Shown here: positions 1-64,000 of the stretch, in pieces
How positions within the stretch are numbered: the stretch's first letter is position 1
How the letters are laid out: every line of letters starts with the position of its first letter
From: Fidelibacterota bacterium
Lineage (GTDB): Bacteria > Fidelibacterota > SORT01
Length of the DNA stretch: 64,000 bases
NCBI GenBank assembly: GCA_022573815.1
Contig: JACZTG010000001.1
Location: forward strand, 64,882-128,881
Direction: 5' to 3'
Translations under genes and position numbers: made by a program
Notes under the pieces: generated by a model
Database searches by the model: none
Seen by the model: the letters and a program-made list of their open reading frames with translations, nothing else
What the model was told of the DNA's origin: nothing

Positions 1-882
1 CCTATTATCCATGACACAATGGAATACATTGATAAAATCAGCCAGACTAAAGGATATGTCACGGGTATTCCAAGCGGCTATACGGAACTCGATAAGAAAA
101 CGGCAGGGTTTCAGGATTCTAATCTCATTATTATTGCAGCGCGTCCATCCGTTGGTAAAACGGCCTTGGCTCTTTCAATGGCAAAAAATATGGCTCTCAC
201 AAGCAATACTTCCGTAGGGTTTTTTAGTTTAGAAATGTCAGCTCATGAACTTGCGCTCCGATTATTATGTATGGAAGCGAAGGTGAGTTCACTCGATGTC
301 AAGATGAAAAAATCTTCAAATCAGGATCGTTCCCGTTTAGTAAATGCCAGTAACAAGTTATTTAAAGCTCCTATATTTATTGATGATACAGCCGGTCTAA
401 CTGTCTTGGAATTAAGGGCAAAAGCCAGAAGACTTAAAGCAGAATATGATATAGGTATATTGTTTATTGATTACCTTCAATTGATGACCGGGCCGGCAAA
501 TACAGAAAACAGACAACAGGAGATTTCAACTATATCTCGTTCCCTTAAAGCTACATCGAAGGAACTCAACATTCCGATAATAGCTCTCTCTCAACTTTCT
601 CGCGCACCCGAGCAGAGAGGTACGAAGGACAGACGTCCGCAGCTTTCTGATCTAAGAGAAAGCGGCGCACTTGAACAAGATGCCGATCTTGTGTTATTTA
701 TATACAGAGAGGGGATGTATGACAGATATGAAGAAGGATACCAGCAGCCTGATGAAGACGAAGCGGAGATTATTATCGGAAAACAACGTAACGGACCAAC
801 AGGAACCGTCAGATTGACATTCTTGAGTAATTATGCGAGGTTTGAAAACAAGGTATTCGAATACGACACGCCTCCTTTTTAA
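1..882 (+). CDS. dnaB: Replicative DNA helicase DnaB, C-terminal RecA-like domain (5' end lies outside the window)
   Basis: The reading frame is open from nt 1. Walker A ARPSVGKTALAL, and the DnaB motifs FFSLEMS, IDYLQLM and SQLSRAPE are present. Confidence 0.85.
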   Translation, partial: PIIHDTMEYIDKISQTKGYVTGIPSGYTELDKKTAGFQDSNLIIIAARPSVGKTALALSMAKNMALTSNTSVGFFSLEMSAHELALRLLCMEAKVSSLDVKMKKSSNQDRSRLVNASNKLFKAPIFIDDTAGLTVLELRAKARRLKAEYDIGILFIDYLQLMTGPANTENRQQEISTISRSLKATSKELNIPIIALSQLSRAPEQRGTKDRRPQLSDLRESGALEQDADLVLFIYREGMYDRYEEGYQQPDEDEAEIIIGKQRNGPTGTVRLTFLSNYARFENKVFEYDTPPF

Positions 883-894
883 GGTGGTATCAAA

Positions 895-3072
895 TTGATT
901 AATGTATTAGACGCGATAGAAAAACGTGTTATCCCTAAATATCCGAGGAAATTCCGCAAACTTTTAGGTAGTATCGAGTATGAAATAAGTTCCAAGGACG
1001 GTGATTTTCTTTGGGAGGCATATACTTTTGCCCGTCGGGCGCATAAGGGTCAAACCCGGCTTTCCGGCGAAGCATACTTTGAACACTGCTATCAAACTGC
1101 TCTGAATCTGTGTAAAATGAATATGGATATAGTCACTATTGCCAGTGGGCTATTGCATGACGTTTTAGAAGATACAGAAGTATCTATTGACGATATAGCA
1201 AATACTTTCGGCGATGAGGTCAGCCGTCTCGTAAATGGCGTAACGAAAATTTCCGAGCTTGATTATAAGAGTAATGAAGAAAAACAGGCCGGTAATTTCA
1301 GGAAGATGCTTTTTTCTGTGATTGAAGACCTTAGAGTAATTTTAATTAAATTCGCAGATCGTCTGCATAATATGAGAACGCTTGAATATCTTCCGGAAAA
1401 GAAAGCAAAACGAATCGCATTGGAAACTCGCGATGTTTATGCGCCATTGGCTCATCGTCTCGGAATGGGTAGGATAAAATGGGAATTAGAGGATCTTTGT
1501 TTAAAAATTCTTGAACCTGATTCTTACGCGGCTATAGAAAAAAAGGTTAAGGGTAAGAGGGGAGAGCGTGAGAGATATATTCAAAAAGTTGCGAAACCAT
1601 TAAAAGTAAAGCTAAAAGAATCTAAAATTGAAGCGGATATATCAGGCCGACCTAAGCATTTTTCCAGTATTTTTGGGAAAATGACCAGAAGGGAAAAGCC
1701 GTTTGAAGAGATTTACGATCTTTTTGCTATTAGGGTAATTGTAAATTCTGTGGAGGAATGCTACGCAACTTTGGGATTAGTGCATTCGATGTATAATCCC
1801 GTGGCAGAACGTTTCAAGGATTTCATCGCCATCCCAAAAGCAAATGGCTATCAATCAATACATACCACTATCGTCGGACCGGGTGGAAAAATGGTCGAGA
1901 TTCAGATTAGAACTTATGAAATGGATAGAACAGCAGAAGACGGTATTGCTGCGCATTGGCGGTACAAAGAGGGAAAAAAGGAAGATGAAGACCTTGATCA
2001 GTATATGAAATGGCTGAGAGAACTTATTGAGGCGATTCAAAATGAAGATGCGAATCCGACTGAATTTATGCAATCGCTAAAGATAGATCTGTTTAAGGAT
2101 GAAATCTTTGCTTTTACGCCAAGGGGTGAATTGATGCAGCTTCCAACCGGTTCCACTCCGGTAGATTTTGCATATGCAGTTCATACTGAAGTGGGCAATC
2201 ATTGTATTGGAGCCAAAGTAAACGGCAAGATAGTGCCGTTAAATACGAGTCTTTCCAGCGGAGATTCCGTCGAAATAATTACCAGCGATTCCCAACATCC
2301 CAACTCGGCACATCTAAAATTCGTTAAGACGGGAAAAGCGAGAAGCAGAATAAAACGGTGGATAGCGAAAGAAAGATCCGAGCAAGCAATTAAGCTGGGG
2401 AAAGAAATAATTGATAAGAAGCTCAAACGAAGGAAAGTTTCCAAGGCGAGGCAGAAGCTCAAAGAAGCGCTGGTCAACACCAATTATAATACAATGGAAG
2501 ACTTATATAAAGCGGTTGGATCGGGAAATTATCCATTTGAAAAACTAATAAATATTATTATTCCTTCCGAGGTTAAAGAAGAAAAAGAAGAAGAGAAGGA
2601 TAAAAAAAGTTTTTTAGATAGAGCAAGAAGGCGGGTCAAGGGCGTTAAAGTACAGGGATTGGATAACATTATGATTAATTTTGGTAAATGCTGTCAACCA
2701 ATTCCCGGAGACGATATTATCGGATTTATAACAAGGGGAAAGGGTGTTACTATACACAGAGTGGACTGTAAGGATTCTGCGCATTTATTTAGTTCCAAGG
2801 ACCGATCTATAGAAGTGGAGTGGGATACAGGTAAAAAAGATGAGTTTCTCGTTCGCGTAAGGATTCAAGGCAGGGAAAGAAAACATTTCCTTAGAGACCT
2901 GACAGAAGCTATCTCGTCAACAAACACAAATATTTTAAGCCTCGATCTTGATGTGGAGGATTCGATCGCGGGAGTCAATCTCGTAGTCCAGGTCAGAAAT
3001 CTTAAACATTTTAATACGGTTAGTAAGAAAATATCAAATATACCAGGTATTATAGGGGTCGAACGCGGATAG
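895..3072 (+). CDS. rel: Bifunctional (p)ppGpp synthetase/hydrolase, RelA/SpoT family
   Basis: HD hydrolase motif LLHDVLEDT. The RelA/SpoT synthetase region, TGS and C-terminal ACT-like regions are present. 725 aa. Confidence 0.9.
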   Translation: MINVLDAIEKRVIPKYPRKFRKLLGSIEYEISSKDGDFLWEAYTFARRAHKGQTRLSGEAYFEHCYQTALNLCKMNMDIVTIASGLLHDVLEDTEVSIDDIANTFGDEVSRLVNGVTKISELDYKSNEEKQAGNFRKMLFSVIEDLRVILIKFADRLHNMRTLEYLPEKKAKRIALETRDVYAPLAHRLGMGRIKWELEDLCLKILEPDSYAAIEKKVKGKRGERERYIQKVAKPLKVKLKESKIEADISGRPKHFSSIFGKMTRREKPFEEIYDLFAIRVIVNSVEECYATLGLVHSMYNPVAERFKDFIAIPKANGYQSIHTTIVGPGGKMVEIQIRTYEMDRTAEDGIAAHWRYKEGKKEDEDLDQYMKWLRELIEAIQNEDANPTEFMQSLKIDLFKDEIFAFTPRGELMQLPTGSTPVDFAYAVHTEVGNHCIGAKVNGKIVPLNTSLSSGDSVEIITSDSQHPNSAHLKFVKTGKARSRIKRWIAKERSEQAIKLGKEIIDKKLKRRKVSKARQKLKEALVNTNYNTMEDLYKAVGSGNYPFEKLINIIIPSEVKEEKEEEKDKKSFLDRARRRVKGVKVQGLDNIMINFGKCCQPIPGDDIIGFITRGKGVTIHRVDCKDSAHLFSSKDRSIEVEWDTGKKDEFLVRVRIQGRERKHFLRDLTEAISSTNTNILSLDLDVEDSIAGVNLVVQVRNLKHFNTVSKKISNIPGIIGVERG

Positions 3073-3153
3073 TAAAAGAGCTTGAAGCTAATGAACTTAT
3101 TATTTATCTTAAACTTATCTATAAATGCAATAATTATAATGAGGAATGAGTAA

Positions 3154-3477
3154 ATGAGTTCAATAACCTATACTAAGCGAGACGTGGCAAGACAAACCGC
3201 TCGGAAATTGGGTCTCAAAATTTATATGGTTGAGGAGATAGTGGACGGTGTATTTACTACTCTCAGGGAAATGATGAGCGAGCCTTTCCCGCAGATTAGA
3301 ATTGAGGTTAGAAATTTCGGTGTATTTGAGGTTAAACCGACAAAAGCGAAGCCGAAAGCGAGAAATCCTCGTACAAATGAAATAATTCATGTTCCTCCAC
3401 GGAGAAAGACCCACTTTAGACCCGGCAAATTGCTGAAAAAATCTCTGAGACTACCGCTTGATTCACTTCAAGGCTGA
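3154..3477 (+). CDS. HU/IHF-family nucleoid DNA-binding protein
   Basis: About 100 aa basic protein with a beta-arm region RNPRTNEIIHVPPRRK typical of HU/IHF. Confidence 0.7.
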   Translation: MSSITYTKRDVARQTARKLGLKIYMVEEIVDGVFTTLREMMSEPFPQIRIEVRNFGVFEVKPTKAKPKARNPRTNEIIHVPPRRKTHFRPGKLLKKSLRLPLDSLQG

Positions 3478-3548
3478 CGAACTTTCAATTTCAAAATTAG
3501 TTTTAATCATAAATACCTCAGTGGCAATTCATCAATTATGCGAAAATC

Positions 3549-3977
3549 TTGAATGAACCCGGGCGTATTTTAGCAATCGACTACGGCGAGAAGCGGGTAG
3601 GGCTTGCCATGACAGATCCATTGGCAATTATAGCCAGCGGTTTTAACACAATTCAAAACAATAATAGAAAAGATTTAATCAAAGAGTTATTAGAAATAAT
3701 TCAATCAAATGGCGTAAATGGAGTAGTAGTGGGAATACCTTACTCTCTTGACGGCGAGAGCGGCCCAATGGCGGAATCAGTGAAAGAATTCGTTAGGGAA
3801 CTCGAATCCAGTGTGGAAGTTAAAGTAGAGACCTGGCCGGAAGAATATTCATCGGAAGATGCAAAGAGCGAATTGCGGAAATTAGGCGTAGATTATAGGA
3901 AGGACAAAGGCGAAGTAGATAAAATGGCTGCGGCTCTCATATTACGGTCATATTTGGATCATATAGAGAAACACTGA
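3549..3977 (+). CDS. ruvX: Holliday-junction resolvase-like nuclease YqgF/RuvX
   Basis: N-terminal RILAIDYGEKRVGLAMTD motif, about 140 aa, TTG start. Confidence 0.8.
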   Translation: MNEPGRILAIDYGEKRVGLAMTDPLAIIASGFNTIQNNNRKDLIKELLEIIQSNGVNGVVVGIPYSLDGESGPMAESVKEFVRELESSVEVKVETWPEEYSSEDAKSELRKLGVDYRKDKGEVDKMAAALILRSYLDHIEKH

Positions 3978-3978
3978 A

Positions 3979-5541
3979 TTGAACGGTGAAGAAAGTAATA
4001 TAAAACGCGAAAAGAAAGTTGATTACGCTTTACTCGGTTTTTTTGCTCTCTTATTTGGAGGTTCGTTTCCTCCGCTAAATACGGGCTATTTCGCGTGGAT
4101 AGCCTTTGTTCCATACTTTTATTTTCTTGAACGAAACCTCAACGCTAAAATGTTCAGGAAAAACTTTATTACGGGATTGGTAGCAAATCTAATAATTATT
4201 TATTGGATAGGAGCAAATTCCGGAGCGTCTGCTTTTGTCGGAATATTAACAGTAATTGGTTCAGTTTCAGTTCTTGCTCTCTGGTTCACATTATACGGAT
4301 GGATACACGTTCGGCTACTGAAAAAATGGGGAGACTCCGCAATCTGGGCAGCGCCGGTCGTATGGGTAGGGATTGAATTCGTTCGTTCACACGGTTCTTT
4401 AGGGTTTCCGTGGACAATGATAGCAAACTCCCAAACGTATTATATTCCGCTGATTCAATTTGCCTCAATAACAGGAGCATGGGGAGTATCATTTTTACTT
4501 ATATTCGTGAATGTATTAGCGTTTAAAGCGCTGAAATCGCTGTCACAGCCGAAAATTGCAGGAATATATGCAATAGCCGGAGGTATGGCGCTTTTAATCC
4601 CCTGGCTATATGGAACTGCTGTTCTAAGCGGCGCAGATACGATTCTTGAAAATACGGTCAATTCAATAAAAGTCAGTATCGTACAGCCGAATATTGATCC
4701 GAAAGACAAATGGAATGTGGAGTTGAGAGACGAAGTATATCGGAATTACGGAAAGCTGACAGCCGAAGCGGGAAAATATAATCCCGATCTCATAATTTGG
4801 CCCGAAACTGCTACGCCGGCATATCTACGTACAAACAGGGACAACAGATTTGATCAGGTACTCTCTTTTGTTGATTCGGTGGGAATTCCGCTTTTGACCG
4901 GTACGTTAGATTATAAATACTATGGAAAAGATAAGTTTCACAAATATAATTCCTGCTTTCTTCTTCGTCCCGGAACTCGAAATATAGAACGTTACCATAA
5001 AATGTATCTGGTGCCTTTTGCCGAGAAAGTTCCGTTCGAGGATAAGTTACCGTTTCTCTCTAATTTTGATGTAGGACAGGCAAATTTTACAAGTGGAGAG
5101 GACTATAAAGTATTTGATTTAGATGGCAAAAAATTCTCCGTAGGTATCTGTTTCGAATCCGTATTTCCTTCATCATCAAGGACTTTTGTATCAGGCGGGG
5201 CGGAGCTTCTCATCATCATCACTAATGACGCATGGTTCGGAAACACTTCAGGCCCATACCAGCATGCTCAGATAGCCGTGATGAGAGCAATAGAAAATCG
5301 TCGGTCGATAGCCAGGTGCGCAAATACGGGAATATCGGAGCTTATTGACCCTTTCGGGCGAATCACGAAAAAGATAGGACTCGGGAAAAGAGGCGTACTT
5401 TCCGGAGAGCTGAAGCTTCTTGATGAGGAAACGATATACAATAAGTACGGCGATTATGTCGGTTGGATAACCGCCGTTATCACACTTCTATTAGTAGGAA
5501 TAAGTTATGTAAAGCTACCGTCAGGTAAAAATGAAGTATAA
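3979..5541 (+). CDS. lnt: Apolipoprotein N-acyltransferase (multi-TM N-terminus plus CN-hydrolase domain)
   Basis: Membrane N-terminus. The CN-hydrolase catalytic region contains IIWPETA, GICFESVFP and NDAWFG. TTG start. Confidence 0.85.
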   Translation: MNGEESNIKREKKVDYALLGFFALLFGGSFPPLNTGYFAWIAFVPYFYFLERNLNAKMFRKNFITGLVANLIIIYWIGANSGASAFVGILTVIGSVSVLALWFTLYGWIHVRLLKKWGDSAIWAAPVVWVGIEFVRSHGSLGFPWTMIANSQTYYIPLIQFASITGAWGVSFLLIFVNVLAFKALKSLSQPKIAGIYAIAGGMALLIPWLYGTAVLSGADTILENTVNSIKVSIVQPNIDPKDKWNVELRDEVYRNYGKLTAEAGKYNPDLIIWPETATPAYLRTNRDNRFDQVLSFVDSVGIPLLTGTLDYKYYGKDKFHKYNSCFLLRPGTRNIERYHKMYLVPFAEKVPFEDKLPFLSNFDVGQANFTSGEDYKVFDLDGKKFSVGICFESVFPSSSRTFVSGGAELLIIITNDAWFGNTSGPYQHAQIAVMRAIENRRSIARCANTGISELIDPFGRITKKIGLGKRGVLSGELKLLDEETIYNKYGDYVGWITAVITLLLVGISYVKLPSGKNEV

Positions 5542-6127
5542 AATTATTTCAATCTTCTTGATTCTAATAGTGAGCGCTCAATTATCCGGGCAGGATGAAA
5601 TAATGAATAATGTTCGATTTGCAGAAACAGCAATAAAAAAGATAGTGACCGACAGTCTGACGGTTAATGCGATTCCTAAAGAAAAAACGTATAGAATTTT
5701 AAGTTCAGAAAATGAAGCCAAGACTTTGTTTGTGACAACCGCAGTCAAAGAAGCGCTTGACGAAATGGGATATACCACTATATTGGATGATGATGTTGAC
5801 ACTCTCACAAATATTGTTGAATTGAATATTCTCAATCCGAAAATCAACTTTGAACTTCGCGACGGATTGAGAAAAATATCAGGAAACTTTAAGTTATTGC
5901 TTTATTCGAAGTCAGATGGGAATATAAATTGGGGAAAAGAAATGGATTTGAGTTTTCTGGGAAATGATTCGGTAAAGGGAATTGATACCGGTTTATTAGA
6001 ACAGGGCGCTCCCGATTTTTTAAAGAGTAAGAGGGAAGTTAAATTCTCAAGCAGCAAAATGGAAAAATTTTTGGCAGGAGTGATCGCCGGGATTATTACA
6101 TATCTTTTATATTCGGTGAGGAGTTGA
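5531..6127 (+). CDS. Hypothetical secreted protein (signal peptide, C-terminal TM helix)
   Basis: ORF with signal peptide MKYKIISIFLILIVSAQLSG. No recognisable domain. Confidence 0.45.
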   Translation: MKYKIISIFLILIVSAQLSGQDEIMNNVRFAETAIKKIVTDSLTVNAIPKEKTYRILSSENEAKTLFVTTAVKEALDEMGYTTILDDDVDTLTNIVELNILNPKINFELRDGLRKISGNFKLLLYSKSDGNINWGKEMDLSFLGNDSVKGIDTGLLEQGAPDFLKSKREVKFSSSKMEKFLAGVIAGIITYLLYSVRS

Positions 6128-6888
6128 AAATATTGAAATTGACTAAATCATCGGGAATTTTGATTGCTCTAATTATCTTAATCGGCAACTCCTACTTATA
6201 TCCCTCAGATGGGGACGACAAAAAGATTATCCCTGTAGGATTGGTGCAGAGGATGTCTGCGGATGTGACTTCTAAAAGTATAAATGCAAATCTAATGCTG
6301 TCTCAGGGAATCGACTATGATAATTATCCTACAAAGAGAAAAGCTGTTTTGTTATCGTTCTTATTGCCGGGCTTGGGAGAAAAGTCAATCGGAAGTCATA
6401 CATCAGCCAAAATATTTCATTCGTCCGAAACAGCGCTCTGGTTGTCATTGATATGGAACATAAAAGTTAAAAATTGGAAGAAAGAGGATTTTGAAGTTTT
6501 TGCTTCGGCAAATGCGGGAGTTGATATAAATGGCAAGGATGATCTGTTTTTCGCAAATATAGGCGGGTATAACACTGTTGAAGATTTCAACGCTTCCAGG
6601 AGACGGAGTCGAGACCCGACAAGCGTTTATAATTTGGAGGAGTATAGTTGGAACTGGAGTTCAAATGAGGCAAGGCTCAGGTATAAATCACTGCGGTTTG
6701 ACAGTGAAAACGCTCAACTAAATATCGAATACACCATCGGATTTTTAATATTAAATAGAATAATTAGCGTTATGAATACAAGCTACAGATACGGACGGAA
6801 TCAGATGATTGGCAGGTCTATCGAAAGCGCACAGTTGAAGATTAGCCCGGAAGGCACGCCTGTAGTTTCTATGAACTTCATATTCTGA
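6124..6888 (+). CDS. Hypothetical exported protein
   Basis: ORF with a TTG start and a hydrophobic N-terminus. No recognisable domain. Confidence 0.4.
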   Translation: MKILKLTKSSGILIALIILIGNSYLYPSDGDDKKIIPVGLVQRMSADVTSKSINANLMLSQGIDYDNYPTKRKAVLLSFLLPGLGEKSIGSHTSAKIFHSSETALWLSLIWNIKVKNWKKEDFEVFASANAGVDINGKDDLFFANIGGYNTVEDFNASRRRSRDPTSVYNLEEYSWNWSSNEARLRYKSLRFDSENAQLNIEYTIGFLILNRIISVMNTSYRYGRNQMIGRSIESAQLKISPEGTPVVSMNFIF

Positions 6889-7831
6889 TTTTTCCTCCCG
6901 ATAGAATCACTTTATCATCAATAGTCAAGGTCGGCTTGAGTAAAATGCCGTCTAAGTGAATTCCAACATCGCAGGTTCCGCCCATACTTATATTGTTTCC
7001 AAGCGCAACATGAACGGTTCCGAGAATTTTTTCGTCTTCTAAGATATTTCCCGTGAGAATCGCTTTATGGTTGGTTCCTATACCGAGTTCGGCGATATTT
7101 CTCCCCTTTTTACCGAAAGGCGCAAGCTGTTTTCTTAAAATGCGGGCTTCGCGTGTTCCGATAATTTTTGTGACATAGCCATTCGAAATATACATTTTAA
7201 TAGGTTTTTTGATAATCCCTGTATTTCCCATAGAACCGTTGATTACCATTATACCATCCGTTTTCCCTTCCACCGGAGCTAAAAAAGCTTCGCCCGCCGG
7301 AATATTGCATGTCTCTCCCGGATTGGTTACGTATCCGGTATCGGGTATTCCTTTTCTCCCTTTGATGGACATTCTCAAATCAGTTCCCGACGCGGTAGTG
7401 ATATGAACATTTCGACCTATAGTGAGAATATCTGATATTTTATTTGTGATAAGAGACATTCTTTTCATATCCGCATTCCCCGCGCGCGCTAACATATCTT
7501 CGTTTACGTTTGGAAGCGTGATGGTTCTCGCACCCTTTTTACTGGCTGCTCTTCGAGCATTTGTATGTGTCAGCGATTTGCTTGTGGGACAAATAAGAAC
7601 ATCGGTGGAGAGCATAAGCTTCGCTATGGCATCAGGCGGCTCTTCACCGTCTGTAGAGCGCGGAATCATATCAATGAGAAACGATTCGGCTCCCAATTCT
7701 TTTGCCCTTTCATGAAATAATATTCCGATATGCCGTGTTTTCGCATCAGTGATGACAAGAACCTTTTCACCCTTTTTTACGGCTAAGCTGTTAGTTAAAG
7801 CTGAATTTACGGCATCTGACAATCTCTTCAA
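6878..7831 (-). CDS. Aminopeptidase, M29 (thermophilic metalloprotease / aminopeptidase T-like) family
   Basis: 317 aa. The N-terminal region KGEKVLVITDAKTRHIGILFHERAKELGAE and the HVALG region resemble the short ampS/M29-like family. The family call is tentative. Confidence 0.55.
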   Translation of the reverse strand: MKRLSDAVNSALTNSLAVKKGEKVLVITDAKTRHIGILFHERAKELGAESFLIDMIPRSTDGEEPPDAIAKLMLSTDVLICPTSKSLTHTNARRAASKKGARTITLPNVNEDMLARAGNADMKRMSLITNKISDILTIGRNVHITTASGTDLRMSIKGRKGIPDTGYVTNPGETCNIPAGEAFLAPVEGKTDGIMVINGSMGNTGIIKKPIKMYISNGYVTKIIGTREARILRKQLAPFGKKGRNIAELGIGTNHKAILTGNILEDEKILGTVHVALGNNISMGGTCDVGIHLDGILLKPTLTIDDKVILSGGKIRI

Positions 7832-8065
7832 TAGAGCACCATCTGTAAAAATTGAATTATTTTTCCCTCGTTAATTCGGAGCATTTAACCAACTCAATTC
7901 TCCTAACAAAGTCAAGCAAAAGTTCCCTTGACCGGCCGATAATAAAATTCAACGAATGATTTCGCAGCAAATTTGACTTTTATTTTATTCAGCTTAACTT
8001 ATCTACTCGTTAACAATGCTAAAAATATATCAGGATCAATAATCGACCTTTCCAATTCTTTTTAT

Positions 8066-8788
8066 ATGAAATATGATCCACGCGTTAAATCTATATTTTT
8101 TGTTTGTCTGCTCATTCTCGCAATGGTAGGAGGGATGCGGTCAACGCTGACTTCTCTGCTGTTTTTATTGATAATAATAGGAGTTGAGCCTTCGGGGTTT
8201 AAACGGTTTTGGCAGAGATCAAAATACTTTTTATTGCTTGTTCCGTTAACGTTCGTATTTCATTTTATTTTCAATGCGAGCTTTTTAGGTGGAACGGGAT
8301 TATCATATTCGGATGAAATAGTGAACAAAGCGCTTTTTTTTACTTATCGGGTTGGAATATTAGTTTCTGCCGGAGCTTATTTCAGTATGACTGTTGAACC
8401 GGCAAGTTTGGCGGAATCTCTGAGGGAGTTGGCAGCTCCGTTAGGAAAAATCGGTGTTCCGCTTGAGCGTATCTCCCTTCTTTTTCTTTTGGCGCTGTCT
8501 TTTGTTCCGATAATTTCTGATCAGGCTGTTCGGATAAAGGAGGCACAGATTGCCCGCGGAATTTCAATGGGGAATAGTCTCTTTAGCAGAGTCAGACGGA
8601 TGCTTCCTGTGCTGATTCCGCTTTTCACACTAAGCCTTGCTCGAGCGGAGCGATTAGCTCTTGTGCTTGAATCGAGAGGATATAGCAGTCCCGGCGCTAA
8701 AACACGATTAAAGAAGTTCAGATTTTCCACGGCTGATTATATATCAACATTTATTGCCACAGCGGTTACAGGAGCAACGTATTTTTAA
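8066..8788 (+). CDS. ecfT: Energy-coupling-factor transporter transmembrane component EcfT (CbiQ family)
   Basis: Polytopic membrane protein with the CbiQ-type ARGIS region. The start is trimmed to the internal ATG at 8066 (MKYDPRVK). The longer ORF from 7973 is less likely. Confidence 0.7.
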   Translation: MKYDPRVKSIFFVCLLILAMVGGMRSTLTSLLFLLIIIGVEPSGFKRFWQRSKYFLLLVPLTFVFHFIFNASFLGGTGLSYSDEIVNKALFFTYRVGILVSAGAYFSMTVEPASLAESLRELAAPLGKIGVPLERISLLFLLALSFVPIISDQAVRIKEAQIARGISMGNSLFSRVRRMLPVLIPLFTLSLARAERLALVLESRGYSSPGAKTRLKKFRFSTADYISTFIATAVTGATYF

Positions 8789-8789
8789 T

Positions 8790-9533
8790 ATGAGGAATGT
8801 GAAACTTCTTTTGGAGTATGATGGAACTAACTACAGCGGGTGGCAAAAACAAAAAAACGGGATAACCGTGCAGGGGGAATTAGAAAAAAGTCTTAAAATA
8901 ATAGTGGGGCAGGACTTGACGGTAACGGGAGCCGGAAGAACTGATAAAGGCGTGCATGCTAAAGGGCAGGTAGCGAACTTTAAAACATCCGCTGATATTC
9001 CTGCGGATAAGATAAAGAGCGGGCTTAACGGCACTCTACCGAGAGACATAAGGGTTCTTGCATCGGAGGATGTAGATGATAAATTTGATTCGCGCAGAAG
9101 CGCGATTGAACGGCACTACGGATATAAAATTATTAGGAGAGTGACTGCGCTTGAACGACATTTCGCTCACCGTCTGGAGATTGAATTAAATGTAAGTGAA
9201 ATGAATTCTGCCGCAAATTTCATTATGACACAAAAAGACTTCAACTCATTTTGCAAAGCGACCTCGGGAACCGAAAACGGAAATTGTAACGTATTAAAAT
9301 CCGTGTGGAATGAATATGATGATTTTTTGTATTATACTATAAGAGCTGACAGGTTTCTGCACCATATGGTAAGATCGCTTGTCGGCACAATGATAGAAAT
9401 AGGTAACGGTAATATTGGTATTGAAGATTTTAAATTGATATTTGAGAAGTCTGATAGAAGAGCGGCAGGGCCTACTGCCCCTGCTCACGGGTTATATCTT
9501 GAAAAAGTTATTTATCCCAACGATGTGAATTGA
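8790..9533 (+). CDS. truA: tRNA pseudouridine(38-40) synthase TruA
   Basis: MRNVKLLLEYDGTNYSGWQKQ and GAGRTDKGVHA with the catalytic Asp. The start is taken at the ATG 1 nt after the ecfT stop. Confidence 0.85.
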   Translation: MRNVKLLLEYDGTNYSGWQKQKNGITVQGELEKSLKIIVGQDLTVTGAGRTDKGVHAKGQVANFKTSADIPADKIKSGLNGTLPRDIRVLASEDVDDKFDSRRSAIERHYGYKIIRRVTALERHFAHRLEIELNVSEMNSAANFIMTQKDFNSFCKATSGTENGNCNVLKSVWNEYDDFLYYTIRADRFLHHMVRSLVGTMIEIGNGNIGIEDFKLIFEKSDRRAAGPTAPAHGLYLEKVIYPNDVN

Positions 9534-9545
9534 TAGAGGAGTGAA

Positions 9546-10190
9546 ATGAAAATATTTTTAGATACTGCAAATGTGGATGAGATTAAAGAAGGCGCTTCAT
9601 GGGGAATTGTGGATGGAGTAACAACAAATCCAACTTTAATCGCTAAAGAAGGTCGGGATTTTGAAACAGTAATAAAAGAAATTTGTGAACTTGTTGACGG
9701 GCCGGTAAACGCTGAAGTGGTAGGACTTAAAGTAGATGAAATGGTAGAAGAAGGCAGAAAGCTAAGAGAACTGCATAAAAACATCTGTGTTAAAATTCCT
9801 ATGACGGTTGATGGCATAAAAGCTGTGAAGATTTTAAGCAGTGAAGGAACTATGACCAACGTAACGCTGATATTTTCAGCACTTCAAGCGCTATTAGCCG
9901 CTAAGGCCGGAGCTACTTTCGTTAGCCCGTTTGTAGGCAGGATAGACGATATGGCAGCTGAGGGGATGAATCTTATTGGTGATATCAGGCAGATTTACGA
10001 TAATTACGGATATAAAACGGAAATAATCGTTGCGAGTATTCGGAACCCGATCCATGTGGTTGATTCAGCTTTATACGGAGCGGATATCGCTACGCTTCCG
10101 ATGAAAGTGCTTCATCAGATGGCAAAGCATCCTTTAACGGATATTGGCTTGAAGCAGTTCCTTAAAGACTGGGAGTCAATGAAATCATAA
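9546..10190 (+). CDS. Fructose-6-phosphate aldolase / transaldolase (short Tal-FSA subfamily)
   Basis: [13 protein letters not shown]...GVTTNPTLI and the Schiff-base Lys region. 214 aa, typical of FSA/TalC. Confidence 0.85.
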
Positions 10191-10210
10191 CAGGTTTTTG
10201 CATACGAAAG

Positions 10211-11341
10211 ATGAAAGGTCATAAGTCGATATATTATATTTTAATATTATTGGTATCTGTTTCTTTAATACAAGATCTAACCGCGCAGGATAAAAACGAT
10301 GCGAATGCATTTATTTCTAATAATAGAAATAATATGATAACAAGGACAGTTGCCGATGCCAGTCCGGCAGTTGCAGGAATAAATGCTACTCAGATTCGTG
10401 AATATTCACGGACTCCGTTTGACAAGGACCCTATTTGGTCGCTTCTGTTTCCTGATAGGGTATTCAGGCAAAGAATAAAAAGTTTGGGTTCCGGTTTTTT
10501 AATTTCATCGGATGGGTTTATACTGACCAATACGCACGTAATTGAAAACGCTGAAGAAGTTATAGTGACCTTATCTGATGGAACAGATCACAATGCCGAT
10601 ATAGTAGGCATTGATGAGGTATCTGATATTGCATTGCTGAAAATCAAGGGAAAAAATTTTCCATTCCTGAAAATGGGCAATTCAGATGATATAATTATCG
10701 GGGAATGGGTCATTGCTCTCGGTAATCCATTCGGGCTTTTCGACGTAAGTAAAAAGCCTACTGCAACAGTAGGTGTGGTATCCGGATTAGATCTTGATTT
10801 CGGTCAACAGGAATCAGGAAGAGTTTATCAGGATATGATACAGACGGATGCCTCGATAAACTCCGGAAACAGCGGCGGTCCATTGCTTAACGCAATTGGT
10901 GAAGTAATCGGTGTGAACACTTTTATCTTCACCGGTAGCCGGTTTTCTGAAGGGTCAATTGGAATCGGTTTCGCCATACCCGTGAACAGAGCAATTTCCG
11001 TTTATGAGGAATTAAGGACTATGGGTAAAGTTGATAGAAGTTTCTGGACGGGAATGGCAGTAAGAAACCTGAATCGGCTGTTAGCGAAACATTTGGACTT
11101 GAAAACTGAAAAGGGTGTGATTGTCACGAACGTTGAAAAGAAAAGCCCGGCTTCGAAAGCCGGATTACTCGTAGGCGATATAATTATTAAAGTAAATAAT
11201 GTTGAAGTGATTGATGATGACGATATCTTCAGAATAATTGAGGAAAATTTTTTGAGAGCCGGAGATTTATTGACTATCGAAATTAAAAGAGGGAATTCGG
11301 TTAGAGGCGTTAAAATGATTTTAGGAAAATCTCACAAGTAA
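10211..11341 (+). CDS. htrA: HtrA/DegP-family periplasmic serine protease with PDZ domain
   Basis: Signal peptide. Trypsin-like catalytic motifs TNTHV and GNSGGPL. C-terminal PDZ. Confidence 0.85.
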   Translation: MKGHKSIYYILILLVSVSLIQDLTAQDKNDANAFISNNRNNMITRTVADASPAVAGINATQIREYSRTPFDKDPIWSLLFPDRVFRQRIKSLGSGFLISSDGFILTNTHVIENAEEVIVTLSDGTDHNADIVGIDEVSDIALLKIKGKNFPFLKMGNSDDIIIGEWVIALGNPFGLFDVSKKPTATVGVVSGLDLDFGQQESGRVYQDMIQTDASINSGNSGGPLLNAIGEVIGVNTFIFTGSRFSEGSIGIGFAIPVNRAISVYEELRTMGKVDRSFWTGMAVRNLNRLLAKHLDLKTEKGVIVTNVEKKSPASKAGLLVGDIIIKVNNVEVIDDDDIFRIIEENFLRAGDLLTIEIKRGNSVRGVKMILGKSHK

Positions 11342-11346
11342 TTATT

Positions 11347-12642
11347 ATGATAGACCGATACACTCCGAAAGAAATAGGTAATGTTTGGACGGAAGAGCAT
11401 AAATTTGATACCTGGCTCGAAATAGAAACCATAGTCGCCGAGGTGCAATCCGAAATAGGTATGATTCCGAAGGAAGCAGCAAAATCCATTCGCGCAAAGG
11501 GTAAGTTTTCCGTTAAGCGGATTGACGAAATTGAAAATGAAGTTAATCATGACGTAATCGCTTTTCTCACTAATGTTGCCGAGTATGTGGGTGATAATTC
11601 CGGTTATATGCATTTCGGAATGACCTCTTCAGACCTTCTTGATACATCACTCGCTATGAGGATGAAAGAAGCGGGAATGATAATCGCTAAAGAACTGTCG
11701 GTTCTTGAAGATGTATTGATAAAAAGAGCGTTAGAACATAAGAATTCCGTAATGGTAGGCAGAACCCACGGTATCCACGCAGAGCTGCTGACATTCGGTT
11801 TGAAGCTCGCCGTATGGATAGAGGAAGTGAGACGACATAAAAAAAGATGGTCAGAGGTATTAGAAGATATTTCTACAGGTCAAATATCGGGCGCTGTGGG
11901 AACGTATTCTCATTTGGGTCCTGAAATAGAATCTGCGGTATGTGAACGGCTTGGATTAACGCCTGCCCCTATATCCAACCAGATAATTCAGAGAGACAGA
12001 CACGCAAGTTATCTGAACATGCTTGCATTGATAGCATCCAGCCTGGAAAAATTTGCTGTGGAAATTCGCCATTTACAGAGGACGGAAGTAAGAGAAGTTC
12101 AGGAGTATTTCAGTAAAGGACAAAAAGGCTCTTCGGCTATGCCGCATAAAAAAAATCCGATCCTCGCCGAAAGAATCAGTGGAATGGCGCGTCTCGTAAG
12201 AGGATATTCGCTTGCTGCTCTGGAAAATGTGGCGTTGTGGCACGAGCGGGATATATCTCATTCATCAGTTGAAAGAGTTATAATTCCGGATGCCACTATT
12301 ACAGTGGTATATTGTCTTAAGAAATTTAGTTCATTAATGGAAAATCTGATAGTGGATCCGGATAGAATGAGAGAAAATATTAATCAATCATTTAATCTTG
12401 TTTATTCAGGGGGAGTGCTGCTTAAGCTGATTGAGAAAGAGATAGCCAGAGAAAAAGCATATTCGATTGTACAGACATCTGCAATGAAAGCCTGGAACGA
12501 GCAGATAGATTTTAAAGTATGTTTACAGGAAAATAACGAAGTTCAATCTCTGCTAAGTGAGGAAGAAATTGAAGAATGTTTCAAGCCGGAATTGAACTTA
12601 AAATACGTAGATGAAATATTTGATAGATTGAATCTACATTAA
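11347..12642 (+). CDS. purB: Adenylosuccinate lyase
   Basis: Fumarate-lyase signature SSAMPHKKNP. 431 aa. Confidence 0.9.
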   Translation: MIDRYTPKEIGNVWTEEHKFDTWLEIETIVAEVQSEIGMIPKEAAKSIRAKGKFSVKRIDEIENEVNHDVIAFLTNVAEYVGDNSGYMHFGMTSSDLLDTSLAMRMKEAGMIIAKELSVLEDVLIKRALEHKNSVMVGRTHGIHAELLTFGLKLAVWIEEVRRHKKRWSEVLEDISTGQISGAVGTYSHLGPEIESAVCERLGLTPAPISNQIIQRDRHASYLNMLALIASSLEKFAVEIRHLQRTEVREVQEYFSKGQKGSSAMPHKKNPILAERISGMARLVRGYSLAALENVALWHERDISHSSVERVIIPDATITVVYCLKKFSSLMENLIVDPDRMRENINQSFNLVYSGGVLLKLIEKEIAREKAYSIVQTSAMKAWNEQIDFKVCLQENNEVQSLLSEEEIEECFKPELNLKYVDEIFDRLNLH

Positions 12643-12651
12643 CGGAGGAAC

Positions 12652-13359
12652 GTGTTGGACAAGAAAAATCTTTTATATGAAGGTAAAGCAAAAAAAATAT
12701 ATTCTACCAAAGACGATGAACTTGTAATTCAACTCTTTAAGGATGATGCTACAGCAGGAAATGGCGCCAAGAAAGGTACTATTAAAGGAAAAGGCGAGGT
12801 CAACAATCAGGTATCGGCATTCCTATTCGATTATTTGAAAACCTTTGGCATTCCAACTCATTACGAGAAAAAGCTGACCGCTACATCCATGCTGGTAAAA
12901 AAACTTGAGATGTTCAAATTAGAAGTCGTAATGAGAAATATCGCTGCCGGAAGCCTTGTAAAGAAATACGGTATTAAAGAGGGGACGGAACTTGAGCAAC
13001 CTGTGCTTGAGTATTATTTAAAAGAAGATAAGCTGCATGATCCGATGATAAGTAACGAACATGCTGTGGCATTCAAGCTTGCCACTCTGGACCAGGTGAC
13101 GGAAATCGGAAAATATGCTAAAAAGATAAATGTTGTCTTAAAAGATTTTTTAATTAGAAGAGACCTACTGCTGGTTGATTTTAAATTGGAGTTCGGGCTT
13201 CAAAACGGAACAATCTATCTTGGTGACGAAATTTCGCCTGATACCTGCCGTTTCTGGGATGCAGAGACTAAAAAGAAACTTGACAAAGACCGGTTCAGGC
13301 AAGATCTTGGAGGCGTGGTAAGCGCCTACAAGGAAATTTTGTCAAGAGTTCTCGGTTAA
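12652..13359 (+). CDS. purC: Phosphoribosylaminoimidazole-succinocarboxamide synthase (SAICAR synthetase)
   Basis: LLYEGKAKKIY N-terminus. GTG start preceded by GGAGG. Confidence 0.9.
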   Translation: MLDKKNLLYEGKAKKIYSTKDDELVIQLFKDDATAGNGAKKGTIKGKGEVNNQVSAFLFDYLKTFGIPTHYEKKLTATSMLVKKLEMFKLEVVMRNIAAGSLVKKYGIKEGTELEQPVLEYYLKEDKLHDPMISNEHAVAFKLATLDQVTEIGKYAKKINVVLKDFLIRRDLLLVDFKLEFGLQNGTIYLGDEISPDTCRFWDAETKKKLDKDRFRQDLGGVVSAYKEILSRVLG

Positions 13360-13374
13360 TATTAGAGATATAAG

Positions 13375-14019
13375 ATGGCTTTAGACGGACTTCCATTCAT
13401 TGGAGCAGCAGGATTAGTACTGATAATCTTGGGGATAATTGCATCCTTTACCGGAAGCAATATTATTTGGGGATTCACCTTCGCCGAAGGAGTGCTTTTG
13501 CTCTTTATAATTTTTTTCTTTCGTGATCCCGACAGAGTTACGCCGGAAGGAGTAGGACTTGTAATATCCGCCGCTGACGGTAAAGTAGTGGTGGTAAAAG
13601 AGGCGAGTTTTCCCGAACTGTCTGACGAAAAGCTGATTCAGGTGTCTGTATTTCTATCGGTATTCGATGTGCATATAAACAGGATTCCGATTTCGGGTGT
13701 TGTTGATGAAATAAAATATTACCCGGGAAAATTCTTAGCCGCCTGGAATGAAAAGGCATCGCTCGAAAACGAGCAAACGCTTATTTCTATTGACACTGGA
13801 AGCAAAAAAATATACTTTAAACAAATAGCAGGATTGATCGCAAGGCGAATAGTCTGGAAACTTGAACCCGGTCAATCTGTCAGCGCTGGAGAAAGATTCG
13901 GATTAATAAGGTTTGGAAGTCGGGTTGATATTCTCCTCCCGTTGAACTCGGAGATTCGAGTTAAAGTTGGTGATAAAGTTAAGGGAGGGGAAACAGTAAT
14001 AGGGATTATAGATGTTTAG
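13375..14019 (+). CDS. psd: Phosphatidylserine decarboxylase (short archaeal-type proenzyme form)
   Basis: N-terminal TM region. GSRVDILLP near the C-terminus is typical of the small Psd family. The C-terminal self-cleavage G-S motif region is present. Confidence 0.75.
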   Translation: MALDGLPFIGAAGLVLIILGIIASFTGSNIIWGFTFAEGVLLLFIIFFFRDPDRVTPEGVGLVISAADGKVVVVKEASFPELSDEKLIQVSVFLSVFDVHINRIPISGVVDEIKYYPGKFLAAWNEKASLENEQTLISIDTGSKKIYFKQIAGLIARRIVWKLEPGQSVSAGERFGLIRFGSRVDILLPLNSEIRVKVGDKVKGGETVIGIIDV

Positions 14020-14743
14020 AATAAGCAAATCTGTGGTACCGAGTGTATTTACGGTTATGAACCAAATGAGCGGTTACCTCTCAATTCTTGCTACAATCAA
14101 CGGCAAGTTTTCCATGGCAGCATATTTTATAATAATAGCTACTCTGTTTGACGCTCTTGATGGAAAAATAGCCCGTAAATTGAATCAGCCATCACATTTT
14201 GGGTTAGAATTTGATTCAATGGCAGACATTATCTCATTCGGACTTGCTCCCTCAGTATTACTTTATAAAGCCTTTTCCGGAGATTGGGTAGTGGCAGGAG
14301 CCATAGTTGCATTTGTGCCTCTATTATTCGCGGGAATAAGGCTGGCGAAATTCAATATTCATTCGGAGAAACATTCCGCAAAATTTGTGGGTTTACCCGT
14401 TCCGGGTATGGCGATGTTACATTCGTCATTGGTTCTTTTTAATTTTGCAGTCCCTTATAATATGGGGGCGGCAAGGTTTGTAATACCTCTTATAATTTTA
14501 ACATCCACTCTTATGATAAGTCATATTCCTTTCGATAAATTCCCTCACTTCTCCTTAAAAAGAGATGGTAAGGTTAATATTATGTTGTGGATAATGGTCG
14601 CCTCAGGTATCTTGATGCTCACTTTCAGAGGTTTGGTAATATTCCCGATTACTTTTACATATCTAACCTATGTTATCGGTCGTTGGATACTGAATAATGG
14701 GAAAGAAGAATCAGAAATTACCGACTCCACTATCCGGGAATGA
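14012..14743 (+). CDS. pssA: CDP-diacylglycerol--serine O-phosphatidyltransferase (CDP-alcohol phosphatidyltransferase family)
   Basis: CDP-OH transferase motif DALDGKIARKLNQPSHFGLEFDSMADIISFGLAP. Polytopic membrane protein. Confidence 0.8.
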   Translation: MFRISKSVVPSVFTVMNQMSGYLSILATINGKFSMAAYFIIIATLFDALDGKIARKLNQPSHFGLEFDSMADIISFGLAPSVLLYKAFSGDWVVAGAIVAFVPLLFAGIRLAKFNIHSEKHSAKFVGLPVPGMAMLHSSLVLFNFAVPYNMGAARFVIPLIILTSTLMISHIPFDKFPHFSLKRDGKVNIMLWIMVASGILMLTFRGLVIFPITFTYLTYVIGRWILNNGKEESEITDSTIRE

Positions 14744-14750
14744 CGGCGAT

Positions 14751-14999
14751 TTGATAACAGCCAGGGTAAAAGTCACATTAAAGGACGGTATTTTAGATCC
14801 GCGGGGTAAAACTATCTTAGAAGCTTTTCCGGGGGTCGGCATAGAGGGAATCAAGGAACTCCGAACAGGTAAATATTTTGAAATTCTGTTTGATTCTGCT
14901 GAATTAGAAGAAGCTCGGATATCAACCGAAAAAGCCTGCGAAAAGCTGTTATCAAACCCTGTAATAGAGAAATATACTTATGAGTTGCTTGAGGAGTAA
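14751..14999 (+). CDS. purS: Phosphoribosylformylglycinamidine synthase subunit PurS
   Basis: ITARVKVTLKDGILDPRGKTI is typical of PurS. The start is trimmed to a TTG just after the pssA stop. The ORF is open from 14697 but then overlaps pssA. Confidence 0.7.
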   Translation: MITARVKVTLKDGILDPRGKTILEAFPGVGIEGIKELRTGKYFEILFDSAELEEARISTEKACEKLLSNPVIEKYTYELLEE

Positions 15000-15008
15000 A
15001 TGCGTTAA

Positions 15009-15695
15009 ATGAAATTCGGTATAGTCGTATTTCCCGGATCAAATTGCGATTTAGACGCTCAACACGTATTACAGGACGTTCTTCTTCAAGACGTGAAAAT
15101 GCTTTGGCACAAAAATTCCGAGCTTGAAGAAGTGGATGTAGTGATACTTCCGGGTGGATTCAGTTATGGCGATTATTTACGAGCCGGCGCAATTGCGCGG
15201 TTTTCTCCGATTATGGATTCTGTGATAGAATTTGCGAATAAAGGTAAACCTGTTCTTGGTATTTGTAATGGATTTCAAATATTGCTCGAATGCGGATTGT
15301 TGCCCGGAGCGCTGGTAACTAATGACTCTTTAAGGTTCATCAGCGACGATGTATATATTACACCTGAGGCAGATAATCCTGTTTATTCCGCGAAATATGA
15401 AAAATCACAGGTTTTAAAAATGCCGATAGCGCATATCGGAGGAAATTATTTTGCTGATGCGGAAACTTTGGCTCTGCTTGAGTCAAACAATCAGATAGCT
15501 TTCCGATATTGTGACAAGGATGGGAATGTGAACGATGAATCCAACCCGAACGGTTCAATTGCCGATATTGCCGGAATTTATAATAAATCAGGTAACGTGT
15601 TAGGATTGATGCCTCATCCGGAACGAGCGAGTGAATCCATTTTAGGCTCCGATGACGGATTGGGAATATTTGAATCAATAACAGCTGCGGGTTAA
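15009..15695 (+). CDS. purQ: Phosphoribosylformylglycinamidine synthase I, glutaminase subunit PurQ
   Basis: [14 protein letters not shown]. Catalytic GICNGFQ and the MPHPER motif are present. Confidence 0.9.
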
Positions 15696-15710
15696 GCGAA
15701 AAAAAAGGAT

Positions 15711-15980
15711 ATGTTGAACAAAGGTAAACAAATTGGAATGGTAGTTACCATTATAGTGCTTGGCGCGGTAATAGGCACATTAGTGGGAAAAATCTTAGCA
15801 TTTATCTTACCTGAAGGCGTAGTAAAACAATTTTTCCTGATTTCCACAACTTTATCAATAGGACCGGGGACAATAAATATAATATTGCTGTCTATTACAG
15901 TTGGATTTAGTATTACGTTAAACGTAATAAGCTTGATTGGAATCGGAATTTCTTATTATCTTCTAAGGTGGTGGCGTTAA
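15711..15980 (+). CDS. Small hypothetical membrane protein (2-3 TM helices)
   Basis: 89-aa hydrophobic ORF with an SD-like AAGGA upstream. Confidence 0.4.
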   Translation: MLNKGKQIGMVVTIIVLGAVIGTLVGKILAFILPEGVVKQFFLISTTLSIGPGTINIILLSITVGFSITLNVISLIGIGISYYLLRWWR

Positions 15981-16001
15981 TAAATAACAGAGGAGCATAA
16001 A

Positions 16002-16202
16002 ATGGGATTTCCCGGCGGTTGGGAATGGATTATAATTTTCCTTGTTATTCTATTGTTGTTCGGAGCGAAGCGTCTCCCTGAGCTTGCAAGGGGATTAGGC
16101 AAAGGCATTATGGAGTTCCGAAAAGCGGCGAAAGAGGTATCCCAGGAAATAAAGCAGGATGAAGCTGACGAATCCAAGGAAGATGACTCTCCGAAAGCTT
16201 AA
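16002..16202 (+). CDS. tatA: Sec-independent protein translocase TatA/E
   Basis: The MGFPGGWEWIIIFLVILLLFGAKRLPELARGLGKG TM helix plus amphipathic helix is diagnostic. Confidence 0.8.
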   Translation: MGFPGGWEWIIIFLVILLLFGAKRLPELARGLGKGIMEFRKAAKEVSQEIKQDEADESKEDDSPKA

Positions 16203-16274
16203 GCGGTAATTCACTTTAGCAGCGATTCATATTAGGATAATCCTTCAATTTAAATTACGATATTCAGGAGTAGT

Positions 16275-17660
16275 GTGGAGGAGTACGAAAAGTTTCTAAG
16301 TAAGGTTGAAGATTCTATCGCTCTGTCGGCAGAACGGGAAGAGTTGAATATATTTACATATATCAACAATGATGAAATACGTGCCTCCGCGAACCGAATA
16401 TCCGATAAAATGAAATCGGGGAATAACGGGGAGCTTTCAGGCAAAACTGTAGCGATAAAAGACCTGCTTTCCACAGAAGGAATTCCTACGACCTGTGCTT
16501 CGGGGATACTCAAGGATTTTGTACCGCTTTATGATGCAACGGTGGTGGATAAGTTAAAACAAAGCGGGGCTCTCTTATTCGGAAAAACTAATATGGATGA
16601 ATTTGCTATGGGATCATCCAATGAAAACTCGTATTTCGGTCCTGTAAAAAATCCGCATGATCCTAAAAAAGTCGCCGGCGGTTCCAGCGGTGGTTCCTGC
16701 GCTGCGGTAGCGGCAGGCATTGTAGATATGGCTCTCGGAAGCGACACAGGCGGCTCAATTCGGTTGCCAGCCTCTTTCTGCGGGGTAGTTGGGATGAAGC
16801 CGACTTATGGGAGAGTGTCCAGGTACGGATTAACGGCGTTTGCGTCGTCTCTTGACCAAATAGGTCCGATAGCCAGTTCCGTCAGCGATTGCGCGGCTTT
16901 ACTGAAAGTAATTTCCGGTTCGGATGAGCGCGATTCTACTTCCGCTGCAAATGAAGTACCGGATTATCCGAGTTTGCTCGAGAGTGATGTTAACGGATTG
17001 AAGCTCGGGTTACCGAAAGAGTATTATGGAGAGGGTTGTGATGAGGAGATAGTTGAAAGCGTCAGTAAAATTATTGATGACTTAAAGTCTAAGGGAGCTG
17101 AAGTAATCAATATATCGCTTCCCCACACGGAATATTCCATCGCAACATATTATATCATTGCCACTGCCGAGGCATCCTCAAATCTTGAGCGATATGACGG
17201 AATGCGTTACGGACATAGAGGAGCGGGAAGCGACCTGTCCGAAGTATATAATTCGTCAAGAAGTGAAGGATTCGGCGAAGAAGTTAAAAGAAGAATTATG
17301 CTCGGAACTTATGTATTATCAGCGGGTTACTACGACGCGTACTATAAAAAAGCGCAGCAGGTCAGAAGATTGATACGTGATGATTTTCTAAAGGCTTTCG
17401 AAAAGGTTGATGCGATAATCACTCCTACTTCACCGATAACGGCATTTAATATCGGCGAAAAAATGGACGACCCTCTGGCGATGTATCTTGTTGATGTTTA
17501 CACAACTTCTCTTAACCTTGCCGGATTGCCGGGTATTAGCGTTCCCGGCGGAAAATCAACCGATGGAATGCCTATCGGTGTACAAATAATCGGAAAACCT
17601 TTTGATGAACTTGGAATACTGAGGATTGCCTCTAAAATTGAAGAGTCAATAATCACTTAG
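16275..17660 (+). CDS. gatA: Glutamyl-tRNA(Gln)/aspartyl-tRNA(Asn) amidotransferase subunit A
   Basis: Amidase signature GGSSGGS and the Ser-cisSer-Lys triad region. 461 aa. GTG start. Confidence 0.9.
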
Positions 17661-17708
17661 ATTTTTACAACAAATCATTCTATTTTACCGTCTTAACGGT
17701 GGATTAGA

Positions 17709-18659
17709 ATGATATCTTTTGAAAATATAGAATTTCTATGGTTACTCTTATTCGTACCCGCTCTCCTGTATTGGTATCTGCGAAAGAATGAAGCTCTTCG
17801 CAGTAAATTAAGGTTTTCCGATACCCGGATTTTCAGCAAGATATCCGGCAGGAAAGTATCGCTACGGGTTCATCTCCCGTTTGCTCTGCGTTTGATTGCG
17901 CTGACTCTTATAATATTCGGATTCGCGCGTCCCCGTTCGGGGGTTACCAATCAGGAAATCACTACAGAAGGAATTGATATAATGCTCGTTCTGGATATTT
18001 CCAGCAGTATGGAAGCGAGAGATTTTAAACCGAACAGATTAGAGGCGGCAAAAGCCGTAGCGGATTTGTTTATAAAAAACAGGAAAAATGACAGGATAGG
18101 ACTTATAGTTTTCGCCGCTGAATCGTTTATTCAAGCGCCTTTGACGTTGGACTACGATGTACTACGATCGTTTTTAAGAAAGGTCCGAATTGTTCCCAAA
18201 AAATATGACGGCACAGCTATTGGTCTTGCTATTTCAAGCGGTGTTAACAGGCTAAGAAGAAGCGATGCCAAAAGTAAAATTATGATTCTCCTTTCTGACG
18301 GCAGCAACAACTCGGGTGAGGTGCAGCCGCTTACCGCGGCAGAGCTGGCTGCGGCATTTGACGTTAAAGTGTACACTATCGGCGCTGGAACGAAATCGCG
18401 CAGATTGCTTCAAGGTGATTTAGATGAAGAAATGTTGATAAAAATTGCCGAGCGCACCAATGGAAAATATTTTCACGCAGCAGACGAACAACGGCTTCAG
18501 GATATATACAACGAAATCAACGAGTTGGAAAAAACTGAAATAAAAGTCAAGGAATATACGCGATTTGAAGAATTGTATTCATTTCTACTACTTCCGGGAT
18601 TGATTATCCTTCTGATAGAAGTTTTTGCGGGAATGACTTATTCTCGGAGATTGCCCTGA
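17709..18659 (+). CDS. batA: VWA-domain protein BatA (aerotolerance operon)
   Basis: N-terminal 2 TM. VWA MIDAS DxSxS as LDISSSM. C-terminal TM. Confidence 0.8.
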   Translation: MISFENIEFLWLLLFVPALLYWYLRKNEALRSKLRFSDTRIFSKISGRKVSLRVHLPFALRLIALTLIIFGFARPRSGVTNQEITTEGIDIMLVLDISSSMEARDFKPNRLEAAKAVADLFIKNRKNDRIGLIVFAAESFIQAPLTLDYDVLRSFLRKVRIVPKKYDGTAIGLAISSGVNRLRRSDAKSKIMILLSDGSNNSGEVQPLTAAELAAAFDVKVYTIGAGTKSRRLLQGDLDEEMLIKIAERTNGKYFHAADEQRLQDIYNEINELEKTEIKVKEYTRFEELYSFLLLPGLIILLIEVFAGMTYSRRLP

Positions 18660-19690
18660 TGTTCCGTTTTGTAAATTACAGTTTTATCTATTTTCTATGG
18701 TTCATTCCACTGCTGGTATTAATGCTTTATTTTTCATTGAAGAAAAAAAATCGGCTTTTATCTTCATTAGGTGAAATGGAAGTAGTCAAAAGACTTCATC
18801 GCAGCACAAGCCGGAAGAGACAAGCCGCGAAAGTATTGACAGTTATTTTCGCGATTTCGCTGCTTATTTTTGCTCTTATGGGACCGCAAATGGGGACGGT
18901 ACTTTCCGAGGTCAAGCGGGAGGGGATAGATATAATAATACTTTTGGACGTCTCAAAGAGTATGCAGGCGGAGGATATAGTTCCAAACAGAATAGAGAGA
19001 GCCAAGTTTGAGATTTCCCGGTTTATAGATAAGCTGGAAGGCGACAGGGTGGGGTTGGTGGCATTCGCAGGAACAGCCTATCTTCAGGTTCCGCTTACTT
19101 TAGATTATTCCGCCGCCAAAATGATGTTGGATATACTTGATACTGATATTATCGGAACTCAGGGAACTGCAACTGCCGAAGCGATCGAAATCGCATTGGA
19201 ATCGTTTACCGAAGAGAGAGCTACACAAAAAGTAATTATTCTGCTCACCGACGGAGAAGACCATGAAAAGCATACGACTGAAGCGGCGGAAAAAGCTGTC
19301 GAGACGGGAGCAATAATTTACACCGTTGGGGTTGCATCAGTCTCCGGCGCGCCAATACCTTTATACAATAACCGCGGAGAAAGAACAGGATTTAAGAGAG
19401 ACAGTGAAGATAAGATTGTGACAAGCAAATTGAATGAAGTTGTTCTCGATGAGATTTCCGGTATTACGGGTGGAAGATACTTCAGAATCGGCGAACGGAG
19501 TAATGGACTTGAAATGGTACATAAAGAGATCAGATTGATGGAGAAGAGCGAATTCAGCACGAGAGAGTTCGATGAATACAAAGAATGGTACCAATATATA
19601 GTCGCTTTCACCCTTTTATTGCTTATGACTGAACCTTTTATCCCCGAAAAGCGTAAACTTCTAAAAGAGTGGCATGGCAGATATAAATAA
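18659..19690 (+). CDS. batB: VWA-domain protein BatB
   Basis: Second VWA protein (LDVSKSM MIDAS) with TM anchors. Its start overlaps the batA stop. Confidence 0.8.
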   Translation: MFRFVNYSFIYFLWFIPLLVLMLYFSLKKKNRLLSSLGEMEVVKRLHRSTSRKRQAAKVLTVIFAISLLIFALMGPQMGTVLSEVKREGIDIIILLDVSKSMQAEDIVPNRIERAKFEISRFIDKLEGDRVGLVAFAGTAYLQVPLTLDYSAAKMMLDILDTDIIGTQGTATAEAIEIALESFTEERATQKVIILLTDGEDHEKHTTEAAEKAVETGAIIYTVGVASVSGAPIPLYNNRGERTGFKRDSEDKIVTSKLNEVVLDEISGITGGRYFRIGERSNGLEMVHKEIRLMEKSEFSTREFDEYKEWYQYIVAFTLLLLMTEPFIPEKRKLLKEWHGRYK

Positions 19691-20393
19691 AGTAATGTTT
19701 CTTATTATGATTTTTGTGGTAACAGCGCCGCTGTACGCCCAGGAGAGCACGACAGATCCAGCTTTACAAGCGTATAGAGACGGAGAATATGATAAGGCTA
19801 TAAAGCTCTATTCAGATATGTTAGCGGATAAATCAGATGACACTAATCTAAAATTCAATTTAGGAAGCTCATTTTATAAAAAAGGAACTTTTAATGCCGC
19901 TAAATCGGGTTTTGAGGATGCTCTGGACTCTGAAGACAATTACACGAAATCGAGAGCGTATTATAATTTAGGAAATACATACTTTAAATTAAATAAACCG
20001 GAAGAAAGTCTTCAGGCTTTTAAAAATGCTATGATGCTTAATCCGGAAGATGAAGACGCAAAGTTTAATTATGAATTCGTGAAGAATTTACTCCAAGAGG
20101 ATGATCAAAAACAGGAAGGCGACGACGAGCAAGAAGAGGAAAACGAAGATTCTGAGGAGCAAGATGAGAGTGAAAAGAAAGAAAACGAAGAAAAGGAAGA
20201 TGATAACGAGCAAGAGCATAATGAAAATGAACAGAAAAATAAACAGCAGCAGCAACAACAGGAAGAAAAAGAACGAACACAGGAAGAATACAAGGACATT
20301 CTCGATGCCTTAGAGCAGCAGGAGATGGAAGCATTAAAGGATTACATATCCGCAAAGACGGTGAGAAGAAGACAGCCGGAAAAAGACTGGTAA
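19674..20393 (+). CDS. batC: TPR-repeat protein BatC with a long acidic/Gln-rich low-complexity tail
   Basis: Signal peptide, TPR repeats, then about 65 aa of E/D/Q-rich sequence. Confidence 0.7.
   Translation: MADINKVMFLIMIFVVTAPLYAQESTTDPALQAYRDGEYDKAIKLYSDMLADKSDDTNLKFNLGSSFYKKGTFNAAKSGFEDALDSEDNYTKSRAYYNLGNTYFKLNKPEESLQAFKNAMMLNPEDEDAKFNYEFVKNLLQEDDQKQEGDDEQEEENEDSEEQDESEKKENEEKEDDNEQEHNENEQKNKQQQQQQEEKERTQEEYKDILDALEQQEMEALKDYISAKTVRRRQPEKDW
20097..20295 (+). repeat. GAA/GAG/CAG-rich low-complexity coding repeat (acidic/poly-Gln tract inside batC)
   Basis: The translated tract is EDDQKQEGDDEQEEENEDSEEQDESEKKENEEKEDDNEQEHNENEQKNKQQQQQQEEKE. The opposite strand gives a spurious S/C-rich ORF. 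Confidence 0.8.
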
Positions 20394-22204
20394 TGTTAAG
20401 ACAACTGATATATACCATTCTTGTTGTCTTGATTTTCTTTGACGTCTCAATCGCTCAGAATGAGATAGAGATGGAGGCATCGGTTTCCCGCAGCGATCTA
20501 AGTTTAAAAGAGCGGTTTACATATAAGCTGGAAATTCGCGGCGAACGTCAGCTGAACTTACCGGATGTTGAAGTATCAGAATTCAATGATTTTTATATTG
20601 TAGGCGGACCGTCCCAATCAACCAATTTTTCGTATTTCAATGGCGAAATAAGTTCTTCGGCTACCTATACCTGGGTGCTGGAGCCAAAAAAGAATGGAAG
20701 TTTTAAAATAGAAGCGGCGACTCTAAGATATAGAGGTATGACGTACAAATCGGAATCCATCAGTATCAACGTATCATCTTCCCGTGGAAGAAAAAATCCG
20801 ATAACCGCTCAGGGCTTAAATCAAAAAGGCGGAAAGAAAAAGTCTACCTTTCTGGTGGCTTCAATTGATAAAGATAAGGTTTATAAAGGAGAGCAGGTAA
20901 CGGTTACATACAGAATTTATACCAGAGTACGGCTGGTTAATTTCAATACTCCGTCACCTCCGGAGGCAATCGGATTCTGGGTCGAAGAGATTCCTCAGCC
21001 GGCAAAACCATTGGTGGAAGAAGAAATAATCGATGGGGTTCGGTACAGTACCGCAGTCGTGGGACGATTCGCTTTATTTCCTACCCGTTCCGGTAAGCTG
21101 GAGTTAGCGGAGCTTCCCCTTGATTTCAAAGAGAGAGTTAAAAGGCGTCGCTCTAACAGTATATTTGATGATTTTTTCGATGATCCCTTTGGAAGATTTG
21201 TGAACAAACGCGTGCTGTCAAACAGCCTCAAAATAAACGTTCTTCCTCTTCCCGAGAAAGGAAAACCCGAAGATTTTTCCGGTGCAGTGGGTGATTTTAA
21301 AATAACAGCGGAAATTGTGGAATCTGAGGCGGAAGTAAATGACGCAATTACATTGAGGGTAAAGATTTCCGGAGCCGGAAACATTAAATCAACAAGGGCT
21401 CCCGTAATTGAGTTTCCCGATGGAGTGGAAATTTTCGAGCCTGAAATCAACCAGCAAAGTTCCGTTAAGCGGGGTCGCATATATGGGGAAAAGAATTACG
21501 AATACGTATTGATATTGCGTAAAGCGGGTCAAATGGAGCTTAATCGAATTGAATTGACTTATTTTAATCCGAAGAAGAATAAATATGAGGTGTCGAGGTC
21601 AAAGCCGATTATAATTGATGTTGAGGAAGGAGACCGTTCTTTTGTGGCAGTCAATCCGGGACTCACGAGAGAAGAGGTAGTTATAATAAGCAGCGATATA
21701 CGATTTATAAAAAGGGAAACTTCCGAATTCAGTAAAAGAAACGAAAAAATACTCGACACCGGCTGGCTGCTGTTCTGGGGAGTGTCTCCGATGTTCGCCC
21801 TCGCAGGAGCTTTTCTATTCAGAAGGCATCATGATCAGATGAGCACGAATGTCGCTTATCAAAGAAGGCGGCGCGTGTCCGGCGAATCAAGGAAAAGACT
21901 GAAAAAGGCTAAGGAAGCGTTGGAAGCGGGTAATCTGAAATCGTTTCATAATGAGGTCAGCAAGGTTCTGTTAGGTGCCGCAGCGGACAAATTAAATCTC
22001 CCGTTCGCAAACATTAATGTTGCTGAAATAGAGGATGTTCTCAAAAAAAGAGGGGCTGATGAAACATCTATTGCTGAGTTTAATACTCTAATAGCGTTAT
22101 GCCGGAAAGCAGTTTACTCTCCTGAGAATATTGAATTATACAATATGGATACCACATACGACAGGGCGGTAAAGTCCCTGGATAACTTATTAAAGGTGCT
22201 TTAA
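20393..22204 (+). CDS. batD: BatD-family oxygen-tolerance protein
   Basis: 603 aa. N-terminal signal, a long extracytoplasmic region, and a C-terminal TM helix WLLFWGVSPMFALAGAFLF. Position in the Bat operon. Confidence 0.7.
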   Translation: MLRQLIYTILVVLIFFDVSIAQNEIEMEASVSRSDLSLKERFTYKLEIRGERQLNLPDVEVSEFNDFYIVGGPSQSTNFSYFNGEISSSATYTWVLEPKKNGSFKIEAATLRYRGMTYKSESISINVSSSRGRKNPITAQGLNQKGGKKKSTFLVASIDKDKVYKGEQVTVTYRIYTRVRLVNFNTPSPPEAIGFWVEEIPQPAKPLVEEEIIDGVRYSTAVVGRFALFPTRSGKLELAELPLDFKERVKRRRSNSIFDDFFDDPFGRFVNKRVLSNSLKINVLPLPEKGKPEDFSGAVGDFKITAEIVESEAEVNDAITLRVKISGAGNIKSTRAPVIEFPDGVEIFEPEINQQSSVKRGRIYGEKNYEYVLILRKAGQMELNRIELTYFNPKKNKYEVSRSKPIIIDVEEGDRSFVAVNPGLTREEVVIISSDIRFIKRETSEFSKRNEKILDTGWLLFWGVSPMFALAGAFLFRRHHDQMSTNVAYQRRRRVSGESRKRLKKAKEALEAGNLKSFHNEVSKVLLGAAADKLNLPFANINVAEIEDVLKKRGADETSIAEFNTLIALCRKAVYSPENIELYNMDTTYDRAVKSLDNLLKVL

Positions 22205-22206
22205 AT

Positions 22207-22965
22207 ATGCTTAATAAGATGATATTATACCTTCTTCTTGTTTTTATCAGCAGTGAGGCGGGCGCACAATCACCGGCAGAATTATTTCATAACGGAAATC
22301 TTCAATATGAAAAAGGTGAATACGATAAGGCGGCTGATAATTATCGTTCTATTGTCAACAGTGGGGTAGAAAGCCCGGAGGTCTGGTACAATCTCGGAAA
22401 CAGTTACTACAAACTTAATATGTTGGGACCGACAGTATTATCGTATGAAAGGGCAAAACGATTAGCGCCTCAGGATGAAAGCATTAATTATAATTTAAAA
22501 GCGGTAAATCTGTTGATAACGGATAAAATAACTCCATTACCGGAGAATTTTCTAATAACGGGAGCTCGAAATATACTGGGCTCGCTTACTTCAGCAGGAT
22601 TACTGCGATTTTTACTGACGGTTTATCTTGCCTCAATTCTGATTTACATATTAACTTTATTTATGTCTTCAGGCAGACCAAAAAGAGTATCGTATTTAGT
22701 ATTAGGAGCGCTCGGATTTTCGTTTGTTGTTACCGCCGTCATCACAGGAGTGAAGATAGATACCGATTTAAATAATAAAAGAGCGGTAGTAATGGTCACC
22801 GAGATGTCCGTCGCAAGTGCGCCCGAAGAGATAGGAGAAGAGTTGTTCATCCTTCACGAGGGTACCGCAGTCGAAATTATCGGCGGTAGTGAAAGTTGGG
22901 CGCAGATAAAGATCGTTGATGGAAAAGCGGGATGGGTGCCCACTGAAATGTTAGAAGTAATCTAA
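22207..22965 (+). CDS. batE: TPR + TM + C-terminal SH3-like domain protein BatE
   Basis: TPR repeats, central TM helices, and a C-terminal SH3b-like segment SWAQIKIVDGKAGWVP. Confidence 0.65.
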   Translation: MLNKMILYLLLVFISSEAGAQSPAELFHNGNLQYEKGEYDKAADNYRSIVNSGVESPEVWYNLGNSYYKLNMLGPTVLSYERAKRLAPQDESINYNLKAVNLLITDKITPLPENFLITGARNILGSLTSAGLLRFLLTVYLASILIYILTLFMSSGRPKRVSYLVLGALGFSFVVTAVITGVKIDTDLNNKRAVVMVTEMSVASAPEEIGEELFILHEGTAVEIIGGSESWAQIKIVDGKAGWVPTEMLEVI

Positions 22966-22967
22966 AA

Positions 22968-23495
22968 TTGAAATATTATATCCAAACTCTATTATCATTG
23001 TTGATAGCCGTCAGCGCTATCTCAGGGTGTACGGCAGGATCAATAACAGAGCATAATTCAGATAACAGAGCCGGACATACGGTTAACGGATGGTTTGATC
23101 CTCTATCTCTGAATGACGACGATATAATTATCAATGGAGCGGATATGCCCGCTTTTTCTAACAGATCAAAAGAGTTATCCGATACGAGTAATATTGATTA
23201 TAACATTATGGTTGCGGGCTATCGAGTACAAGTTTATACGACCCAAAATATTAGTGAAGCCGATAGTATACTTACTCTTACGGATTCTTTGTTTAACGGA
23301 GAGGCATATCTTCAATTTGACGCTCCTTTATACAAAATTAGGGTAGGTAACCTTAAATCACGAGCAAATGCTGAAACATTACAACTCGTTACGAGGAAAA
23401 AAGGTTTTCCGAGATCATGGGTATTACGAACAAGGGTATTTATGAATTTGAGGCAGCCGAAAGAAAAAGACTCAGCCGAACTGTTAGAGGAGTAA
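22968..23495 (+). CDS. SPOR-domain lipoprotein (peptidoglycan binding)
   Basis: Lipobox ISGC. C-terminal SPOR-like segment YRVQVYTTQNISEADSIL...YKIRVGNLKSRANAE. TTG start. Confidence 0.55.
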   Translation: MKYYIQTLLSLLIAVSAISGCTAGSITEHNSDNRAGHTVNGWFDPLSLNDDDIIINGADMPAFSNRSKELSDTSNIDYNIMVAGYRVQVYTTQNISEADSILTLTDSLFNGEAYLQFDAPLYKIRVGNLKSRANAETLQLVTRKKGFPRSWVLRTRVFMNLRQPKEKDSAELLEE

Positions 23496-23564
23496 TCTTC
23501 TAATCTCTGCTCAGCTACTTTTCTTATTATTCTCAAACTTTTTAATTAGACTTAAGCCGCAATA

Positions 23565-24557
23565 ATGGATCTCCGAAATAAATCCACTCTTATCAAGTTG
23601 CTCGTCACACTGCTATTGATATATTTTCTGTATAATTTTATTAATGTATCATTCGAAGATATAAGTAATTCGATTCTCCATGCGAAGAAACAATTTTTGA
23701 TTGCAGCAGCTCTTCTAATGCCGGTGACGATATTGCTGCAGATTATAAAATGGTATCAGCTTTTGCGTGATCAGGAAGCTCGAGTGCCGTTCAAAAGCGC
23801 AGCAGTTTCCCATCTATCGGGAATGGCGCTCGGCATAGTGACTCCGGCGAGAATCGGAGAGCTTGGAAGAGCATGGTTTCTGCGGGAACTCCCACAGATA
23901 AAAGTTTTCAGCCTGACTATTCTGGATAAATTTTACTCAACATTAGCGTATTTCAGTATAGGAGTTTTCAGCTTATATATGTTTTTTGTACCGAATAATG
24001 ATTTTAGCATATTCCAGACGGCAGCAGTCGCATTGGCAATGACAGCGATTTATACCTTTATTTTATTGGCGTTAATCAAACCGCAGATTGTGGGATATGC
24101 ATTTAACAAGTATCCTGATTTTTTACCGAGAAAAGAGCTGTTCAGCAAGATCGCCGCAGTTATGGCTCAGGTTGTCAGGAAAAAAGTATTGCTTGTTTAC
24201 GCATTAGGTAGCGGAGTTTGGTCGTTAGTAGTGTTTCAACTCTGGTTACTTGTGAATGCGTTCAGCGAGGTCAGTTTTTTCATCGGGATAAATAACGCTT
24301 CTGCGGCACATTTTACGAAAACGCTTTTTCCTGTCACATTTGGAGAATTGGGGGTGAGGGAAGCAACTGTAATATATTTTTTTAAAAATCAGGGAGTCAC
24401 AGAATCAGCGGCGGTAAGCGCGGCGTTGTTACTGCTCCTGTTGAATGTTTTGATACCTTCATTAGTGGGAGTCACATTTATAACACGGTTAAGATGGGGC
24501 AATTCGTCAAATATTGGTAAAGGAAAAACGAACGATTCAGTGGAAGTAATTAAGTGA
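23565..24557 (+). CDS. Flippase-like / lysylphosphatidylglycerol-synthase transmembrane-region family protein (UPF0104)
   Basis: 330 aa with about 8 TM helices. GMALGIVTPARIGELGRAWFL is characteristic of the LPG_synthase_TM family. Confidence 0.55.
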   Translation: MDLRNKSTLIKLLVTLLLIYFLYNFINVSFEDISNSILHAKKQFLIAAALLMPVTILLQIIKWYQLLRDQEARVPFKSAAVSHLSGMALGIVTPARIGELGRAWFLRELPQIKVFSLTILDKFYSTLAYFSIGVFSLYMFFVPNNDFSIFQTAAVALAMTAIYTFILLALIKPQIVGYAFNKYPDFLPRKELFSKIAAVMAQVVRKKVLLVYALGSGVWSLVVFQLWLLVNAFSEVSFFIGINNASAAHFTKTLFPVTFGELGVREATVIYFFKNQGVTESAAVSAALLLLLLNVLIPSLVGVTFITRLRWGNSSNIGKGKTNDSVEVIK

Positions 24558-26158
24558 TTAGTCTGTTGCTTCCTATTTTAGCTTACGCTGAAATACACTA
24601 TAAATGGAAGTATTTTCCAAGCAGATTATTTATGAAACGGCCGGAAATTATCGCGGATATTCCATTCAGAATCAACCCGGATACTTCTTTACCCTTACTC
24701 TGCATTATAAAAGACGCCAATAGATTTCCTACTCGGTTGAATGATATTGAAATAGACCTTGAAGATGAAAAGGGATATAAACAATCAATCAAATTCAATT
24801 ATGATGGACAGCCGATTACAAAACGGTATTGGAGCGAGGTAATTAATATAGAACTTTCGGATGAGCTGCAGGGCAGAGTGAAAGTGAATGTAAGATTTTC
24901 TTTGTCGGATGAAAATGATAAAAAATATTTCGTTCTGAATGATAATCTGAAAGGTTTATCTCCGTTAAAACTGGAATTTGTTCGCGGTAAAAATGCGTTG
25001 CCGAGAATAGACGGTTGGCATTACGGAGATTTTCATATTCATACTGATTTCACTGATGATAAAGTCGAATTCGGGGCGCCGATAGACGCTTCTGCCAGAT
25101 TGTCCAAATCACTCGGGTTAGATTTTTTTGTTGTTGCCGATCATTCATATAATCTTGATAATTCTATGGAGAATCCGTATGAAAACGACTCCTCTATTCC
25201 GCGTTGGAAAGTTTCACGCGATTTGATTGATAATTTTGACACAGAAGAAGGGGCTCTGCCGTTGCCGGCTGAAGAGGTATCTTGCGGAAATGCTCGTGGA
25301 GAAAATGTTCATCTCTTAGTGCTGAATTCACCGCATTTTATTCCGGGAAGCGGAGATAGTGAAGATGATTATCCTAATATGAAGCCAACGTTAACTATCA
25401 CTGAGACACTTGATTTGATGGGAGAAGATGCTGTGGCAATCGCTGCGCATCCATTCGATAAACCTTCTATCGGTCAAAAATTGATTTTTAATCGCGGAAG
25501 TTGGTCAAAGAAGGATTTGCTCGATGACAGAATAGCGGGGTTACAAATTTTAAATGGTTTGCCCGACGATGTATTTTATAAAGGGTTAAAAGTTTGGAAA
25601 GAACTGCTGCTTGAAGGGCGCAGGAAAACAATATTTGCGGGAAACGATGCCCATGGAAATTTCAATACCTTCAGGCAGATAAAGATTCCATTTCTAACCA
25701 TGCACCAACATAAAAATCAATTATTCGGTCAAGTGCGAACTGCTCTAAATCATAACGGGATTGTTCAAGCGAAAAGCCTTCTTGAAGCGATAGCTGCCGG
25801 TCGAGCACAGATAACAACAGGTCCACTTTCGGAGCTGATTTTGATTGATAAAAACGATAAAACCTATGGTGTGGGAGATGAGGCTGCTGCCGGAGAATAT
25901 AATCTCAAACTGAAGGTTGTGTCCTCAGCTGAATTCGGCAGATTGAAAAATATTCTTATTATTATCGGAGATTATGCTGAAAAATCTGAAACGGTCAGTA
26001 AAGAGCTGACTGATTTCGAAACAGATTATGAATATGAGAATAGATTTAACATCGGAAATTTAAAAGCGGGTTATATTCGGATGGAAGCTTACACGATCAA
26101 AAATGGGAAAGAATGTTTTTCTCTGACCAATCCGATTTGGATTGGAAGCGGTGGTTAA
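24554..26158 (+). CDS. PHP-domain (polymerase/histidinol-phosphatase-like) metal-dependent phosphoesterase-like protein with a large N-terminal extension
   Basis: HYGDFHIHTDFTDD followed by VVADHSY is a PHP-type His/Asp metal-binding pattern. About 150 aa N-terminal of unknown function. GTG start. Confidence 0.5.
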   Translation: MISLLLPILAYAEIHYKWKYFPSRLFMKRPEIIADIPFRINPDTSLPLLCIIKDANRFPTRLNDIEIDLEDEKGYKQSIKFNYDGQPITKRYWSEVINIELSDELQGRVKVNVRFSLSDENDKKYFVLNDNLKGLSPLKLEFVRGKNALPRIDGWHYGDFHIHTDFTDDKVEFGAPIDASARLSKSLGLDFFVVADHSYNLDNSMENPYENDSSIPRWKVSRDLIDNFDTEEGALPLPAEEVSCGNARGENVHLLVLNSPHFIPGSGDSEDDYPNMKPTLTITETLDLMGEDAVAIAAHPFDKPSIGQKLIFNRGSWSKKDLLDDRIAGLQILNGLPDDVFYKGLKVWKELLLEGRRKTIFAGNDAHGNFNTFRQIKIPFLTMHQHKNQLFGQVRTALNHNGIVQAKSLLEAIAAGRAQITTGPLSELILIDKNDKTYGVGDEAAAGEYNLKLKVVSSAEFGRLKNILIIIGDYAEKSETVSKELTDFETDYEYENRFNIGNLKAGYIRMEAYTIKNGKECFSLTNPIWIGSGG

Positions 26159-27417
26159 GACATTATTTTCGAATAGTGATCTTCTACTTCAGAAAGATTT
26201 ATCAAGTCCATAAACGCTGAAAAATTAAATAAGGTAACAAGATATCTCATATCTTTAATCCATCCGGGTAAGTATTGAGGCGGTTTAACGATTCCTTTTT
26301 GACTCAATTCATAAAGAATAGGAACATTTTCTGCTATAAGCTTGCCGGTAAACAGAAATCGCACTAATTCCGGCCTGCCTTTTTTTAAAGCAACACGAAT
26401 AAAATTATTAATTCTCACAAGACCATCGAGATAGGCTACATCTTTCGTAAATGGAGCGCCGCCCTCCATTAATCCTCCTCTTATACATCTCGCTGCGGCA
26501 TCAAAGGATTCTGGTTCACCGAAATTATTTTCGAGATAAAAATTGTAAAGATCAATGAAATCGGCTCCCTCTTCGCACATTTTAATAGCGATAGTTCTAT
26601 ATGCCAATTTTTTCACACGTATGGGATCAATCTGCTGGCTCATAAATTCGGCGAAAACAGCCAAACCTTCCTGATATATTGTTGTTCTTGGAGTTCCTTT
26701 AGCAAGAAATTTAAGCACTCCCTGAGAAGCGCCGTTCAATGTAGTTGCAAGGTGGACTTCTCCTTCGTGATGCAGCAATTGATACACTTGTCTGCGAGTG
26801 TATGTGGCGCTTTTTTTAAGTTTAATATAGTCCGCTCCGGCAGCGGCATCGGCTGTCATACGATTGGAGATAACCACTTTGATTTTTCGGTTAGGGAATA
26901 TATCCTCCAAATATGCGAGCAGCAGGTCTCTGGCATCTGCGGAATCAATCCGCTCATCGGAAAAATTCGTATCCGGATCTTCCGGAAACTCTATTCCGTC
27001 AAATCCTTTCTGTATGTGGTTTGCAAGATCCAAAATGGATACGTTTCCGCCGACATAGCAATAATCAGGATATCCGAAAAGGTCTTTCGAATACTTGAAA
27101 AAATCCATTGTACCTCTTGATTCGAGCATTCGTATTGTAAGTATATACTCTGCACAAGTGTTGTAAATCATATTTTCAATCGGATTTGATTTATCAAGTT
27201 TCGACTGAATATCAACAAACATCTCCTTGCGCTGACTCGCATTCCACCTTAACGGCGGATATTCGTATCTTGGCAATCTTTTGAATTTACGGGCGAGAAA
27301 CCGCTTTTTTACTCTGTCAGGGATATGTATGGAAGAAATTATGCGAATGGGACGTTGGGCTCTGACAAGAGCGATACTCGCGGAACGTAGAAAACTTTTA
27401 TAAGATTTCTTTTTCAT
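26155..27417 (-). CDS. DUF1704 / flavohemoglobin expression-modulating QEGLA-motif family protein
   Basis: Contains the family-defining IYQEGLAVFAEFM motif. 420 aa. Confidence 0.7.
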   Translation of the reverse strand: MKKKSYKSFLRSASIALVRAQRPIRIISSIHIPDRVKKRFLARKFKRLPRYEYPPLRWNASQRKEMFVDIQSKLDKSNPIENMIYNTCAEYILTIRMLESRGTMDFFKYSKDLFGYPDYCYVGGNVSILDLANHIQKGFDGIEFPEDPDTNFSDERIDSADARDLLLAYLEDIFPNRKIKVVISNRMTADAAAGADYIKLKKSATYTRRQVYQLLHHEGEVHLATTLNGASQGVLKFLAKGTPRTTIYQEGLAVFAEFMSQQIDPIRVKKLAYRTIAIKMCEEGADFIDLYNFYLENNFGEPESFDAAARCIRGGLMEGGAPFTKDVAYLDGLVRINNFIRVALKKGRPELVRFLFTGKLIAENVPILYELSQKGIVKPPQYLPGWIKDMRYLVTLFNFSAFMDLINLSEVEDHYSKIMS

Positions 27418-27452
27418 TTATTGGAATTCGCGGAAAAGATACTCGCAAACTG

Positions 27453-28424
27453 TTATTTATTTTTCCCCCAAAATTCATCAAGAACTTTCTTTCTTTTCCT
27501 CTGCTTTTTAAGCCCCTTTTTTATTTCAGCGCTAAATTTGTTATCGGTGTCAAGCTCAAGCGCTTTTTCATAAAATGAAAGAATGTTTTCAAAGTCTTTA
27601 TCGTCTTTCTTCAGATACCCCAAAGCAAGATAATAATTGGCTTCAGCGGATGATGATCTGATTTCAGCTGCCTTGCCAAATTCGACAATGGCGTCCCAGA
27701 TTTGCCATTTACTTCCTTTTTTATAAAGGAATAATCCGTTAGACATATAAGAGAGATACTTGATATCAGCGTCATCGCGGTTATTTGCAATAGCAATATC
27801 TAAAAGCTTTTTGGCTGTGACATAATTGTTTTTATCATACGCCCGTTTGCCCTTTGTATAATTTTTCTCAGCAAGTTCTCTTTGCGCTGCTATCTTATTT
27901 CTGCCATCTTCGATGACGGATTTTTCAGCGCCGTATTTTCCGGCTTCATCATATATATCGGAAGCTTTATTCAGTAAACCATATATTACGTAAGCGTGAG
28001 CGAGTGCGATAACAGTTTTTGAATCTTTCTTATTCAGATTATAGGACATTTGGAGAAGTGAGACAGCGCCAATCAGTTCCCCGCTCGCTAAGCTGGCTTC
28101 GCTTTCCTTGAGATAGATTTTCTGCAATATTCGAATCGCTTCTTTATGGTTAGGATTAAATTTCACGGCTGCAATAAATTCCTCAAGAGCGCCTTTATGT
28201 TTCTTTTTCGCCTGTAATGTCATTCCCAACATATAATGCGCCTGTGCGTTCTCCGGATTGGCTTCAAGAGCAAGTCTGTACGCTTTTTCGGCATTGAGAT
28301 AGTCACCCGAAGCGTAATATGTGTCCGCCTCTTTAAGTCCTCCGCCCGCACAAGAAAAAGCGAAACCGAGTAACGCTATGAGAGTGAAAGAAAATACTTT
28401 TATCTGTTTTTTTGTCATTTTCAA
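27453..28424 (-). CDS. TPR-repeat lipoprotein
   Basis: Signal peptide plus lipobox LGFAFSCAGG. Multiple TPR repeats. Confidence 0.6.
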   Translation of the reverse strand: MKMTKKQIKVFSFTLIALLGFAFSCAGGGLKEADTYYASGDYLNAEKAYRLALEANPENAQAHYMLGMTLQAKKKHKGALEEFIAAVKFNPNHKEAIRILQKIYLKESEASLASGELIGAVSLLQMSYNLNKKDSKTVIALAHAYVIYGLLNKASDIYDEAGKYGAEKSVIEDGRNKIAAQRELAEKNYTKGKRAYDKNNYVTAKKLLDIAIANNRDDADIKYLSYMSNGLFLYKKGSKWQIWDAIVEFGKAAEIRSSSAEANYYLALGYLKKDDKDFENILSFYEKALELDTDNKFSAEIKKGLKKQRKRKKVLDEFWGKNK

Positions 28425-28440
28425 TCCATATCACTGTTCC

Positions 28441-28470
28441 AAATAAAAGGGCAGGCACGTATGCCTGCCG
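28441..28470 (-). terminator. Rho-independent terminator downstream of the DUF350 gene (minus strand)
   Basis: Perfect 8-bp GC-rich stem GGCAGGCA/TGCCTGCC (28450-28457 and 28462-28469) with a 4-nt loop. On the minus strand it is followed by CTTTTATTT. Confidence 0.55.
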
Positions 28471-28500
28471 CTAAAATTTGGATATTTACATCCGGCTAAA

Positions 28501-28731
28501 CTATATAACTCTATGTACTAATATTCCTACCATTAAGATCAGAGTCACCATAATGGCTGCAACGCCATAATTCTTATTCTTAATTTCAGCCCATTCATCA
28601 ATGTCTGTTGAGAGCCAGTTAAATACTTTTAAAGAAAGCCCTACTCCGACGGCAAATCCGACAGAAGCCACTATGGCCCATACTAATGACCAAAAGTAAC
28701 CGGCTAATCTTGTCATAATATCCATATCCAT
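28501..28731 (-). CDS. DUF350-family small membrane protein
   Basis: 76 aa with two TM helices. The pattern matches DUF350. Confidence 0.55.
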   Translation of the reverse strand: MDMDIMTRLAGYFWSLVWAIVASVGFAVGVGLSLKVFNWLSTDIDEWAEIKNKNYGVAAIMVTLILMVGILVHRVI

Positions 28732-28750
28732 TTAATACCTCCTTATGATA

Positions 28751-29173
28751 TTAATACCAGCTCACTTTTGAGCTTACAAATTGGTTTGTACTAATCTTCT
28801 TATTCAGCAATTTCAAAATGTCTTCGGATCCTGCTGAGAGAAAAATCTTTTCATCATCTTTTTTAGAAATATTTAACACGATATTTACACCTTCAACATT
28901 CGTATTAGTTTTTTGCATAGCAATCCCCGATGCATAAAAACCTACTAACATTACCCTGTCAATATCAGTTCTCCGTGATTCAAGATTTAGTAGAAAATGG
29001 CGTTTACCGCCATTATCAACGAACTTCATGCGGTCATACGCCACATGTAAGCCCTGAGTCCTGAATACCTTCTGAACGCTGCTAAAGAAAGCATAATCGC
29101 TAGCTTGAATAATTCCTGAGAAGAGAAGTACAAGCAGCATTCCTATTACAACAATAAGCCGCTTATTTTTCAA
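28751..29173 (-). CDS. Hypothetical exported protein
   Basis: Signal peptide MKNKRLIVVIGMLLVLLFSGIIQA. First gene of the minus-strand block. Confidence 0.4.
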   Translation of the reverse strand: MKNKRLIVVIGMLLVLLFSGIIQASDYAFFSSVQKVFRTQGLHVAYDRMKFVDNGGKRHFLLNLESRRTDIDRVMLVGFYASGIAMQKTNTNVEGVNIVLNISKKDDEKIFLSAGSEDILKLLNKKISTNQFVSSKVSWY

Positions 29174-29358
29174 GATGACTCCTCCATTAAGTTAGATGTT
29201 TGATAAAAATAGCAGAATTTACTGCAATTATTTATATCAACTACGGACAATGATAAGATTTAGTTTCAGATAAGTCAAGAAAATTTTCCCTATCGGTTTA
29301 TCTAAGTTTAACAAATATTTGTCAAATCCATTGATTAACGTTAAATTAAACCACTGTA

Positions 29359-29940
29359 ATGATGACAATATTCATATTTAAACGATTAGGTTACTTTAGA
29401 TGTATCATTGTAGCTGTTATAGTTCTGTTCGCTGTTGGATGCGGAGGAATGAAACCAAATCCAATTTTTAATTCGGGTAAAAGTACAGCCCCGGCGTCTA
29501 AACGGGTCAAGAATCACGGAAAATCAAAAAATCCTGCTTTACTCAGAGCCGGAAGGCTCAGATCGCCTAAGAAAGCTTTAATGCTAAAATCCATACGCAG
29601 CTACCAGGGCGTGCCTTACTTATGGGCAGGGGATACTAAGAGGGGAATGGACTGTTCGGGCTTTACAATGAAAGTATTTCAGGAGTCATCCAACTATACT
29701 TTACCGCATAATGCTGCCGCTCAATATAAATTAGGTTCTAAAGTAAATATAAGGCAGCTGAAGCTTGGCGACCTCGTTTTTTTCAGGGACATTGAATCAA
29801 AAGGGGTAAGCCATGTGGGGATTTACGTTGGTGACAATAAATTTGCTCACGCAAGTCTATCAAAAGGAGTAGTTTACTCATCTATGAATCAGGAATATTA
29901 CCGAAAACGTTATGTATCAGCAAGACGTATTCTTAAGTAA
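29359..29940 (+). CDS. NlpC/P60 (C40) family cell-wall peptidase
   Basis: Catalytic Cys in DCSGF, His in HVGIYVG, and the GDLVFF motif. Signal peptide. Confidence 0.8.
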   Translation: MMTIFIFKRLGYFRCIIVAVIVLFAVGCGGMKPNPIFNSGKSTAPASKRVKNHGKSKNPALLRAGRLRSPKKALMLKSIRSYQGVPYLWAGDTKRGMDCSGFTMKVFQESSNYTLPHNAAAQYKLGSKVNIRQLKLGDLVFFRDIESKGVSHVGIYVGDNKFAHASLSKGVVYSSMNQEYYRKRYVSARRILK

Positions 29941-29991
29941 AACAGTTCAATTATGATTTACCTCAAAACCCGATTTTTACGGGTAAAAGTG

Positions 29992-30026
29992 TTGACAGAT
30001 GGTTTTAATTCTCGTAGATTACCAAA
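29992..30026 (+). promoter_or_regulatory. Putative sigma70-type promoter upstream of efp
   Basis: TTGACA at 29992, 17-nt spacer, then TAGATT. This is a sequence match only. Confidence 0.25.
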
Positions 30027-30078
30027 ATTCCAAATTATGTTCGTTTAAAACAGTGAAGAATTGAGGGAAAACAGGTAA

Positions 30079-30639
30079 ATGGCCAGTACATCAGATTTTA
30101 GAAACGGATATACATTCTCCTATAATAACGATATTTACAAAATAGTGGAATTTATGCACGTTAAACCGGGTAAGGGGAATGCCTTCGTAAGGACAAAACT
30201 CAAGAGTATCAAATCGGGCAAGGTGATTGACAAGACATGGCGAGCAGGTGAAAAGATCGATGAAGTAAGGCTTGATGCAAAAAAAATGCAATATCTTTAT
30301 TCAGATGACTCGGCATATTATTTTATGGATATGGCTACATTTGAACAAATACCGATACCGGCAATATTAATGGAAGAAGTGAAAAAGTTTTTAAAAGAAA
30401 GTATGGAAATAAAAATCCTTTTTAACGGTGATGAGCCGATAGATATAGAAATACCACCTTTTGTTGTAGCAGAAATAGTTGAAACCGACCCGGGTTTGAA
30501 GGGAGACACCGCAACAGGCGGCAGTAAACCCGCTACACTCGAAACCGGATACGTTTTGAATGTTCCTTTATTTATTCAGCAGGGTGAAAAGGTGAAAGTG
30601 GATACTCGCTCAGGTGAGTATGTCGAAAGAGTAAAATAG
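30079..30639 (+). CDS. efp: Translation elongation factor P
   Basis: MASTSDFRNG...KPGKG (beta-lysylation loop KPGKGNA). 186 aa. Confidence 0.95.
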   Translation: MASTSDFRNGYTFSYNNDIYKIVEFMHVKPGKGNAFVRTKLKSIKSGKVIDKTWRAGEKIDEVRLDAKKMQYLYSDDSAYYFMDMATFEQIPIPAILMEEVKKFLKESMEIKILFNGDEPIDIEIPPFVVAEIVETDPGLKGDTATGGSKPATLETGYVLNVPLFIQQGEKVKVDTRSGEYVERVK

Positions 30640-30667
30640 TTAGTCTAAATTATTTCTCGGAGAGATA

Positions 30668-31129
30668 ATGAATGAAAAAAAAATAAGGCAGCTCATAAAA
30701 ATTGTCGAAGAATCCGACATAAATGAACTTGAAGTGAGCCGCTGGGGGAGACGGGTCAGGATAACGAAGAATGTCGTGCATAATAATGGCACAGCAGATA
30801 TTGAAACAATTCATGTGGGACAGAAACCGGATACCAAAGAGGCGGATTCTAAAGTTGCTTCAGAAGAAGCGGAAGTTTCGCAGGAGACCGGAATTGAAAT
30901 TAAATCTCCGATGGTAGGCACATTTTATGCTGCTCCGGCGCCCGATGCAAGTCCATACGTTTCCGTAGGTGACAAAATTAAGGTTGGAGATGTGTTGTGC
31001 ATTGTCGAGGCTATGAAGCTGATGAACGAAATTGAAGCGGAAGAAGCTGGAGTTATAAGCAAGATTTTGGTCGAGAACGCCAATCCTGTACAATATAATC
31101 AACCTCTTTTCTTATTAGAGGCCGAGTAA
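30668..31129 (+). CDS. accB: Acetyl-CoA carboxylase biotin carboxyl carrier protein
   Basis: Biotinyl-lysine motif [12 protein letters not shown] at the C-terminus. Confidence 0.9.
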
Positions 31130-31139
31130 AAGCTCCCGA

Positions 31140-32573
31140 ATGTTCAAAAAAATATTGATAGCCAATAGAGGAGAAATCGCTCTCAGGATTATCCGTGCGT
31201 GCCACGAGCTCAAAATTGCGACGGTTGCAGTATATTCTGAGGCTGATGAAGATTCTCTTCACGTAAAATTTGCGGACGAGGCGGTATGTATCGGGCCTTC
31301 TCCCAGCGCTGAAAGTTACCTTCTAATTCCACGAATTTTGGCATCGGCAGAGATTACCAACTCAGACGCTATTCATCCCGGTTATGGGTTTCTTGCGGAA
31401 AACGCGAATTTTGCTGGCTGCGTTGTAGATTCCGGAATAACATTTATCGGGCCGTCTTCTGAGGTAATTCAAGCAATGGGTGATAAAGCTAAAGCGAAGG
31501 CAACTATGAAAAGCGCCGGGGTTCCGGTCATACCCGGCAGCGAAGGCATCGTGGACAGCGTGGAAGATGCGCGAAAAATTTCTAATGATATTGGTTATCC
31601 TGTCATTTTCAAAGCTACGGCAGGTGGCGGCGGAAAGGGGATGAGGATTGTTAACAGTGAGAAGGAAGTGGAAAAACAGTTTCTCATGGCCAGGACAGAG
31701 GCACAGGCTAATTTTGATAACGGTGATCTATACGTTGAAAAGTATTTTACAAACTCGAGACACATTGAGATTCAAATTCTCGCCGACGACCATGGGAATG
31801 TGATTCATCTCGGTGAAAGAGAATGTTCCGTGCAACGCAGACACCAGAAATTGATAGAAGAATCTCCCTCTCCGGCCGTGAATGATGCACTGCGAAAGAA
31901 AATGGGCGATGCGGCGGTAAACGGCGCCAGAGAAGCAAACTACAGAAATGCAGGCACCATTGAATATTTGCTCGACAGCGATAAAAATTTCTATTTCATG
32001 GAAATGAACACACGAATACAGGTTGAACATCCGGTAACTGAGATGGTATATGGAGTTGACCTTATAAAAGAACAGATACGTATTGCTGCCGGAGAGCCTA
32101 TCAGCACCGAGGTATTAACGGCTAAGCCGCAATGGCACGCTATTGAATGCCGTATAAATGCAGAAGACCCGGGAAATAAATTTATGCCTTCCCCAACTCT
32201 CATAACCGCTTTTCATGTTCCGGGAGGAGTAGGCATACGAGTTGACACTCACGCCTATGCAGGTTATGAAATTCCAATGTATTATGATTCGCTTCTTGCC
32301 AAGATGATCTCCTGGGGAAGAACACGGGAAGAAGCTATCGGAAGAATGAAGCGCGGAATCGAAGAATGTGTGATAGAAGGTCCGAAGACTACTTTACCCT
32401 TTCACCTTCAGGTTCTGAAGGATGAACGGTTTGCCAAAGGTGAATATGATACAAGTTTTATTGATAACTTTCATTTTGATCCCACCTTGATGAAAAGAGG
32501 TGATTATCCCGGATTAATGGAAAATATAGATAAAGAAAAAATTGAGGAGGTAGTGATTGAACCTACCGAATGA
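31140..32573 (+). CDS. accC: Acetyl-CoA carboxylase biotin carboxylase subunit
   Basis: ATP-grasp [21 protein letters not shown]. Full-length, 477 aa. Confidence 0.95.
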
Positions 32574-32934
32574 CATAAAGTACACCAAAGAACATGAATG
32601 GACTAAAATTGAGGGAAATGTCGCCACTATCGGAGTTACTGATTTTGCGCAATCTGAGCTGGGAGATATTGCCTGGATTGAAATGCCGGAATTAGGTGCA
32701 GAAACTAAAAAAGGCGAACCTTTCGGGACAATAGAAGCAGTGAAAACAGTAGAAGATCTATTTGCTCCTCTTTCCGGAAAGATTGTTGAAATAAACGAAG
32801 ATCTTTTAGATTCACCGGAATGGGTTAACGATGATCCTTACGGCAAGGGCTGGATAGCAAAAATTGAGTTCAGTGACGAGGCGGAACTCTCAAGTCTTCT
32901 TTCCGCAGATGACTATTCAGGACTAATTGAATGA
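32557..32934 (+). CDS. gcvH: Glycine cleavage system H protein (lipoyl carrier)
   Basis: Lipoyl-Lys context [10 protein letters not shown]. 125 aa. Confidence 0.9.
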
Positions 32935-34289
32935 CCATCAAGGAAGCGTTTCATCTTATCCCCAACACCGAAAAAGATAGGGAAGAGATGCTCTCCGCTA
33001 TTGGCGTTGAGAATTTTGAGGAACTGTTGTCAAATGTTCCGCCTGAGCTTCTTAACACAAGTTTTGATTCATTGGATGACGGACTATCCGAATATGAAGT
33101 ATCGAAGATTCTAAGCGAGCTTGCCAGCGGCAATCTTCATTCAGGTGAAGCGGTTTCTTTTCTTGGGGGAGGGTCTTATGACCATTTCGTTCCCAGTTTA
33201 ATAGGAGAAATTATAAGTCGCTCAGAATTTCTTACAGCTTATACGCCTTATCAGCCTGAGGTTGCACAGGGCACTCTTCAAGCAATATTCGAGTATCAAT
33301 CTATGATTTGCGCATTAACGGGAATGGATGTATCAAATGCCTCAATGTATGATGGGGCGTCCGCACTCGCTGAAGCGGCGCTGCTTGCGACAGGCTATAC
33401 GAAGAGGAACAAACTTCTGATTGCCTCAACAGTTAATCCATCTCACAGAGATGTGGTAAAAACGTATATCCAGGGCGATAATTTGGAGCTCGTCACTGTC
33501 CCTAATAAGGACGGGATCGTAAACATTGAAGAACTTAAGTCGTTAATTGACGCAGACACCGCCGCAGTTTTAGTCCAAACGCCGAATTTCTTCGGATGTA
33601 TTGAAGACGCAGAAAAGATGGCGGATATCGCTCATGAGAACGATAGTCTTTTTATCGTAAGCGCTGATCCAATTTCACTCGGCATATTAAAAAAACCGGG
33701 TGAGTATGGCGCCGATATCGTCGTGGGAGAAGGTCAGGCATTGGGAAGCCCCACACAGTTCGGTGGGCCGTATCTTGGAATATTTGCTGCGAAAATGGAA
33801 CTTGTGCGGAGGATGCCGGGCAGAATCACAGGACAGACCTGGGATGTGGACGGAAAAAGAGGATTTGTACTTACTCTGCAGACGAGAGAACAGCATATCC
33901 GAAGGGAGCGGGCAACTTCCAATATCTGTACCAATCAAGGTATTGTAATGCTTACAGCAGCTATTTACATGGCTCTAATGGGGAAAAACGGAATCAGCGC
34001 CGTAGCGGAACTGAGCGCTAACAGAAGCCATTATCTTGCGGATGAAATTGATAAACTACCGGGCTATGAGCTGATGTTCAGTGCGCCGTTCTTCAAGGAA
34101 TTTGTTGTGAAAACTCCCGTTGCGCCCGAGAAAATAATTGAATCCCTTTTGTCAGAAAAATTCTTTGCGGGGATTGACTTATCACCATTTGACTACGAGA
34201 TTGAAAACGGAATGCTCATTTGCGTTACGGAAAAAAGGTCAAAGGAGGAGATGGACAGGTTAGTCCAACTCCTTCGCGAGGCGGCTTAA
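32931..34289 (+). CDS. gcvPA: Glycine dehydrogenase (aminomethyl-transferring) subunit 1
   Basis: The N-terminal half of P-protein architecture, 452 aa. Its start overlaps the gcvH stop by 4 nt. Confidence 0.9.
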   Translation: MTIKEAFHLIPNTEKDREEMLSAIGVENFEELLSNVPPELLNTSFDSLDDGLSEYEVSKILSELASGNLHSGEAVSFLGGGSYDHFVPSLIGEIISRSEFLTAYTPYQPEVAQGTLQAIFEYQSMICALTGMDVSNASMYDGASALAEAALLATGYTKRNKLLIASTVNPSHRDVVKTYIQGDNLELVTVPNKDGIVNIEELKSLIDADTAAVLVQTPNFFGCIEDAEKMADIAHENDSLFIVSADPISLGILKKPGEYGADIVVGEGQALGSPTQFGGPYLGIFAAKMELVRRMPGRITGQTWDVDGKRGFVLTLQTREQHIRRERATSNICTNQGIVMLTAAIYMALMGKNGISAVAELSANRSHYLADEIDKLPGYELMFSAPFFKEFVVKTPVAPEKIIESLLSEKFFAGIDLSPFDYEIENGMLICVTEKRSKEEMDRLVQLLREAA

Positions 34290-34292
34290 CAA

Positions 34293-35039
34293 TTGTCCGC
34301 TTGGGCAAATCTTCTTAAGAAAGTTGAAACAAGGGGCAGCGCTTATCTTGTCCTGGTGGACCCCGATTCGATAGAACAGGATTCCGTTCCTGACATTGCA
34401 AGGCAAATATCGGATGGAGACGCGGATGGAATTCTCGTCGGAGGAAGTCTGATTAACAGTGGAGATTTCGAATCAACTCTTACCGCACTGAAAAAGTCCA
34501 CCGATTTGCCGCTGATAATATTCCCCGGCTCGTCAGAGCAGGTGTCAGAGACAGCCGATATGCTGCTTTATCTTTCCCTGCTTAGCGGGCGAAACGCCGA
34601 TAAAATTATCGGCGAACAGGTAAAATCGGCAATGCGGATAAAAAAATCGAATATAGAATCTGTTTCCACGGCGTATCTTCTAATTGAATCAGGGAGTATT
34701 ACAACAGCGCAATTTATGAGCGGAACGCTGCCGCTGCCAAGGAAGAAATATGATATAGCGGTAGCTCATGCCGTTGCAGCGGAGCTTCTCGGTATGAAGG
34801 CGATATATCTTGAAGCGGGGAGTGGCGCGGATTTACCGGTACCGTTGAAAACCGTTTCCGCTGTGACCGCAGAAGTAGATATTCCTGTGTTTGTAGGCGG
34901 AGGTATTCGTTCTCCCGAAACAGCGGAGCTCAGAGCGCGAGCGGGCGCTTCTTTCATTGTAACAGGCAGTGTTCATGAATCGGAGATGGATTCTAAATCA
35001 GTAAAAGAATTCGCAAAAGCAATACATTGGAAAGAGTAA
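34293..35039 (+). CDS. pcrB: Geranylgeranylglyceryl-/heptaprenylglyceryl-phosphate synthase family protein (PcrB/GGGPS TIM-barrel prenyltransferase)
   Basis: DGILVGGS near the N-terminus, C-terminal phosphate-binding FVGGGIRS, and GSV. Length 248 aa, typical of PcrB/GGGPS. Confidence 0.7.
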   Translation: MSAWANLLKKVETRGSAYLVLVDPDSIEQDSVPDIARQISDGDADGILVGGSLINSGDFESTLTALKKSTDLPLIIFPGSSEQVSETADMLLYLSLLSGRNADKIIGEQVKSAMRIKKSNIESVSTAYLLIESGSITTAQFMSGTLPLPRKKYDIAVAHAVAAELLGMKAIYLEAGSGADLPVPLKTVSAVTAEVDIPVFVGGGIRSPETAELRARAGASFIVTGSVHESEMDSKSVKEFAKAIHWKE

Positions 35040-35950
35040 CAAACAGTGAAAAGACTGAATTAAGCAACGGGTTACGCGATTTTTTTATCCACCTCCGATT
35101 AGAAAGAAACCTTTCGGAAAATACTATATCCGCATATGGCACAGCGCTAAATCGTTATCTGCTTACACTCCGGGATAAAGGAATCTCCAAAGCCCGGGAT
35201 ATTGATTCGGGAGTCATTGCTTCGATGTTCACCGAGCTGTCCGCATTAGGTCTCTCTGCCAGAAGCGTGGCGCAAAATTTATCAGCCATAAAAGCATATC
35301 ACAGATACCTTGAGGACGAAAAAATAGCGGTGGAAGATCCCACAATTAATTTTCAGACGCCGAAGATAGGTAAAAAGTTACCTCAGGTTCTTGAGTATAC
35401 TGAAATAAAGCGTATATTAGACGCAATTGATACATCCACTCTAATCGGGATTAGAGACAGGGCAATGCACGAAACATTATACGGCGCCGGATTGAGAATA
35501 AGTGAGTTGATTAACTTAAGTAAAGCGAATATTTTCAGAAAAGAGGAATTTATCAGGGTTATCGGTAAAAGATCCAAAGAAAGGTTTATACCTTTGGGGG
35601 AAGAAGCGTTCAGGTGGATTGGATTGTGGGAAACCGATGCGCGACCGCAATTATTCAAAATAGAAATTTCTGAGGATTATCTCTTTCTGAACAATAGAGG
35701 CAAGAAAATGTCTCGTGACGGATTCTTTAAGATATTTAAAAAATATGTTGCGAAAGCAGGCATAGACAAAAATATAAGTCCGCACACGATTCGTCATTCC
35801 TTTGCTACTCATTTGCTTGAAGGCGGAGCCGACCTTCGTTCGGTGCAGGAGATGTTAGGGCATGCCAGCATTGCTACAACTCAAATCTACACTCATCTTG
35901 ATCGCGAATATTTGAAAGAAGTACATAAATCTTTCCATCCCAGAGGATAG
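35027..35950 (+). CDS. Tyrosine site-specific recombinase, XerC/XerD family
   Basis: C-terminal catalytic region HTIRHSFATHLLEGGADLRSVQEMLGHASIATTQIYTHL with the Tyr nucleophile. Core-binding N-domain present. Confidence 0.8.
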   Translation: MERVTNSEKTELSNGLRDFFIHLRLERNLSENTISAYGTALNRYLLTLRDKGISKARDIDSGVIASMFTELSALGLSARSVAQNLSAIKAYHRYLEDEKIAVEDPTINFQTPKIGKKLPQVLEYTEIKRILDAIDTSTLIGIRDRAMHETLYGAGLRISELINLSKANIFRKEEFIRVIGKRSKERFIPLGEEAFRWIGLWETDARPQLFKIEISEDYLFLNNRGKKMSRDGFFKIFKKYVAKAGIDKNISPHTIRHSFATHLLEGGADLRSVQEMLGHASIATTQIYTHLDREYLKEVHKSFHPRG

Positions 35951-35952
35951 AT

Positions 35953-36603
35953 ATGAATATTTCAGCACTGTTACTCAGCATTCCTCCGATTCTATTCGCG
36001 CTGAGTTTTCATGAATACGCACACGGATGGATGGCGAACAGATTGGGAGATCCGACGGCAAAAAATGAGGGTAGATTAACTCTTAACCCTCTTGCTCACC
36101 TCGATCCTTTAGGAACTTTAATGATAGTTATAGTGCATTTCGGTTGGGCAAAACCGGTTCCGGTAAATCCCTATAATTTGGCTGACCCGAAAAAAGATAT
36201 GCTCAAAATTGCGTTGGCAGGTCCTGTCTCTAATGTACTGATGGCGGCGGCAACGGGACTTCTTATTCGCCTGATGCAAGGAATGGGTATGTATGTGGAC
36301 GGAAGTTTTCTCGGGTTTTTTCAATATATGCTTTACTTTTTAGTGATGATAAATCTTGTTCTGGCGATTTTCAATATGATACCTATTCCGCCTCTCGACG
36401 GATCAAAAATACTATTCGGACTACTCCCAACCGAATATGAAGAAAGTTTTATAAGATATGAGAGCAAGGGACCTATGATACTTTTAGGTCTTGTAATAGT
36501 GAATAATTTCTTTGGAATACCAATATTCTCCACTTTTATTTCGCCTTTCGTAACATTCTTCAGCACTGTTTTCGTTGGCAGGAATCTCATAAGCCTTTTC
36601 TGA
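35953..36603 (+). CDS. Site-2 protease (M50) family membrane zinc metalloprotease
   Basis: HExxH as HEYAHG in the first TM region and a second ligand region LDGS. Polytopic. Confidence 0.7.
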   Translation: MNISALLLSIPPILFALSFHEYAHGWMANRLGDPTAKNEGRLTLNPLAHLDPLGTLMIVIVHFGWAKPVPVNPYNLADPKKDMLKIALAGPVSNVLMAAATGLLIRLMQGMGMYVDGSFLGFFQYMLYFLVMINLVLAIFNMIPIPPLDGSKILFGLLPTEYEESFIRYESKGPMILLGLVIVNNFFGIPIFSTFISPFVTFFSTVFVGRNLISLF

Positions 36604-36809
36604 TGTTTAATCGATTACCGAAGCCGCGGTATACATTCGATCCTTTTGGGGGAAAAGAATCTGATGATGACAAACCAAAAAAAATGATTTTTAAAAGAAA
36701 AAGATTAAGTATGAGAGAATCATCGGGTTCAGTTTGGAAAATCGTATTTATGGTTCTGGCTGTTTTCTGGATTATTCATTATTTTGGTGGTTTCGGCGGA
36801 GGAAAATGA
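36603..36809 (+). CDS. Small hypothetical protein with C-terminal TM helix
   Basis: 68-aa ORF. Its stop overlaps the start of the next gene. Possibly not expressed. Confidence 0.3.
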   Translation: MFNRLPKPRYTFDPFGGKESDDDKPKKMIFKRKRLSMRESSGSVWKIVFMVLAVFWIIHYFGGFGGGK

Positions 36810-37780
36810 AATTACTTTCAGATAAATTTGAACTTTCAAAGGCTGATATTCAGCGTAGGGATTCGGATGAAAGGGATCCGCGCGCGTTGGATTTGTTTAA
36901 ACCCTACGAGGGTAAAAAGGTTGATTTCGGTCTTTTAGGAGTCCCGTTTGACGGAGCCGTAAAAGGCAGACCCGGCGCTCGCCACGCTCCTGACAGTATC
37001 AGGGAGGCTTTCAGGTTTTATTCTACATATAATTATGAGCATGATGTTGATGTATCCGGAATGAATGCGGCGGACTTCGGGAATGTTAAACTGACCCGGG
37101 AGAACGTTAAAGAGGCACACGATCGGATCACATCTGCTGTCGGACAACTGCTCAGCGTCGCCGATGTTCCTATGATAATGGGAGGGGATCATTCAATTAC
37201 TTTTGCAACCGTAAAAGCGCTTTCCGAGGTGACCGAAGGAAATATCGGCATAATAACATTCGATTCGCATAATGATGTGAGGGAATATGAAGACGATGAT
37301 ATTTCAAGCGGCACTCCGTTCAGGCGGATTTTGGAGGAAATTGAGGGCGAACCTGTCAAGGGGAAGAATATCGTCCAAATAGGACTTCATGGATTTCTTA
37401 ACTCTTCGTACTATCGTGATTATGCTATTTCAAAAGAGATGATGATTTTCACTGCCGACGTTGTTCGGACGATGGGGATGGAAAACGTTATTAAAGGAGC
37501 GTTGATGCAGGCAGGGGACGGCACAGAAGCGATTTACCTTAGCGTAGATATTGATTCGGTTGACCAGGCGGAAGCTCCGGGTGTTAGCGCTCCCAGCCCG
37601 GGAGGTCTCAGCTCTTCCGAGCTCCTTAAAGGGATTTTTCACATCGCAAGCGAATCAAAAGTAAAATGTATGGATGTTGTGGAAATAGCGCCGCCACTTG
37701 ATTCGAGCGGAAACAGCGCACGGCTCGGCGCAAACGCTTTGTTGTATTTTCTTGGAGGAAAGGCTAAAAGCATTGGGTAA
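36806..37780 (+). CDS. Arginase-family hydrolase (agmatinase/formimidoylglutamase-like)
   Basis: Mn-binding motifs GGDHS, DSHND and SVDIDSVD. The start is trimmed to ATG 36806 (MKLLSDKF). Confidence 0.7.
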   Translation: MKLLSDKFELSKADIQRRDSDERDPRALDLFKPYEGKKVDFGLLGVPFDGAVKGRPGARHAPDSIREAFRFYSTYNYEHDVDVSGMNAADFGNVKLTRENVKEAHDRITSAVGQLLSVADVPMIMGGDHSITFATVKALSEVTEGNIGIITFDSHNDVREYEDDDISSGTPFRRILEEIEGEPVKGKNIVQIGLHGFLNSSYYRDYAISKEMMIFTADVVRTMGMENVIKGALMQAGDGTEAIYLSVDIDSVDQAEAPGVSAPSPGGLSSSELLKGIFHIASESKVKCMDVVEIAPPLDSSGNSARLGANALLYFLGGKAKSIG

Positions 37781-39572
37781 TATTAAAGTTCTTTCCGATG
37801 ATCTGATAAGTAAAATCGCCGCCGGCGAAATAGTGGAACGCCCCGCCTCTGTGGTAAAAGAATTAGTTGAAAACAGCATAGATGCTAAGGCTTCCCGGAT
37901 AAAGGTAGCTATTATGAACGGCGGGAAATCTATGATAAAGATCGTTGATAACGGCAGCGGGATGACTGAGGATGACGCGCTTCTGGCTCTTGAGCGGCAC
38001 GCAACGAGCAAAATACATTCCTACAATGATCTTGTGGGCGTGATGACTCTTGGATTTCGCGGCGAAGCTTTGCCGAGTATTTCATCAGTATCGCGGTTTG
38101 AGATTATCACCTCTCCCGCGAACGCGAAACACGGTACTAAGATTGTTGTAGCGGGAGGGAGTATCCGTTCAGTAAGTCCTTCTGAGGCAATTGAGGGAAC
38201 GTCTATAACAGTCAAAAATCTCTTTTACGCTACCGCAGCCCGGCGGAAGTTCCTGAAATCTGTTCAAGTTGAATACAGGCATATCCTTGAGGCGGTAAAA
38301 AGGTTTGCATTGGGATATCCTGAGATTGAATTCGAATTTTATAACGGTGATAAAAAAGTATTTCATACAAAGAAAAGCGATTTGGAAGAACGGATCGCCA
38401 CCACGTTTAGCCGCGAATACATTCCAAAAATAAAGGAAATCAATGGCAGTGGAAGGACTGTTACGGTCAGCGGCTATGCGGGAGACTTGAAGCTTTTACG
38501 CCGGAGTCGGGGAGAACAGTATCTCTATCTGAACAGACGATATATCAAAGACAGAAAGATGAGTTCGGCGGTGTTTAAGGGGTATGGCGATCTTATCGGC
38601 AGAGGAGAATTCCCTTTTTTCGTCTTAAATCTCACCACCGACCCGAAAAGCGTTGATGTAAACGTCCATCCTTCTAAAATGGAAGCCAAGTTCAAGAATG
38701 AATGGGACGTATATGAGACCATTAAAAATTCTGTTCACGAAGCAGTGCATCCCGCTTCCCGGCAGATGACCGATACTTTTAGACCTGTTTACAACGATCA
38801 GATGAAAGTTGCCGAAGAGACGAAATCTCACCATAACAGCACTGTCATACAATTTCTTCCTTCCCGACCGGCGCCGAACGAAAGCGTTCGTAATGATAGT
38901 CTCGATCGTCTGTCGGATATGATATCCGAAAAAGAGAAAGGTTTTTCTCCGGCAGTGAATACATACATTGAAACTTTTCCGGAACTTGAAGGGAATTTGC
39001 CTTCACCTGAAAAAATAGTATGGCAAATTCATAATAAATATATCATTTCCCAGGTGAAAAGTGGCTTGACCATAATTGACCAGCATGTGGCTCACGAGCG
39101 GATTCTTTATGAAAAAGCGTTGCACTCATTAGAAAAAGGAGGCGGTCAAAGCCAACAGCTTCTTTTCCCCCACAAAGTGGAGCTATCGCCGGAAGATTAC
39201 TCTGTCCTATTGGAAATACTTGTGTTTATGAATAAAATTGGATTTGAGATAACTGAATTCGGCGAACGGACTATATTGATTCAAGCCGTACCCGCTGATA
39301 TCAAAGCGGGAACTGAAGGAAAAGTATTAAGCGAGATTATAGACAATTTTCGCGAAACCAATGGAAAGGAAATTCCGGCTCATAAAGCTCTTGCCGCGAG
39401 TTTTGCGTGTAAGGCAGCTGTGAAAGCAGGAGAAAAACTCACTCACGAGGAAATGATCTCGTTGATCGAAAGGCTGTTCACCACAGAATATCCTTACTTT
39501 TGTCCACACGGTCGTCCGGTTATTATCAACCTGACATTAGATGAATTGGACAAAAGATTTGAACGAAAATGA
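37773..39572 (+). CDS. mutL: DNA mismatch repair protein MutL
   Basis: GHKL N-terminus IAAGEIVERPASVVKELVENSIDA. C-terminal dimerisation domain. A TTG start is chosen 9-18 nt downstream of GGAGGAAAGG. The ORF is open from 37698 but that overlaps the preceding gene. Confidence 0.85.
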   Translation: MGNIKVLSDDLISKIAAGEIVERPASVVKELVENSIDAKASRIKVAIMNGGKSMIKIVDNGSGMTEDDALLALERHATSKIHSYNDLVGVMTLGFRGEALPSISSVSRFEIITSPANAKHGTKIVVAGGSIRSVSPSEAIEGTSITVKNLFYATAARRKFLKSVQVEYRHILEAVKRFALGYPEIEFEFYNGDKKVFHTKKSDLEERIATTFSREYIPKIKEINGSGRTVTVSGYAGDLKLLRRSRGEQYLYLNRRYIKDRKMSSAVFKGYGDLIGRGEFPFFVLNLTTDPKSVDVNVHPSKMEAKFKNEWDVYETIKNSVHEAVHPASRQMTDTFRPVYNDQMKVAEETKSHHNSTVIQFLPSRPAPNESVRNDSLDRLSDMISEKEKGFSPAVNTYIETFPELEGNLPSPEKIVWQIHNKYIISQVKSGLTIIDQHVAHERILYEKALHSLEKGGGQSQQLLFPHKVELSPEDYSVLLEILVFMNKIGFEITEFGERTILIQAVPADIKAGTEGKVLSEIIDNFRETNGKEIPAHKALAASFACKAAVKAGEKLTHEEMISLIERLFTTEYPYFCPHGRPVIINLTLDELDKRFERK

Positions 39573-39609
39573 ATGTTTCGCCCCTCAATAATTTTAGCTG
39601 AATAGAGCA

Positions 39610-40545
39610 TTGGGTCAATTACCCGAAGTATTAGCGATTGTCGGTCCTACAGCGATAGGGAAGACTGAAGTCGGTATCCGTGTGGCAACCGAGCTGGACG
39701 GAGAGATAATCTCTGCTGACGCAAGGCAGATATATCGGTATCTGAACATCGGAACTGCAAAGCCTTCATCCGGGGAAATGAGAAATATTCCGCATCATAT
39801 GATTGATGTGGTGGAGCCGGGAGAATATTTCAGCGCAGGGAAATTCGGTGAATTAGGTCGTGAACATGCCGCGGATATTCTAACGCGAGGGAAAACGCCG
39901 ATTGTTGTCGGAGGCTCCGGGTTGTACGTTCGGTCGCTCTTAGATGGTTTGATTGAAGGCAACGCTCGTGATGATTTGGTGCGGGAGAATATTTCCCAAG
40001 AGATTAAAGATTTTGGAATTCAATCGGTATATGACCGCTTAATGGAAATAGATTCCGATTATGCAGAGAATATATCGCCCAATGATGAAGTCCGTATAGT
40101 CAGAGCGTTGGAAGTTTATACTCTGACAGGGAAAACTCTCACTGAATCCTTTTCGGATCAAAACAGCTCACCGCATTTAAATACACTTTTCGCCGGGTTA
40201 ATGATGAACAGGGAAGAGCTCGTGAGCAGAATTGAAGAGCGGGTGGATAAAATGATAAAAGATGGGTTGGTTGATGAGGTAGCGAAATTAATTGAGTCAG
40301 GCTATGCAGAAAAGATTAAGAAATTGCAGACAATAGGATATAGCGAGGTAATAGAACATCTTGAAGGTCGAATAAACGAGTCAACAATGCTATCCGAAAT
40401 AAAAAAGCACAGTAGGAGATATGCGAAACATCAGATGACGTGGTTTCGGTCAGATTCTCGGATACATTGGATAGACGTTGGAGAAATAGGCGATCCGGCA
40501 TCGCAAATAATCGAATATTGGAACAATCGAACTGCACTGAATTGA
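39610..40545 (+). CDS. miaA: tRNA dimethylallyltransferase
   Basis: P-loop IVGPTAIGKTEVG. 311 aa. TTG start. Confidence 0.9.
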   Translation: MGQLPEVLAIVGPTAIGKTEVGIRVATELDGEIISADARQIYRYLNIGTAKPSSGEMRNIPHHMIDVVEPGEYFSAGKFGELGREHAADILTRGKTPIVVGGSGLYVRSLLDGLIEGNARDDLVRENISQEIKDFGIQSVYDRLMEIDSDYAENISPNDEVRIVRALEVYTLTGKTLTESFSDQNSSPHLNTLFAGLMMNREELVSRIEERVDKMIKDGLVDEVAKLIESGYAEKIKKLQTIGYSEVIEHLEGRINESTMLSEIKKHSRRYAKHQMTWFRSDSRIHWIDVGEIGDPASQIIEYWNNRTALN

Positions 40546-40598
40546 ATTTATTGGATTTAAGGCATCAGAAGGTAATTTTCCCCTTTTAAACTCTTCAC

Positions 40599-40649
40599 TT
40601 GACATTAAAGTGTATAAAATTTATACTATTTTTAGCGAGAGTGTATAAT
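40599..40649 (+). promoter_or_regulatory. Putative sigma70-type promoter(s) upstream of the ABC transporter / pilus-regulatory block
   Basis: TTGACA (40599-40604), 17-nt spacer, TATACT (40622-40627). A second perfect TATAAT sits at 40644-40649 preceded by TG. Confidence 0.35.
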
Positions 40650-40679
40650 TATTAAGCTGTCTGAGCGAATTTGATTGAT

Positions 40680-41426
40680 ATGAGTGGAAAATTGCATACA
40701 ATTGAAGTAAAAAATCTCAAGAAAAATTTCAAAATCAGCAAAAATAAGCAGATTTCTGCTCTTAACGGGATATCGTTTAACGTAAAACAGGGGGAAATTT
40801 TCGGTTTTATCGGTCCCAATGGCGCCGGGAAAACGACCACAATTAAGATATTATTAGGATTTATTCCTTCGACGTCGGGCGAAGTCAGCATAATGGGGCA
40901 TGATGCCGAATCTGCGCGGTTTTGCGTGAGAATCGGTTATATGCCCGAAGATCATTCATATTATCCTCATCTTAAAGTAAAAGATTTTCTGAAGTATTTA
41001 GCTGAACTATCATTCGAATCGGGTTCCGTATCAGAGAAGGTCGATAAAGTGATTGAGAGTTTTAATCTGGAAAAAGTATATGACAGGCGCCTGGATGATC
41101 TGTCTCTCGGTTGGAATAAAAAGGTTGCATTGGCAGCTGCGTTCGTTGATGACCCTGAGATAATCGTTTTGGATGAACCTATATCGGGATTGGATCCTAT
41201 TGCTGTGGAAGAGCTTAAATCTCTTTTGAAAGAATGCAAAACTATGAATAAAACGGTACTCTTTTCTTCGCATCAGCTTTCGGAGGTAGAACAAATTGCT
41301 GATAGCATCTGTATAATTGACAAAGGTGATATTGTTAAAAAAGGTCATATTGATGAGCTGCTTTCAAGTTCCGATGCCGGCTCCTTAAAGGAACTATTCT
41401 TAAACGCGGTGGGGGAACACTCTTGA
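40680..41426 (+). CDS. ABC transporter ATP-binding protein
   Basis: Walker A GPNGAGKTT, signature LSLGWNKKV, Walker B IIVLDEP. ATG at 40680. A TTG at 40671 is an alternative start. Confidence 0.8.
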   Translation: MSGKLHTIEVKNLKKNFKISKNKQISALNGISFNVKQGEIFGFIGPNGAGKTTTIKILLGFIPSTSGEVSIMGHDAESARFCVRIGYMPEDHSYYPHLKVKDFLKYLAELSFESGSVSEKVDKVIESFNLEKVYDRRLDDLSLGWNKKVALAAAFVDDPEIIVLDEPISGLDPIAVEELKSLLKECKTMNKTVLFSSHQLSEVEQIADSICIIDKGDIVKKGHIDELLSSSDAGSLKELFLNAVGEHS

Positions 41427-42226
41427 GACGCACTTTGCAGATAGCAAAGATGACCTTCGGCATTTTCTTACGGAGACCGGAAGTTTTAATGGTGGCGGCT
41501 CTCGGGTTTTTACTCATAACCGGAGTGAGCATGGTACTTCTTAATGAAGATTTGGCTCGGCAAGTCAGCGTCGGAATACAGAAATCCCAGGGAATCGAAA
41601 TTGAAAAGAAGACTTTTATAGAAGGCAGTCTGGTTTATGCTGAAATTTTTACGGTTATCGCAAGCTTTTTGGTGGGGATGAGCCTTATCGGCAGGGATAT
41701 CAAGTCAAATTCAATTTCGCTTTATCTGGTGAAGCCGATTACAAGAGTGCAATATCTTTTAGGCAAATATCTTGGCGGAGTACTGTTATCAGTTTCGATA
41801 TTTTTATTTTATCTTATTTTTATAACTATTGTCCTCTATATAGACGGCGGGGCTGTTCAAATTCCGTTTTTTAAGATTATCTTATTGACGTTTTTTAAGA
41901 TCGCTCTTCTTTATTCCATAATTATCTTTTTTGTGCAAAAAATGCCCGGATTCGTTGCGGCATTGTTAGGCTCGGCAATATACATCGGCGGCTACTTTGC
42001 AGGGGATTTTTATCTGATGTCACTGAGCACAGAAGGATTAATCAAATACACTTCAGCGTTAGTCTATTATTTCTTGCCGCATATGGTGAATGTGAGTCCC
42101 GGTTCTGTTATGAGTTCATCAACCGACCTTTCGGTTTTTTTCCGGTGGGCATTCGTCTATGGACTATTATATTCAGGTATATGGCTATATGGGGCATTAA
42201 AGTTATTTAATAAAAGAGCGTTATGA
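41423..42226 (+). CDS. ABC-2-type transporter permease
   Basis: 267 aa with 6 TM helices. Translationally coupled to the ATPase by a 4-nt overlap. Confidence 0.6.
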   Translation: MRRTLQIAKMTFGIFLRRPEVLMVAALGFLLITGVSMVLLNEDLARQVSVGIQKSQGIEIEKKTFIEGSLVYAEIFTVIASFLVGMSLIGRDIKSNSISLYLVKPITRVQYLLGKYLGGVLLSVSIFLFYLIFITIVLYIDGGAVQIPFFKIILLTFFKIALLYSIIIFFVQKMPGFVAALLGSAIYIGGYFAGDFYLMSLSTEGLIKYTSALVYYFLPHMVNVSPGSVMSSSTDLSVFFRWAFVYGLLYSGIWLYGALKLFNKRAL

Positions 42227-42253
42227 GAATATCACAAAATATGAGGAAAATCA

Positions 42254-42673
42254 ATGGCATCACCGGATAAAAGACCTGTTGTATTGGTAATCAGCGAAAA
42301 GCCGAATGAGGTGTCAGATTTGGAAACACAACTTCCCGAGAAGGGTTTCGACGTAATAATCGCTTCCGACGGTTATGAAGGTTTACTGCTCGCCCGGGAG
42401 AAAAAACCCAATCTTATCATAACAAGCTTTAAAATTAAAAGGCTTAACGGCGCGAAATTAGCAAGATTGCTCAAGTTCGACAAAAAATATCAGGACATTC
42501 CGATTATCGCTATTTTGGAAAAAGACAGTCAGGAAAATCTTGACGAAATCCATAGCTTGAGAATTGAGAGATATGTCACAAGACCTATTGACTATGACAA
42601 TCTGATAATGAACATCAGGAACCTTTTCTCGGAAAGCGAAATCGGCGGATTTATAGAAGAGGCATTGCTTTAA
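42254..42673 (+). CDS. Stand-alone degenerate (pseudo-)receiver domain protein
   Basis: CheY-like fold is recognisable, but the acid pocket DD is SE (VLVISEKP), the phospho-Asp position is Ser (LIITSFKI), the T87 position is Leu, and the K109 position is Arg (VTRPI). Confidence 0.6.
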   Translation: MASPDKRPVVLVISEKPNEVSDLETQLPEKGFDVIIASDGYEGLLLAREKKPNLIITSFKIKRLNGAKLARLLKFDKKYQDIPIIAILEKDSQENLDEIHSLRIERYVTRPIDYDNLIMNIRNLFSESEIGGFIEEALL

Positions 42674-43459
42674 TTGACTTTTAATCCTCAATATATTCTT
42701 GATACGTGGATTTTTTTGGTTGGTGCCACGGTTGGAAGCTTCCTCAATGTGGTAATTAGCAGACTGCCTCGAGGTGAATCTATCGTGAAACCGGCTTCTC
42801 ATTGTCCAAAATGCGATACGCCTGTGAAGCCTTACGATAACATTCCGATTTTGAGCTGGCTGCTTCTCAGGGCAAAATGCAGGAGCTGCAAAAAACCTAT
42901 TTCCGTACGATATCCTTTAGTTGAGTTAGGAGTGGCGCTGTTGTTTTTAGCGATGTATCAATTTTTCGGATTATCATGGGAATTTATGAGCTTTATATCT
43001 TTAGGACCGTTATTGCTTGCGGTGAGTCTTATTGATATAGATACACAGCTAATTCCCGATTCAATTTTGATTACAGGCGCCATTATAGGAGTGTTGCTCG
43101 CTCTGTTCGGTGACGCCATCTCAATAGAAAATTCGCTAATCGGGGGAGCTGTAATGTCCGGAACGTTCTTTTTGATTGCTCTATTGGGGGAAAAGATTTT
43201 TAAGAAAGAATCTATGGGATTCGGGGATGTAAAACTTTCTGCGATGATAGGCATATTTATAGGCTGGAAATTAGCTTTGTTAGCGATATTTCTATCGACG
43301 ATTTTCGGTTCTATTATCGGCATGGGAGGAATAATATTAGGTCGAATGAAATTCGGGAAACCGTTTGCGTTCGGCCCTTTTATTGCCCTTGGAGCATTTG
43401 TCAGCGGCTTGTGGGGAGAAGATATACTTCGGCTTTATATTGAATGGGCATTTGGATGA
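42674..43459 (+). CDS. pilD: Prepilin peptidase (A24 family, PilD/GspO)
   Basis: N-terminal Zn-binding tetracysteine CPKCDT...CRSC. Polytopic with catalytic Asp regions. TTG start immediately after the preceding stop. Confidence 0.8.
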   Translation: MTFNPQYILDTWIFLVGATVGSFLNVVISRLPRGESIVKPASHCPKCDTPVKPYDNIPILSWLLLRAKCRSCKKPISVRYPLVELGVALLFLAMYQFFGLSWEFMSFISLGPLLLAVSLIDIDTQLIPDSILITGAIIGVLLALFGDAISIENSLIGGAVMSGTFFLIALLGEKIFKKESMGFGDVKLSAMIGIFIGWKLALLAIFLSTIFGSIIGMGGIILGRMKFGKPFAFGPFIALGAFVSGLWGEDILRLYIEWAFG

Positions 43460-43494
43460 TAATAATATTATTAATAAATAAATAAGGATATAGC

Positions 43495-45249
43495 ATGACT
43501 GCAAGAGGAAGTGATCTCATTGGTGATATTCTTTTACAAGATAATAAGATATCTAAAGAGGATTTAGAAAGAGGATTGGAACTGCAATCTGATTCAAACG
43601 ACACCTTAGGCAATATCTTAATAAAAGAAAAAATTGTTAATGAAGATACAGTTGTTCAGGCGCTCGCTAAGCAATCAAGAATCCCATATCTTGATATAGA
43701 GGATTACTCTCTCGACGTCGATTCATTAAAGGTTTTAAAGGCTGAAGAAGCCCGCAAATTACACGTGATGCCCTTGTTTGTTATCGGTGAAAGTCTGACA
43801 ATTGCTATCAGCGATCCATCTGATGTGCTTTCGGTGGACGAAGTAACCAGAATCACTCTTTTAGATGTGGAAACTGTCCTCTCAACATCAACTGCCATTG
43901 ATAAGGCGTTGGATACCTATTACGGCACCGGAGATCTGCTCAAATCACGCACAAGCACTGAAGATGCGGCGGCGCAGCTACAGGAATTAGGAGCTGAAGC
44001 AGCCAGCGGAGAAGAAGATGTATCTGTGGTCAAAATGCTCGATATGATAATAAATCAAGCGATAAAAACATCGGCATCGGATATTCATATAGAGCCTGGT
44101 GAGTATGATATACGGATCAGGTATAGAGTTGACGGCGCTCTACAAAAAGTGTTCACTCCGCCGAAAAAACTTCAGTCCGCGATTATTTCCAGAGTGAAAA
44201 TTATGGCTTCTCTTGATATTGCGGAAACGAGATTGCCTCAGGACGGCAGAATTCGGCATAAAATAGGAGATAAAAAAGTTGATATGCGTATCTCAACCTA
44301 TCCCACTTTTTATGGTGAGAAAGTGGTGATACGTGTTCTTGACATTGAGAAGGCACAAATATCGTTACCTGCTTTAGGTCTTACAGGGGTAAACCTTGAC
44401 AGATATATGAAGCTTATTAAAAACCCAAATGGAATTATTCTTGTCACAGGCCCAACAGGTTCGGGAAAAACCACAACTTTGTACGCAAGTATCAACGAGA
44501 TCAACAGAGAAGAGATTAATATTATCACTATAGAAGACCCTATCGAATATGAATTGCCAGGAATCAATCAAGGTCAGGTCAATCCCAAAGCCGGAGTGAG
44601 TTTCAGTACTGCGCTGAGAAGTATTCTCAGGCAGGATCCCGATGTGATAATGGTCGGGGAGATTCGAGACCTTGATACGGGTGCATTGGCAATCCAAGCT
44701 GCTCTCACAGGCCATCTGGTATTTAGTACTGTTCATACCAATGACGCAGCGGGAGCCATAACGCGATTAATAAATATGGGAATAGAAGAATTTCTTGTGG
44801 CATCGACGATGAGAGGAGTAGTTGCCCAAAGACTGGTAAGGAAATTGTGCAATGAATGCGCTAAGAGATACAGACCTACAGAGACAGAACTAAAAGCGCT
44901 CGGATTAAAACCGTCAGATGATATTATCTTCAGAAAGCCTGTAGGATGTATGTCATGCAGAAAAACCGGCTATCAGGGAAGGATAGGATTATACGAAGTG
45001 TTAATTCCCAATCAGGCAATTGTGAACCTAATTCTCAATGGCGGCACATCGGCAGAGATAAAAATAGAAGCGGTGAAAAACGGAATGAAAACTCTTCGAT
45101 TGGAGGGTTTGGAAAAAGTTAAAAAGGGATTGACCTCAATAGAAGAAGTAATGGTAATCACAGCCTCTGATTATGATGATGATTATAGCAGCGCAGATGA
45201 GGATGAATTGAATGGAGCAGTTGGTGATTCAACGATTGAACAAAATTGA
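43495..45249 (+). CDS. Type IV pilus/T2SS assembly ATPase (PilB/GspE/MshE family) with MshEN-type N-domain
   Basis: Walker A GPTGSGKTT, Asp box, His box, and tetracysteine CNEC...CMSC. The N-terminus has RLGxxL-like motifs LIGDILLQDNKISKEDLERGLELQ and LGNILIKEKIVNEDTVVQALAKQ. Acidic C-terminal tail. Confidence 0.85.
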   Translation: MTARGSDLIGDILLQDNKISKEDLERGLELQSDSNDTLGNILIKEKIVNEDTVVQALAKQSRIPYLDIEDYSLDVDSLKVLKAEEARKLHVMPLFVIGESLTIAISDPSDVLSVDEVTRITLLDVETVLSTSTAIDKALDTYYGTGDLLKSRTSTEDAAAQLQELGAEAASGEEDVSVVKMLDMIINQAIKTSASDIHIEPGEYDIRIRYRVDGALQKVFTPPKKLQSAIISRVKIMASLDIAETRLPQDGRIRHKIGDKKVDMRISTYPTFYGEKVVIRVLDIEKAQISLPALGLTGVNLDRYMKLIKNPNGIILVTGPTGSGKTTTLYASINEINREEINIITIEDPIEYELPGINQGQVNPKAGVSFSTALRSILRQDPDVIMVGEIRDLDTGALAIQAALTGHLVFSTVHTNDAAGAITRLINMGIEEFLVASTMRGVVAQRLVRKLCNECAKRYRPTETELKALGLKPSDDIIFRKPVGCMSCRKTGYQGRIGLYEVLIPNQAIVNLILNGGTSAEIKIEAVKNGMKTLRLEGLEKVKKGLTSIEEVMVITASDYDDDYSSADEDELNGAVGDSTIEQN

Positions 45250-45273
45250 ATTTATAATTAGACAAGGATAATT

Positions 45274-46674
45274 ATGCGTCGACTTTTTATTGTAGAACCG
45301 GATAGTTCGACCAGAAAGGCTCTGAAAAAAACAGGATTACGGGAAGGATGGGACGTGAACTCCGTGAGCGGTGGATTTGATGCTCTTGATTGGCTTGCTG
45401 TCCATAAAACTGAAATAGTCCTTATGAGTATGAATCTTCCGCTCATAAATCCGCTAAAAGTTTTGGAAAAGATGAAAAGACTCTGTAAGCATACTCCAAT
45501 TATCCTAATGGCTGAATCAAATAATAATTTAGATATTACTAAAGCGTTTCAGGGAGGCGCATTTGATGTTGTTTTCAAACCCTTAATTCAGGAATTACTA
45601 TCTGACTGTCTTGAAGATGCGCTGAGTTTTGTCGAATTAGTTCCATCTTTAAGTAAAGCTGAGCTGCTTCATCCGTTCCTTCAGGGATACGGCGATTTGG
45701 ACGGAACCAGCAAGGCGTCACAGAATTTATATATAAAAATAGACAGAATATTGGATTCGGATATCAGTATAATGATAAACGGAGAGAGTGGAACGGGAAA
45801 AGAGGTAGCAGCCAGAACTATTCACCGGTTCGGAAAATTGAAAGACCAACCATTTGTTTCAGTGAATTGTGCCGCCATACCGGAAAATCTTCAGGAAAGC
45901 GAACTTTTCGGATATGAAAAAGGGGCCTTTACAGGAGCGGTTGCCCAAAAAACAGGAAAATTTGAGACCGCAAACAACGGAACGCTTTTTCTTGATGAGA
46001 TAGGGGATATGAGTTTACCGCTGCAGGCAAAGATATTGAGATTTATAGAAACAGGCGAGCTGGAAAGAGTGGGAGGAATAGTCCGAAAAGATGTGAGGGT
46101 TAGATTGATTACAGCTACAAATAAGAATTTGCTTGAGGAAGTAAGAGCAAAACGATTCAGGGAGGATCTGTTTCATAGGCTTAATGTTTATCCTATAACG
46201 CTTCCATCGCTTAGAGAAAGAAGAAAGGATATACCGCTGTTGTCTTCATTAACGTTAATGAATATGATTGGGAATAGTGATAAAAATATAATAATTCCTC
46301 CTGATACATACGATTATCTCAGTCAAAATAATTGGCCGGGAAATGTAAGAGAACTCATTAATTCATTAAACAGGGCGATTGTGAGCACAAAAGACGGTGT
46401 ATTATACCCGGAGTCATTTTCGTTGAGCGAGAGTGTGGAACTCGAAGTCCAAAATGAAATATCATTGGAAAAAGAAATTAATACGATGACAATCCCTACA
46501 CTGAAAAAAGTAGAGATGGACGCTATATTGAACGCATTGAAAATCACCGACGGAAATATCAGACAAGCATCAAAAGCGCTTGGTATAACAAGAGCAACAA
46601 TGTATAACAAGCTGAAACGGTATAACATTAAAGTTAGAAGAGAAATAAGAGTTGTGAACTCTCAGGAGATCTGA
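45274..46674 (+). CDS. Sigma-54-dependent transcriptional activator (NtrC/PilR-like) with a degenerate N-terminal receiver
   Basis: AAA+ sigma54-interaction domain GESGTGKE with a GAFTGA loop as GAFTGAV. C-terminal HTH. The receiver has EP in place of DD and Ser at the phospho-Asp position (IVLMSMNLP). Confidence 0.85.
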   Translation: MRRLFIVEPDSSTRKALKKTGLREGWDVNSVSGGFDALDWLAVHKTEIVLMSMNLPLINPLKVLEKMKRLCKHTPIILMAESNNNLDITKAFQGGAFDVVFKPLIQELLSDCLEDALSFVELVPSLSKAELLHPFLQGYGDLDGTSKASQNLYIKIDRILDSDISIMINGESGTGKEVAARTIHRFGKLKDQPFVSVNCAAIPENLQESELFGYEKGAFTGAVAQKTGKFETANNGTLFLDEIGDMSLPLQAKILRFIETGELERVGGIVRKDVRVRLITATNKNLLEEVRAKRFREDLFHRLNVYPITLPSLRERRKDIPLLSSLTLMNMIGNSDKNIIIPPDTYDYLSQNNWPGNVRELINSLNRAIVSTKDGVLYPESFSLSESVELEVQNEISLEKEINTMTIPTLKKVEMDAILNALKITDGNIRQASKALGITRATMYNKLKRYNIKVRREIRVVNSQEI

Positions 46675-47885
46675 TGCCGGAATTCACTTATAAAGCTAAG
46701 AATATGAAAGGCGAAATTTTCACCGGAACTTTGAACGTTGGTTCTAAACAGGAAGTAAATGAATACCTTGATGTTCAGGAATATTTTCCATTAGAGATCA
46801 AAGAGAAAAAAGAAATCAATCAAGGTCCGTCATTTATGGACAGATTTCAAAAAATCAAAACTGAAGAGATAGCCAACTTTACCCGCCAGGTTGCTACGCT
46901 CATCGGTGCAGGCGTACCGATAGTGTCCGCATTGGACGCGTTGTATGACCAGGAGGAAAATGAACGGTTTAAAGGAATTTTAAAGACGGTAATAACCGAT
47001 GTAAGCGCCGGATCCAGCTATTCTGACGCTCTTATGAAACATCGCACAACTTTTTCGAATTTATACGTGAATATGGTACGGGCAGGAGAGAGCGCCGGTG
47101 TGCTTGAAGATGTGCTAAAACGATTGAGTGAGTTTATGGAACATGACGAATCTGTCAGAAAAAGCATCAAAAGTGCTATGCGATATCCGATAATTGTAAT
47201 GATTGCTTTAACGATGGCATTCTTTTTTGCTGTTACGTTTATTATTCCGAAATTTACGGTTATGTTTGAGCGATCAGGGGTAGAACTTCCATTCATCACG
47301 CGGATGCTGCTGGCTCTAAATACTATTATAACAGATTATTGGTATCTGGCGGCTATCGGAATAGGACTGACTATTTTTCTTGTTAAACGGGTTCTCGGCA
47401 CTCAGCAAGGAAGATTGGTTTGGGATGGATTTAAGCTCAAACTCCCGATTTTCGGAACGCTGTTCCTGAAAAATGCGATTTCGCGATTTACGCATATGCT
47501 TGAAACGCTGAATTCCAGTGGTATTCATATAATAGAAGCTCTGCAAATATGCTCGGAGACTACAGGGAATGCAGCTATAAGTCGTGAGATAGATCAAACA
47601 AGATCCGAAGTGGAAATCGGAGCAAGCTTGGCTGATGCACTTGATAAAGGAACCATTTTCCCTCCAATGACTATAAGGATGATACGGACAGGACAGGATG
47701 CGGGATCACTCGACGAAATGCTGCGAAGTATTTTCGTTCAATACGATGAAGAGGTGGATTATCTCACAAAAAGGCTTTCAGCTCTTGTTGAGCCATTGAT
47801 GACAGTGGTAATCGGAGTATTTATCCTGATTATAGCTCTGGGAATATTCTTACCAATGTGGGGAATGTACGAGGCAGTGAAATAA
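46674..47885 (+). CDS. Type II secretion system F-family platform protein (PilC/GspF)
   Basis: Two T2SSF repeats, 3 TM helices, 403 aa. Confidence 0.85.
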   Translation: MPEFTYKAKNMKGEIFTGTLNVGSKQEVNEYLDVQEYFPLEIKEKKEINQGPSFMDRFQKIKTEEIANFTRQVATLIGAGVPIVSALDALYDQEENERFKGILKTVITDVSAGSSYSDALMKHRTTFSNLYVNMVRAGESAGVLEDVLKRLSEFMEHDESVRKSIKSAMRYPIIVMIALTMAFFFAVTFIIPKFTVMFERSGVELPFITRMLLALNTIITDYWYLAAIGIGLTIFLVKRVLGTQQGRLVWDGFKLKLPIFGTLFLKNAISRFTHMLETLNSSGIHIIEALQICSETTGNAAISREIDQTRSEVEIGASLADALDKGTIFPPMTIRMIRTGQDAGSLDEMLRSIFVQYDEEVDYLTKRLSALVEPLMTVVIGVFILIIALGIFLPMWGMYEAVK

Positions 47886-49219
47886 AGAGCGCTCAACCAA
47901 ATTCATTCGCGCGAAACTTTAGTTGCGCCCCAATTTTGGCGTTTTTTTTCATTCTTCTTTCTTGTGACGGGAGAGATTTAACGGATGGCGGAAACGACAA
48001 CGGAATTACCACACAATTTAATTTAAGCGTAATGTCCGACGAGCTGAAGGTAACGTTAAATTGGGATAAAATCAGTGATGATAATCTTGATTTATATAAC
48101 ATTTATCGTTCAGAGAATGAAGGCGAATTTATTTTATACGATACAGTAAATATTGCTTTAAATACATTCAGCGACACAGAAGTGACTGCTGATTTTATTT
48201 ATGAATATAAGATAACTGCGATATTTGACGGCATCAGAGAATCCGACCCGTCAGAAATTGTGAGAATTATTCCCGGATTCACTAACCTTTGGGTATTGGA
48301 CTTTCAGGGCGATGTTTTAAGTGAATTGACTCATGATGCAGCTCATTTTACCGGAAATTTTTTTGATAACTTGACGCTGCCGGTGGCGCTCGACATCGAT
48401 GAAAGAAACGGTTATATTTACTACATTGATGGATCGAATAAGACTCTTAATTTGGTTTTCGAAGGATCTGAACCATTACTTTTGACAAATGCTGAGGGGA
48501 ACGCTCAAATGTTTTCGGATCCGACTGATGTGGATTTTGATATGCTCAGAGATGAAATTTGGTTAACAAACGGCAATTCGGGCGCTCTGTTTCATTTCGC
48601 AATGATAAACCAATCCCAATGGGTCCTTTCCGATTCCCTAAATACAGGTGGAGACGCAATATACGGTCAGCTGGATATCGCAAGAGGGGATTATTGGGTA
48701 GTGAACAGTAAGGGAAAATCAATTGAAATATTTCAGAATAGAAATGGTGAATTTGTACAGATTTCAGCCACAGGCTTTGCGAGCGGAAACCTTACCCTTG
48801 CATTGGACGCGGATAGAGCAACGGCGTATGTCATAGACAGGTCAAACGGTGATATATTTTGGGTAAAGGCATCGGGGGAAACAACTTTAATAACTAATAT
48901 TAAAAATGCATTTTTAGCTGCGGTTGTGCCTTCTACAGGCGATGTGTGGCTTATTGCTGATGACGATGAGAATGGCATCGCAGATTTAGTAAAACTATCA
49001 ATCGTAGGAAGCCGTATACTGGAAATAATGAATCTATATTCTCAGCCCTCGTGGATAGGAGTAAATCCAATTAATATGAACGTTACAGTGTTGAACACTG
49101 CTTCAGGGGAAGTTAAAATTGATGTGTTATCCAATAGCACAGGGGAAAATATAAGTTCATTCAAATCTTTGAATTTTCCCGCAATTGCCCGAATTGTAGA
49201 TAAAAGAAATAGGATTTAA
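47858..49219 (+). CDS. Lipoprotein with an FN3-like domain and a predicted beta-propeller-like C-terminal region
   Basis: Lipobox FFFILLSCDG. The FN3-like segment runs LKVTLNWDKI...YEYKITA. It overlaps the pilC 3' end by 28 nt, so the true start may be an internal alternative start codon. Confidence 0.45.
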   Translation: MGNVRGSEIKSAQPNSFARNFSCAPILAFFFILLSCDGRDLTDGGNDNGITTQFNLSVMSDELKVTLNWDKISDDNLDLYNIYRSENEGEFILYDTVNIALNTFSDTEVTADFIYEYKITAIFDGIRESDPSEIVRIIPGFTNLWVLDFQGDVLSELTHDAAHFTGNFFDNLTLPVALDIDERNGYIYYIDGSNKTLNLVFEGSEPLLLTNAEGNAQMFSDPTDVDFDMLRDEIWLTNGNSGALFHFAMINQSQWVLSDSLNTGGDAIYGQLDIARGDYWVVNSKGKSIEIFQNRNGEFVQISATGFASGNLTLALDADRATAYVIDRSNGDIFWVKASGETTLITNIKNAFLAAVVPSTGDVWLIADDDENGIADLVKLSIVGSRILEIMNLYSQPSWIGVNPINMNVTVLNTASGEVKIDVLSNSTGENISSFKSLNFPAIARIVDKRNRI

Positions 49220-49234
49220 ATTTTATAGAAGAAA

Positions 49235-51256
49235 TTGAAAGCATTTTCTAAAAACTTCATTCTTTTACTTCTGCCTTTGCTGGTTTTTTTTGTTGTCTAC
49301 ATCGGAGATACGGTATTTAAGATTAATACCGGTGTAGTAGAAGTATTAGCGTGGCTAAGAGAATTATTACTTCTTGGAGCTATCGCAGGACTTGTGCCTC
49401 TTCTCTCTTCGCTGAAGATTCTTAATCCCGGCAAGACAACAGCAAAATTCAGAGTATTACTTTTCGTTGTTATAGCATTTTTTGTAGTTTCCGTCGTTCA
49501 CAAATTTGTTTTAGTCCCAATATTCGGTACTCTCAATGGATATGTATTGATATCCATAATCTACTCTTTTTTAAGCATTATAGGGTTGATCCAAATTCGG
49601 GACCTCATCTACTTTAAAAGAAAAAAAAATACCGGCAAAGTATTTGCCGCGCTAATCATATCAATTTCTATGGTTTCTATATATGGCGGATTAAGCTCAA
49701 AAGATTTTCAGCAAATATTGGGCATAGTGATGATTCCAATCGGATTCGCAATATTCAATTCGTTTAGGGTTTCATGGATCGCTTATTTGTCTAAGAGTCA
49801 AAAATACCTGGTTTTACTCTTCTGTATGATTTTAGTTGCCGGATCATATTTTTTAAGGGATTTGGTTATAGCATCAGCATTATTTGAATATAGCTACAGT
49901 GTAGAAATATTTGTACATCTTGCCACAACTTCAATCTCTATATATACGTTTTTTGGAATGGTTGGCTTACTGCTTCACCTTCCGACAGCAACGTTATTCG
50001 ACCGGAAAATAAGAGATATTGAGTCTCTTCAAAGTCTCAGCCGGGCGGTGAGTTCGGTTTTAGATGTAAGTAAACTCACGGAGATGATTTCAGAATTCAC
50101 TGCTGAATATTCCAACTCACAATACTCGTGGTTGGTATTAAGAGAGCCTGATGATGACGAATTTTACCTTATGTCAAGTCATGGACTCACAGAAGAGCAA
50201 CAAAATAATATGAGTTTTAAAATTGACGAGGGAACAAGCGGCCTGATTTTTAAAAGCGGCGAACCTTTGATTTCTCAAGATGTGGCAAGAGAAGAAAGCA
50301 CCAAGCACTTAAAATTCTGGAATGCAGGAATAAAATCACTTATAGGATATCCCCTTATATCCGAAGCGGGAGTTATAGGTATTCTCTACGCCGGAATGAA
50401 TGAAGAATACGGATATGATAATGACGACATAGACTTAATAGGCGCATTCTCAAATCATATAGTAATCGCATTGGAAAATGCTAAATTGGTTGAAGGGTCC
50501 ATCGAAAAAGAAAGACTCGAACATGAGCTTAGACTTGCCCACGAAGTACAGCTGAATCTTCTTCCGAAGGGTGTTCCGGATTTACCCGATGATTTCGACA
50601 TCGCTGCTGCCAGTATGCCGGCTAATGAAGTTGGCGGCGATTATTTTGATTTCATTGAGATTGATGAAAATCGTATCGGACTTGTTATCGGCGATGTTTC
50701 AGGCAAGGGAACATCAGCTGCATTCTATATGGCCGAAATTAAAGGGATGATTCAAGCCTACAGCAGAATTTATGATTCACCACGTAAAATATTATGCGAT
50801 GTAAATCGCGCACTATACGGTAATCTGGACAGCCGCTCCTTTATATCGCTTACCTACGCCATTGTGGACAGTAAAAAACATAAAATGAAGTACTCAAGAG
50901 CCGGACATATGCCTATACTGCGCTATCTCGAAAAAGAGAACGAATGGTCCGAATTGGAGCCAAAAGGGATAGGATTAGGTATGGATAAAGGCGATATCTT
51001 CGATAAAGTTATCGAAGAAGCGGAAATAAAGCTTAAAAGTGACGAGCTTTATTTCTTTTACACTGACGGCGCTTCGGACGCGATGAATCATAATCAGGAG
51101 GAATTTGGAGAAGAAAAATTGAGAATATCGTTAACAAAACATTATCACTTGAGCTGCGAAGAGATAAAAGCCAACCTGATTAATGATATTTGGAAACATA
51201 TCGGCAAACAAGATGTGCATGACGATATAACGATGATTATTATGAAAATTAAGTAA
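49235..51256 (+). CDS. Membrane-anchored GAF-domain PP2C/SpoIIE-family Ser/Thr phosphatase (RsbU-like)
   Basis: About 7 N-terminal TM helices, a GAF domain, and a C-terminal PPM domain with HEVQLNLLP and EVGGDYFDF. Typical of RsbU/SpoIIE phosphatases. Confidence 0.8.
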   Translation: MKAFSKNFILLLLPLLVFFVVYIGDTVFKINTGVVEVLAWLRELLLLGAIAGLVPLLSSLKILNPGKTTAKFRVLLFVVIAFFVVSVVHKFVLVPIFGTLNGYVLISIIYSFLSIIGLIQIRDLIYFKRKKNTGKVFAALIISISMVSIYGGLSSKDFQQILGIVMIPIGFAIFNSFRVSWIAYLSKSQKYLVLLFCMILVAGSYFLRDLVIASALFEYSYSVEIFVHLATTSISIYTFFGMVGLLLHLPTATLFDRKIRDIESLQSLSRAVSSVLDVSKLTEMISEFTAEYSNSQYSWLVLREPDDDEFYLMSSHGLTEEQQNNMSFKIDEGTSGLIFKSGEPLISQDVAREESTKHLKFWNAGIKSLIGYPLISEAGVIGILYAGMNEEYGYDNDDIDLIGAFSNHIVIALENAKLVEGSIEKERLEHELRLAHEVQLNLLPKGVPDLPDDFDIAAASMPANEVGGDYFDFIEIDENRIGLVIGDVSGKGTSAAFYMAEIKGMIQAYSRIYDSPRKILCDVNRALYGNLDSRSFISLTYAIVDSKKHKMKYSRAGHMPILRYLEKENEWSELEPKGIGLGMDKGDIFDKVIEEAEIKLKSDELYFFYTDGASDAMNHNQEEFGEEKLRISLTKHYHLSCEEIKANLINDIWKHIGKQDVHDDITMIIMKIK

Positions 51257-51295
51257 CAATAAGCGTTTCAGAACGTAAATAGCAGGGAGAGATAA

Positions 51296-51652
51296 ATGCA
51301 AACAGACATAATATTGAAGAGAGAAGACATTAATGGAGTCTCGGTAATTCACGTCGGAGGATACCTTGATGCTCATACAGCAACAAAATTCGAATCGTTA
51401 ATACTCGAGTTGACCAATGCAGAAAGATATAAACTCATCCTGAACTTCAAGGAACTTGATTACATTTCAAGCGCCGGATTGGGAGTTATTATGGGAAATA
51501 TCGAAGAGATACGGAATCATGATGGAGATATCAAGCTGTCTGATATGGGCGAGAAAATTTACAGAGTATTTGATTTAGTGGGATTCCCGAGTTTGTATGA
51601 CATATTCGATACTCAGAAAGAGGCTGAAACTGCTTTCGAAAGCAAAAGCTAA
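51296..51652 (+). CDS. STAS-domain anti-sigma-factor antagonist (RsbV/SpoIIAA-like)
   Basis: 118 aa. The conserved phosphorylatable Ser context is LDYISSAGLGVI. Confidence 0.8.
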   Translation: MQTDIILKREDINGVSVIHVGGYLDAHTATKFESLILELTNAERYKLILNFKELDYISSAGLGVIMGNIEEIRNHDGDIKLSDMGEKIYRVFDLVGFPSLYDIFDTQKEAETAFESKS

Positions 51653-51666
51653 ACGGGGAGAGAATA

Positions 51667-52104
51667 GTGTCCAACAAAGATTTTATACTGAAAATTCCCA
51701 CTCGCAGCACAAACCTGAAAATAATTCGTGATTTTATAATGGATGTTTCCGACAAAGCGGGATTTGAGAACGAAGCGTGCTGTGATATTGCGCTTGCGGT
51801 TGATGAAGGATGCACAAATGTTATAAAACACGCATATAGGGGTGGCGATGGCAAGGATATTATAATAAACGTCAAGTATGATAAAGAAAAAATAACTATT
51901 ATCATATCTGATACGGGTAAAGGATTTGATTCAGAGGTTTATGAAACCCTTGATTTAGAGGAATACCTTATAAAATTGGAAAAGGGCGGATTAGGAATTC
52001 ACATTATGAAAAATACAATGGACGAGATTGATTTTAGGAAGGAAAAGGATAACATTAATTCCGTTCATATGATAAAATTTTTACCGCAGGAGAGTGCAGA
52101 TTAA
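51667..52104 (+). CDS. Anti-sigma regulatory factor Ser/Thr protein kinase (RsbW/SpoIIAB-like GHKL ATPase)
   Basis: HATPase_c N-box DEGCTNVIKHAY, G1 DTGKGF, G2 GGLGI. 145 aa. GTG start. Confidence 0.75.
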   Translation: MSNKDFILKIPTRSTNLKIIRDFIMDVSDKAGFENEACCDIALAVDEGCTNVIKHAYRGGDGKDIIINVKYDKEKITIIISDTGKGFDSEVYETLDLEEYLIKLEKGGLGIHIMKNTMDEIDFRKEKDNINSVHMIKFLPQESAD

Positions 52105-52165
52105 AAGATGAATTCCAATTCCTTTGAATAAGTAATGATACAGTCGTATTTTACTTCTGCCATTT

Positions 52166-53893
52166 ATGCAATATAATAACACAAACAGAAAATATCTCGA
52201 AGAGAGAGAGCAGGATCTGCATGATCTTTTTGAAGTAAGCAAACGACTGGATAGCTTAACTAATTTCGATTCCATTATCGGACAGATGCTTCTCTCATTA
52301 ATGGGGAGATTGATGATACAGAAATCTGTATTTATCATCATGAATGAAGATAAAGATGAACTCAGTCTCTGCAAGGCAAAAGGACTTAATCAATTTGAAG
52401 AAGGGACGGTAATAAAATACAATAAATTACCGGAAGAATTTTGCAAGTTGGAAGCGCTCAAGAAAGATGAGCCCTTGAGGGATTATTTAGAAAGCGAAGA
52501 CCTTGAAGTGTTGTTTCCTATGATGAAAGCAGGCAGATTGATGGGTCTCCTTGCATTCGGAAAAAGGTTCAAAAACGACGAATATGAGAAAGAAGAAATA
52601 AATTATGTTTCTTCGCTACTGTCTTTAACAGCTTCATCAATAGAAAACGCACTATCCATAGATAAGATAAACAGTATAAACCGGGGACTCGACAGAAAAA
52701 ATCAGGAACTCCAGACTCTTTTTGAACTGGGTAAAGAATTAAACTCCACGTTAGATCAGGAGACTATAGTAAGACAATTCGGCTATGCTCTGATGGGGCA
52801 AATGATGGTAGGCAGGTTTCTAATCTATTTAATCAGCGACGACTCTCTAAAGATATTTCACAATAAAGGTTTCAGCGGCGAGCATGTTGAGAGTATTCAT
52901 CCGTGCTTAAAAGAGCTGGAAGATTTAAACGAAATATTGCTTGTGCAGAAAAAGAAAGATAAACTAAACGGCATACTTGCCAAGGCTCAAATAGCTGCTG
53001 CTATTCCTCTCTCGATCCAGGGTGAAAATAAAGGGGTGCTTTGTATAGAGGAAAAAAGAGGGACAGAACAATTTTCTGATGACGATTTACAGCTTCTGCA
53101 TACCATGGGCGGACAGGTGATAATTTCTTTAGAAAATGCGAGACTCTTTAAGGAATCGCTTGAAAGACAACGGTTGCAGGAAGAACTGAACATTGCCAGG
53201 GAAATACAACAAGGTCTGCTTGCATCTGATTTCAATGTCTCCGGCGGGTGGAAGATATTCGGGAAGAATGTTCCCAGCCTGGAAGTTGGCGGAGATTACT
53301 TTGATGTGATTAAATTGGATAACGGTAAAATAGCGCTAGCTATCGCTGATGTATCCGGAAAGGGAGCCGGCGCCTCACTGCTTATGTCGAATCTGCAGGC
53401 AAGCTTGCGCGCCTTAGTCAATGTTGATACAAATCTTGGTTCAATGGTGGCAAGGATAAATAATATCCTGTATCAAAATACATCAGCGGATAAATATATA
53501 ACCTTTTTCATCGGGATTCTTGACCCTGACAAAAGAACATTCACGTTTTGCAATGCGGGCCATAACCCACCTCTAATATTCTCCCAAAACGGTAATGTGA
53601 CCGAGCTCGAAGAGGGAGGTTTAATAATCGGGGTGATGGCTGGAGCAATTTATAAGGTTGGAAATGTCGTGTTAGATGATGGGGACACTATCGTAATGTA
53701 CACAGACGGAATTACGGAAGCAGAAAACGAAAAAGGTGAAGAATTCGGCGAGGAAGGCTTAAAGAACCATGTAAAAAGAAACCTAAAGTCTTCCCCTGAG
53801 GAGCTGATAAACTCTATAATAGAGGAAGTAGAAAGCCACGCTGTTGATTTGTCGGCCCAGGATGATGTGACACTACTTATTTTTAGCGGTTAA
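52166..53893 (+). CDS. Cytoplasmic GAF-domain PP2C/SpoIIE-family phosphatase (second RsbU/RsbP-like)
   Basis: Two GAF-like regions followed by a PPM domain with REIQQGLL and EVGGDYFD. No TM segments. Confidence 0.8.
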   Translation: MQYNNTNRKYLEEREQDLHDLFEVSKRLDSLTNFDSIIGQMLLSLMGRLMIQKSVFIIMNEDKDELSLCKAKGLNQFEEGTVIKYNKLPEEFCKLEALKKDEPLRDYLESEDLEVLFPMMKAGRLMGLLAFGKRFKNDEYEKEEINYVSSLLSLTASSIENALSIDKINSINRGLDRKNQELQTLFELGKELNSTLDQETIVRQFGYALMGQMMVGRFLIYLISDDSLKIFHNKGFSGEHVESIHPCLKELEDLNEILLVQKKKDKLNGILAKAQIAAAIPLSIQGENKGVLCIEEKRGTEQFSDDDLQLLHTMGGQVIISLENARLFKESLERQRLQEELNIAREIQQGLLASDFNVSGGWKIFGKNVPSLEVGGDYFDVIKLDNGKIALAIADVSGKGAGASLLMSNLQASLRALVNVDTNLGSMVARINNILYQNTSADKYITFFIGILDPDKRTFTFCNAGHNPPLIFSQNGNVTELEEGGLIIGVMAGAIYKVGNVVLDDGDTIVMYTDGITEAENEKGEEFGEEGLKNHVKRNLKSSPEELINSIIEEVESHAVDLSAQDDVTLLIFSG

Positions 53894-54163
53894 TTAAGGT
53901 TTTTTTAATTTAATTATGGGGAACTATTACTATTCTCCGATGTATAATTTTTAAATGCACACAAATTTAAAAAATGGCGTATAGAAAAGGTCTTGACAAT
54001 TCTTTCGTGTGATACTACCTTGGTGCGCTGACTAATAAAATTTAAAGAGGGCATATATTATTATTGTTACAGTATTGTTCAAAAAGTATCACCGGGTTTT
54101 AAGGATTACGGGCAGGTTGTTCTAAAGCAACCGTTCCGAATAAAGATTTTAAAGGAGAAACTG

Positions 54164-55282
54164 ATGACAAGAACTGTAATAGCAGCCCTTTTTCTGCTGG
54201 CTCTTACATTTAATACCACAACATTAAAAGCTCAAGGCGAAGCTGGCGCGCCTTTTTTATTGATAGCTCCGGGTGCGCGCGCAAGCGGGATGGGCGAAGC
54301 GAATGTTGCATTAGCCGATGACGCGGTTGGCGGATTTTATAATCCTGCCGGTATTGCATGGGCGGAAGGCAAAAATCTAACATTTATGCGCGCGAAGTGG
54401 CTTCCAAATTTAGTCGATGACATCAGTTATAATTTCTTAGGTTATAGCCAATATGTAGAGGGTCTTGGTTCAATCGGAGGTCATATAATATACCTTGATC
54501 TCGGAGAACAGGTGAGAACCGGAGAAAGTTCACCTGATGCATTAGGTACCTTTCAATCTTTTATGCTTGCGGTAGCAGGCACTTACGCCGCGGATCTCGG
54601 TGAAAATTCTGCGGTAGGAATTAGCGTTAAATTCGTACATCAGGACCTGGCGCCATTTGGAGCCGGACAGGAAAAAGGAAGCGGCTCATCCTCTTCCTTC
54701 GCATTTGATGTAGGTCTGTTAGCTCGAGATAAAATTGTCGGCGGACTTGATTTGGGTATTGCTATTGCTAATATAGGTCCGGACATCGCATTTATTGATG
54801 CTAATCAGGCTGATCCGATGCCGATGAATTTAAAAATGGGTCTCTCATATATGCTCTTCGATGGAGAATTTAATTCCCTGCGAATAGTGTATGATATGAA
54901 CAAGCTTCTCGTGGCTTCATATCCTGATAGAGATTTAAACGGCAATGACATAATTGACATTGGAACTGATGAAGAAGCCCATAAAGATCCATTTTACAAA
55001 GCATTTGTTACTTCGTGGACTGATGATTCTGCAAATATTGAATGGCAGAAGATCATTCATAATTTTGGCGTCGAATATTGGTATTCAGGGGTGGTAGCGC
55101 TTAGAGCCGGCGTATTCAGAGATTATTTACTTAAAGATACAGATAATAGTGTCGCACTTTTTAAAACTGTTGGTGTGGGTCTCAGGTATAATACCTTAGG
55201 TTTCGATTTCGGCTACGTAGATGGTCCCGAAGGACATCCGATTACCAACACTATGCGTTTAAGTTTTAATCTGGCTTTTTAG
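54164..55282 (+). CDS. PorV/PorQ-family outer-membrane beta-barrel protein (type IX secretion shuttle-like)
   Basis: Signal peptide, then the family-typical PGARASGMGEANVALADDAVGGFYNPAGIAW. About 370 aa. Ends in an aromatic residue. AAGGAG RBS. Confidence 0.6.
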   Translation: MTRTVIAALFLLALTFNTTTLKAQGEAGAPFLLIAPGARASGMGEANVALADDAVGGFYNPAGIAWAEGKNLTFMRAKWLPNLVDDISYNFLGYSQYVEGLGSIGGHIIYLDLGEQVRTGESSPDALGTFQSFMLAVAGTYAADLGENSAVGISVKFVHQDLAPFGAGQEKGSGSSSSFAFDVGLLARDKIVGGLDLGIAIANIGPDIAFIDANQADPMPMNLKMGLSYMLFDGEFNSLRIVYDMNKLLVASYPDRDLNGNDIIDIGTDEEAHKDPFYKAFVTSWTDDSANIEWQKIIHNFGVEYWYSGVVALRAGVFRDYLLKDTDNSVALFKTVGVGLRYNTLGFDFGYVDGPEGHPITNTMRLSFNLAF

Positions 55283-55346
55283 AACACTTCAGCTAATAAT
55301 TTTACACAGGTGCATGGCAGTTGCCGGTCCTCAAAAAGCGAATTCA

Positions 55347-58300
55347 ATGTTGAATCTGTTTCCCGATAGAATAAAAACATTCGTTTTCGTTATAATCTTA
55401 TTTTTTGTATCAGGAATTGAAGCGGCGGAAAACGGATACAGAGTTAATTTTCATAATTATTCTTCAGGTTTAAAGAGTTCTGTTATAAGTCAAAGTGTCT
55501 CAATAGCGGCTATCAGGGTTCAGTTTGTGGAAGATGACGAAGAAGGTACGACGGGAAACGGATTGTTCGATCTTTCATCACCATCGGCAGGCGATGATTT
55601 TATATTCGATCCGCCGCCGCATAACCGGAGATATTTTCAGGCGCATTTGGAATCGCTTAACAATTATTTTAATTCGGTAGGTCAATCCCGATGGGGAATT
55701 GGTGGGATCAATTCAACCGTATTCCCGCTTCTAACGGATAGCGTGTATGATCTTCAAAATCCGATGCGGTTTTATAGCCCGAAATCAGATGAAGAAACCA
55801 ATGATAAACGGTTGGCGCAGCTTTTCTACGAATCTGTAATTTTAGCTGCGGATGATGCGGGAAATTACTCGGGAACTGACTTAGTTATTGTTTTTCATGC
55901 TGGAGTTGGAAAGGATTTTACATTTCAACTCGACCTCACACCGTTCGATATTCCCTCGGCTTTGCTCGACAGAGATTTTCTTCAGCTGAATTTGGCTTCT
56001 TCTGAATTTTCCCAATTAGAAAGTTTGGGAGTTACCACCGGATTGATACTTCCGGAAACACAAAGTCAGGATGGTTTCAATATTGCGCTAAATGGTACTA
56101 TTACTTTGCTGTTCGGCAGGTTTTTAGGATTACCCTCTTTATGGAACACGGATACTGGCGACCCTGGAATCGGAAAATGGGGATTGATGGATCAAGGTTC
56201 AAATAATATGGATGGAGCTGTCCCAGCTCGCCCGAGCGCATTCAGCAGAGTATTTATGGGATGGGAATTGGATATACCAGCATATCCGAGTGAAGGAAGA
56301 GAAATATTCACTGCCGCTGACGAGTTTGGCATTAAATATTATTCTATTAAAATCAATTCAGATGAATATTTTTTGATTGAAAACAGAAGCAGAGCTACAA
56401 CAAATAAAACGGGATTCGAAGAGCTTATAGTCGGAAGAGATACCGCTTATGTAAAGTTTGATTCCTTAGGAAGCGGCGTAATAGTTAGTGTATCAAATTA
56501 TGATGCGGGAATTCCCGGCTCGGGACTGCTTATCTGGCATATAAATGAATCTGTCGTGAAAGAGTTTTACTCCACAAACCGGATTAATACAGATAAAGAA
56601 AACAGGGGAGTAGATCTTGAAGAGGGGGACGGTTCGCAGGATATAGGAGAAGAATTTGGATTCTTGCAGCCCGGGGGCGGTTCTGAAAACGGCACGCCTT
56701 GGGATCCTTTTTACGCTAAGAATCCCGCCTGGTATTTCCAAAATCCTGATTGGGAAGCGGATGCTGATTCCACAGTGGCATTTACGCCTGAGACCAGCCC
56801 AAACAGCAATAGTAACGCAGGTGGCAAAACAGGAATTAGTATAACAAATATTTCCAAAGCGGGTTTAAGAATGACCTTTGATGTTGCTTCAAGCTTTCTT
56901 GCTGTGGGGTTCCCATTATATCTGGGCGCCGGAGCGGGAAGGAGTTTTCCTGCAGTTGCCGACTTAGATGGAGACGGAAATATAGAGATATTAGTGGCAA
57001 CGTCGGATGGAACTATACACGGCTGGACACTGATACTCGATAGACTTCCATTAGTTTACTTGGGAGGTGGTGATACAGAAAATATAGTATCCACATTCGG
57101 AAATGTAACTACAAGCCATAGAATCGGAATATTCGCAGATTCGGTAGGTTCTATTAGTAATATCGCAATAAGCGACATAGACGGAGACGATACACTTGAA
57201 GTTGTGGTAGTTACTAAAAATGGCAAAGTGATAATGTATGAGCCGGAAGAAGGGGCGGTTATTGATAATCGCGCCGACAGCGCCTGGTCAATCTATCTTG
57301 GCGAAGAAGTGTTAGCAACTCCAATTGTATCCAACGGAAGAGTTTATGTAGGCAGCTTAAGCGGCACAATTTCGGAGATTAACAGCAGCGGGAATCTGAT
57401 TAATTCGACTGCATCCGCTATTGAAATTCTAAGTATGACATTACCGGATGGTGAAGCTGTCAAAGGTTCAAACGACAATATTATTTCCGGTAATTTTTTA
57501 CAGAACCGTAAATCGCTTGGTTCTGAACCCGAAGATTTAATTGTGACTATTTCCGCGAAAGGAATTGTGAGGGTTTTTATCGGTACAAACACGGATCTGG
57601 TCAACGCTGATTATGAATATGATATGGGCGACAGTGTACTTTCCTCTCCCGCAATGGCAGATATAGATAAAGATGGTGAACTTGAGATAATAATAACAGG
57701 GAATAATAAACTTTGGGCGTTTAACGGGAATTTGACACTTGTGGAAAATTTCCCTGTCACAATCGGTATTCCGGAACCGGTCGGTAAGATATTATCGTCG
57801 CCTGTTATAGGAGATGTTGACGGCGACGGTTCACCGGAAATAATTTTCGGAGCTCCTGACGGAAAGATTTACGGTTATCATTCGGATGGAACTGTGGCGG
57901 AAGGTTTTCCTCTTTCAACGGGAGCAAGCGTGAGCTCAACGCCTGTTATAGTTGATGCGATTCCGTCAGGCGCAATGGAAATCGTGGCAACGAGTGACGA
58001 TGGTTGGCTGTATATGTGGTCTGTGCCCGGTAACGGAACAGCTGGAAATACTCCGGCTTATCTTCCGTGGAGCGCATTTGCCGGCTCGAACGAAAGAACA
58101 AATTTTGCTCCCGCTTCACCGAGTTCACCTCCTGTAGGAATAAATGAACTGCTTGCTCAGGATAAAGTGTTCGCTTATCCGAATCCCGTGGAAGGGAGTG
58201 AAGTGCGGATACGGTATTTTGTTAATCAATCCGGCAGTGTTGATATAATGATATTTGATATGGCAGGTGAGTTTGTAACAAAATTGCTTAACTCCAACAT

Positions 58301-58436
58301 AGTTCAAAATGAATATAACGAAACGGTTTGGAATGTAAAAAACGTGTCAAGCGGAGTCTATTTAGCCAGGGTAACCGCTCATGGATTATCCGGCGGGCTG
58401 TCGTCTAAAGTTATTAAAGTGGCAGTTGTAAAATGA
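55347..58436 (+). CDS. Large secreted FG-GAP/VCBS-repeat protein with a T9SS C-terminal sorting domain
   Basis: Signal peptide from the internal M at 55347. Repeated DxDGDG calcium-binding FG-GAP motifs include DLDGDGNIEILVATSDG, DIDGDDTLEVVVVTKNG, DIDKDGELEIIITGNN and DVDGDGSPEIIFGAPDG. The C-terminal about 80 aa, VFAYPNPVEG...SGVYLARV...KV, matches the Por secretion CTD. Confidence 0.65.
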   Translation: MLNLFPDRIKTFVFVIILFFVSGIEAAENGYRVNFHNYSSGLKSSVISQSVSIAAIRVQFVEDDEEGTTGNGLFDLSSPSAGDDFIFDPPPHNRRYFQAHLESLNNYFNSVGQSRWGIGGINSTVFPLLTDSVYDLQNPMRFYSPKSDEETNDKRLAQLFYESVILAADDAGNYSGTDLVIVFHAGVGKDFTFQLDLTPFDIPSALLDRDFLQLNLASSEFSQLESLGVTTGLILPETQSQDGFNIALNGTITLLFGRFLGLPSLWNTDTGDPGIGKWGLMDQGSNNMDGAVPARPSAFSRVFMGWELDIPAYPSEGREIFTAADEFGIKYYSIKINSDEYFLIENRSRATTNKTGFEELIVGRDTAYVKFDSLGSGVIVSVSNYDAGIPGSGLLIWHINESVVKEFYSTNRINTDKENRGVDLEEGDGSQDIGEEFGFLQPGGGSENGTPWDPFYAKNPAWYFQNPDWEADADSTVAFTPETSPNSNSNAGGKTGISITNISKAGLRMTFDVASSFLAVGFPLYLGAGAGRSFPAVADLDGDGNIEILVATSDGTIHGWTLILDRLPLVYLGGGDTENIVSTFGNVTTSHRIGIFADSVGSISNIAISDIDGDDTLEVVVVTKNGKVIMYEPEEGAVIDNRADSAWSIYLGEEVLATPIVSNGRVYVGSLSGTISEINSSGNLINSTASAIEILSMTLPDGEAVKGSNDNIISGNFLQNRKSLGSEPEDLIVTISAKGIVRVFIGTNTDLVNADYEYDMGDSVLSSPAMADIDKDGELEIIITGNNKLWAFNGNLTLVENFPVTIGIPEPVGKILSSPVIGDVDGDGSPEIIFGAPDGKIYGYHSDGTVAEGFPLSTGASVSSTPVIVDAIPSGAMEIVATSDDGWLYMWSVPGNGTAGNTPAYLPWSAFAGSNERTNFAPASPSSPPVGINELLAQDKVFAYPNPVEGSEVRIRYFVNQSGSVDIMIFDMAGEFVTKLLNSNIVQNEYNETVWNVKNVSSGVYLARVTAHGLSGGLSSKVIKVAVVK

Positions 58437-61399
58437 CGCTATTCCGATTTTTCAGTTTAATTCTGGCTTACTTATTATCCGCAAATGTTGTTGTTAATGC
58501 CCAATTTCAACGTAATAACCATACAGAATTAAATTGGAAAACGATCGAGACCGAACATTTTAGCGTAACTTATCATCAAGGGCTGGAAACTTCTGCTGGG
58601 CGTGTTGCAAAGATAGCAGAGGAAATCTATCATCCCGTTACGGCTCTGTATAATTATGAGCCTCAGAACCCGATTCATTTTATAATTCAGGACACTGACG
58701 ATATATCCAACGGCGCCGCATATTTTTATGATAATAAAATCGTTATCTGGGCGTTACCTATGGACTACGACCTCCGCGGAACGCATAACTGGCTTCGGGA
58801 TGTGGTTACTCACGAATTTACTCATATAGTGTCAATGCAAGCAGCAATGCGATTCAACAGACATATTCCGGCTCTCTATTTTCAGTGGTTTAGGTATGAG
58901 AATGAACGACGTGATGATGTCGTCAGAGGATTTCCAAATGGGATAGTTTCCTATCCTTACGCGGGACTTACGGTGCCTTTGTGGTTCGCCGAAGGAGCGG
59001 CTCAGTATAACAGCGGTACATTAAAGTATGACCATTGGGATTCTCATAGGGATATGTTATTGAGGGAGCGGTCACTCAACGGGTCTCTGTTAAACTTGGA
59101 TGATATGGCGGTTTTCGGGAAAGTCGGCATTGGAAACGAGAGTGTTTATAATCAGGGATATTCATTTATAACCTATATTGCTGACCGGTTCGGAGAACAA
59201 TCAATAAGTAAGATAGCTAAAGCATTTTCCTCAACGCTTCCGATTTCCATCTCCGGCGCTATAAAGAAGGCAACAGGGATTGAGGGAGAGATAGTTTTTG
59301 AAGATTGGAAAAGAAAAATTGGCATTGATTACACTGGCAACACCAATATCATTCAGCAGAACCTTGCAGAGGGAACGGTAATAAGCAAAGGTGGAGCCGC
59401 GAATTTGTTTCCTACATGGTCGCAAGACGGCAACAAAATCGCTTATCTGTCGAGCAAGAATCATATATCTTTTGGACGTACTGACTTAATGCTGTTCAAC
59501 GCAGAGAATGGAAATAGTGAGAAAATCGCTTCTTCAGTCGGTACTTCACCTTCATGGTCACCCGACGGAAACGAGCTGGTTTACGGCAGGGTAAGTAAGC
59601 CGGATAAACACGGATCGACATATTTTGATCTGTACCGCTACGATATTAAGAAAAAGAAAGAGAAAAGACTCACTCACGGAAGCAGAGGAAGGTATCCGGC
59701 ATTCTCTCCTGATGGTAAGGAGATTGTGTTTGTCACTACTAATGACGGCGCAAGCAGTTTGATGGTTTACGATATCAAGACCGAAACGATAAGAGAATTA
59801 TTGAGTTTTGAGGAGATAAGACAAGCCTATAAATTGGATTGGTCGCCTGACGGAAATTCAATACTCTTTGAAACTTCTACAGAAAACGGAAGAGATATTG
59901 CGCTCGTTAATGCCGATGGCAGCGAATTCAGGATGCTTCTGAATAGCCCGGCGGATGAACGTCACCCTGTCTTTTCGCCTGATGGCGAAAAAATATATTA
60001 TTCCTCCGATAAAACGGGCATATTCAATATTTATTCATATGATTTGACCAATAGTGAGACTAAACAATGGACTAATGTTACAGGCGGCGCTTTTATGCCG
60101 TCGGTTTCTTCAAAAGGAGAACTGAGCTATTCGCGGTTTGAGGGGACAGAATATAAACTTTCGCTATTGAAGCTGGGAAACGAGGTAAAACCTGAACATT
60201 CGGTTTATAATAACTATCTGGAGACTTTGCCAACAGTTGATTATGACCAAAATTCTCTCCCGGAATATGAATCAAAAGAGTATGTGGCCACCACCATGAC
60301 TACGTTTTTTATGCCTCGATTGATGATTGATTACGGCACCGTAAAGGTGGGTGGATATGTTTTCTCCAACGAGCTGCTCAATAAAATAAGTGTCATCGGA
60401 GGAGCAACAATCAACAAGGATTACGATTACGATTTATACCTTCGATTCGATTTCAATCGTTTATCGCCTAATATTTTTATTGAAGCGTACGGGATTTCAC
60501 AAAACGTAGTAGATTCGTTGGTGTTACCCGGTCAAACTACTCCACTTGATATAAAGTTCAATCTAAAGGAAGTGTCTCCGGGGATGACTTTTTACAGGGG
60601 AGTGAAAGATCAGTTCACTTTCAGACTAACGTATAGTATTTATTCTGCCTCTCAATCAGGATTTCTTATAGATGATTTCGGTGGTTTAGTTAAAACTTCG
60701 TTCGGTTATGATTACTTCATAGGTAGGTCGGCATCGGTGGAATGGGGAAGAGACAATAGAGAGAGAACTGCAAAGAGTTATATTGCGAGAGATAACGGTA
60801 TGCGGTGGCGTTTATCATACGCATATAAGCGGGATAAATTCATAGTTGATTTTGCTCGAAATGAAGATTTCGGAACAATTGAGGAGGTCTTTATCCCATT
60901 TAATTATCAGCAATTGGATTTGAATATTGATAAATATTTCAGCCTTCCCGGCAATAGCGCACTTGCCTTGAATATAGAAGGTGGTTATATTTCTAATAAC
61001 GTAAACGACTTTCTCCACTACTTTGGAGGAGGCCTCCTTGGGATGAAAGGATATTCGTATTACAGCTATGGTGGCGAGCGAAAAATACTCGGCACGGTAA
61101 CGTTAAATGCTCCTATATCAAATGGGATTAACAAGGCTTTATTAAACCTTTACATTAGGGATTTATATGGCGGAATTTTCTTCCAATACGGAGATGCATG
61201 GATAGGAACAGCGAGGATAAATGAATTCAAACGGACGGTCGGTTATTCCATCAGAGTTGGCGCTTATTCGTTCTATGCTTTTCCAACGGCATTCGAATTT
61301 CAGGCTGCGTATGGACTCGATAAATTCAGTGATGAGCAAGGAATCGTCCGGGGAAATGAATGGCGATATTATTTTACGCTTTTGTTTGATTTTCTCTAA
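58433..61399 (+). CDS. Outer-membrane protein with an N-terminal HExxH metallopeptidase-like region, TolB-like PD40 beta-propeller repeats and a C-terminal beta-barrel
   Basis: Signal peptide. HExxH as VVTHEFTHIV. Repeated SPDG motifs (WSPDGNELVYG, FSPDGKEIVF, WSPDGNSILF, FSPDGEKIYYSSDKTG). A C-terminal about 400 aa with alternating beta-strands ends in FDFL. ATGA coupling to the upstream gene. Confidence 0.55.
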   Translation: MTLFRFFSLILAYLLSANVVVNAQFQRNNHTELNWKTIETEHFSVTYHQGLETSAGRVAKIAEEIYHPVTALYNYEPQNPIHFIIQDTDDISNGAAYFYDNKIVIWALPMDYDLRGTHNWLRDVVTHEFTHIVSMQAAMRFNRHIPALYFQWFRYENERRDDVVRGFPNGIVSYPYAGLTVPLWFAEGAAQYNSGTLKYDHWDSHRDMLLRERSLNGSLLNLDDMAVFGKVGIGNESVYNQGYSFITYIADRFGEQSISKIAKAFSSTLPISISGAIKKATGIEGEIVFEDWKRKIGIDYTGNTNIIQQNLAEGTVISKGGAANLFPTWSQDGNKIAYLSSKNHISFGRTDLMLFNAENGNSEKIASSVGTSPSWSPDGNELVYGRVSKPDKHGSTYFDLYRYDIKKKKEKRLTHGSRGRYPAFSPDGKEIVFVTTNDGASSLMVYDIKTETIRELLSFEEIRQAYKLDWSPDGNSILFETSTENGRDIALVNADGSEFRMLLNSPADERHPVFSPDGEKIYYSSDKTGIFNIYSYDLTNSETKQWTNVTGGAFMPSVSSKGELSYSRFEGTEYKLSLLKLGNEVKPEHSVYNNYLETLPTVDYDQNSLPEYESKEYVATTMTTFFMPRLMIDYGTVKVGGYVFSNELLNKISVIGGATINKDYDYDLYLRFDFNRLSPNIFIEAYGISQNVVDSLVLPGQTTPLDIKFNLKEVSPGMTFYRGVKDQFTFRLTYSIYSASQSGFLIDDFGGLVKTSFGYDYFIGRSASVEWGRDNRERTAKSYIARDNGMRWRLSYAYKRDKFIVDFARNEDFGTIEEVFIPFNYQQLDLNIDKYFSLPGNSALALNIEGGYISNNVNDFLHYFGGGLLGMKGYSYYSYGGERKILGTVTLNAPISNGINKALLNLYIRDLYGGIFFQYGDAWIGTARINEFKRTVGYSIRVGAYSFYAFPTAFEFQAAYGLDKFSDEQGIVRGNEWRYYFTLLFDFL

Positions 61400-61417
61400 T
61401 ACTTTATTAAAAAAATT

Positions 61418-62188
61418 ATGAAATTTAATTATTTAATATTAGCCATCTGTCTTTTACTCGCAGCGTCAGATTCTTTCGCTTCCGATAAAAACAGGGGGAG
61501 AAAAATAATTCTTGATTCGGGAGAAACGGTCGAATTTGCTTATTTCAGCGAAGAATCACCTGCGCAGGACAGCTCCGGAAATCGAGTGGTTGTGAAACGT
61601 CCCGGTATATCTTTCCTGAGTTCGGCAATTATACCCGGAGCGGGTCAATACTATAACGGCTCAAAAAAACGAGCCGCAGCATTTTTAGCGGTTGAAGTGG
61701 GTCTATGGGTAGGCTATGCTGCGTTTCAAGGTAAGGGTCGCGATAAGGAGGATGAATATCAGGCTCTTGCAGACCAATATTGGGATTTTACCAGGTATAA
61801 TCCGACAGAAGATGAACAATCACAGGGCCATACTATTCCGCTTGATGCCAATGATAATGTGATAAAAACTAATGAATATTATGAAAATATCGGGAAGTAC
61901 GATAAGTTTAACAGAGGATGGGAAGGGGCGATTATAGGTTCCAATTCAACGACAACGGAAGAAAGGGAGGTGTATCTGAATCTTAGAAAAGACTCCAACG
62001 ACTTCTTTGGATTGGCAACCACAGCAGCTTCTTTAGCGATACTCAATCATATATTGTCCGTGGGTGACGCTATATTTACGGCTAAAAAGCTAAATGACGA
62101 AGCGTCGCTGAAAATATCTGTCAAACCGTTACCAACCGGAAAAGGAAACGAATTTGTGAACGCACTTTCGATCGGTATCGCATGGTAA
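61418..62188 (+). CDS. Hypothetical exported protein (DUF5683-like hydrophobic hairpin)
   Basis: Signal peptide. FLSSAIIPGAGQYYNGSKKRAAAFLAVEVGLWVGYAAF resembles a DUF5683 membrane-embedded segment. Confidence 0.4.
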   Translation: MKFNYLILAICLLLAASDSFASDKNRGRKIILDSGETVEFAYFSEESPAQDSSGNRVVVKRPGISFLSSAIIPGAGQYYNGSKKRAAAFLAVEVGLWVGYAAFQGKGRDKEDEYQALADQYWDFTRYNPTEDEQSQGHTIPLDANDNVIKTNEYYENIGKYDKFNRGWEGAIIGSNSTTTEEREVYLNLRKDSNDFFGLATTAASLAILNHILSVGDAIFTAKKLNDEASLKISVKPLPTGKGNEFVNALSIGIAW

Positions 62189-62985
62189 ATGTTAAAATGA
62201 AATTTTTAATTATTATATATATATCGGCTATTGCGTTATTCCTGACAGGGTGTGGTTCAAAGAAGAACAACGAACTGGAGCCTGTGGATGTTCGCTTCGA
62301 AAGAGGAATGGAGTATTTTCAAAAGAAAAAATATTCCAAATCCATAATCGAATTTAAATTTGTTACCTTTAACGCACCGGCAAGTGAAATTGGCGACGAT
62401 GCACAATTCTATCTGGCTGAGGCGCATTTCTATTCGAAAGAGTATATTCTCGCAATCTCTGAATACGAGCGGTTGGTTCGAATACATCCTGAAAGCCCGC
62501 TTGTGGATGAAAGCCAGTATAAGAGAGCGCTTTGTTTCGATATACTTTCCCCAAAATCTTATCACGATCAGGAAAATACGATCAAAGCCCTTGACGCATA
62601 TCAGGAATATATTGAGGAATGGCCTCAAAGCGAAAATAAAGAAAAAGCAGAAGGCCGCTTGGATAAATTGAGGTTCAAGCTGGCAAAAAAAGTATATGAT
62701 GCCGGAATGCAATATCGAAAATTGGATGAGTGTAAATCATCCATCATATACCTTCGACAGGTATTGGATAAGTATTATGATAGTGAGTTTGCGCCAGGGG
62801 CGCGCTGGAACATCGCAAGGTGTGAAATAAAACTTGAAAACTGGAGTGATGCGCTGGCAATGCTTATCGAAATTATCAATCGTAATGACGATTCTGAATA
62901 TCTGAAAAAAGCACAAGAAGTATTGCCTGAGGTAAGAGAAAATGCGGAAAAATCTGAAGAACAAGCCCTTTTAGAAGATAACTGA
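62182..62985 (+). CDS. bamD: Outer-membrane protein assembly factor BamD-like TPR lipoprotein
   Basis: Lipobox LTGCGS. BamD/YfiO-like TPR arrangement. 267 aa. Confidence 0.65.
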   Translation: MVNVKMKFLIIIYISAIALFLTGCGSKKNNELEPVDVRFERGMEYFQKKKYSKSIIEFKFVTFNAPASEIGDDAQFYLAEAHFYSKEYILAISEYERLVRIHPESPLVDESQYKRALCFDILSPKSYHDQENTIKALDAYQEYIEEWPQSENKEKAEGRLDKLRFKLAKKVYDAGMQYRKLDECKSSIIYLRQVLDKYYDSEFAPGARWNIARCEIKLENWSDALAMLIEIINRNDDSEYLKKAQEVLPEVRENAEKSEEQALLEDN

Positions 62986-63028
62986 TTCAACATCATTGCA
63001 TAAAAACACTTTAATTTTAGCCTAAATT

Positions 63029-63613
63029 ATGAAAATAGGATTATTCGGCGGAACGTTTGATCCTCCTCATCTTGGTCACATTCGGCTGGCTCTTTACGTT
63101 TTAAATGAGAAAAACCTCCAAAAGGTAATGTTAGTTCCTGCGTATAAAACTCCTTATGATGATAAGCAGTCCACTGTTTCATTCGAGCATCGTTTCAGTA
63201 TGGCAAAACTCGCCGTCGAAGCTCATCCTGATTTGGAAGTCAGTGATATTGAGGGGAAGCGCGGCGGTCAATCCTATACGATTGATACTATTCGCCAGGT
63301 CAAAAAGCTTTATGGTTTGTCTTCAGAGGAGCTGTATCTGATTGTGGGAGCTGATGGTTTTCTCCGCTTTTCCGAGTGGAAAGAGCCCGAATCAATCCTC
63401 ACCGAATGCCGTGTTTGCGTTCTTAAGAGAAATGATATTGATAGCAAAAATTATAATAATGAATTTCTCAAGAAGGCGGAACTGCTTGATAACGATTTCT
63501 ATGATGTATCGTCCCGGGAGCTGAGAAATAGAATAGCGAATGGAGATGATTTAGGAGATTTGATTGACAGCGGAGTATCGGAATATATCAGAGAGAACGG
63601 ATTATATGTCTGA
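63029..63613 (+). CDS. nadD: Nicotinate-nucleotide adenylyltransferase
   Basis: MKIGLFGGTFDPPHLGH (HxGH nucleotidyltransferase motif). 194 aa. Confidence 0.9.
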   Translation: MKIGLFGGTFDPPHLGHIRLALYVLNEKNLQKVMLVPAYKTPYDDKQSTVSFEHRFSMAKLAVEAHPDLEVSDIEGKRGGQSYTIDTIRQVKKLYGLSSEELYLIVGADGFLRFSEWKEPESILTECRVCVLKRNDIDSKNYNNEFLKKAELLDNDFYDVSSRELRNRIANGDDLGDLIDSGVSEYIRENGLYV

Positions 63614-63679
63614 TATTCCTTTAATTATCCGATAATATAACTGGAATAAGAATCTCAGCTATTATAAATTTCCCACATT

Positions 63680-63753
63680 GCCCTCGTAGCTCAGCCGGAT
63701 AGAGCGACGGTTTCCTAAACCGTAGGCCGCAGGTTCGAGTCCTGCCGTGGGCA
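63680..63753 (+). tRNA. tRNA-Arg (anticodon CCT)
   Basis: Manual fold: acceptor GCCCTCG/CGTGGGC with one T:T mispair at 5:68. D-arm GCTC-AGCCGGATA-GAGC. Anticodon arm ACGGT-TTCCTAA-ACCGT. T-arm GCAGG-TTCGAGT-CCTGC. Discriminator A. No encoded CCA. Confidence 0.8.
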
Positions 63754-63827
63754 CATAATTCAATCTGAAATACTGATAAATCAGCCGATAAATATCAGTG
63801 TTCATTGAGAGGTATAGTGCTGTGCGA

Positions 63828-64000
63828 ATGAAGATTTTATCAGCCACCTGTATTGTTATAGCTACGTTCCTGATAGGTTGCGAAGACCCGGACGTTATTC
63901 CGCCGACGATAAGTATCACTAATCCGGCGGACGGCGTCACACTGACAAGAGCGGTGACCATAAAAGTAGATGCCTCGGATGATGAAGCTGTGGATATAGT
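63828..64000 (+). CDS. Lipoprotein, N-terminal fragment (3' end lies outside the window), probable Ig-like domain
   Basis: ATG at 63828. MKILSATCIVIATFLIGCEDPD (lipobox LIGC) followed by a PADGVTLT...VDASDDEAVD BIg-like start. Confidence 0.4.
   Translation, partial: MKILSATCIVIATFLIGCEDPDVIPPTISITNPADGVTLTRAVTIKVDASDDEAVDI

Follow-up and report, generated by a model that had tools for sequence, protein, structure and literature searches.

A group II geranylgeranylglyceryl phosphate synthase in a conserved housekeeping gene block of a Marinimicrobia bacterium

The locus and its gene neighbourhood

The DNA analysed here is a single stretch of 64,000 nucleotides (the 64-kb window) from an uncultured marine Marinimicrobia (SAR406) bacterium. 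At 34293..35039 on the forward strand it carries an open reading frame with a TTG start and 248 codons for amino acids, which encodes a group II (bacterial, IIb-type) geranylgeranylglyceryl phosphate synthase (GGGPS). GGGPS is the enzyme that forms the first ether bond in archaeal-type lipids. The initial annotation described a PcrB/GGGPS TIM-barrel protein of exactly this position and length, and its matches in Pfam, NCBIfam and the PDB lie far beyond chance; the hallmark motifs named there are also in place: DGILVGGS spans residues 45-52, FVGGGIRS spans 200-207, and GSV is part of IVTGSV (222-227). Both the TTG start and the N-terminus are kept in orthologs from two related loci (L009 and L010), and the N-terminus lines up with the Met of 19 homologs in the alignment. 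Six metagenome assemblies carry the gene in identical form or with 1-2 nt differences.

Upstream on the same strand lie efp, accB and accC (30079..32573; Pfam annotation), which form the first part of a conserved block. These are followed by gcvH (32557..32934, forward strand), a full-length GCV_H gene that shares its first 17 nt with the end of accC and scores 170.2 bits on NF002270 (cut-off 117) and 154.9 bits on TIGR00527 (cut-off 115.85), and by gcvPA, encoding glycine dehydrogenase subunit 1 (32931..34289, forward strand), also full length at 640.6 bits on NF001696 (cut-off 364). The last base of gcvPA, in its TAA stop codon, is 34289 and the GGGPS TTG begins at 34293; the "4 nt after" of the initial annotation thus corresponds to a spacer of 3 nt (caa). 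Downstream, xerD (35027..35950, forward strand) encodes a tyrosine recombinase of chromosome dimer resolution, which scores 341.1 bits on the XerD equivalog TIGR02225 (cut-off 329.6), and its first 13 nt lie within the 3' end of GGGPS. Further along, an arginase-fold gene is found at 36806-37780.

Is the GGGPS gene a late addition to a truncated glycine-cleavage cluster, as first proposed? The cluster does consist of two genes only: gcvH and gcvPA are the sole glycine-cleavage genes at the locus, the same pair occurs in all five related Marinimicrobia loci, and neither gcvT (GCV_T) nor gcvPB (a second GDC-P match) was found in a Pfam search of every gene in the window or in the 9 kb upstream, which a metagenome contig supplied, in line with their reported local absence. 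An appending event finds no such support, however, as the gene order is old and phylum-wide and both gcv genes are full length. The order efp-accB-accC-gcvH-gcvPA-GGGPS-xerD is common to five Marinimicrobia loci (L008-L010 and L088/L089), whose GGGPS proteins are 87%, 73%, 73% and 53% identical to the present one, and the gcvPA-GGGPS spacer measures 3-22 nt across Marinimicrobia loci down to the lowest of these identities. The adjacency of gcvPA, GGGPS and xerD is therefore old synteny within a tight housekeeping string and no recent appendage.

This arrangement is specific to Marinimicrobia and is not kept in other FCB phyla. Among 80 FCB genome loci, the top neighbour clusters of GGGPS are CorC/CNNM, GldD, 4'-phosphopantetheinyl transferase, SSB and peptidase M14, followed by phosphodiesterase, YchF, PurD, RsgA and sugar transferase; none of the top clusters is a lipid-pathway gene.

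The GGGPS gene sits in a packed co-directional string, efp-accB-accC-gcvH-gcvPA-GGGPS-xerD-...-mutL-miaA. Co-transcription of this string may be inferred from its spacing (gaps of at most 37 nt, or overlaps) and from the absence of convincing terminators. A scan for these returned 15 candidates against 11.7 +/- 3.6 expected, which is not significant either way, and the promoter scan was uninformative. An Rfam scan revealed a single tRNA in the window and neither a glycine riboswitch nor another RNA close to gcvH. Since the string is tight and composed of housekeeping genes, GGGPS is probably expressed constitutively along with its neighbours rather than from an operon devoted to lipid synthesis.

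Group II placement and the active site

GGGPS falls into group II of the Peterhoff classification, in which IIb denotes the bacterial enzymes; both its sequence and its structure are nearer to that group than to group I. It matches Pfam PF01884 (PcrB) at 145.3 bits (E = 2.5e-42; gathering score 23.9), with residues 17-242 covering profile positions 7-224 of 226, as well as NCBIfam NF003198 at 267.7 bits (E = 7e-80; cut-off 247) and the GGGP equivalog TIGR01769 at 199.2 bits (cut-off 161.55). Scores remain below cut-off on the group I models TIGR04146 (43 bits vs 320) and TIGR04147 (36 vs 300), and on the Bacillus HepGP synthase model NF003197 (22.7 bits vs 260). PDB sequence matches follow the same division: group II enzymes give E-values from 7e-54 to 7e-41, including Flavobacterium johnsoniae FjGGGPS (4jej, E = 7e-54), Methanothermobacter MtGGGPS (4mm1, E = 2e-47) and the Thermoplasma structures 6jo3 and 6nke (E about 1e-41), while Bacillus subtilis PcrB and Archaeoglobus fulgidus GGGPS (AfGGGPS) are weaker matches at about 4e-8 to 2e-7.

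The AF2 model of the protein (pLDDT 87.9, pTM 0.89) has an N-terminal helix at residues 3-14 followed by eight strands, which makes it a (beta-alpha)8 barrel modified by an additional helix, alpha-0. Foldseek comparisons of this model with group II structures, 4jej, 4mm1 and 5ndy among them, gave TM scores of 0.88-0.92 (0.89-0.92 for the three named) and rmsd values of 1.5-1.9 A, against TM scores of 0.70-0.76 and 20-23% identity for PcrB and AfGGGPS. The best PDB fold matches are all GGGPS, PcrB or MoeO5.

The closest characterized relatives are the FCB group IIb enzymes of F. johnsoniae, Chitinophaga pinensis and Ca. Cloacimonetes, which belong to the same Pfam and NCBIfam families. FjGGGPS is 42-44% identical, other FCB homologs are 45-54% identical, and 4jej superposes at a TM score of 0.89 (rmsd 1.9 A) with identical catalytic and phosphate-binding residues. 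The archaeal group IIa enzymes (MtGGGPS and the Thermoplasma enzymes TaGGGPS and TvGGGPS) are similarly near, with MtGGGPS about 43% identical across 213 aligned columns and superposing at a TM score of 0.90 (rmsd 1.6 A). Unlike these, the present enzyme has a bacterial host whose window holds the bacterial fatty-acid and phospholipid genes accBC, psd, pssA and lnt, and no G1P dehydrogenase (G1PDH), DGGGPS, CarS or GGR gene lies near it. The Bacillales PcrB proteins (group Ib; 1viz, 3vzx) have the superfamily, the barrel fold and the logic of the G1P-binding motif in common with it, but with 4naf included they are only 21-23% identical, superpose at TM scores of 0.73-0.76, carry their chain-length limiter on a different helix (PMC9385802) and use a C35 donor where C20 is predicted here.

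In a neighbour-joining tree, the protein falls in a clade with Marinimicrobia MT.SAG.3 and Neomarinimicrobiota genomes at 100% bootstrap; this tree holds one archaeal sequence and does not by itself show monophyly of the bacterial clade. Taken as an archaeal-type enzyme with homologues in Bacillales and Bacteroidota/FCB, as in the initial annotation, the protein thus finds its place in group II, beside the Flavobacterium and Methanothermobacter enzymes. That annotation had also named a Bacillus-type PcrB as the outcome that would refute its own reading, and this outcome did not arise: the protein lies clearly outside this type, which is ruled out by its profile and fold scores and by the PDB E-values.

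A review of the family (PMC9385802) names catalytic and phosphate-binding residues, and the protein has every one of them. D23-P24-D25 (34359..34367, forward strand, as are all codons below) are invariant among 20 homologs, and in an ungapped alignment to 4mm1 D23 corresponds to MtGGGPS D25, a ligand of Mg2+ and diphosphate (PMC9385802). In the same alignment S52, also invariant in the 20 homologs, corresponds to MtGGGPS S54, the Ser that binds Mg2+/diphosphate. The conserved Tyr/Tyr/Glu set, which provides G1P stereospecificity and catalysis in GGGPS (PMC9385802), begins with the invariant Y128 (34674..34676), equivalent to FjGGGPS Y134 in an ungapped 4jej alignment with an offset of +6. The second catalytic Tyr and the catalytic Glu lie in Y172-L-E174-A-G176-S177-G178 (34806..34826), where Y172 and E174 align with 4jej Y178 and E180, columns 172-178 are invariant or nearly so, and the beta-alpha-6 phosphate-binding loop follows. 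The review gives Y134, Y178 and E180 as MtGGGPS numbering (PMC9385802); these numbers actually fit the 4jej chain. The other two phosphate-binding loops are G202-G203-G204 of beta-alpha-7 (34896..34904), within FVGGGIRS, and T224-G225-S226 of beta-alpha-8 (34962..34970), within IVTGSV. Residue 226, a Ser in the present enzyme, is replaced by Thr or Asn in relatives; Thr is usual in group II and occurs in close relatives.

Two further positions bear on chain length and assembly. V84 (34542..34544) occupies the proposed group II limiter position on helix alpha-3' (MtGGGPS V86, FjGGGPS I90); it is Val as in the Methanothermobacter enzyme, and the position is V, I or L across homologs. Since the group II limiter has been called poorly defined (PMC9385802), C20 specificity is a prediction from V84 only. 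F141 (34713..34715) is at the "aromatic anchor" of the hexamer ring interface, where MtGGGPS has W141 and the dimeric FjGGGPS has Arg (PMC7888582). The anchor is Phe or Tyr in all 20 homologs, and the Phe of the present enzyme is as in hexameric group II proteins, unlike the Arg of the dimeric Flavobacteriales enzymes (PMC7888582). The hallmark of a hexamer combines this anchor with a cationic partner residue; of the pair it is the anchor that is seen here, so that the enzyme may or may not be hexameric.

Proposed reaction and fate of the product

By analogy with characterized enzymes, sn-glycerol-1-phosphate would be held by the phosphate-binding loops G176-S177-G178, G202-G204 and T224-G225-S226, and the diphosphate of GGPP would be bound via Mg2+ at D23. 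E174, aided by Y128 and Y172, would polarise the C3 hydroxyl of the glycerol phosphate. The predicted product, on the inferred substrates and chain length, is geranylgeranylglyceryl phosphate (GGGP), a C20 monoether. In vitro, homologues from Bacteroidetes and Cloacimonetes convert GGPP and G1P to GGGP (PMC7852524, PMC7888582). The gene is under strong purifying selection (dN/dS 0.10 against L008 and 0.09 against L009, with 0.06 between L009 and L010) and stands in an old conserved housekeeping block, so its product is probably in use by the cell. We put the probability at roughly 85% that the encoded protein works as a group II GGGPS of the kind found in FCB bacteria, was inherited vertically in Marinimicrobia and has the C20 monoether GGGP as its product.

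What becomes of GGGP would depend on the rest of the genome: a diether could result if a UbiA-type DGGGPS is encoded elsewhere, and a monoether otherwise. Neither a G1P dehydrogenase nor a prenyl-diphosphate (GGPP) synthase was found in a Pfam search of every gene in the window or in the 9 kb upstream, in agreement with the initial annotation, which had reported neither gene adjacent, and neither occurs within 10 kb of GGGPS in related loci. A UbiA-type DGGGPS is likewise absent from the window and the 9 kb upstream (about 73 kb of genome). Across 91 loci, a scan for motif and hydrophobicity found no UbiA motif within 10 kb of GGGPS, and a polyprenyl synthase scan gave two polyprenyl-like motif matches, both false. 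The gene is solo, with no adjacent DGGGPS, like those of all FCB phyla except Cloacimonetes.

The pathway may end at the monoether, an outcome we hold as somewhat less likely than not. GGGP would then lose its phosphate, perhaps gain an acyl or acetyl group, and end up as a minor lipid of the non-bilayer type, a fate comparable to that of heptaprenylglyceryl phosphate (HepGP) in Bacillus. There is precedent in Bacillales, where HepGP is dephosphorylated and then acetylated by YvoF, although its function is "still an enigma" (PMC9179154), and GGGPS stands without a lipid partner nearby in all FCB loci examined. According to the supplement of Villanueva 2021, moreover, no single Marinimicrobia genome carries GGGPS together with DGGGPS (PMC7852524). 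However, incomplete MAGs and SAGs could account for such apparent non-co-occurrence, the supplement of Coleman 2019 lists both proteins (OIO64010.1 and OIO65800.1) in one MAG, Ca. Marinimicrobia CG1_02_48_14 (PMC6431249), and Pfam shows no YvoF-like acetyltransferase among the genes of the window. On the co-occurrence of the two genes in Marinimicrobia, the literature (PMC6431249 and the PMC7852524 supplement) is in conflict.

A full pathway is possible, though we consider it somewhat unlikely. A UbiA-type DGGGPS encoded elsewhere would add a second geranylgeranyl chain, CdsA, PssA and Psd would attach head groups, and the resulting membrane would be mixed, with some archaeal-type diether, as in Villanueva's model for Cloacimonetes. 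The Cloacimonetes GGGPS and DGGGPS expressed in E. coli yield PG-archaeol (PMC7852524), and the MAG with both genes belongs to a survey in which each of the 12 FCB phyla covered had orthologs of GGGPS and of DGGGPS (Coleman 2019, PMC6431249). The window also supplies psd and a pssA of the CDP-alcohol type that is related to archaetidylserine synthases (NF038087, 141.6 bits), and the strong purifying selection on GGGPS indicates that its product matters. Against this stand the separate occurrence of the two genes according to Villanueva's supplement, the absence of a UbiA-type gene from the 73 kb and from all related loci examined, and the report of G1PDH among FCB phyla in Fibrobacteres and Cloacimonetes only (PMC6431249), this last enzyme having been argued to be dispensable (Villanueva 2021, PMC7852524).

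It is very improbable that the barrel has been recruited to a glycine or one-carbon role linked to gcvH-gcvPA in place of lipid synthesis. The close adjacency to gcvPA kept across Marinimicrobia would fit such a role, but the catalytic and substrate-binding residues are all intact, orthologs in other FCB phyla lie in unrelated contexts (CorC, GldD, PPTase, SSB), and efp, accBC and xerD in the same block share no pathway, as in the housekeeping strings of compact genomes; no biochemical link to glycine cleavage is known. Least credible of all is a recent horizontal acquisition or decaying relic brought in by the adjacent recombinase, for while a gene of the Phage_integrase family overlaps the GGGPS 3' end and the GGGPS-xerD junction is variable (a 2.6-kb insertion in L010, a 360-nt gap in L009), the recombinase exceeds the XerD cut-off and lies downstream of GGGPS in all Marinimicrobia loci examined, the GC content of the gene matches that of its neighbours (0.44 over 32-40 kb) and the gene tree follows the phylum. 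Carriage on an island or as integrase cargo is ruled out by the XerD identity, the phylum-wide synteny and the neighbour-like composition, and a pseudogene or relic by dN/dS values of 0.06-0.10 and intact residues.

Implications for Marinimicrobia

Bacterial GGGPS in FCB phyla, Marinimicrobia included, has already been published (Peterhoff 2014; Coleman 2019, PMC6431249; Villanueva 2021, PMC7852524). The NCBI pipeline routinely annotates such proteins as GGGPS, the question of their role in FCB bacteria is under study, and the present gene is one more ordinary example. The additions made here are modest: in Marinimicrobia, GGGPS lies in an old housekeeping block under strong purifying selection, retains the aromatic anchor typical of hexamers and has no lipid-pathway partner nearby. 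Bacterial GGGPS genes are relevant to the "lipid divide" that separates archaea from bacteria, as well as to the reading of archaeal lipid biomarkers in the ocean.

Marinimicrobia rank with the most abundant bacterial groups in the dark ocean. It is conceivable, if unlikely, that they constitutively express a hexamer-type GGGPS and build isoprenoid glycerol ether lipids into their membranes, either as diethers via a distant UbiA homolog or as unusual C20 monoethers. If true, bacteria would account for part of the ether-lipid signal that is taken as "archaeal" in deep and hadal waters, and the ether lipids of Marinimicrobia could affect the behaviour of their membranes at high pressure.

An intact group II GGGPS

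The open reading frame at 34293-35039 was confirmed on the + strand as a 248-aa protein with a TTG start. It encodes an intact group II geranylgeranylglyceryl phosphate synthase (GGGPS) of FCB type, correctly recognised and inherited vertically, in a Marinimicrobia genome. The motifs quoted in the initial annotation were all located (DGILVGGS, residues 45-52; FVGGGIRS, 200-207; TGSV, 224-227). A GAGG lies 11 nt 5' of the TTG. This start is considered correct because TTG and the N-terminal sequence are kept in two Marinimicrobia orthologs at 73% identity (L009 and L010), the N-terminus aligns with the initiator Met in 19 more distant homologs, and residues 3-14 form a confident helix in an AlphaFold2 model.

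The protein gives a full-length match to Pfam PcrB (PF01884; E = 2.5e-42) and exceeds the thresholds of two NCBIfam GGGPS models: NF003198, at subfamily level, with 267.7 bits (cut-off 247), and TIGR01769, the GGGP equivalog, with 199.2 bits (cut-off 161.55). On the Bacillus-type heptaprenylglyceryl phosphate (HepGP) synthase model NF003197 it scores just 22.7 bits where 260 are required, and on two group I archaeal equivalogs 36-43 bits where 300-320 are required. The best sequence matches among solved structures are group II enzymes from Flavobacterium johnsoniae (FjGGGPS, PDB 4jej; 7e-54) and Methanothermobacter (MtGGGPS, PDB 4mm1; 2e-47); the Thermoplasma group II structures 6jo3 and 6nke give E ~ 1e-41, and B. 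subtilis PcrB and A. fulgidus GGGPS (AfGGGPS) only ~ 1e-8. The AlphaFold2 model, built from 20 homologs (pLDDT 87.9, pTM 0.89), superposes on group II structures with TM 0.89-0.92 and rmsd 1.5-1.9 Å, and on PcrB and AfGGGPS with TM 0.70-0.76 at 20-23% identity. Profile scores, PDB E-values and fold superposition therefore exclude a Bacillus-type PcrB, the outcome that the initial annotation had named as counting against it, and place the protein in group II.

Residues were mapped by ungapped HMMER alignments to 4mm1 (offset +2) and 4jej (offset +6), with roles taken from a review (PMC9385802) and from Kropp 2021 (PMC7888582). D23 (Mt D25) corresponds to a Mg2+/diphosphate ligand and S52 (Mt S54) to a possible one, Y128, Y172 and E174 (Fj Y134, Y178 and E180) to residues of catalysis and sn-glycerol-1-phosphate (G1P) stereospecificity, and G176-S177-G178, G202-G204 and T224-G225-S226 to the standard motif binding the G1P phosphate. 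F141 (Mt W141) occupies the “aromatic anchor” of the hexamer ring interface, which is Arg in dimeric FjGGGPS. These residues are invariant or nearly so across 20 homologs; the exception is the proposed group II chain-length limiter, V84 (Mt V86, Fj I90), which is V, I or L among them. The anchor is Arg in dimeric Flavobacteriales enzymes and aromatic in hexameric ones (Kropp 2021, PMC7888582), and the protein thus carries an anchor residue of the hexamer type, one half of a hallmark that also includes a cationic partner. PMC9385802 labels Y134, Y178 and E180 with MtGGGPS numbering, yet in the HMMER alignments they match the FjGGGPS chain, the 4mm1 counterparts being Y130, Y172 and E174.

By analogy, the textbook mechanism is most likely: Mg2+-assisted ionisation of geranylgeranyl diphosphate would be followed by attack of the C3 hydroxyl of G1P, polarised by glutamate, and the product would be the C20 monoether GGGP.

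Relatives and selection

An identical protein was found on 14 metagenome contigs, and in the six fetched the gene shows 0 or 1-2 nt differences. Among species-representative genomes, an uncultured MAG comes closest (87%); Candidatus Marinimicrobia bacterium MT.SAG.3 and a Candidatus Neomarinimicrobiota MAG are both at 73%, followed at 39-52% by Ignavibacteria, Gemmatimonadetes, Latescibacterota, Fibrobacterota, WOR-3 and many Bacteroidota. In a neighbour-joining tree rooted on MtGGGPS, the single archaeal sequence included, the protein clusters with both named Marinimicrobia genomes (bootstrap 100%), and deeper nodes are unresolved (support 19-45%); monophyly of the bacterial clade is taken from the literature (PMC6431249, PMC7852524), not from this one-archaeon tree. 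In the three comparisons with unsaturated dS, dN/dS is 0.10, 0.09 and 0.06, and the gene is thus under strong purifying selection.

The window also carries a BatA-BatD operon and type IX secretion markers (17709-22204 and 54164-58436), the latter being PorV and an FG-GAP protein bearing a Por_Secre_tail sorting domain; these are consistent with an FCB-superphylum host. At 49235-53893 lies a partner-switching module, with two GAF-SpoIIE phosphatases on either side of a STAS-domain protein and an anti-sigma-type HATPase_c_2 kinase.

A conserved gene order

Eleven co-directional genes run from efp (30079) to miaA (40545) with overlaps or gaps of at most 37 nt. Terminator and promoter scans across them gave no convincing internal terminator and no promoter excess; promoter-like sites lie 5' of efp and 5' of the next unit at 40599. 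An Rfam scan of the window found no riboswitch or other RNA element near the block, and tRNA-Arg(CCT) (63680-63754) is the sole Rfam or ARAGORN match in the 64 kb.

The order efp-accB-accC-gcvH-gcvPA-GGGPS-xerD (30079-35950) recurs in the 87% relative (L008), in L009 and L010, and in two NCBI Marinimicrobia assemblies (L088 and L089) in which GGGPS is just 53% identical. In the window block and these five loci, gcvH and gcvPA are separate from gcvT and gcvPB. The initial annotation placed GGGPS 4 nt after gcvPA, appended to a truncated glycine-cleavage cluster. That wording describes the layout accurately: the gcvPA TAA ends at 34289, a 3-base spacer precedes the TTG at 34293, and gcvT and gcvPB are indeed missing from the window. 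Both gcvH and gcvPA are full-length, with scores far above cut-offs, and the order is conserved across Marinimicrobia; the arrangement is old synteny, kept in a compact genome. Nothing indicates a functional link to glycine cleavage.

Within the block, the loci vary at the GGGPS-xerD junction: the two genes overlap by 13 nt in the window, a 360-nt non-coding gap separates them in L009 (10748-11108), and L010 has 2.6 kb of inserted sequence carrying a 408-aa DUF5694 ORF (10744-13392). The recombinase passes the curated XerD equivalog cut-off (341.1 bits vs 329.6), and its identity as an island integrase was rejected. Further 3', a 68-aa ORF (36603-36809) between an M50 peptidase and an arginase-fold gene is kept in L009 and L010 (51-54% identity) and has no family match. 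The arginase-fold gene (36806-37780) scores at the formimidoylglutamase (hutG) cut-off (229.2 vs 229.15); in L088 (1-1747) a urocanase and an amidohydrolase, which may be an imidazolonepropionase, lie 5' of the same block.

The gene has other neighbours outside Marinimicrobia. Directly 5' of GGGPS in ~35 Bacteroidales loci (e.g., L049 839-1471, L029 8707-9288) is a 4'-phosphopantetheinyl transferase of the ACPS superfamily, at a median gap of 35 nt, and GldD, CorC/CNNM and SSB lie close by. No discussion of this recurrent neighbourhood was found in the GGGPS literature consulted.

Partner genes and the fate of GGGP

Pfam annotation of every window gene bore out the proposed lack of a local G1P dehydrogenase (G1PDH) or prenyl-diphosphate synthase: no UbiA-family, Fe-ADH/G1PDH-type, polyprenyl synthase, CarS or geranylgeranyl reductase gene was found there, or in 9 kb further upstream. 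A motif scan of 91 fetched GGGPS loci gave no UbiA-like ORF, and its two polyprenyl-like matches were false. The bacterial lipid genes of the window are accB, accC, lnt, psd and a CDP-alcohol-type pssA, psd and pssA being an overlapping pair (13375-14743). PssA passes the bacterial model TIGR00473 (129.2 bits vs 107); its 141.6 bits on the related archaetidylserine synthase model NF038087 fall below the cut-off of 240, so that the bacterial cut-off alone is passed. Enzymes of this class reportedly accept CDP-archaeol. A flippase-like LPG_synthase_TM protein (TIGR00374) and a 534-aa CehA/McbA-family metallohydrolase are encoded with a 4-nt overlap at 23565-26158; the latter has no Pfam match, and the two are possibly a membrane-lipid-related pair.

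Retention of GGGP as a modified monoether and its conversion into diether phospholipids, via the UbiA-type next enzyme (DGGGPS), are both tentative readings, the former with marginally more weight, and another fate may apply. In Cloacimonetes the enzyme has GGGP synthase activity, its co-expression with DGGGPS in E. coli yields PG-archaeol, and the two genes were reported to lie together in that phylum only (Villanueva et al., 2021, PMC7852524). The supplement of that study notes that GGGPS and DGGGPS do not occur together in single Marinimicrobia genomes. GGGPS and DGGGPS orthologs occur in 12/12 FCB phyla surveyed, Candidatus Marinimicrobia included, and G1PDH only in Fibrobacteres and Cloacimonetes; in the supplement, one Marinimicrobia MAG has both a GGGPS and a DGGGPS-like protein (Coleman et al., 2019, PMC6431249).

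Group II GGGPS of Bacteroidetes has been characterised (Peterhoff et al., 2014, as cited in PMC7888582, PMC7852524 and PMC9385802). The protein database holds > 7,000 homologs, many labelled GGGP/HepGP synthase by NCBI, one of these from a Marinimicrobia MAG; a literature search for Marinisomatota together with GGGPS found no paper. The gene is of an already described kind, in a phylum already reported to carry GGGPS, and the ether-lipid question is general to FCB bacteria rather than particular to this locus.

Follow-up and report, generated by a model that had tools for sequence, protein, structure and literature searches.

An aspartate-less stand-alone receiver encoded beside type IV pilus genes in a Fidelibacterota bacterium, a possible partner of the PilB ATPase

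Introduction

What can a response-regulator receiver do beside a set of pilus genes when the residues of phosphorylation chemistry have been replaced? The question is raised by a 139-residue protein encoded in a 64,000-nt stretch of DNA from an uncultured marine member of the Fidelibacterota (Marinimicrobia; contig JACZTG010000001.1), referred to here as the window. Pseudo-receivers account for about 6% of bacterial receiver domains, and approximately 20 bacterial examples have been described; a 2025 review states that their on/off switching "remains a mystery" (PMC12632262). Stand-alone receivers that bind PilB (EmvR and DrdR) and pseudo-receivers are both already known, and the locus is not a new kind of system.

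Results

A single receiver domain without output domain

The gene and the three parts of it that matter below are as follows.

42254–42673, + strand: stand-alone Asp-less pseudo-receiver gene (open reading frame, ribosome-binding site, PF00072, AF2, Foldseek, dN/dS)
42425–42427, + strand: codon AGC, Ser58 at the phospho-Asp position (CheY-anchored and PleD alignments)
42464–42508, + strand: hallmark patch, residues 71–85, RLLKFDKKYQDIPII, end of alpha3 and alpha3-beta4 loop (invariant in the pseudo and canonical clades)
42626–42670, + strand: clade-specific invariant C-terminal tail, residues 125–139, FSESEIGGFIEEALL (orthologue conservation, codon differences, AF2)

The open reading frame encodes 139 amino acids plus a stop and begins with ATG, with a GAGGA ribosome-binding site ahead of it. 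The protein matches Pfam PF00072 (Response_reg) at 43.8 bits (cutoff 30.2) over 110 of the 111 profile positions, and a phmmer search against PDB sequences matched it to the receivers of PleD, PhoP, DivK and VicR at E values of about 1e-10. The AF2 model (mean pLDDT 86.8, pTM 0.82) has the (beta-alpha)5 topology with five strands and five helices. In a Foldseek search against the PDB it superposed on RR468, DivK, VicR and RpaA with a TM-score of about 0.8 and rmsd of 1.1–1.3 Å. Profile, model and solved structures thus bear out the receiver fold proposed in an earlier sequence-only reading, and the concern that the fold might not be receiver-like is answered by AF2 and Foldseek. From the profile match and the predicted structure, we assign the protein with confidence to the receiver (REC, PF00072) domain family. 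PF00072 is its sole Pfam match, so the protein consists of one receiver domain and lacks an output domain. In NCBIfam, PhoB and YycF match far under the cutoffs and within the receiver portion alone.

All five catalytic positions are changed

Residue equivalences were taken from a CheY-anchored alignment, with which the PleD alignment agrees. At the end of beta3, Ser58 stands in place of the phospho-acceptor Asp (CheY D57), and the Mg2+-binding acidic pair (D12, D13) is replaced by S14-E15. The Thr/Ser and Lys sites of canonical receivers, which close beta4 and beta5 (T87, K109), are occupied by L88 and R110, while CheY Y106 is retained as Y107. All five catalytic positions are therefore off consensus. 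The sequence-only reading had counted four of five as replaced, which is a fair count, since D13 to Glu is the sole conservative change. By its residues the protein is a member of the pseudo-receiver or aspartate-less receiver (ALR) class as defined in PMC12632262. It also shares trends reported for ALRs, namely Ser at the Asp site (15% of them), a hydrophobic residue for the Thr with the Tyr retained, and a D+4 position that no longer has its Pro (PMC4395418, PMC12632262).

The substitutions are fixed and under purifying selection

The phospho-Asp is missing from every orthologue down to 44% identity. At the positions equivalent to CheY 12/13/57/87/109 the orthologous proteins read [STN][EDG]/[STA]/[LIV]/R. 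The phospho-site residue is Ser in most of them, Thr in P0043 and Ala in P0046 and P0047. The 44% identical orthologue P0099 has D-G/S/L/K at the catalytic positions and is the only one that keeps Lys at the K109 site. The open reading frame is intact in every locus compared, with dN/dS of 0.065 and 0.087. The family is narrow as judged by a profile search of 1.84 billion representatives for distant tail-bearing relatives: multi-receiver proteins dominated the matches listed, among which P0016, P0077 and P0099 were the only full-length or fragment single-domain family members.

A gene in decay, or a functionless response-regulator remnant left after kinase loss, might be suspected from the five altered catalytic positions and the absence of a kinase nearby. 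Such a gene would not be expected to show these dN/dS values, an intact frame in every locus, substitutions conserved in their own right and a newly acquired invariant tail, and we give the remnant explanation a close to negligible chance. Orthologues with a canonical Asp, which would have marked this copy as decayed, were not seen; the uniform lack of Asp under purifying selection (0.065–0.087) rules out a decayed gene and therefore indicates a fixed pseudo-receiver.

An invariant C-terminal tail

The C-terminal tail, SESEIGGFIEEALL, is the most conserved part of the protein. It is nearly invariant down to 53% identity and still recognisable at 44%, and the canonical relatives described below are without it. 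The last 20 codons show 0 nonsynonymous against 5–13 synonymous differences, synonymous change being saturated. In the AF2 model residues 130–139 have a pLDDT of about 41 and are disordered, while residues 125–133 prolong alpha5 instead of forming a free peptide. A ribosome-binding site for the next gene, or some other DNA element, was considered as the cause of the conservation. It is ruled out because the synonymous sites (pS 0.4–1.0) diverge as elsewhere with zero amino-acid changes, so the conservation is not driven by the DNA.

The tail is a candidate docking motif, as judged from its conservation. It loosely resembles the CheY-binding peptide of FliM, LSQxEIDALL, a disordered segment that folds on binding (PMC6700473, PMC9126983). 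Between FSESEIGGFI of the tail and FliM-N/FliY-N the S, E, I and hydrophobic positions match, with GG where FliM has DA, and the tail, like FliM-N, is predicted to be disordered. The key Glu of the pattern is not kept in the P0099 tail, which has Ala.

The pseudo-receiver lies between an ABC-2 exporter and pilus genes

The neighbouring features of the window are listed below.

40671–42226, + strand: ABC ATPase (40671–41426) and ABC-2 permease (41423–42226) (Pfam; synteny in L001–L003, L034, L036, L038 and L039)
42656–42662, + strand: GAAGAGG, likely pilD ribosome-binding site, embedded in tail codons (sequence reading; junction compared with L001–L003)
42674–43459, + strand: PilD prepilin peptidase (A24_N_bact and Peptidase_A24; Pfam 123 and 73 bits)
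43495–45249, + strand: PilB-type assembly ATPase with N-terminal MshEN c-di-GMP-binding motif (T2SSE 461 bits, MshEN 62 bits)
45274–46674, + strand: sigma-54 enhancer-binding protein (PilR-like) with Asp-less receiver (Pfam domains; NtrC/CheY alignment)
46674–47885, + strand: PilC/GspF platform protein (T2SSF 205 bits; GspF and PilC NCBIfam matches)
49235–53893, + strand: partner-switching set of GAF-PP2C, STAS, RsbW-like Ser kinase (51667–52104) and GAF-PP2C (Pfam, NCBIfam)

The gene had been taken to head the pilus/T2SS block, a description that does not hold, as the ABC ATPase/ABC-2 permease pair lies 27 nt upstream and this arrangement is kept in every family member examined. On the other side, the TAA of the pseudo-receiver (42671–42673) directly abuts the TTG of pilD at 42674, and the GAAGAGG site stands 11 nt upstream of that start. 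The spacing from stop to start is 0, +1, +1 and -4 nt across the loci. In the orthologous loci L002 and L003 the pilD ATG lies 1 nt past the receiver stop and PilD has 261 aa; in L034 the pilD TTG overlaps the receiver stop by 4 nt. The TTG start is thus backed by the orthologous junctions, whereas the 0-nt spacing stressed before is partly an artefact of mechanical ORF calling, because both reading frames are the same. A read-through fusion of the receiver with PilD, suggested by the shared frame and single TAA in the window and L001, was rejected: the frames differ in L002 and L003, and the two genes overlap by 4 nt in L034. Tight spacing is common in this compact genome; the activator stop and the start of pilC, for instance, have base 46674 in common.

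The window PilB scores 625 bits against TIGR02538 (PilB) and 50.3 bits against the c-di-GMP motif model NF053729 (cutoff 38), and has the Walker A motif GPTGSGKT. The partner-switching set, which comes shortly after the pilus block, is possibly linked to it. Its STAS protein carries the phospho-Ser motif DYISSAGLG, and the first GAF-PP2C gene also follows the pilus block in L002 and L003.

Histidine kinases (HKs) were searched for with phmmer, with a four-sequence HK profile with positive control, and with Pfam on ORFs of at least 120 aa plus the 118-aa STAS ORF. Neither the 64-kb window nor the pseudo-clade loci yielded one, while the profile found 49 HKs elsewhere. The Pfam annotation of the window contains no HisKA/HATPase_c kinase, and no Hanks-type kinase is present in the window. 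The scan for sigma-54 -24/-12 promoters is uninformative because 20 matches (at most two mismatches) were obtained against 19.6 expected, and the sigma-70 promoter and terminator scans gave no excess over shuffled controls. No prepilin motif of the G-F-T-L-I-E type occurs in any window ORF of at least 40 aa, and a sweep with Rfam and for tRNAs found nothing near the pseudo-receiver locus.

The sigma-54 activator of the block also has an Asp-less receiver

In the NtrC/CheY alignment the activator has Ser52 at the D54 position and Ala at the Thr position, with the Lys kept; its GAFTGA and Walker A motifs are intact. Ser and Ala are present in all 16 orthologue clusters (16/16), at 65–100% identity. 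Relatives at 43% identity or lower have, among the matches listed, mostly canonical receivers. In locus L004 the homologues of both the pseudo-receiver and the activator are canonical, with a kinase alongside.

Canonical relatives are paired with PilB-like genes

The closest canonical relatives of the pseudo-receiver are stand-alone receivers of the same size, 33–39% identical to it, encoded directly upstream of PilB-like (MshEN-domain) ATPases. This gives the link to the pilus machine, proposed before from gene position, a comparative footing. These relatives carry the motif RLLKFDKKYxxIPI. The hallmark patch is found in all PilB-adjacent relatives, and L72–K77 and I82–I84 (L-L-K-F-D-K ... 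I-P-I) are invariant in both the pseudo and the canonical clades. In contrast to the window protein, the canonical motif-sharing receivers all keep DD-D-T-[YF]-K, are without the tail and abut the ATPase gene directly; in the pseudo-clade loci PilB is the second gene downstream of the receiver and pilD intervenes in all of them.

Among 29 determinable metagenome loci, the canonical motif receivers abut or overlap a PilB-family gene in 21, which represent about 5 receiver clusters at 70% identity on contigs of 28–52% GC. The other 8 loci are without a PilB gene downstream. Because some partners of about 460 aa are without Walker A, the common feature of the partner genes is the MshEN/GspE-N region. 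Where PilB is full-length the receiver follows a histidine kinase: the order in L040 is HK, REC, PilB, PilC, pilin and PilMN, and an HK likewise precedes the receiver in L053 and L004. The motif is not exclusive to pilus loci, since P0051, which carries it, sits in a KaiB/KaiC-CheC/CheD neighbourhood. On the 33–39% identity and the motif taken together, the pseudo clade is putatively orthologous to the PilB-linked canonical clade.

Discussion

Permanent loss of the phospho-site in a protein that is nonetheless strongly conserved beside pilus genes points most readily to control of the pilus motor by direct binding. Given the conserved tail, the Asp-less activator, the lack of an HK nearby and the PilB-linked relatives, the preferred reading is that PilB-partner receivers gave rise to the protein and that it now works without a kinase. 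None of these four features had been noted in the sequence-only reading, whose dedicated adaptor stays a putative role. We propose, tentatively and with somewhat less than even confidence, that it is a pseudo-receiver acting as regulator or adaptor of the PilB ATPase of a type IV pilus (or T2SS-like) machine. Comparative context favours the PilB-type ATPase over the abutting PilD as the probable binding partner. The retained alpha3-beta4 patch and the tail may be the contact surfaces, and the effect on PilB might be activation or inhibition.

Under this proposal, the ancestors would have been ordinary stand-alone receivers with the RLLKFDKKYxxIPI patch, whose genes immediately preceded those of proteins with a PilB N-terminal (MshEN) region. 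In the Marinimicrobia clade the nearby kinase is gone, together with other changes: different residues have taken the places of the phospho-Asp and the Thr and, in most members, of the Lys, and an invariant, disordered, acidic-hydrophobic tail has been added, probably for constitutive docking to the partner. With Leu, Ile or Val at the Thr site, Y-T coupling should be lost and the alpha4-beta5-alpha5 face locked in a single state. Several observations count against PilB: the abutting gene is pilD and not pilB, the ABC/ABC-2 pair is an equally constant neighbour, the motif extends beyond pilus contexts, 8 of 29 loci are without PilB, and only about 5 clusters stand behind the 21 loci.

The activator offers another partner. 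Contact between the two receivers, or insertion of the tail in the alpha4-beta5-alpha5 groove of the activator, could control its oligomerisation, and since the activator receiver is also Asp-less, the pair would together replace the missing input of a PilS-type kinase. Ser replaces the phospho-Asp in both receivers, whose Asp-less state is fixed throughout the same clade, their L004 homologues are canonical and accompanied by a kinase, and the tail, disordered in prediction as FliM-N is, loosely fits the FliM pattern Phi-S-[QE]-x-E-I-x-x-Phi-Phi (PMC6700473, PMC9126983). However, canonical relatives pair with PilB-like genes where the fetched locus shows no activator (L040 and the L043 group), and the window has neither sigma-54 promoters above chance nor a pilin gene. 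The fit to FliM is also weakened by GG in place of DA, by the Ala of P0099 at the key Glu, and by the AF2 placement of residues 125–133 in alpha5. We regard control of the activator as rather unlikely.

The immediate neighbours have to be weighed as well, for the protein could serve PilD or the upstream ABC-2 exporter as a cytoplasmic subunit or regulator, with translational coupling keeping the ratio fixed. The order ABC ATPase, ABC-2, REC and pilD is present in every family member, down to 44% identity and over 41–52% GC, and the junction is tight, with the pilD ribosome-binding site inside the tail codons. But the canonical relatives show neither neighbour: in L004 pilD lies two genes upstream of the receiver, and no ABC pair was found beside the other canonical receivers. 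Close junctions, such as that at 46674, are frequent in the genome, and no receiver is known to us that regulates an A24 peptidase. A role with PilD or the exporter is in our judgement unlikely.

It is also conceivable that a Ser kinase phosphorylates Ser58, together with Ser52 of the activator, and that the neighbouring GAF-PP2Cs reverse this, restoring a phospho-switch at the old Asp site; these would then be the first receivers in which phosphorylation of the residue that replaced the phospho-Asp acts as the switch. Nearly every member of the two families has Ser (once Thr) at the site, the pilus block is followed by a GAF-PP2C gene in the window, L002 and L003, an RsbW-like Ser kinase is encoded 9 kb downstream, and an ALR survey raises the possibility, calling it speculative and untested (PMC4395418). 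However, P0046 and P0047 have Ala at the site with tail and synteny retained, Leu, Ile or Val has taken the place of the phosphate-coordinating Thr, and Ser is among the commonest replacements anyway (15% of ALRs; PMC4395418). The kinase has its normal STAS substrate (DYISSAGLG) immediately upstream of its own gene, and Hanks-type kinases are absent from the window. Switching through Ser58 is accordingly quite improbable.

Direct binding to PilB has precedents among known systems. EmvR of Xanthomonas oryzae pv. oryzicola, an orphan single-domain receiver, binds PilB and lowers its ATPase activity non-competitively, by an allosteric effect; it is canonical and phosphorylatable, is fed by the kinase ColS, and requires Asp15, Asp59 and Thr87 (PMC11973254). 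Both EmvR and the window protein are stand-alone receivers without output domain, and the mechanism of EmvR is the one proposed here. Unlike EmvR, the window protein has none of the required residues, no kinase was found for it, it has an extra invariant tail and it is encoded inside the pilus operon. DrdR of Xanthomonas campestris is a tandem REC-REC protein that binds PilB and PilT and alters their ATPase activity; its pseudo-receiver is truncated to (beta-alpha)4, and function needs the other receiver, the canonical phosphorylatable REC2 (PMC13507683). It shares with the window protein a pseudo-receiver and the lack of an output domain, whereas the latter is a single, complete (beta-alpha)5 fold without Asp.

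FrzS of Myxococcus xanthus, whose receiver is likewise Asp-less, promotes the function of type IV pili through contacts with other proteins (PMC9811614, PMC12632262), and the alpha3-beta4-alpha4 face of its pseudo-receiver recruits a pilus activator (PMC12632262). That face is close to the invariant alpha3 end and alpha3-beta4 loop of the window protein. The FrzS receiver (2i6f) appeared at rank 36 of the Foldseek search, and in sequence FrzS is no closer to the window protein than ordinary receivers are (E 2e-5, with 6e-11 for PleD). FrzS has a long C-terminal coiled coil after its pseudo-receiver and serves as a polar beacon for the TPR protein SgmX, whereas the window protein, at 139 aa, has only a 15-residue tail after alpha5. 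The analogy with FrzS drawn in the sequence-only reading consequently stands for the Asp-less receiver and the pilus role but not for the architecture. ChxR, named beside it, is a DNA-binding OmpR-type regulator. It is a poor analogue, as its C-terminal winged-helix domain is absent here and PF00072 is the sole Pfam match.

The ALR class is defined by missing residues, to which the family of the window adds an invariant tail, its genomic setting and a second Asp-less receiver in the operon. The reach of these results is limited by an uncultured host, a partner that is deduced, and a principle, a receiver acting on PilB, that is already published. They nevertheless offer a natural comparison between a canonical kinase, receiver and PilB module of several lineages and a derived Marinimicrobia module, in which the nearby kinase is gone, both receivers are Asp-less and a 15-residue invariant tail has been gained. 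The comparison singles out the alpha3-beta4 patch and the tail as surfaces of interest. It also draws attention to a large set of unstudied receivers in gut and rumen bacteria whose partners are PilB-like proteins, some of these without Walker A.

A stand-alone receiver with a degenerate pocket

The product of 42254-42673 (+) is a receiver domain by all tests available. A GAGGA ribosome-binding site lies ahead of the ATG of this 139-aa ORF, whose product scores 43.8 bits against Pfam Response_reg (cutoff 30.2), with 110 of 111 profile positions covered. By phmmer it matches the solved receivers of PleD, PhoP, DivK and VicR (E ~1e-10). The AF2 model, built on an alignment of 34 sequences, has a mean pLDDT of 86.8 and a pTM of 0.82, with strands at 9-13, 33-37, 54-58, 84-88 and 106-109 and five helices in alternation. 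Foldseek aligns this model with RR468, DivK, VicR and RpaA (TM ~0.8, rmsd 1.1-1.3 A).

In the CheY-anchored alignment, D12-D13 is replaced by S14-E15, D57 by S58, T87 by L88 and K109 by R110, and the Tyr at the Y106 position is retained as Y107. The PleD alignment agrees on the substituted residues, and therefore the degenerate CheY-like protein described in the sequence-only reading is confirmed. By definition the protein belongs to the receiver superfamily and to the pseudo-receiver or aspartate-less receiver (ALR) class, and several of its substitutions match trends reported for these proteins: Ser at the Asp site, a hydrophobic residue at the Thr site with the Tyr kept, and loss of the Pro at D+4.

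Gene neighbourhood

Genes around the receiver, in window order
Upstream: mutL, then miaA
40671: ABC ATPase
41423: ABC-2 permease
42254-42673 (+): receiver
42674: PilD
43495: PilB-type ATPase, with the MshEN c-di-GMP motif
45274-46674 (+): PilR-like sigma-54 activator, between pilB and pilC
46674: PilC/GspF
47858-49219 (+): 453-aa protein, lipoprotein-like N-terminus (…LLSC), no family match
49235-53893 (+): GAF-PP2C, STAS (DYISSAGLG), RsbW-like Ser kinase, second GAF-PP2C

This order is maintained in three homologous loci (L001-L003), and the core of ABC-2 permease, receiver and pilD also in L034, with an Ala-containing variant, and in L036, which encodes the divergent member P0099. Contrary to what had been supposed, the receiver does not head the conserved block, because the ABC pair lies 27 nt ahead of it. 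The 0-nt spacing to pilD is partly an effect of ORF calling, since both ORFs share one frame; the TTG start of pilD itself is backed by a PilD of 261 aa in L002 and L003 and by other loci, whose receiver-pilD spacings are +1, +1 and -4 nt. A 114-aa antisense ORF across this junction, 42458-42802 (-), is most likely spurious, because the codon-level selection pattern matches the genes of the + strand. In L036 (1434-2061), a relative of 52% GC, a stop splits pilD past its N-terminal Cys-rich domain, through an error in the assembly or a genuine break in the gene.

pilD, pilB and pilC are present, and no prepilin (G-F-T-L-I-E type), secretin or PilMNO gene was found anywhere in the 64 kb; the genes for the pilus substrates and the remaining machine parts lie outside the window. 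Nor was a histidine kinase, Hanks kinase or GGDEF/EAL enzyme found within these 64 kb. The 453-aa protein also directly follows pilC in L002 and L003 (~400 bits). The genes behind it form a complete partner-switching set, with no sigma factor gene close by, and the first GAF-PP2C adjoins the pilus block in L002 and L003 too.

Conservation and the C-terminal tail

Names carried by identical and near-identical proteins and loci place the host genome in Candidatus Marinimicrobia (Neomarinimicrobiota, SAR406). The degenerate pocket is kept in 48 homologous protein clusters (53-100% identity), from Marinimicrobia-type metagenomes in every named case. Positions 12/13 are [STN][EDG], position 87 is Leu, Ile or Val, position 109 is Arg, and position 57 is Ser except for Thr in P0043 and Ala in P0046 and P0047. 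The next matches, at no more than 37% identity, have an intact pocket ([DE]D-D-[TS]-[YF]-K). When 1.84 billion representatives were searched exhaustively with a profile, one further divergent member emerged, P0099 (44% identical, on a contig of 52% GC; the window has 40.8%), with D-G, Ser, Leu and a retained Lys. Its residues leave the missing Asp and the hydrophobic residue at the Thr position as the constants of the pseudo clade, that is, the receiver and its Asp-less orthologues. The family is narrow, and its existing annotation is just "response regulator".

Nei-Gojobori dN/dS of the receiver is 0.065 between the window and L001 and 0.087 between L002 and L003; in the remaining locus pairs synonymous sites are saturated and pN is ~0.15. 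These ratios and the conserved degenerate pattern speak against a decayed gene, the alternative that the sequence-only reading had named, and the selection data rule out a functionless remnant almost completely.

The most conserved segment is not the pocket, however, but the C-terminus NIRNLFSESEIGGFIEEALL, a detail that the sequence-only reading had not noticed. It is almost invariant in the 53%-identical members too, and P0099 carries a recognisable version, NLVSESAISGFIDETLL. The pilD ribosome-binding site (GAAGAGG, 42656-42662) is embedded in the tail codons. It does not explain the conservation, because pairs among four loci differ by 5-13 changes in the last 20 codons, all of them synonymous. 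In the AF2 model alpha5 extends to residue 133 with dropping confidence, and residues 130-139 have a pLDDT of ~41, a pattern typical of short motifs that fold upon a partner.

Canonical relatives and PilB

A metagenome scan seeded with the pseudo-receiver family alignment gave few additional members and many stand-alone receivers that are 33-39% identical and have in common the patch [YF]K[IV][SC]RLLKFDKKYxxIPI; all patch-bearing relatives are DD-D-T-[YF]-K. The next gene belongs to the PilB/T2SSE family, usually overlapping, in 21 of the 29 loci with enough downstream sequence. Clustered at 70% identity, the receivers of these loci (28-52% GC) form ~5 groups and thus represent a modest number of independent lineages.

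In one such locus, L040, the order is histidine kinase, receiver, PilB (MshEN and T2SSE), PilC, pilin and PilM/N. The kinase (8425-9999), directly upstream of the receiver-PilB pair, has a C-terminal PilZ domain, which suggests c-di-GMP input at both kinase and PilB. L053 has a hybrid kinase and another receiver ahead of the pair. L004 (5655-15731) contains, in this order, pilD, a PAS histidine kinase, receiver, HDOD, PilB, a second receiver, a PilB-like protein, a sigma-54 activator with a canonical receiver, and PilC, an unusually dense set of signalling genes for a pilus cluster; identities to the window are 47% for PilB, 46% for PilC, 40% for PilD and 37% for the activator.

Very abundant in gut and rumen metagenomes is a canonical RLLKFDKKY-motif receiver overlapping a ~460-aa PilB-like gene (L043 9992-11747; also L041-L061, L066 and L068). 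On the fetched L043 locus, the only one of this group with annotated neighbours, no pilC was detected. Both the ~460-aa proteins and the second L004 partner keep the MshEN/GspE-N region and have no Walker A, and for this reason the former appear to be pseudo-ATPases. What stays constant in the partner is the MshEN/GspE-N region. The motif is not exclusive to PilB partners, as shown by the canonical RLLKFDQSY-motif receiver P0051 (L035 2757-7454), which lies outside a pilus context in a KaiB, KaiC-like, hybrid kinase and receiver cluster adjoined by CheC/CheD genes.

Compared position by position, L72, L73, K74, F75, D76, K77, I82, P83 and I84 are invariant in both clades and occupy the last part of alpha3 and the loop between alpha3 and beta4. 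The pseudo clade differs in the pocket, at D+4 (Pro to K62), in the alpha4-beta5 region (I99, I104) and by the added residues 126-139; the canonical relatives do not have the tail.

A second Asp-less receiver

Walker A and GAFTGA are intact in the sigma-54 activator. In its own receiver, however, the acid pocket contains Pro, D54 is replaced by Ser52, the Thr by Ala and the aromatic switch residue by Ile/Val, and the Lys is retained. This Asp-less state is common to 16 of 16 orthologue clusters (65-100% identity). Nearly all proteins at or below 43% have an intact pocket ([DE][DE]-D-[TS]-[YF]-K); the two exceptions, P0242 and P0243, show other kinds of degeneration. No PilS-type kinase for the activator was found within the window. 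Both pilus-block receivers have thus lost phosphotransfer chemistry in the same clade.

Proposed mechanism and alternatives

As the most economical reading, which we favour tentatively, the protein may be a PilB-partner receiver that turned phosphorylation-independent on loss of its kinase. It would have kept the ancestral contact patch, and the new tail would be an extra docking element, probably constitutive. With a hydrophobic residue in place of the Thr, Y-T coupling should be blocked. In CheY, the T87I mutant can still be phosphorylated but does not signal. PMC9126983 cites structures of T87I CheY. The single-domain receiver EmvR binds PilB and inhibits its ATPase non-competitively (PMC11973254), DrdR binds PilB and PilT (PMC13507683), and the FrzS pseudo-receiver recruits a pilus activator via its alpha3-beta4-alpha4 face (PMC12632262). 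By analogy with these precedents PilB is a plausible target.

A phospho-switch of the EmvR type is impossible for this protein; its mode of action is probably that of PilB-binding stand-alone receivers minus their phosphorylation input. The protein-contact role proposed in the sequence-only reading is partly supported, while its examples fit less well: the receiver is not a homologue of FrzS in architecture and, lacking a DNA-binding domain, does not resemble ChxR. A pseudo-receiver acting on a pilus motor through protein contact is of an already known kind; the tail, the pairing with a second Asp-less receiver and the derivation from an unstudied kinase-receiver-PilB module are new.

The co-distribution of the two pseudo-receivers would also fit a receiver that partners the activator, and its tail loosely resembles LSQxEIDALL, the disordered CheY-binding FliM peptide (PMC6700473, PMC9126983). 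However, the match is weak, with GG for DA and the Glu lost in P0099, and the canonical relatives are paired with PilB-like genes also on loci without a detected activator, so we consider this partnership rather unlikely. The invariant local synteny points instead to PilD, whose gene abuts, or to the ABC-2 exporter encoded upstream, a choice that the gene context of the canonical relatives does not fit and that is improbable.

It is very doubtful that Ser58 accepts phosphate and is served by the PP2C and RsbW-type proteins encoded nearby, although Ser is near-universal in both receivers and the GAF-PP2C neighbour is conserved. P0046 and P0047 have Ala at the site, the phosphate-binding Thr is lost, and the kinase has its normal STAS substrate, with the DYISSAGLG motif, encoded immediately upstream. 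Moreover, Ser is simply common at the Asp site of ALRs (15%), in a survey where its phosphorylation is described as untested (PMC4395418).

Other features of the window

The remainder of the 64-kb window consists of housekeeping genes. The following features were also recorded.

17709-22965 (+): Bat-type operon of two BatA/VWA proteins, a TPR protein, BatD and another TPR protein
26155-27417 (-): 420-aa protein matching Pfam MATCAP (microtubule-associated tyrosine carboxypeptidase) end to end (E 5e-113), a family whose name comes from a eukaryotic enzyme
54164-61399 (+): type IX secretion features, namely a PorV-like protein (54164-55282), followed by a 1040-aa FG-GAP/beta-propeller protein that carries a Por_Secre_tail sorting domain and then by a 988-aa PD40/peptidase-like protein

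Follow-up and report, generated by a model that had tools for sequence, protein, structure and literature searches.

The 64-kb stretch of DNA that was analysed (hereafter the window) carries a type IV pilus cluster of deep-sea Candidatus Marinimicrobia, and the activator gene is a member of this cluster, lying between pilB and pilC (Table 1). The genes form a tight operon, in which a gap of 25 nt separates pilB from the activator gene and the start of pilC overlaps the activator stop codon by 1 nt; scans for sigma-70 promoters and terminators that could mark the operon boundaries gave counts that were not above those of shuffled sequences. The activator ORF starts with ATG, 8 nt downstream of an AAGGA Shine-Dalgarno-like motif, and its product consists of a receiver, an AAA+ domain with a GAFTGA motif and a Fis HTH. 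The receiver was recognised as Response_reg over residues 5-110 (55.2 bits against a Pfam cut-off of 30.2), and the central domain matched both Sigma54_activat (residues 144-308) and AAA_lid_14. Walker A (GESGTGKE), GAFTGA and Walker B (LFLDEIGD) are intact and invariant in the orthologue alignment. The AF2 model (mean pLDDT 82.6, and >90 over most of the receiver) gave fold matches to NtrX, NtrC1, LuxO, NtrC4 and FleQ, and its AAA+ domain superposes at 1.4-1.8 Å on those of FleQ, ZraR and FlrC. The impression given in the first-pass annotation, that the AAA+ domain and the HTH were intact, was thus borne out, and by its AAA+/GAFTGA and Fis-type HTH features the activator is an NtrC-family bacterial enhancer-binding protein.

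Table 1. Genes, domains and sites of the pilus cluster and its downstream neighbours, with positions in the window.
Feature	Position	Strand	Basis
Stand-alone pseudo-receiver, 139 aa	42254-42673	+	PF00072, alignments, AF2
Ser58 codon (AGC) of the stand-alone receiver	42425-42427	+	sequence
Prepilin peptidase PilD	42674-43459	+	PF06750, PF01478
Type IV pilus assembly ATPase PilB (MshEN + T2SSE)	43495-45249	+	PF00437 (E 3e-138), PF05157
Sigma-54 enhancer-binding protein, 466 aa, PilR-like by position, with aspartate-less pseudo-receiver	45274-46674	+	Pfam domains, orthologues, AF2 model
Pseudo-receiver domain of the activator, aa 1-110	45274-45603	+	alignments to solved receivers, column counts, AF2 fold, dN/dS
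Ser52 codon (AGT), phospho-acceptor position of the activator	45427-45429	+	sequence
Long helix alpha5 and linker, aa 106-143, motif LLhPFLQGYG	45589-45702	+	AF2 helix 106-125, invariant columns
AAA+ sigma-54 interaction domain and lid, aa 144-382	45703-46419	+	PF00158 (E 5e-66), PF25601
Walker A of the activator	45781-45804	+	invariant motif
GAFTGA of the activator	45922-45939	+	invariant motif
Fis-type HTH DNA-binding domain (HTH_8), aa 409-450	46498-46623	+	PF02954 (E 4.6e-12)
Pilus platform protein PilC	46674-47885	+	PF00482 (E 4e-61)
Partner-switching module, a neighbour of the pilus unit	49235-53893	+	Pfam
Membrane GAF-PP2C	49235-51256	+	Pfam
STAS protein	51296-51652	+	Pfam; Ser aligns with phosphorylated Ser58 of SpoIIAA
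RsbW-type kinase, HATPase_c_2	51667-52104	+	Pfam
GAF-PP2C	52166-53893	+	Pfam

The first-pass annotation had placed a Ser, within IVLMSMNLP, at the position of the phospho-acceptor Asp (D57 equivalent) of the activator receiver, had read the acidic pair as Glu-Pro and had considered the conserved Lys (K109) to be retained. In ungapped phmmer alignments against solved receivers, ArlR and RssB included, all of these equivalences were confirmed: Ser52 stands opposite the phospho-Asp in every alignment, Glu8-Pro9 opposite the acidic pair (DD1 and DD2) and Lys102 opposite the conserved Lys, and in addition Ala80 occupies the position of the conserved Thr. Val99 falls where the aromatic switch residue (K-3) is expected. 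A canonical (beta-alpha)5 fold is predicted by AF2 (strands at residues 3-7, 27-31, 48-52, 76-80 and 98-101; helices at 11-23, 34-43, 60-70, 85-93 and 106-125), with Ser52 as the last residue of beta3. The alignments were also examined for another register that might bring an Asp to the acceptor site; none exists, as the beta3 region is ungapped and no conserved Asp lies close by. In the window protein the ten residues on either side of Ser52 include no Asp, and at D+2, which is Asn, Ala or Asp across the orthologues, this protein has Asn. The domain therefore has the Lys after beta5 and the fold of a canonical receiver but not its acceptor Asp, its Mg2+-binding acidic pair, or its Thr/Ser and aromatic K-3 residues. 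With four of the six signature residues lost (DD2, the acceptor Asp, the Thr and the aromatic K-3), this PF00072-recognised domain is a pseudo-receiver, or aspartate-less receiver, and because of these losses the activator is expected neither to catalyse nor to read out aspartyl phosphorylation. Activation by canonical His-Asp phosphotransfer, which had already been thought impossible, is precluded by the joint absence of the Asp, the metal-binding DD2 and the Thr, and the change of Thr to Ala together with the loss of the aromatic K-3 removes the canonical phosphoryl read-out at the acceptor site. In agreement with the earlier remark that the locus lacks a histidine kinase, no histidine-kinase domain was found in any ORF of at least 130 aa in the 64 kb.

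Ser occupies the phospho-Asp column in 16/16 activator orthologues from Candidatus Marinimicrobia (65-100% identity), and its codon is AGT or AGC in all of the orthologous DNA examined. Glu8 (DD1) and Lys102 around it are kept and conserved among the orthologues, the Ala80 position is fixed in all 16, DD2 is Pro in 15 and Arg in one, and K-3 is Val or Ile. The 95 next-closest activators have Asp at the acceptor site in 93 cases, an acidic DD2 in 93 and Tyr or Phe at K-3 in every case. Since an identical activator protein is encoded on 11 contigs from several sources, and since Ser is present in all of the orthologues, Ser52 is neither a chance event nor a sequencing error. Values of dN/dS were 0.06-0.13 for the receiver, 0.05-0.07 for the AAA+ domain and 0.11-0.14 for the HTH region, and the low value for the receiver argues that this domain is functional. 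The possibility that the gene is a pseudogene or an assembly artefact was ruled out by the identical proteins together with the low dN/dS. Invariance is not confined to the Ser52 column: of the 160 columns at the N-terminal end, 49 show it to the same degree. Those of the linker include L131, L132, L136, Q137, G138, Y139 and G140, and the LLhPFLQGYG motif is specific to the clade: a search of 185,579 species genomes with it retrieved this clade alone. A wider family of Ser receivers was sought with a receiver-plus-linker profile against 1.84 billion representatives, which returned one 50%-identity cluster, the rest being generic multi-receiver proteins; the receiver-plus-linker alignment run against species-genome contigs returned only two clade genomes and two irrelevant weak matches.

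The stand-alone receiver, encoded upstream of pilD, had been noted to carry the same Asp-to-Ser change, and the alignments bear this out. Its Asp site is occupied by Ser58 and its acidic pair by Ser15-Glu16, the T and K residues are Leu and Arg, and in its AF2 model (pLDDT 86) Ser58 lies at the end of beta3. Its C-terminal tail is conserved (SESEIGGFIEEALL); the AF2 model, in which this tail has a pLDDT of about 40, was uninformative as to whether the tail docks onto the receiver. Among homologues of this protein the acceptor residue is Asp, Glu, Ala or Ser, and in the nearest Asp-less relatives, whose C-terminal tail is the same, it is Ala.

The order stand-alone receiver-pilD-pilB-activator-pilC is kept in four loci (L001, L003, L006 and L010), and pilB-activator-pilC was also found in L002 and L009, in both of which the contig ends upstream. 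L006, L009 and L010 are sister loci with 38-42% identity to the focal cluster. In each of them pilin genes lie 3' of pilC, where partner-switching genes are absent, and a 12/12 match to the sigma-54 promoter consensus TGGYAYR-N4-TTGCW starts 58-74 nt 5' of the first pilin gene, against a chance expectation of 0.035 such matches per 17 kb. These perfect promoters suggest that the activator is PilR-like. The 64-kb window contains no pilin gene, and sigma-54 promoters in it are not above chance (seven matches of at least 10/12 against 10.8 expected, and none of at least 11/12); consequently the targets of the activator are assigned from the 38-42% identical sister loci. A search for focal-clade pilins with a sister-locus pilin as query returned sister-lineage pilins only.

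The activators of the three sister loci keep the Asp, yet their DD position is non-acidic and they have Val at T, and in two of the three the conserved Lys is replaced by Ser or Arg. Thus, because the sister activators are also pseudo-receivers, phosphorylation independence is apparently older than the Asp-to-Ser change. The stand-alone receivers of these loci have Asp or Glu at the acceptor site, and the variability of this residue in both proteins argues that Ser is not a requirement of the family. The question raised in the first-pass annotation, whether the Ser is conserved in orthologues, therefore has a divided answer: it is kept in all of the close orthologues, whereas across the wider syntenic family the acceptor varies (Asp, Asp, Asp and Ser in the activators), which is in part the kind of variable orthologue set that the annotation had named as refuting it.

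The neighbouring GHKL Ser kinase and two PP2C phosphatases described earlier were identified with Pfam as an RsbW-type HATPase_c_2 kinase and two GAF-SpoIIE/PP2C proteins, and it had been suggested, as a speculation, that these enzymes have the two receivers with Ser as their substrates or partners. The RsbW-type kinase would then phosphorylate Ser52 and Ser58 and the GAF-PP2Cs would dephosphorylate them, in place of histidine kinase input to the pilus activator. The Ser is indeed at the exposed end of beta3 in both receiver proteins and invariant within the clade, and in 4/4 clade members examined the kinase and phosphatase genes follow on the same strand at a distance of 2.5-7 kb, in the position after pilC that pilin genes fill in the sister lineages with Asp; phosphorylation of a Ser at the former Asp site has also been floated as a general possibility in a survey of aspartate-less receivers (ALRs; PMC4395418). 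However, the module has a STAS substrate of its own, with a canonical phospho-Ser, and the substrates known for kinases of this family are STAS domains (e.g. bioRxiv 10.64898/2026.04.08.717354), whereas AF2 predicts a receiver fold for both candidate proteins; a literature search found no receiver substrate of an RsbW-family kinase. The synteny of the kinase and phosphatases in close relatives is no greater than that of the unrelated housekeeping genes for MutL, MiaA and PorV, and because the co-occurrence comes from one narrow clade, a single 50%-identity cluster, it carries no statistical weight. Furthermore, Ala at T and Val at K-3 take away the residues that sense a phosphoryl group, and the Asp-less relatives nearest to the stand-alone receiver have Ala, not Ser, at the acceptor site. 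With a separate STAS substrate, synteny no closer than that of housekeeping genes, absence of the module from the sister loci and a variable acceptor residue all against it, the suggested link to the module is unsupported, and phosphorylation of the two Ser residues by the RsbW-type kinase appears very unlikely. It is just as improbable that, with Asp changed to Ser in both receivers and a Ser kinase/PP2C module replacing the pilins beside pilC, Ser phosphorylation of a receiver fold has taken over from His-Asp input in the control of the sigma-54 activator; proof of phosphorylation on Ser52 would make this the first receiver active site in which phosphorylated Ser stands in for phosphorylated Asp.

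Ser52 might alternatively be modified by a Hanks-type Ser/Thr kinase encoded elsewhere, or might aid the binding of a small ligand in a remodelled pocket that it forms together with Glu8 and Lys102. Both modes of regulation are documented for some pseudo-receivers (PMC12632262, PMC4395418), and the conservation of Glu8 and Lys102 around Ser52 would fit them, but DD1 and the Lys are kept in 65% and 70% of Asp-less receivers generally (PMC4395418) and no Hanks-type kinase was found in the 64 kb, and we regard either mode as unlikely here. That the receiver is a decaying relic, leaving the activator constitutive and governed by its own expression level alone, is similarly doubtful. The loss of four of the six signature residues, the failure to find a kinase nearby and the co-transcription of the activator with pilB and pilC, judging by position, speak for it; against this, dN/dS is equally low in the receiver and the HTH region, the fold is predicted at pLDDT >90, the linker motif is invariant, and the domain has been retained in all four lineages despite an old loss of catalytic residues. 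The activator could, in principle, still be a two-component regulator that takes its phosphoryl group on another residue, from a kinase whose gene lies elsewhere, since in the CheY D57N mutant the adjacent Ser56 can be phosphorylated and some orthologues have Asp at D+2 (MSMD). However, the window protein has Asn at this position and other orthologues have Ala, and because the metal-binding DD2 is Pro or Arg the Mg-dependent chemistry of phosphotransfer is missing; we consider this explanation extremely unlikely.

Probably, therefore, the activator is a functionally PilR-like sigma-54 enhancer-binding protein with a phosphorylation-independent pseudo-receiver, in which Ser52 has simply been fixed by the clade. 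The fold of the domain is kept under purifying selection while aspartyl phosphorylation is neither catalysed nor read out, and the domain would most likely serve as a phosphorylation-independent module for assembly or regulation. Contacts between receivers, or of the receiver with a partner, may set the oligomeric state of the AAA+ ring, as in FleQ, and the activator, with its intact AAA+/GAFTGA and HTH, would then act on sigma-54 RNA polymerase, remodelling it at pilus promoters that are probably those of pilin genes beyond the 64-kb window. The architecture of the activator, its residue equivalences, conservation and selection, the orthology of the gene clusters and the sigma-54 promoters of the sister-locus pilins are direct results; we infer both these targets in the source genome and the action of the receiver through protein contacts rather than through covalent modification. 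Ser52 itself may be no more than the residue that the clade fixed at a site freed from the requirement for Asp. The invariance of Ser within the clade and its presence in both receivers count against this explanation, as a pure 'any residue' view does not predict them, although the Ser52 column is only one of many invariant N-terminal columns. On present evidence, the Asp-to-Ser receiver is a case of ordinary lineage-specific degeneration within a known class of pseudo-receivers, and a new mechanism is not needed. Pseudo-receivers are abundant and their mode of switching is largely unknown (PMC12632262). The conserved pilus cluster offers a compact natural series, from sister loci with Asp-keeping pseudo-receiver activators and canonical or Glu-containing stand-alone receivers to the clade with Ser in both. 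This series may help to define the contribution of a pseudo-receiver to a sigma-54 AAA+ activator, and to find out whether Marinimicrobia regulate the expression of their pili in any way.

PilR of the PilS-PilR systems of Pseudomonas, Myxococcus and Geobacter is an NtrC-family sigma-54 activator encoded among the pilB and pilC genes. The activator resembles it in the position of its gene between pilB and pilC, with pilD upstream, and in the perfect -24/-12 promoters 5' of the pilin genes in the sister loci. It differs in that no PilS kinase gene was found in the 64 kb, that its receiver has no acceptor Asp, metal site or Thr, and that the window has neither a pilin gene nor a sigma-54 promoter above chance.

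Pseudo-receivers make up several percent to about 13% of receivers (PMC12632262), and with the ALR class (Maule et al. 2015, PMC4395418; 2025 J Bacteriol review, PMC12632262) the activator receiver shares the PF00072 match, the receiver fold and the replaced Asp, Ser being the third commonest replacement at this site (15%; PMC4395418). Like most ALRs it keeps DD1 and the Lys and has lost DD2, and of the commonest and typical pseudo-receiver substitutions (PMC12632262) Thr-to-Ala is present in the activator and Lys-to-Arg in the stand-alone receiver. In contrast, the absence of both Y-T coupling positions (Ala and Val in the activator) is a minority pattern. Here, too, the output to which the receiver is joined is a sigma-54 AAA+ domain, and the gene belongs to a type IV pilus cluster from a phylum without cultured members. 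The stand-alone receiver recalls FrzS of Myxococcus, which is connected with type IV pili (PMC9811614) and has Ala at the Asp site (PMC4395418), in being Asp-less and encoded with pilus genes, and it matches the FrzS structures 2gkg and 2nt4 weakly (E about 1e-5); unlike FrzS it has no coiled-coil and ends instead in a short conserved tail of acidic and hydrophobic residues.

FleQ of Pseudomonas aeruginosa and its homologues are sigma-54 activators whose receiver is phosphorylation-incompetent, and the receiver of FleQ is nonetheless essential (PMC10723142). The activator differs from FleQ in that its receiver is an ordinary PF00072 domain, not PF06490, in the Pfam scan, in that no FleN-like gene was found in the pilus cluster, and in a context of pili rather than flagella. 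The two proteins nevertheless share the REC-AAA+-HTH architecture and a receiver that is phosphorylation-incompetent but kept, FleQ likewise being a regulator of a surface motility organelle, and although their overall identity is only about 35%, their AAA+ domains are 48% identical and superpose at 1.4 Å rmsd.

The protein encoded by the activator ORF was assigned by Pfam a receiver domain (PF00072, residues 5-110, 55.2 bits; cut-off 30.2), a sigma-54 interaction AAA+ domain (PF00158, residues 144-308, E 5e-66), an AAA lid and a Fis-type HTH (residues 409-450). The Walker A, GAFTGA and Walker B motifs were all invariant in the alignment of its orthologues; the AAA+ and HTH regions are intact, as read in the first-pass annotation; the AAA+ domain of the activator superposed with those of FleQ, ZraR and FlrC at 1.4-1.8 A. 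The start codon lies 25 nt past pilB, with an AAGGA motif upstream. A protein of identical sequence has been annotated in a Candidatus Marinimicrobia MAG, and 11 contigs carry it.

Features of the window and of related loci (residue numbers without a protein name refer to the activator)
Feature	Position	Strand	Detail
Activator ORF	45274-46674	+	466-aa protein
Acidic pair (DD)	Glu8-Pro9		phmmer, solved receivers
Phospho-Asp (D) position	Ser52		phmmer, solved receivers
Conserved Thr (T) position	Ala80		phmmer, solved receivers
Conserved Lys (K) position	Lys102		phmmer, solved receivers
Solo receiver	42254-42673		Ser15-Glu16 at acidic pair, Ser58 at Asp site, Leu at T, Arg at K
Solo-receiver C-terminal tail	42629-42670		SESEIGGFIEEALL, aa 126-139
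STAS protein	51296-51652		aligns with SpoIIAA and RsbV
453-aa ORF	47858-49219		lipoprotein-like N-terminus; between pilC and first PP2C
Sigma-70-like promoter match	40599-40627		TTGACA-17-TATACT, 11/12
Sigma-54 -24/-12 element	L006:13193-13208		TGGCACGGTTGTTGCT, 12/12
Sigma-54 -24/-12 element	L009:5801-5816		TGGCATACTATTTGCT, 12/12
Sigma-54 -24/-12 element	L010:9570-9585		TGGCATGCTTTTTGCA, 12/12
Adenylate/guanylate cyclase-TPR protein	L006:10817-12841		after pilC
Hybrid histidine kinase	L001:11524-15498	-	1324 aa; Reg_prop/Y_Y_Y, HATPase_c, receiver
Bat (aerotolerance-type) operon	17709-22965		two BatA/VWA proteins, TPR proteins, BatD
PF08014 MATCAP match	26155-27417	-	strong match (E 5e-113) to the microtubule-associated tyrosine carboxypeptidase family, here in a bacterium
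PcrB-family gene	34293-35039		prenylglyceryl phosphate synthase-like; adjoins XerC/D-type recombinase gene
PorV-like and FG-GAP genes	54164-58436		PorV-like type IX secretion protein, then 1040-aa FG-GAP repeat protein with Por_Secre_tail sorting domain

Residue equivalences in the receiver were determined by phmmer alignment of activator residues 1-141 with solved receivers (ArlR, RssB, a designed receiver and others), which ran without gaps across beta1, beta3, beta4 and beta5. The AlphaFold2 model (mean pLDDT 82.6, above 90 over most of the receiver) predicted a canonical (beta-alpha)5 fold in which Ser52 ends beta3, Ala80 ends beta4 and Lys102 follows beta5. The earlier observation, that the phospho-acceptor Asp is replaced by Ser and the acidic pair by Glu-Pro while the K109-equivalent Lys is kept, thus holds in every detail. 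The aromatic K-3 position is Val99 (MAFFT alignment of 111 full-length activators). A different register supplied no genuine Asp: the beta3 alignments are ungapped, the activator of the window has no Asp within ten residues of Ser52, and the orthologues vary at D+2 (Asn, Ala or Asp), so that no alternative acceptor is conserved.

All 16 orthologues (65-100% identity) carried Ser at D, together with Ala at T and either Val or Ile at K-3; DD2 was Pro, or Arg in one. Among the next-closest activators (n = 95, 35-43% identity) Asp at D and an acidic DD2 were each found in 93, and Tyr or Phe at K-3 in all 95. The Ser codons were AGT or AGC throughout, two steps from GAY through Asn or Gly. That Ser52 never varies is unremarkable on its own: the orthologue set is equally invariant at 49 of 160 N-terminal columns. 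Pairwise Nei-Gojobori dN/dS among three genes, that of the window and those of two relatives with 86-89% identity, was 0.06-0.13 for the receiver, 0.05-0.07 for the AAA+ domain and 0.11-0.14 for the C-terminal region; the pseudo-receiver is under purifying selection, not in decay. The Ser-bearing clade itself is narrow: run against 1.84 billion representatives, a receiver and linker profile matched a single 50%-identity cluster, and it matched two species genomes of 185,579.

The solo receiver, described previously as having the same Asp-to-Ser change, did so on alignment, and its predicted receiver fold (AF2) places Ser58 at the end of beta3. Its closest Asp-less homologues (P0315 and P0316, 55% identity; contigs of 1.4 kb without gene context) have Ala at the Asp site. 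The C-terminal tail (AF2 pLDDT ~40) is invariant across the Asp-less subclade, including these Ala-bearing relatives, is missing from canonical homologues, and resembles a peptide for docking or recognition.

The genes of the window run in the order ABC ATPase, ABC permease, solo receiver, PilD, PilB, activator and PilC, followed by an unknown 453-aa protein, a membrane GAF-PP2C, STAS, an RsbW-type kinase, a second GAF-PP2C and PorV. As the first-pass annotation had stated, no histidine kinase is present, none of the ORFs of at least 130 aa in the whole 64 kb having such a domain. Three other loci of the Ser-bearing clade (L001, L002 and L003) are collinear with the window over the parts of the region that their contigs cover, but as this extends to MutL and MiaA (L003) and PorV (L002, L003), it is uninformative about a specific link between pilus and partner-switching genes. 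In L001 a hybrid histidine kinase gene, missing from the window, sits between those for the RsbW-type kinase and the second GAF-PP2C. The 453-aa ORF gave no Pfam match; it is syntenic in the clade (45-49% identity), and the sister loci have no counterpart at that position. Immediately upstream of the ABC ATPase gene lies the region's top sigma-70-like promoter match, which may start a long transcription unit through the pilus genes; the overall count of such matches in the region scan was not above that in shuffles.

Outside this clade the best match to the activator was P0026 (43% identity) in the Marinimicrobia locus L006, with the order ABC-permease-solo receiver-PilD-PilB-activator-PilC, then a cyclase/TPR protein, where the focal clade has the 453-aa ORF and partner-switching genes, and then several type IV pilin genes in a row. 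The pilins led to two more Marinimicrobia loci; L010 has the same order and L009 has PilB-activator-PilC-pilins. The sigma-54 consensus TGGYAYR-N4-TTGCW, scored out of 12, was matched perfectly in all three loci, starting 58-74 nt upstream of the first start codon in a tandem set of several type IV pilin genes (chance expectation, 0.035 perfect matches per 17 kb). A sigma-54 promoter before pilin genes with an activator among the pil genes is the classic PilR arrangement, which argues that the positional orthologue in the window is PilR-like. Each of the three sister activators likewise has a pseudo-receiver (Ser-Thr, Gly-Lys or Gly-Arg at the acidic pair; Val at T; Ser, Lys or Arg at K) yet keeps the acceptor Asp. 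The solo receiver is canonical in L006 and has Glu at the Asp site in L010. Loss of phosphorylation chemistry in the pilus module thus predates the Asp-to-Ser change, and the acceptor position varies across the family.

The earlier interpretation was borne out only in part. It included the proposal that the Ser receivers are substrates or partners of the adjacent partner-switching enzymes, for which no positive evidence was found. These genes are indeed adjacent in the only clade with Ser, but the module is self-contained: in its STAS protein, the second Ser of ISSAGLG aligns to Ser58 of SpoIIAA, the residue that is phosphorylated there. Kinases of the RsbW/SpoIIAB type have STAS domains as their known substrates (bioRxiv 10.64898/2026.04.08.717354), and a literature search found no receiver-domain substrate. 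Furthermore, T is Ala and K-3 is Val, so the receiver has lost the residues through which a phosphoryl group at this site is normally coupled to the alpha4-beta5-alpha5 face, and no partner-switching genes follow pilC in L006, L009 or L010. We consider the proposal very improbable.

Instead, we favour regulation by contact. The activator would be co-expressed with pilB and pilC, and its pseudo-receiver, with a long alpha5 (AlphaFold2) and an invariant LLhPFLQGYG linker, would control assembly of the AAA+ ring independently of phosphorylation, probably via receiver-receiver or receiver-partner contacts; the ring would then switch on pilus genes in other parts of the genome from their sigma-54 promoters. 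The analysis established the domain architecture, the residue states, the selection, the orthology of the cluster and the sigma-54 pilin promoters of the sister loci; the targets in this genome and the contact-based regulation are inferred. The main interest lies in a natural series of receiver states inside one conserved pilus cluster, and further interest in the small residual chance that Ser phosphorylation replaces Asp phosphorylation.

The activator fits a known class, the pseudo-receivers or aspartate-less receivers. Between several percent and about 13% of receiver domains belong to it, with similar frequency across the major output families, and in pseudo-receivers Thr-to-Ala and Lys-to-Arg are the commonest replacements (PMC12632262). 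In a survey of aspartate-less receivers, Ser ranked third among the replacements (15%), DD1 and Lys were mostly kept and DD2 mostly lost; its authors raised the possibility, with no known example, that a Ser in place of the Asp is phosphorylated (PMC4395418). FleQ is likewise a sigma-54 activator with a phosphorylation-incompetent receiver, which is nevertheless essential and works via dimerisation and partner proteins (PMC10723142). Although PilR-like in output, the activator lacks the PilS-dependent phosphorylation features that define PilR.
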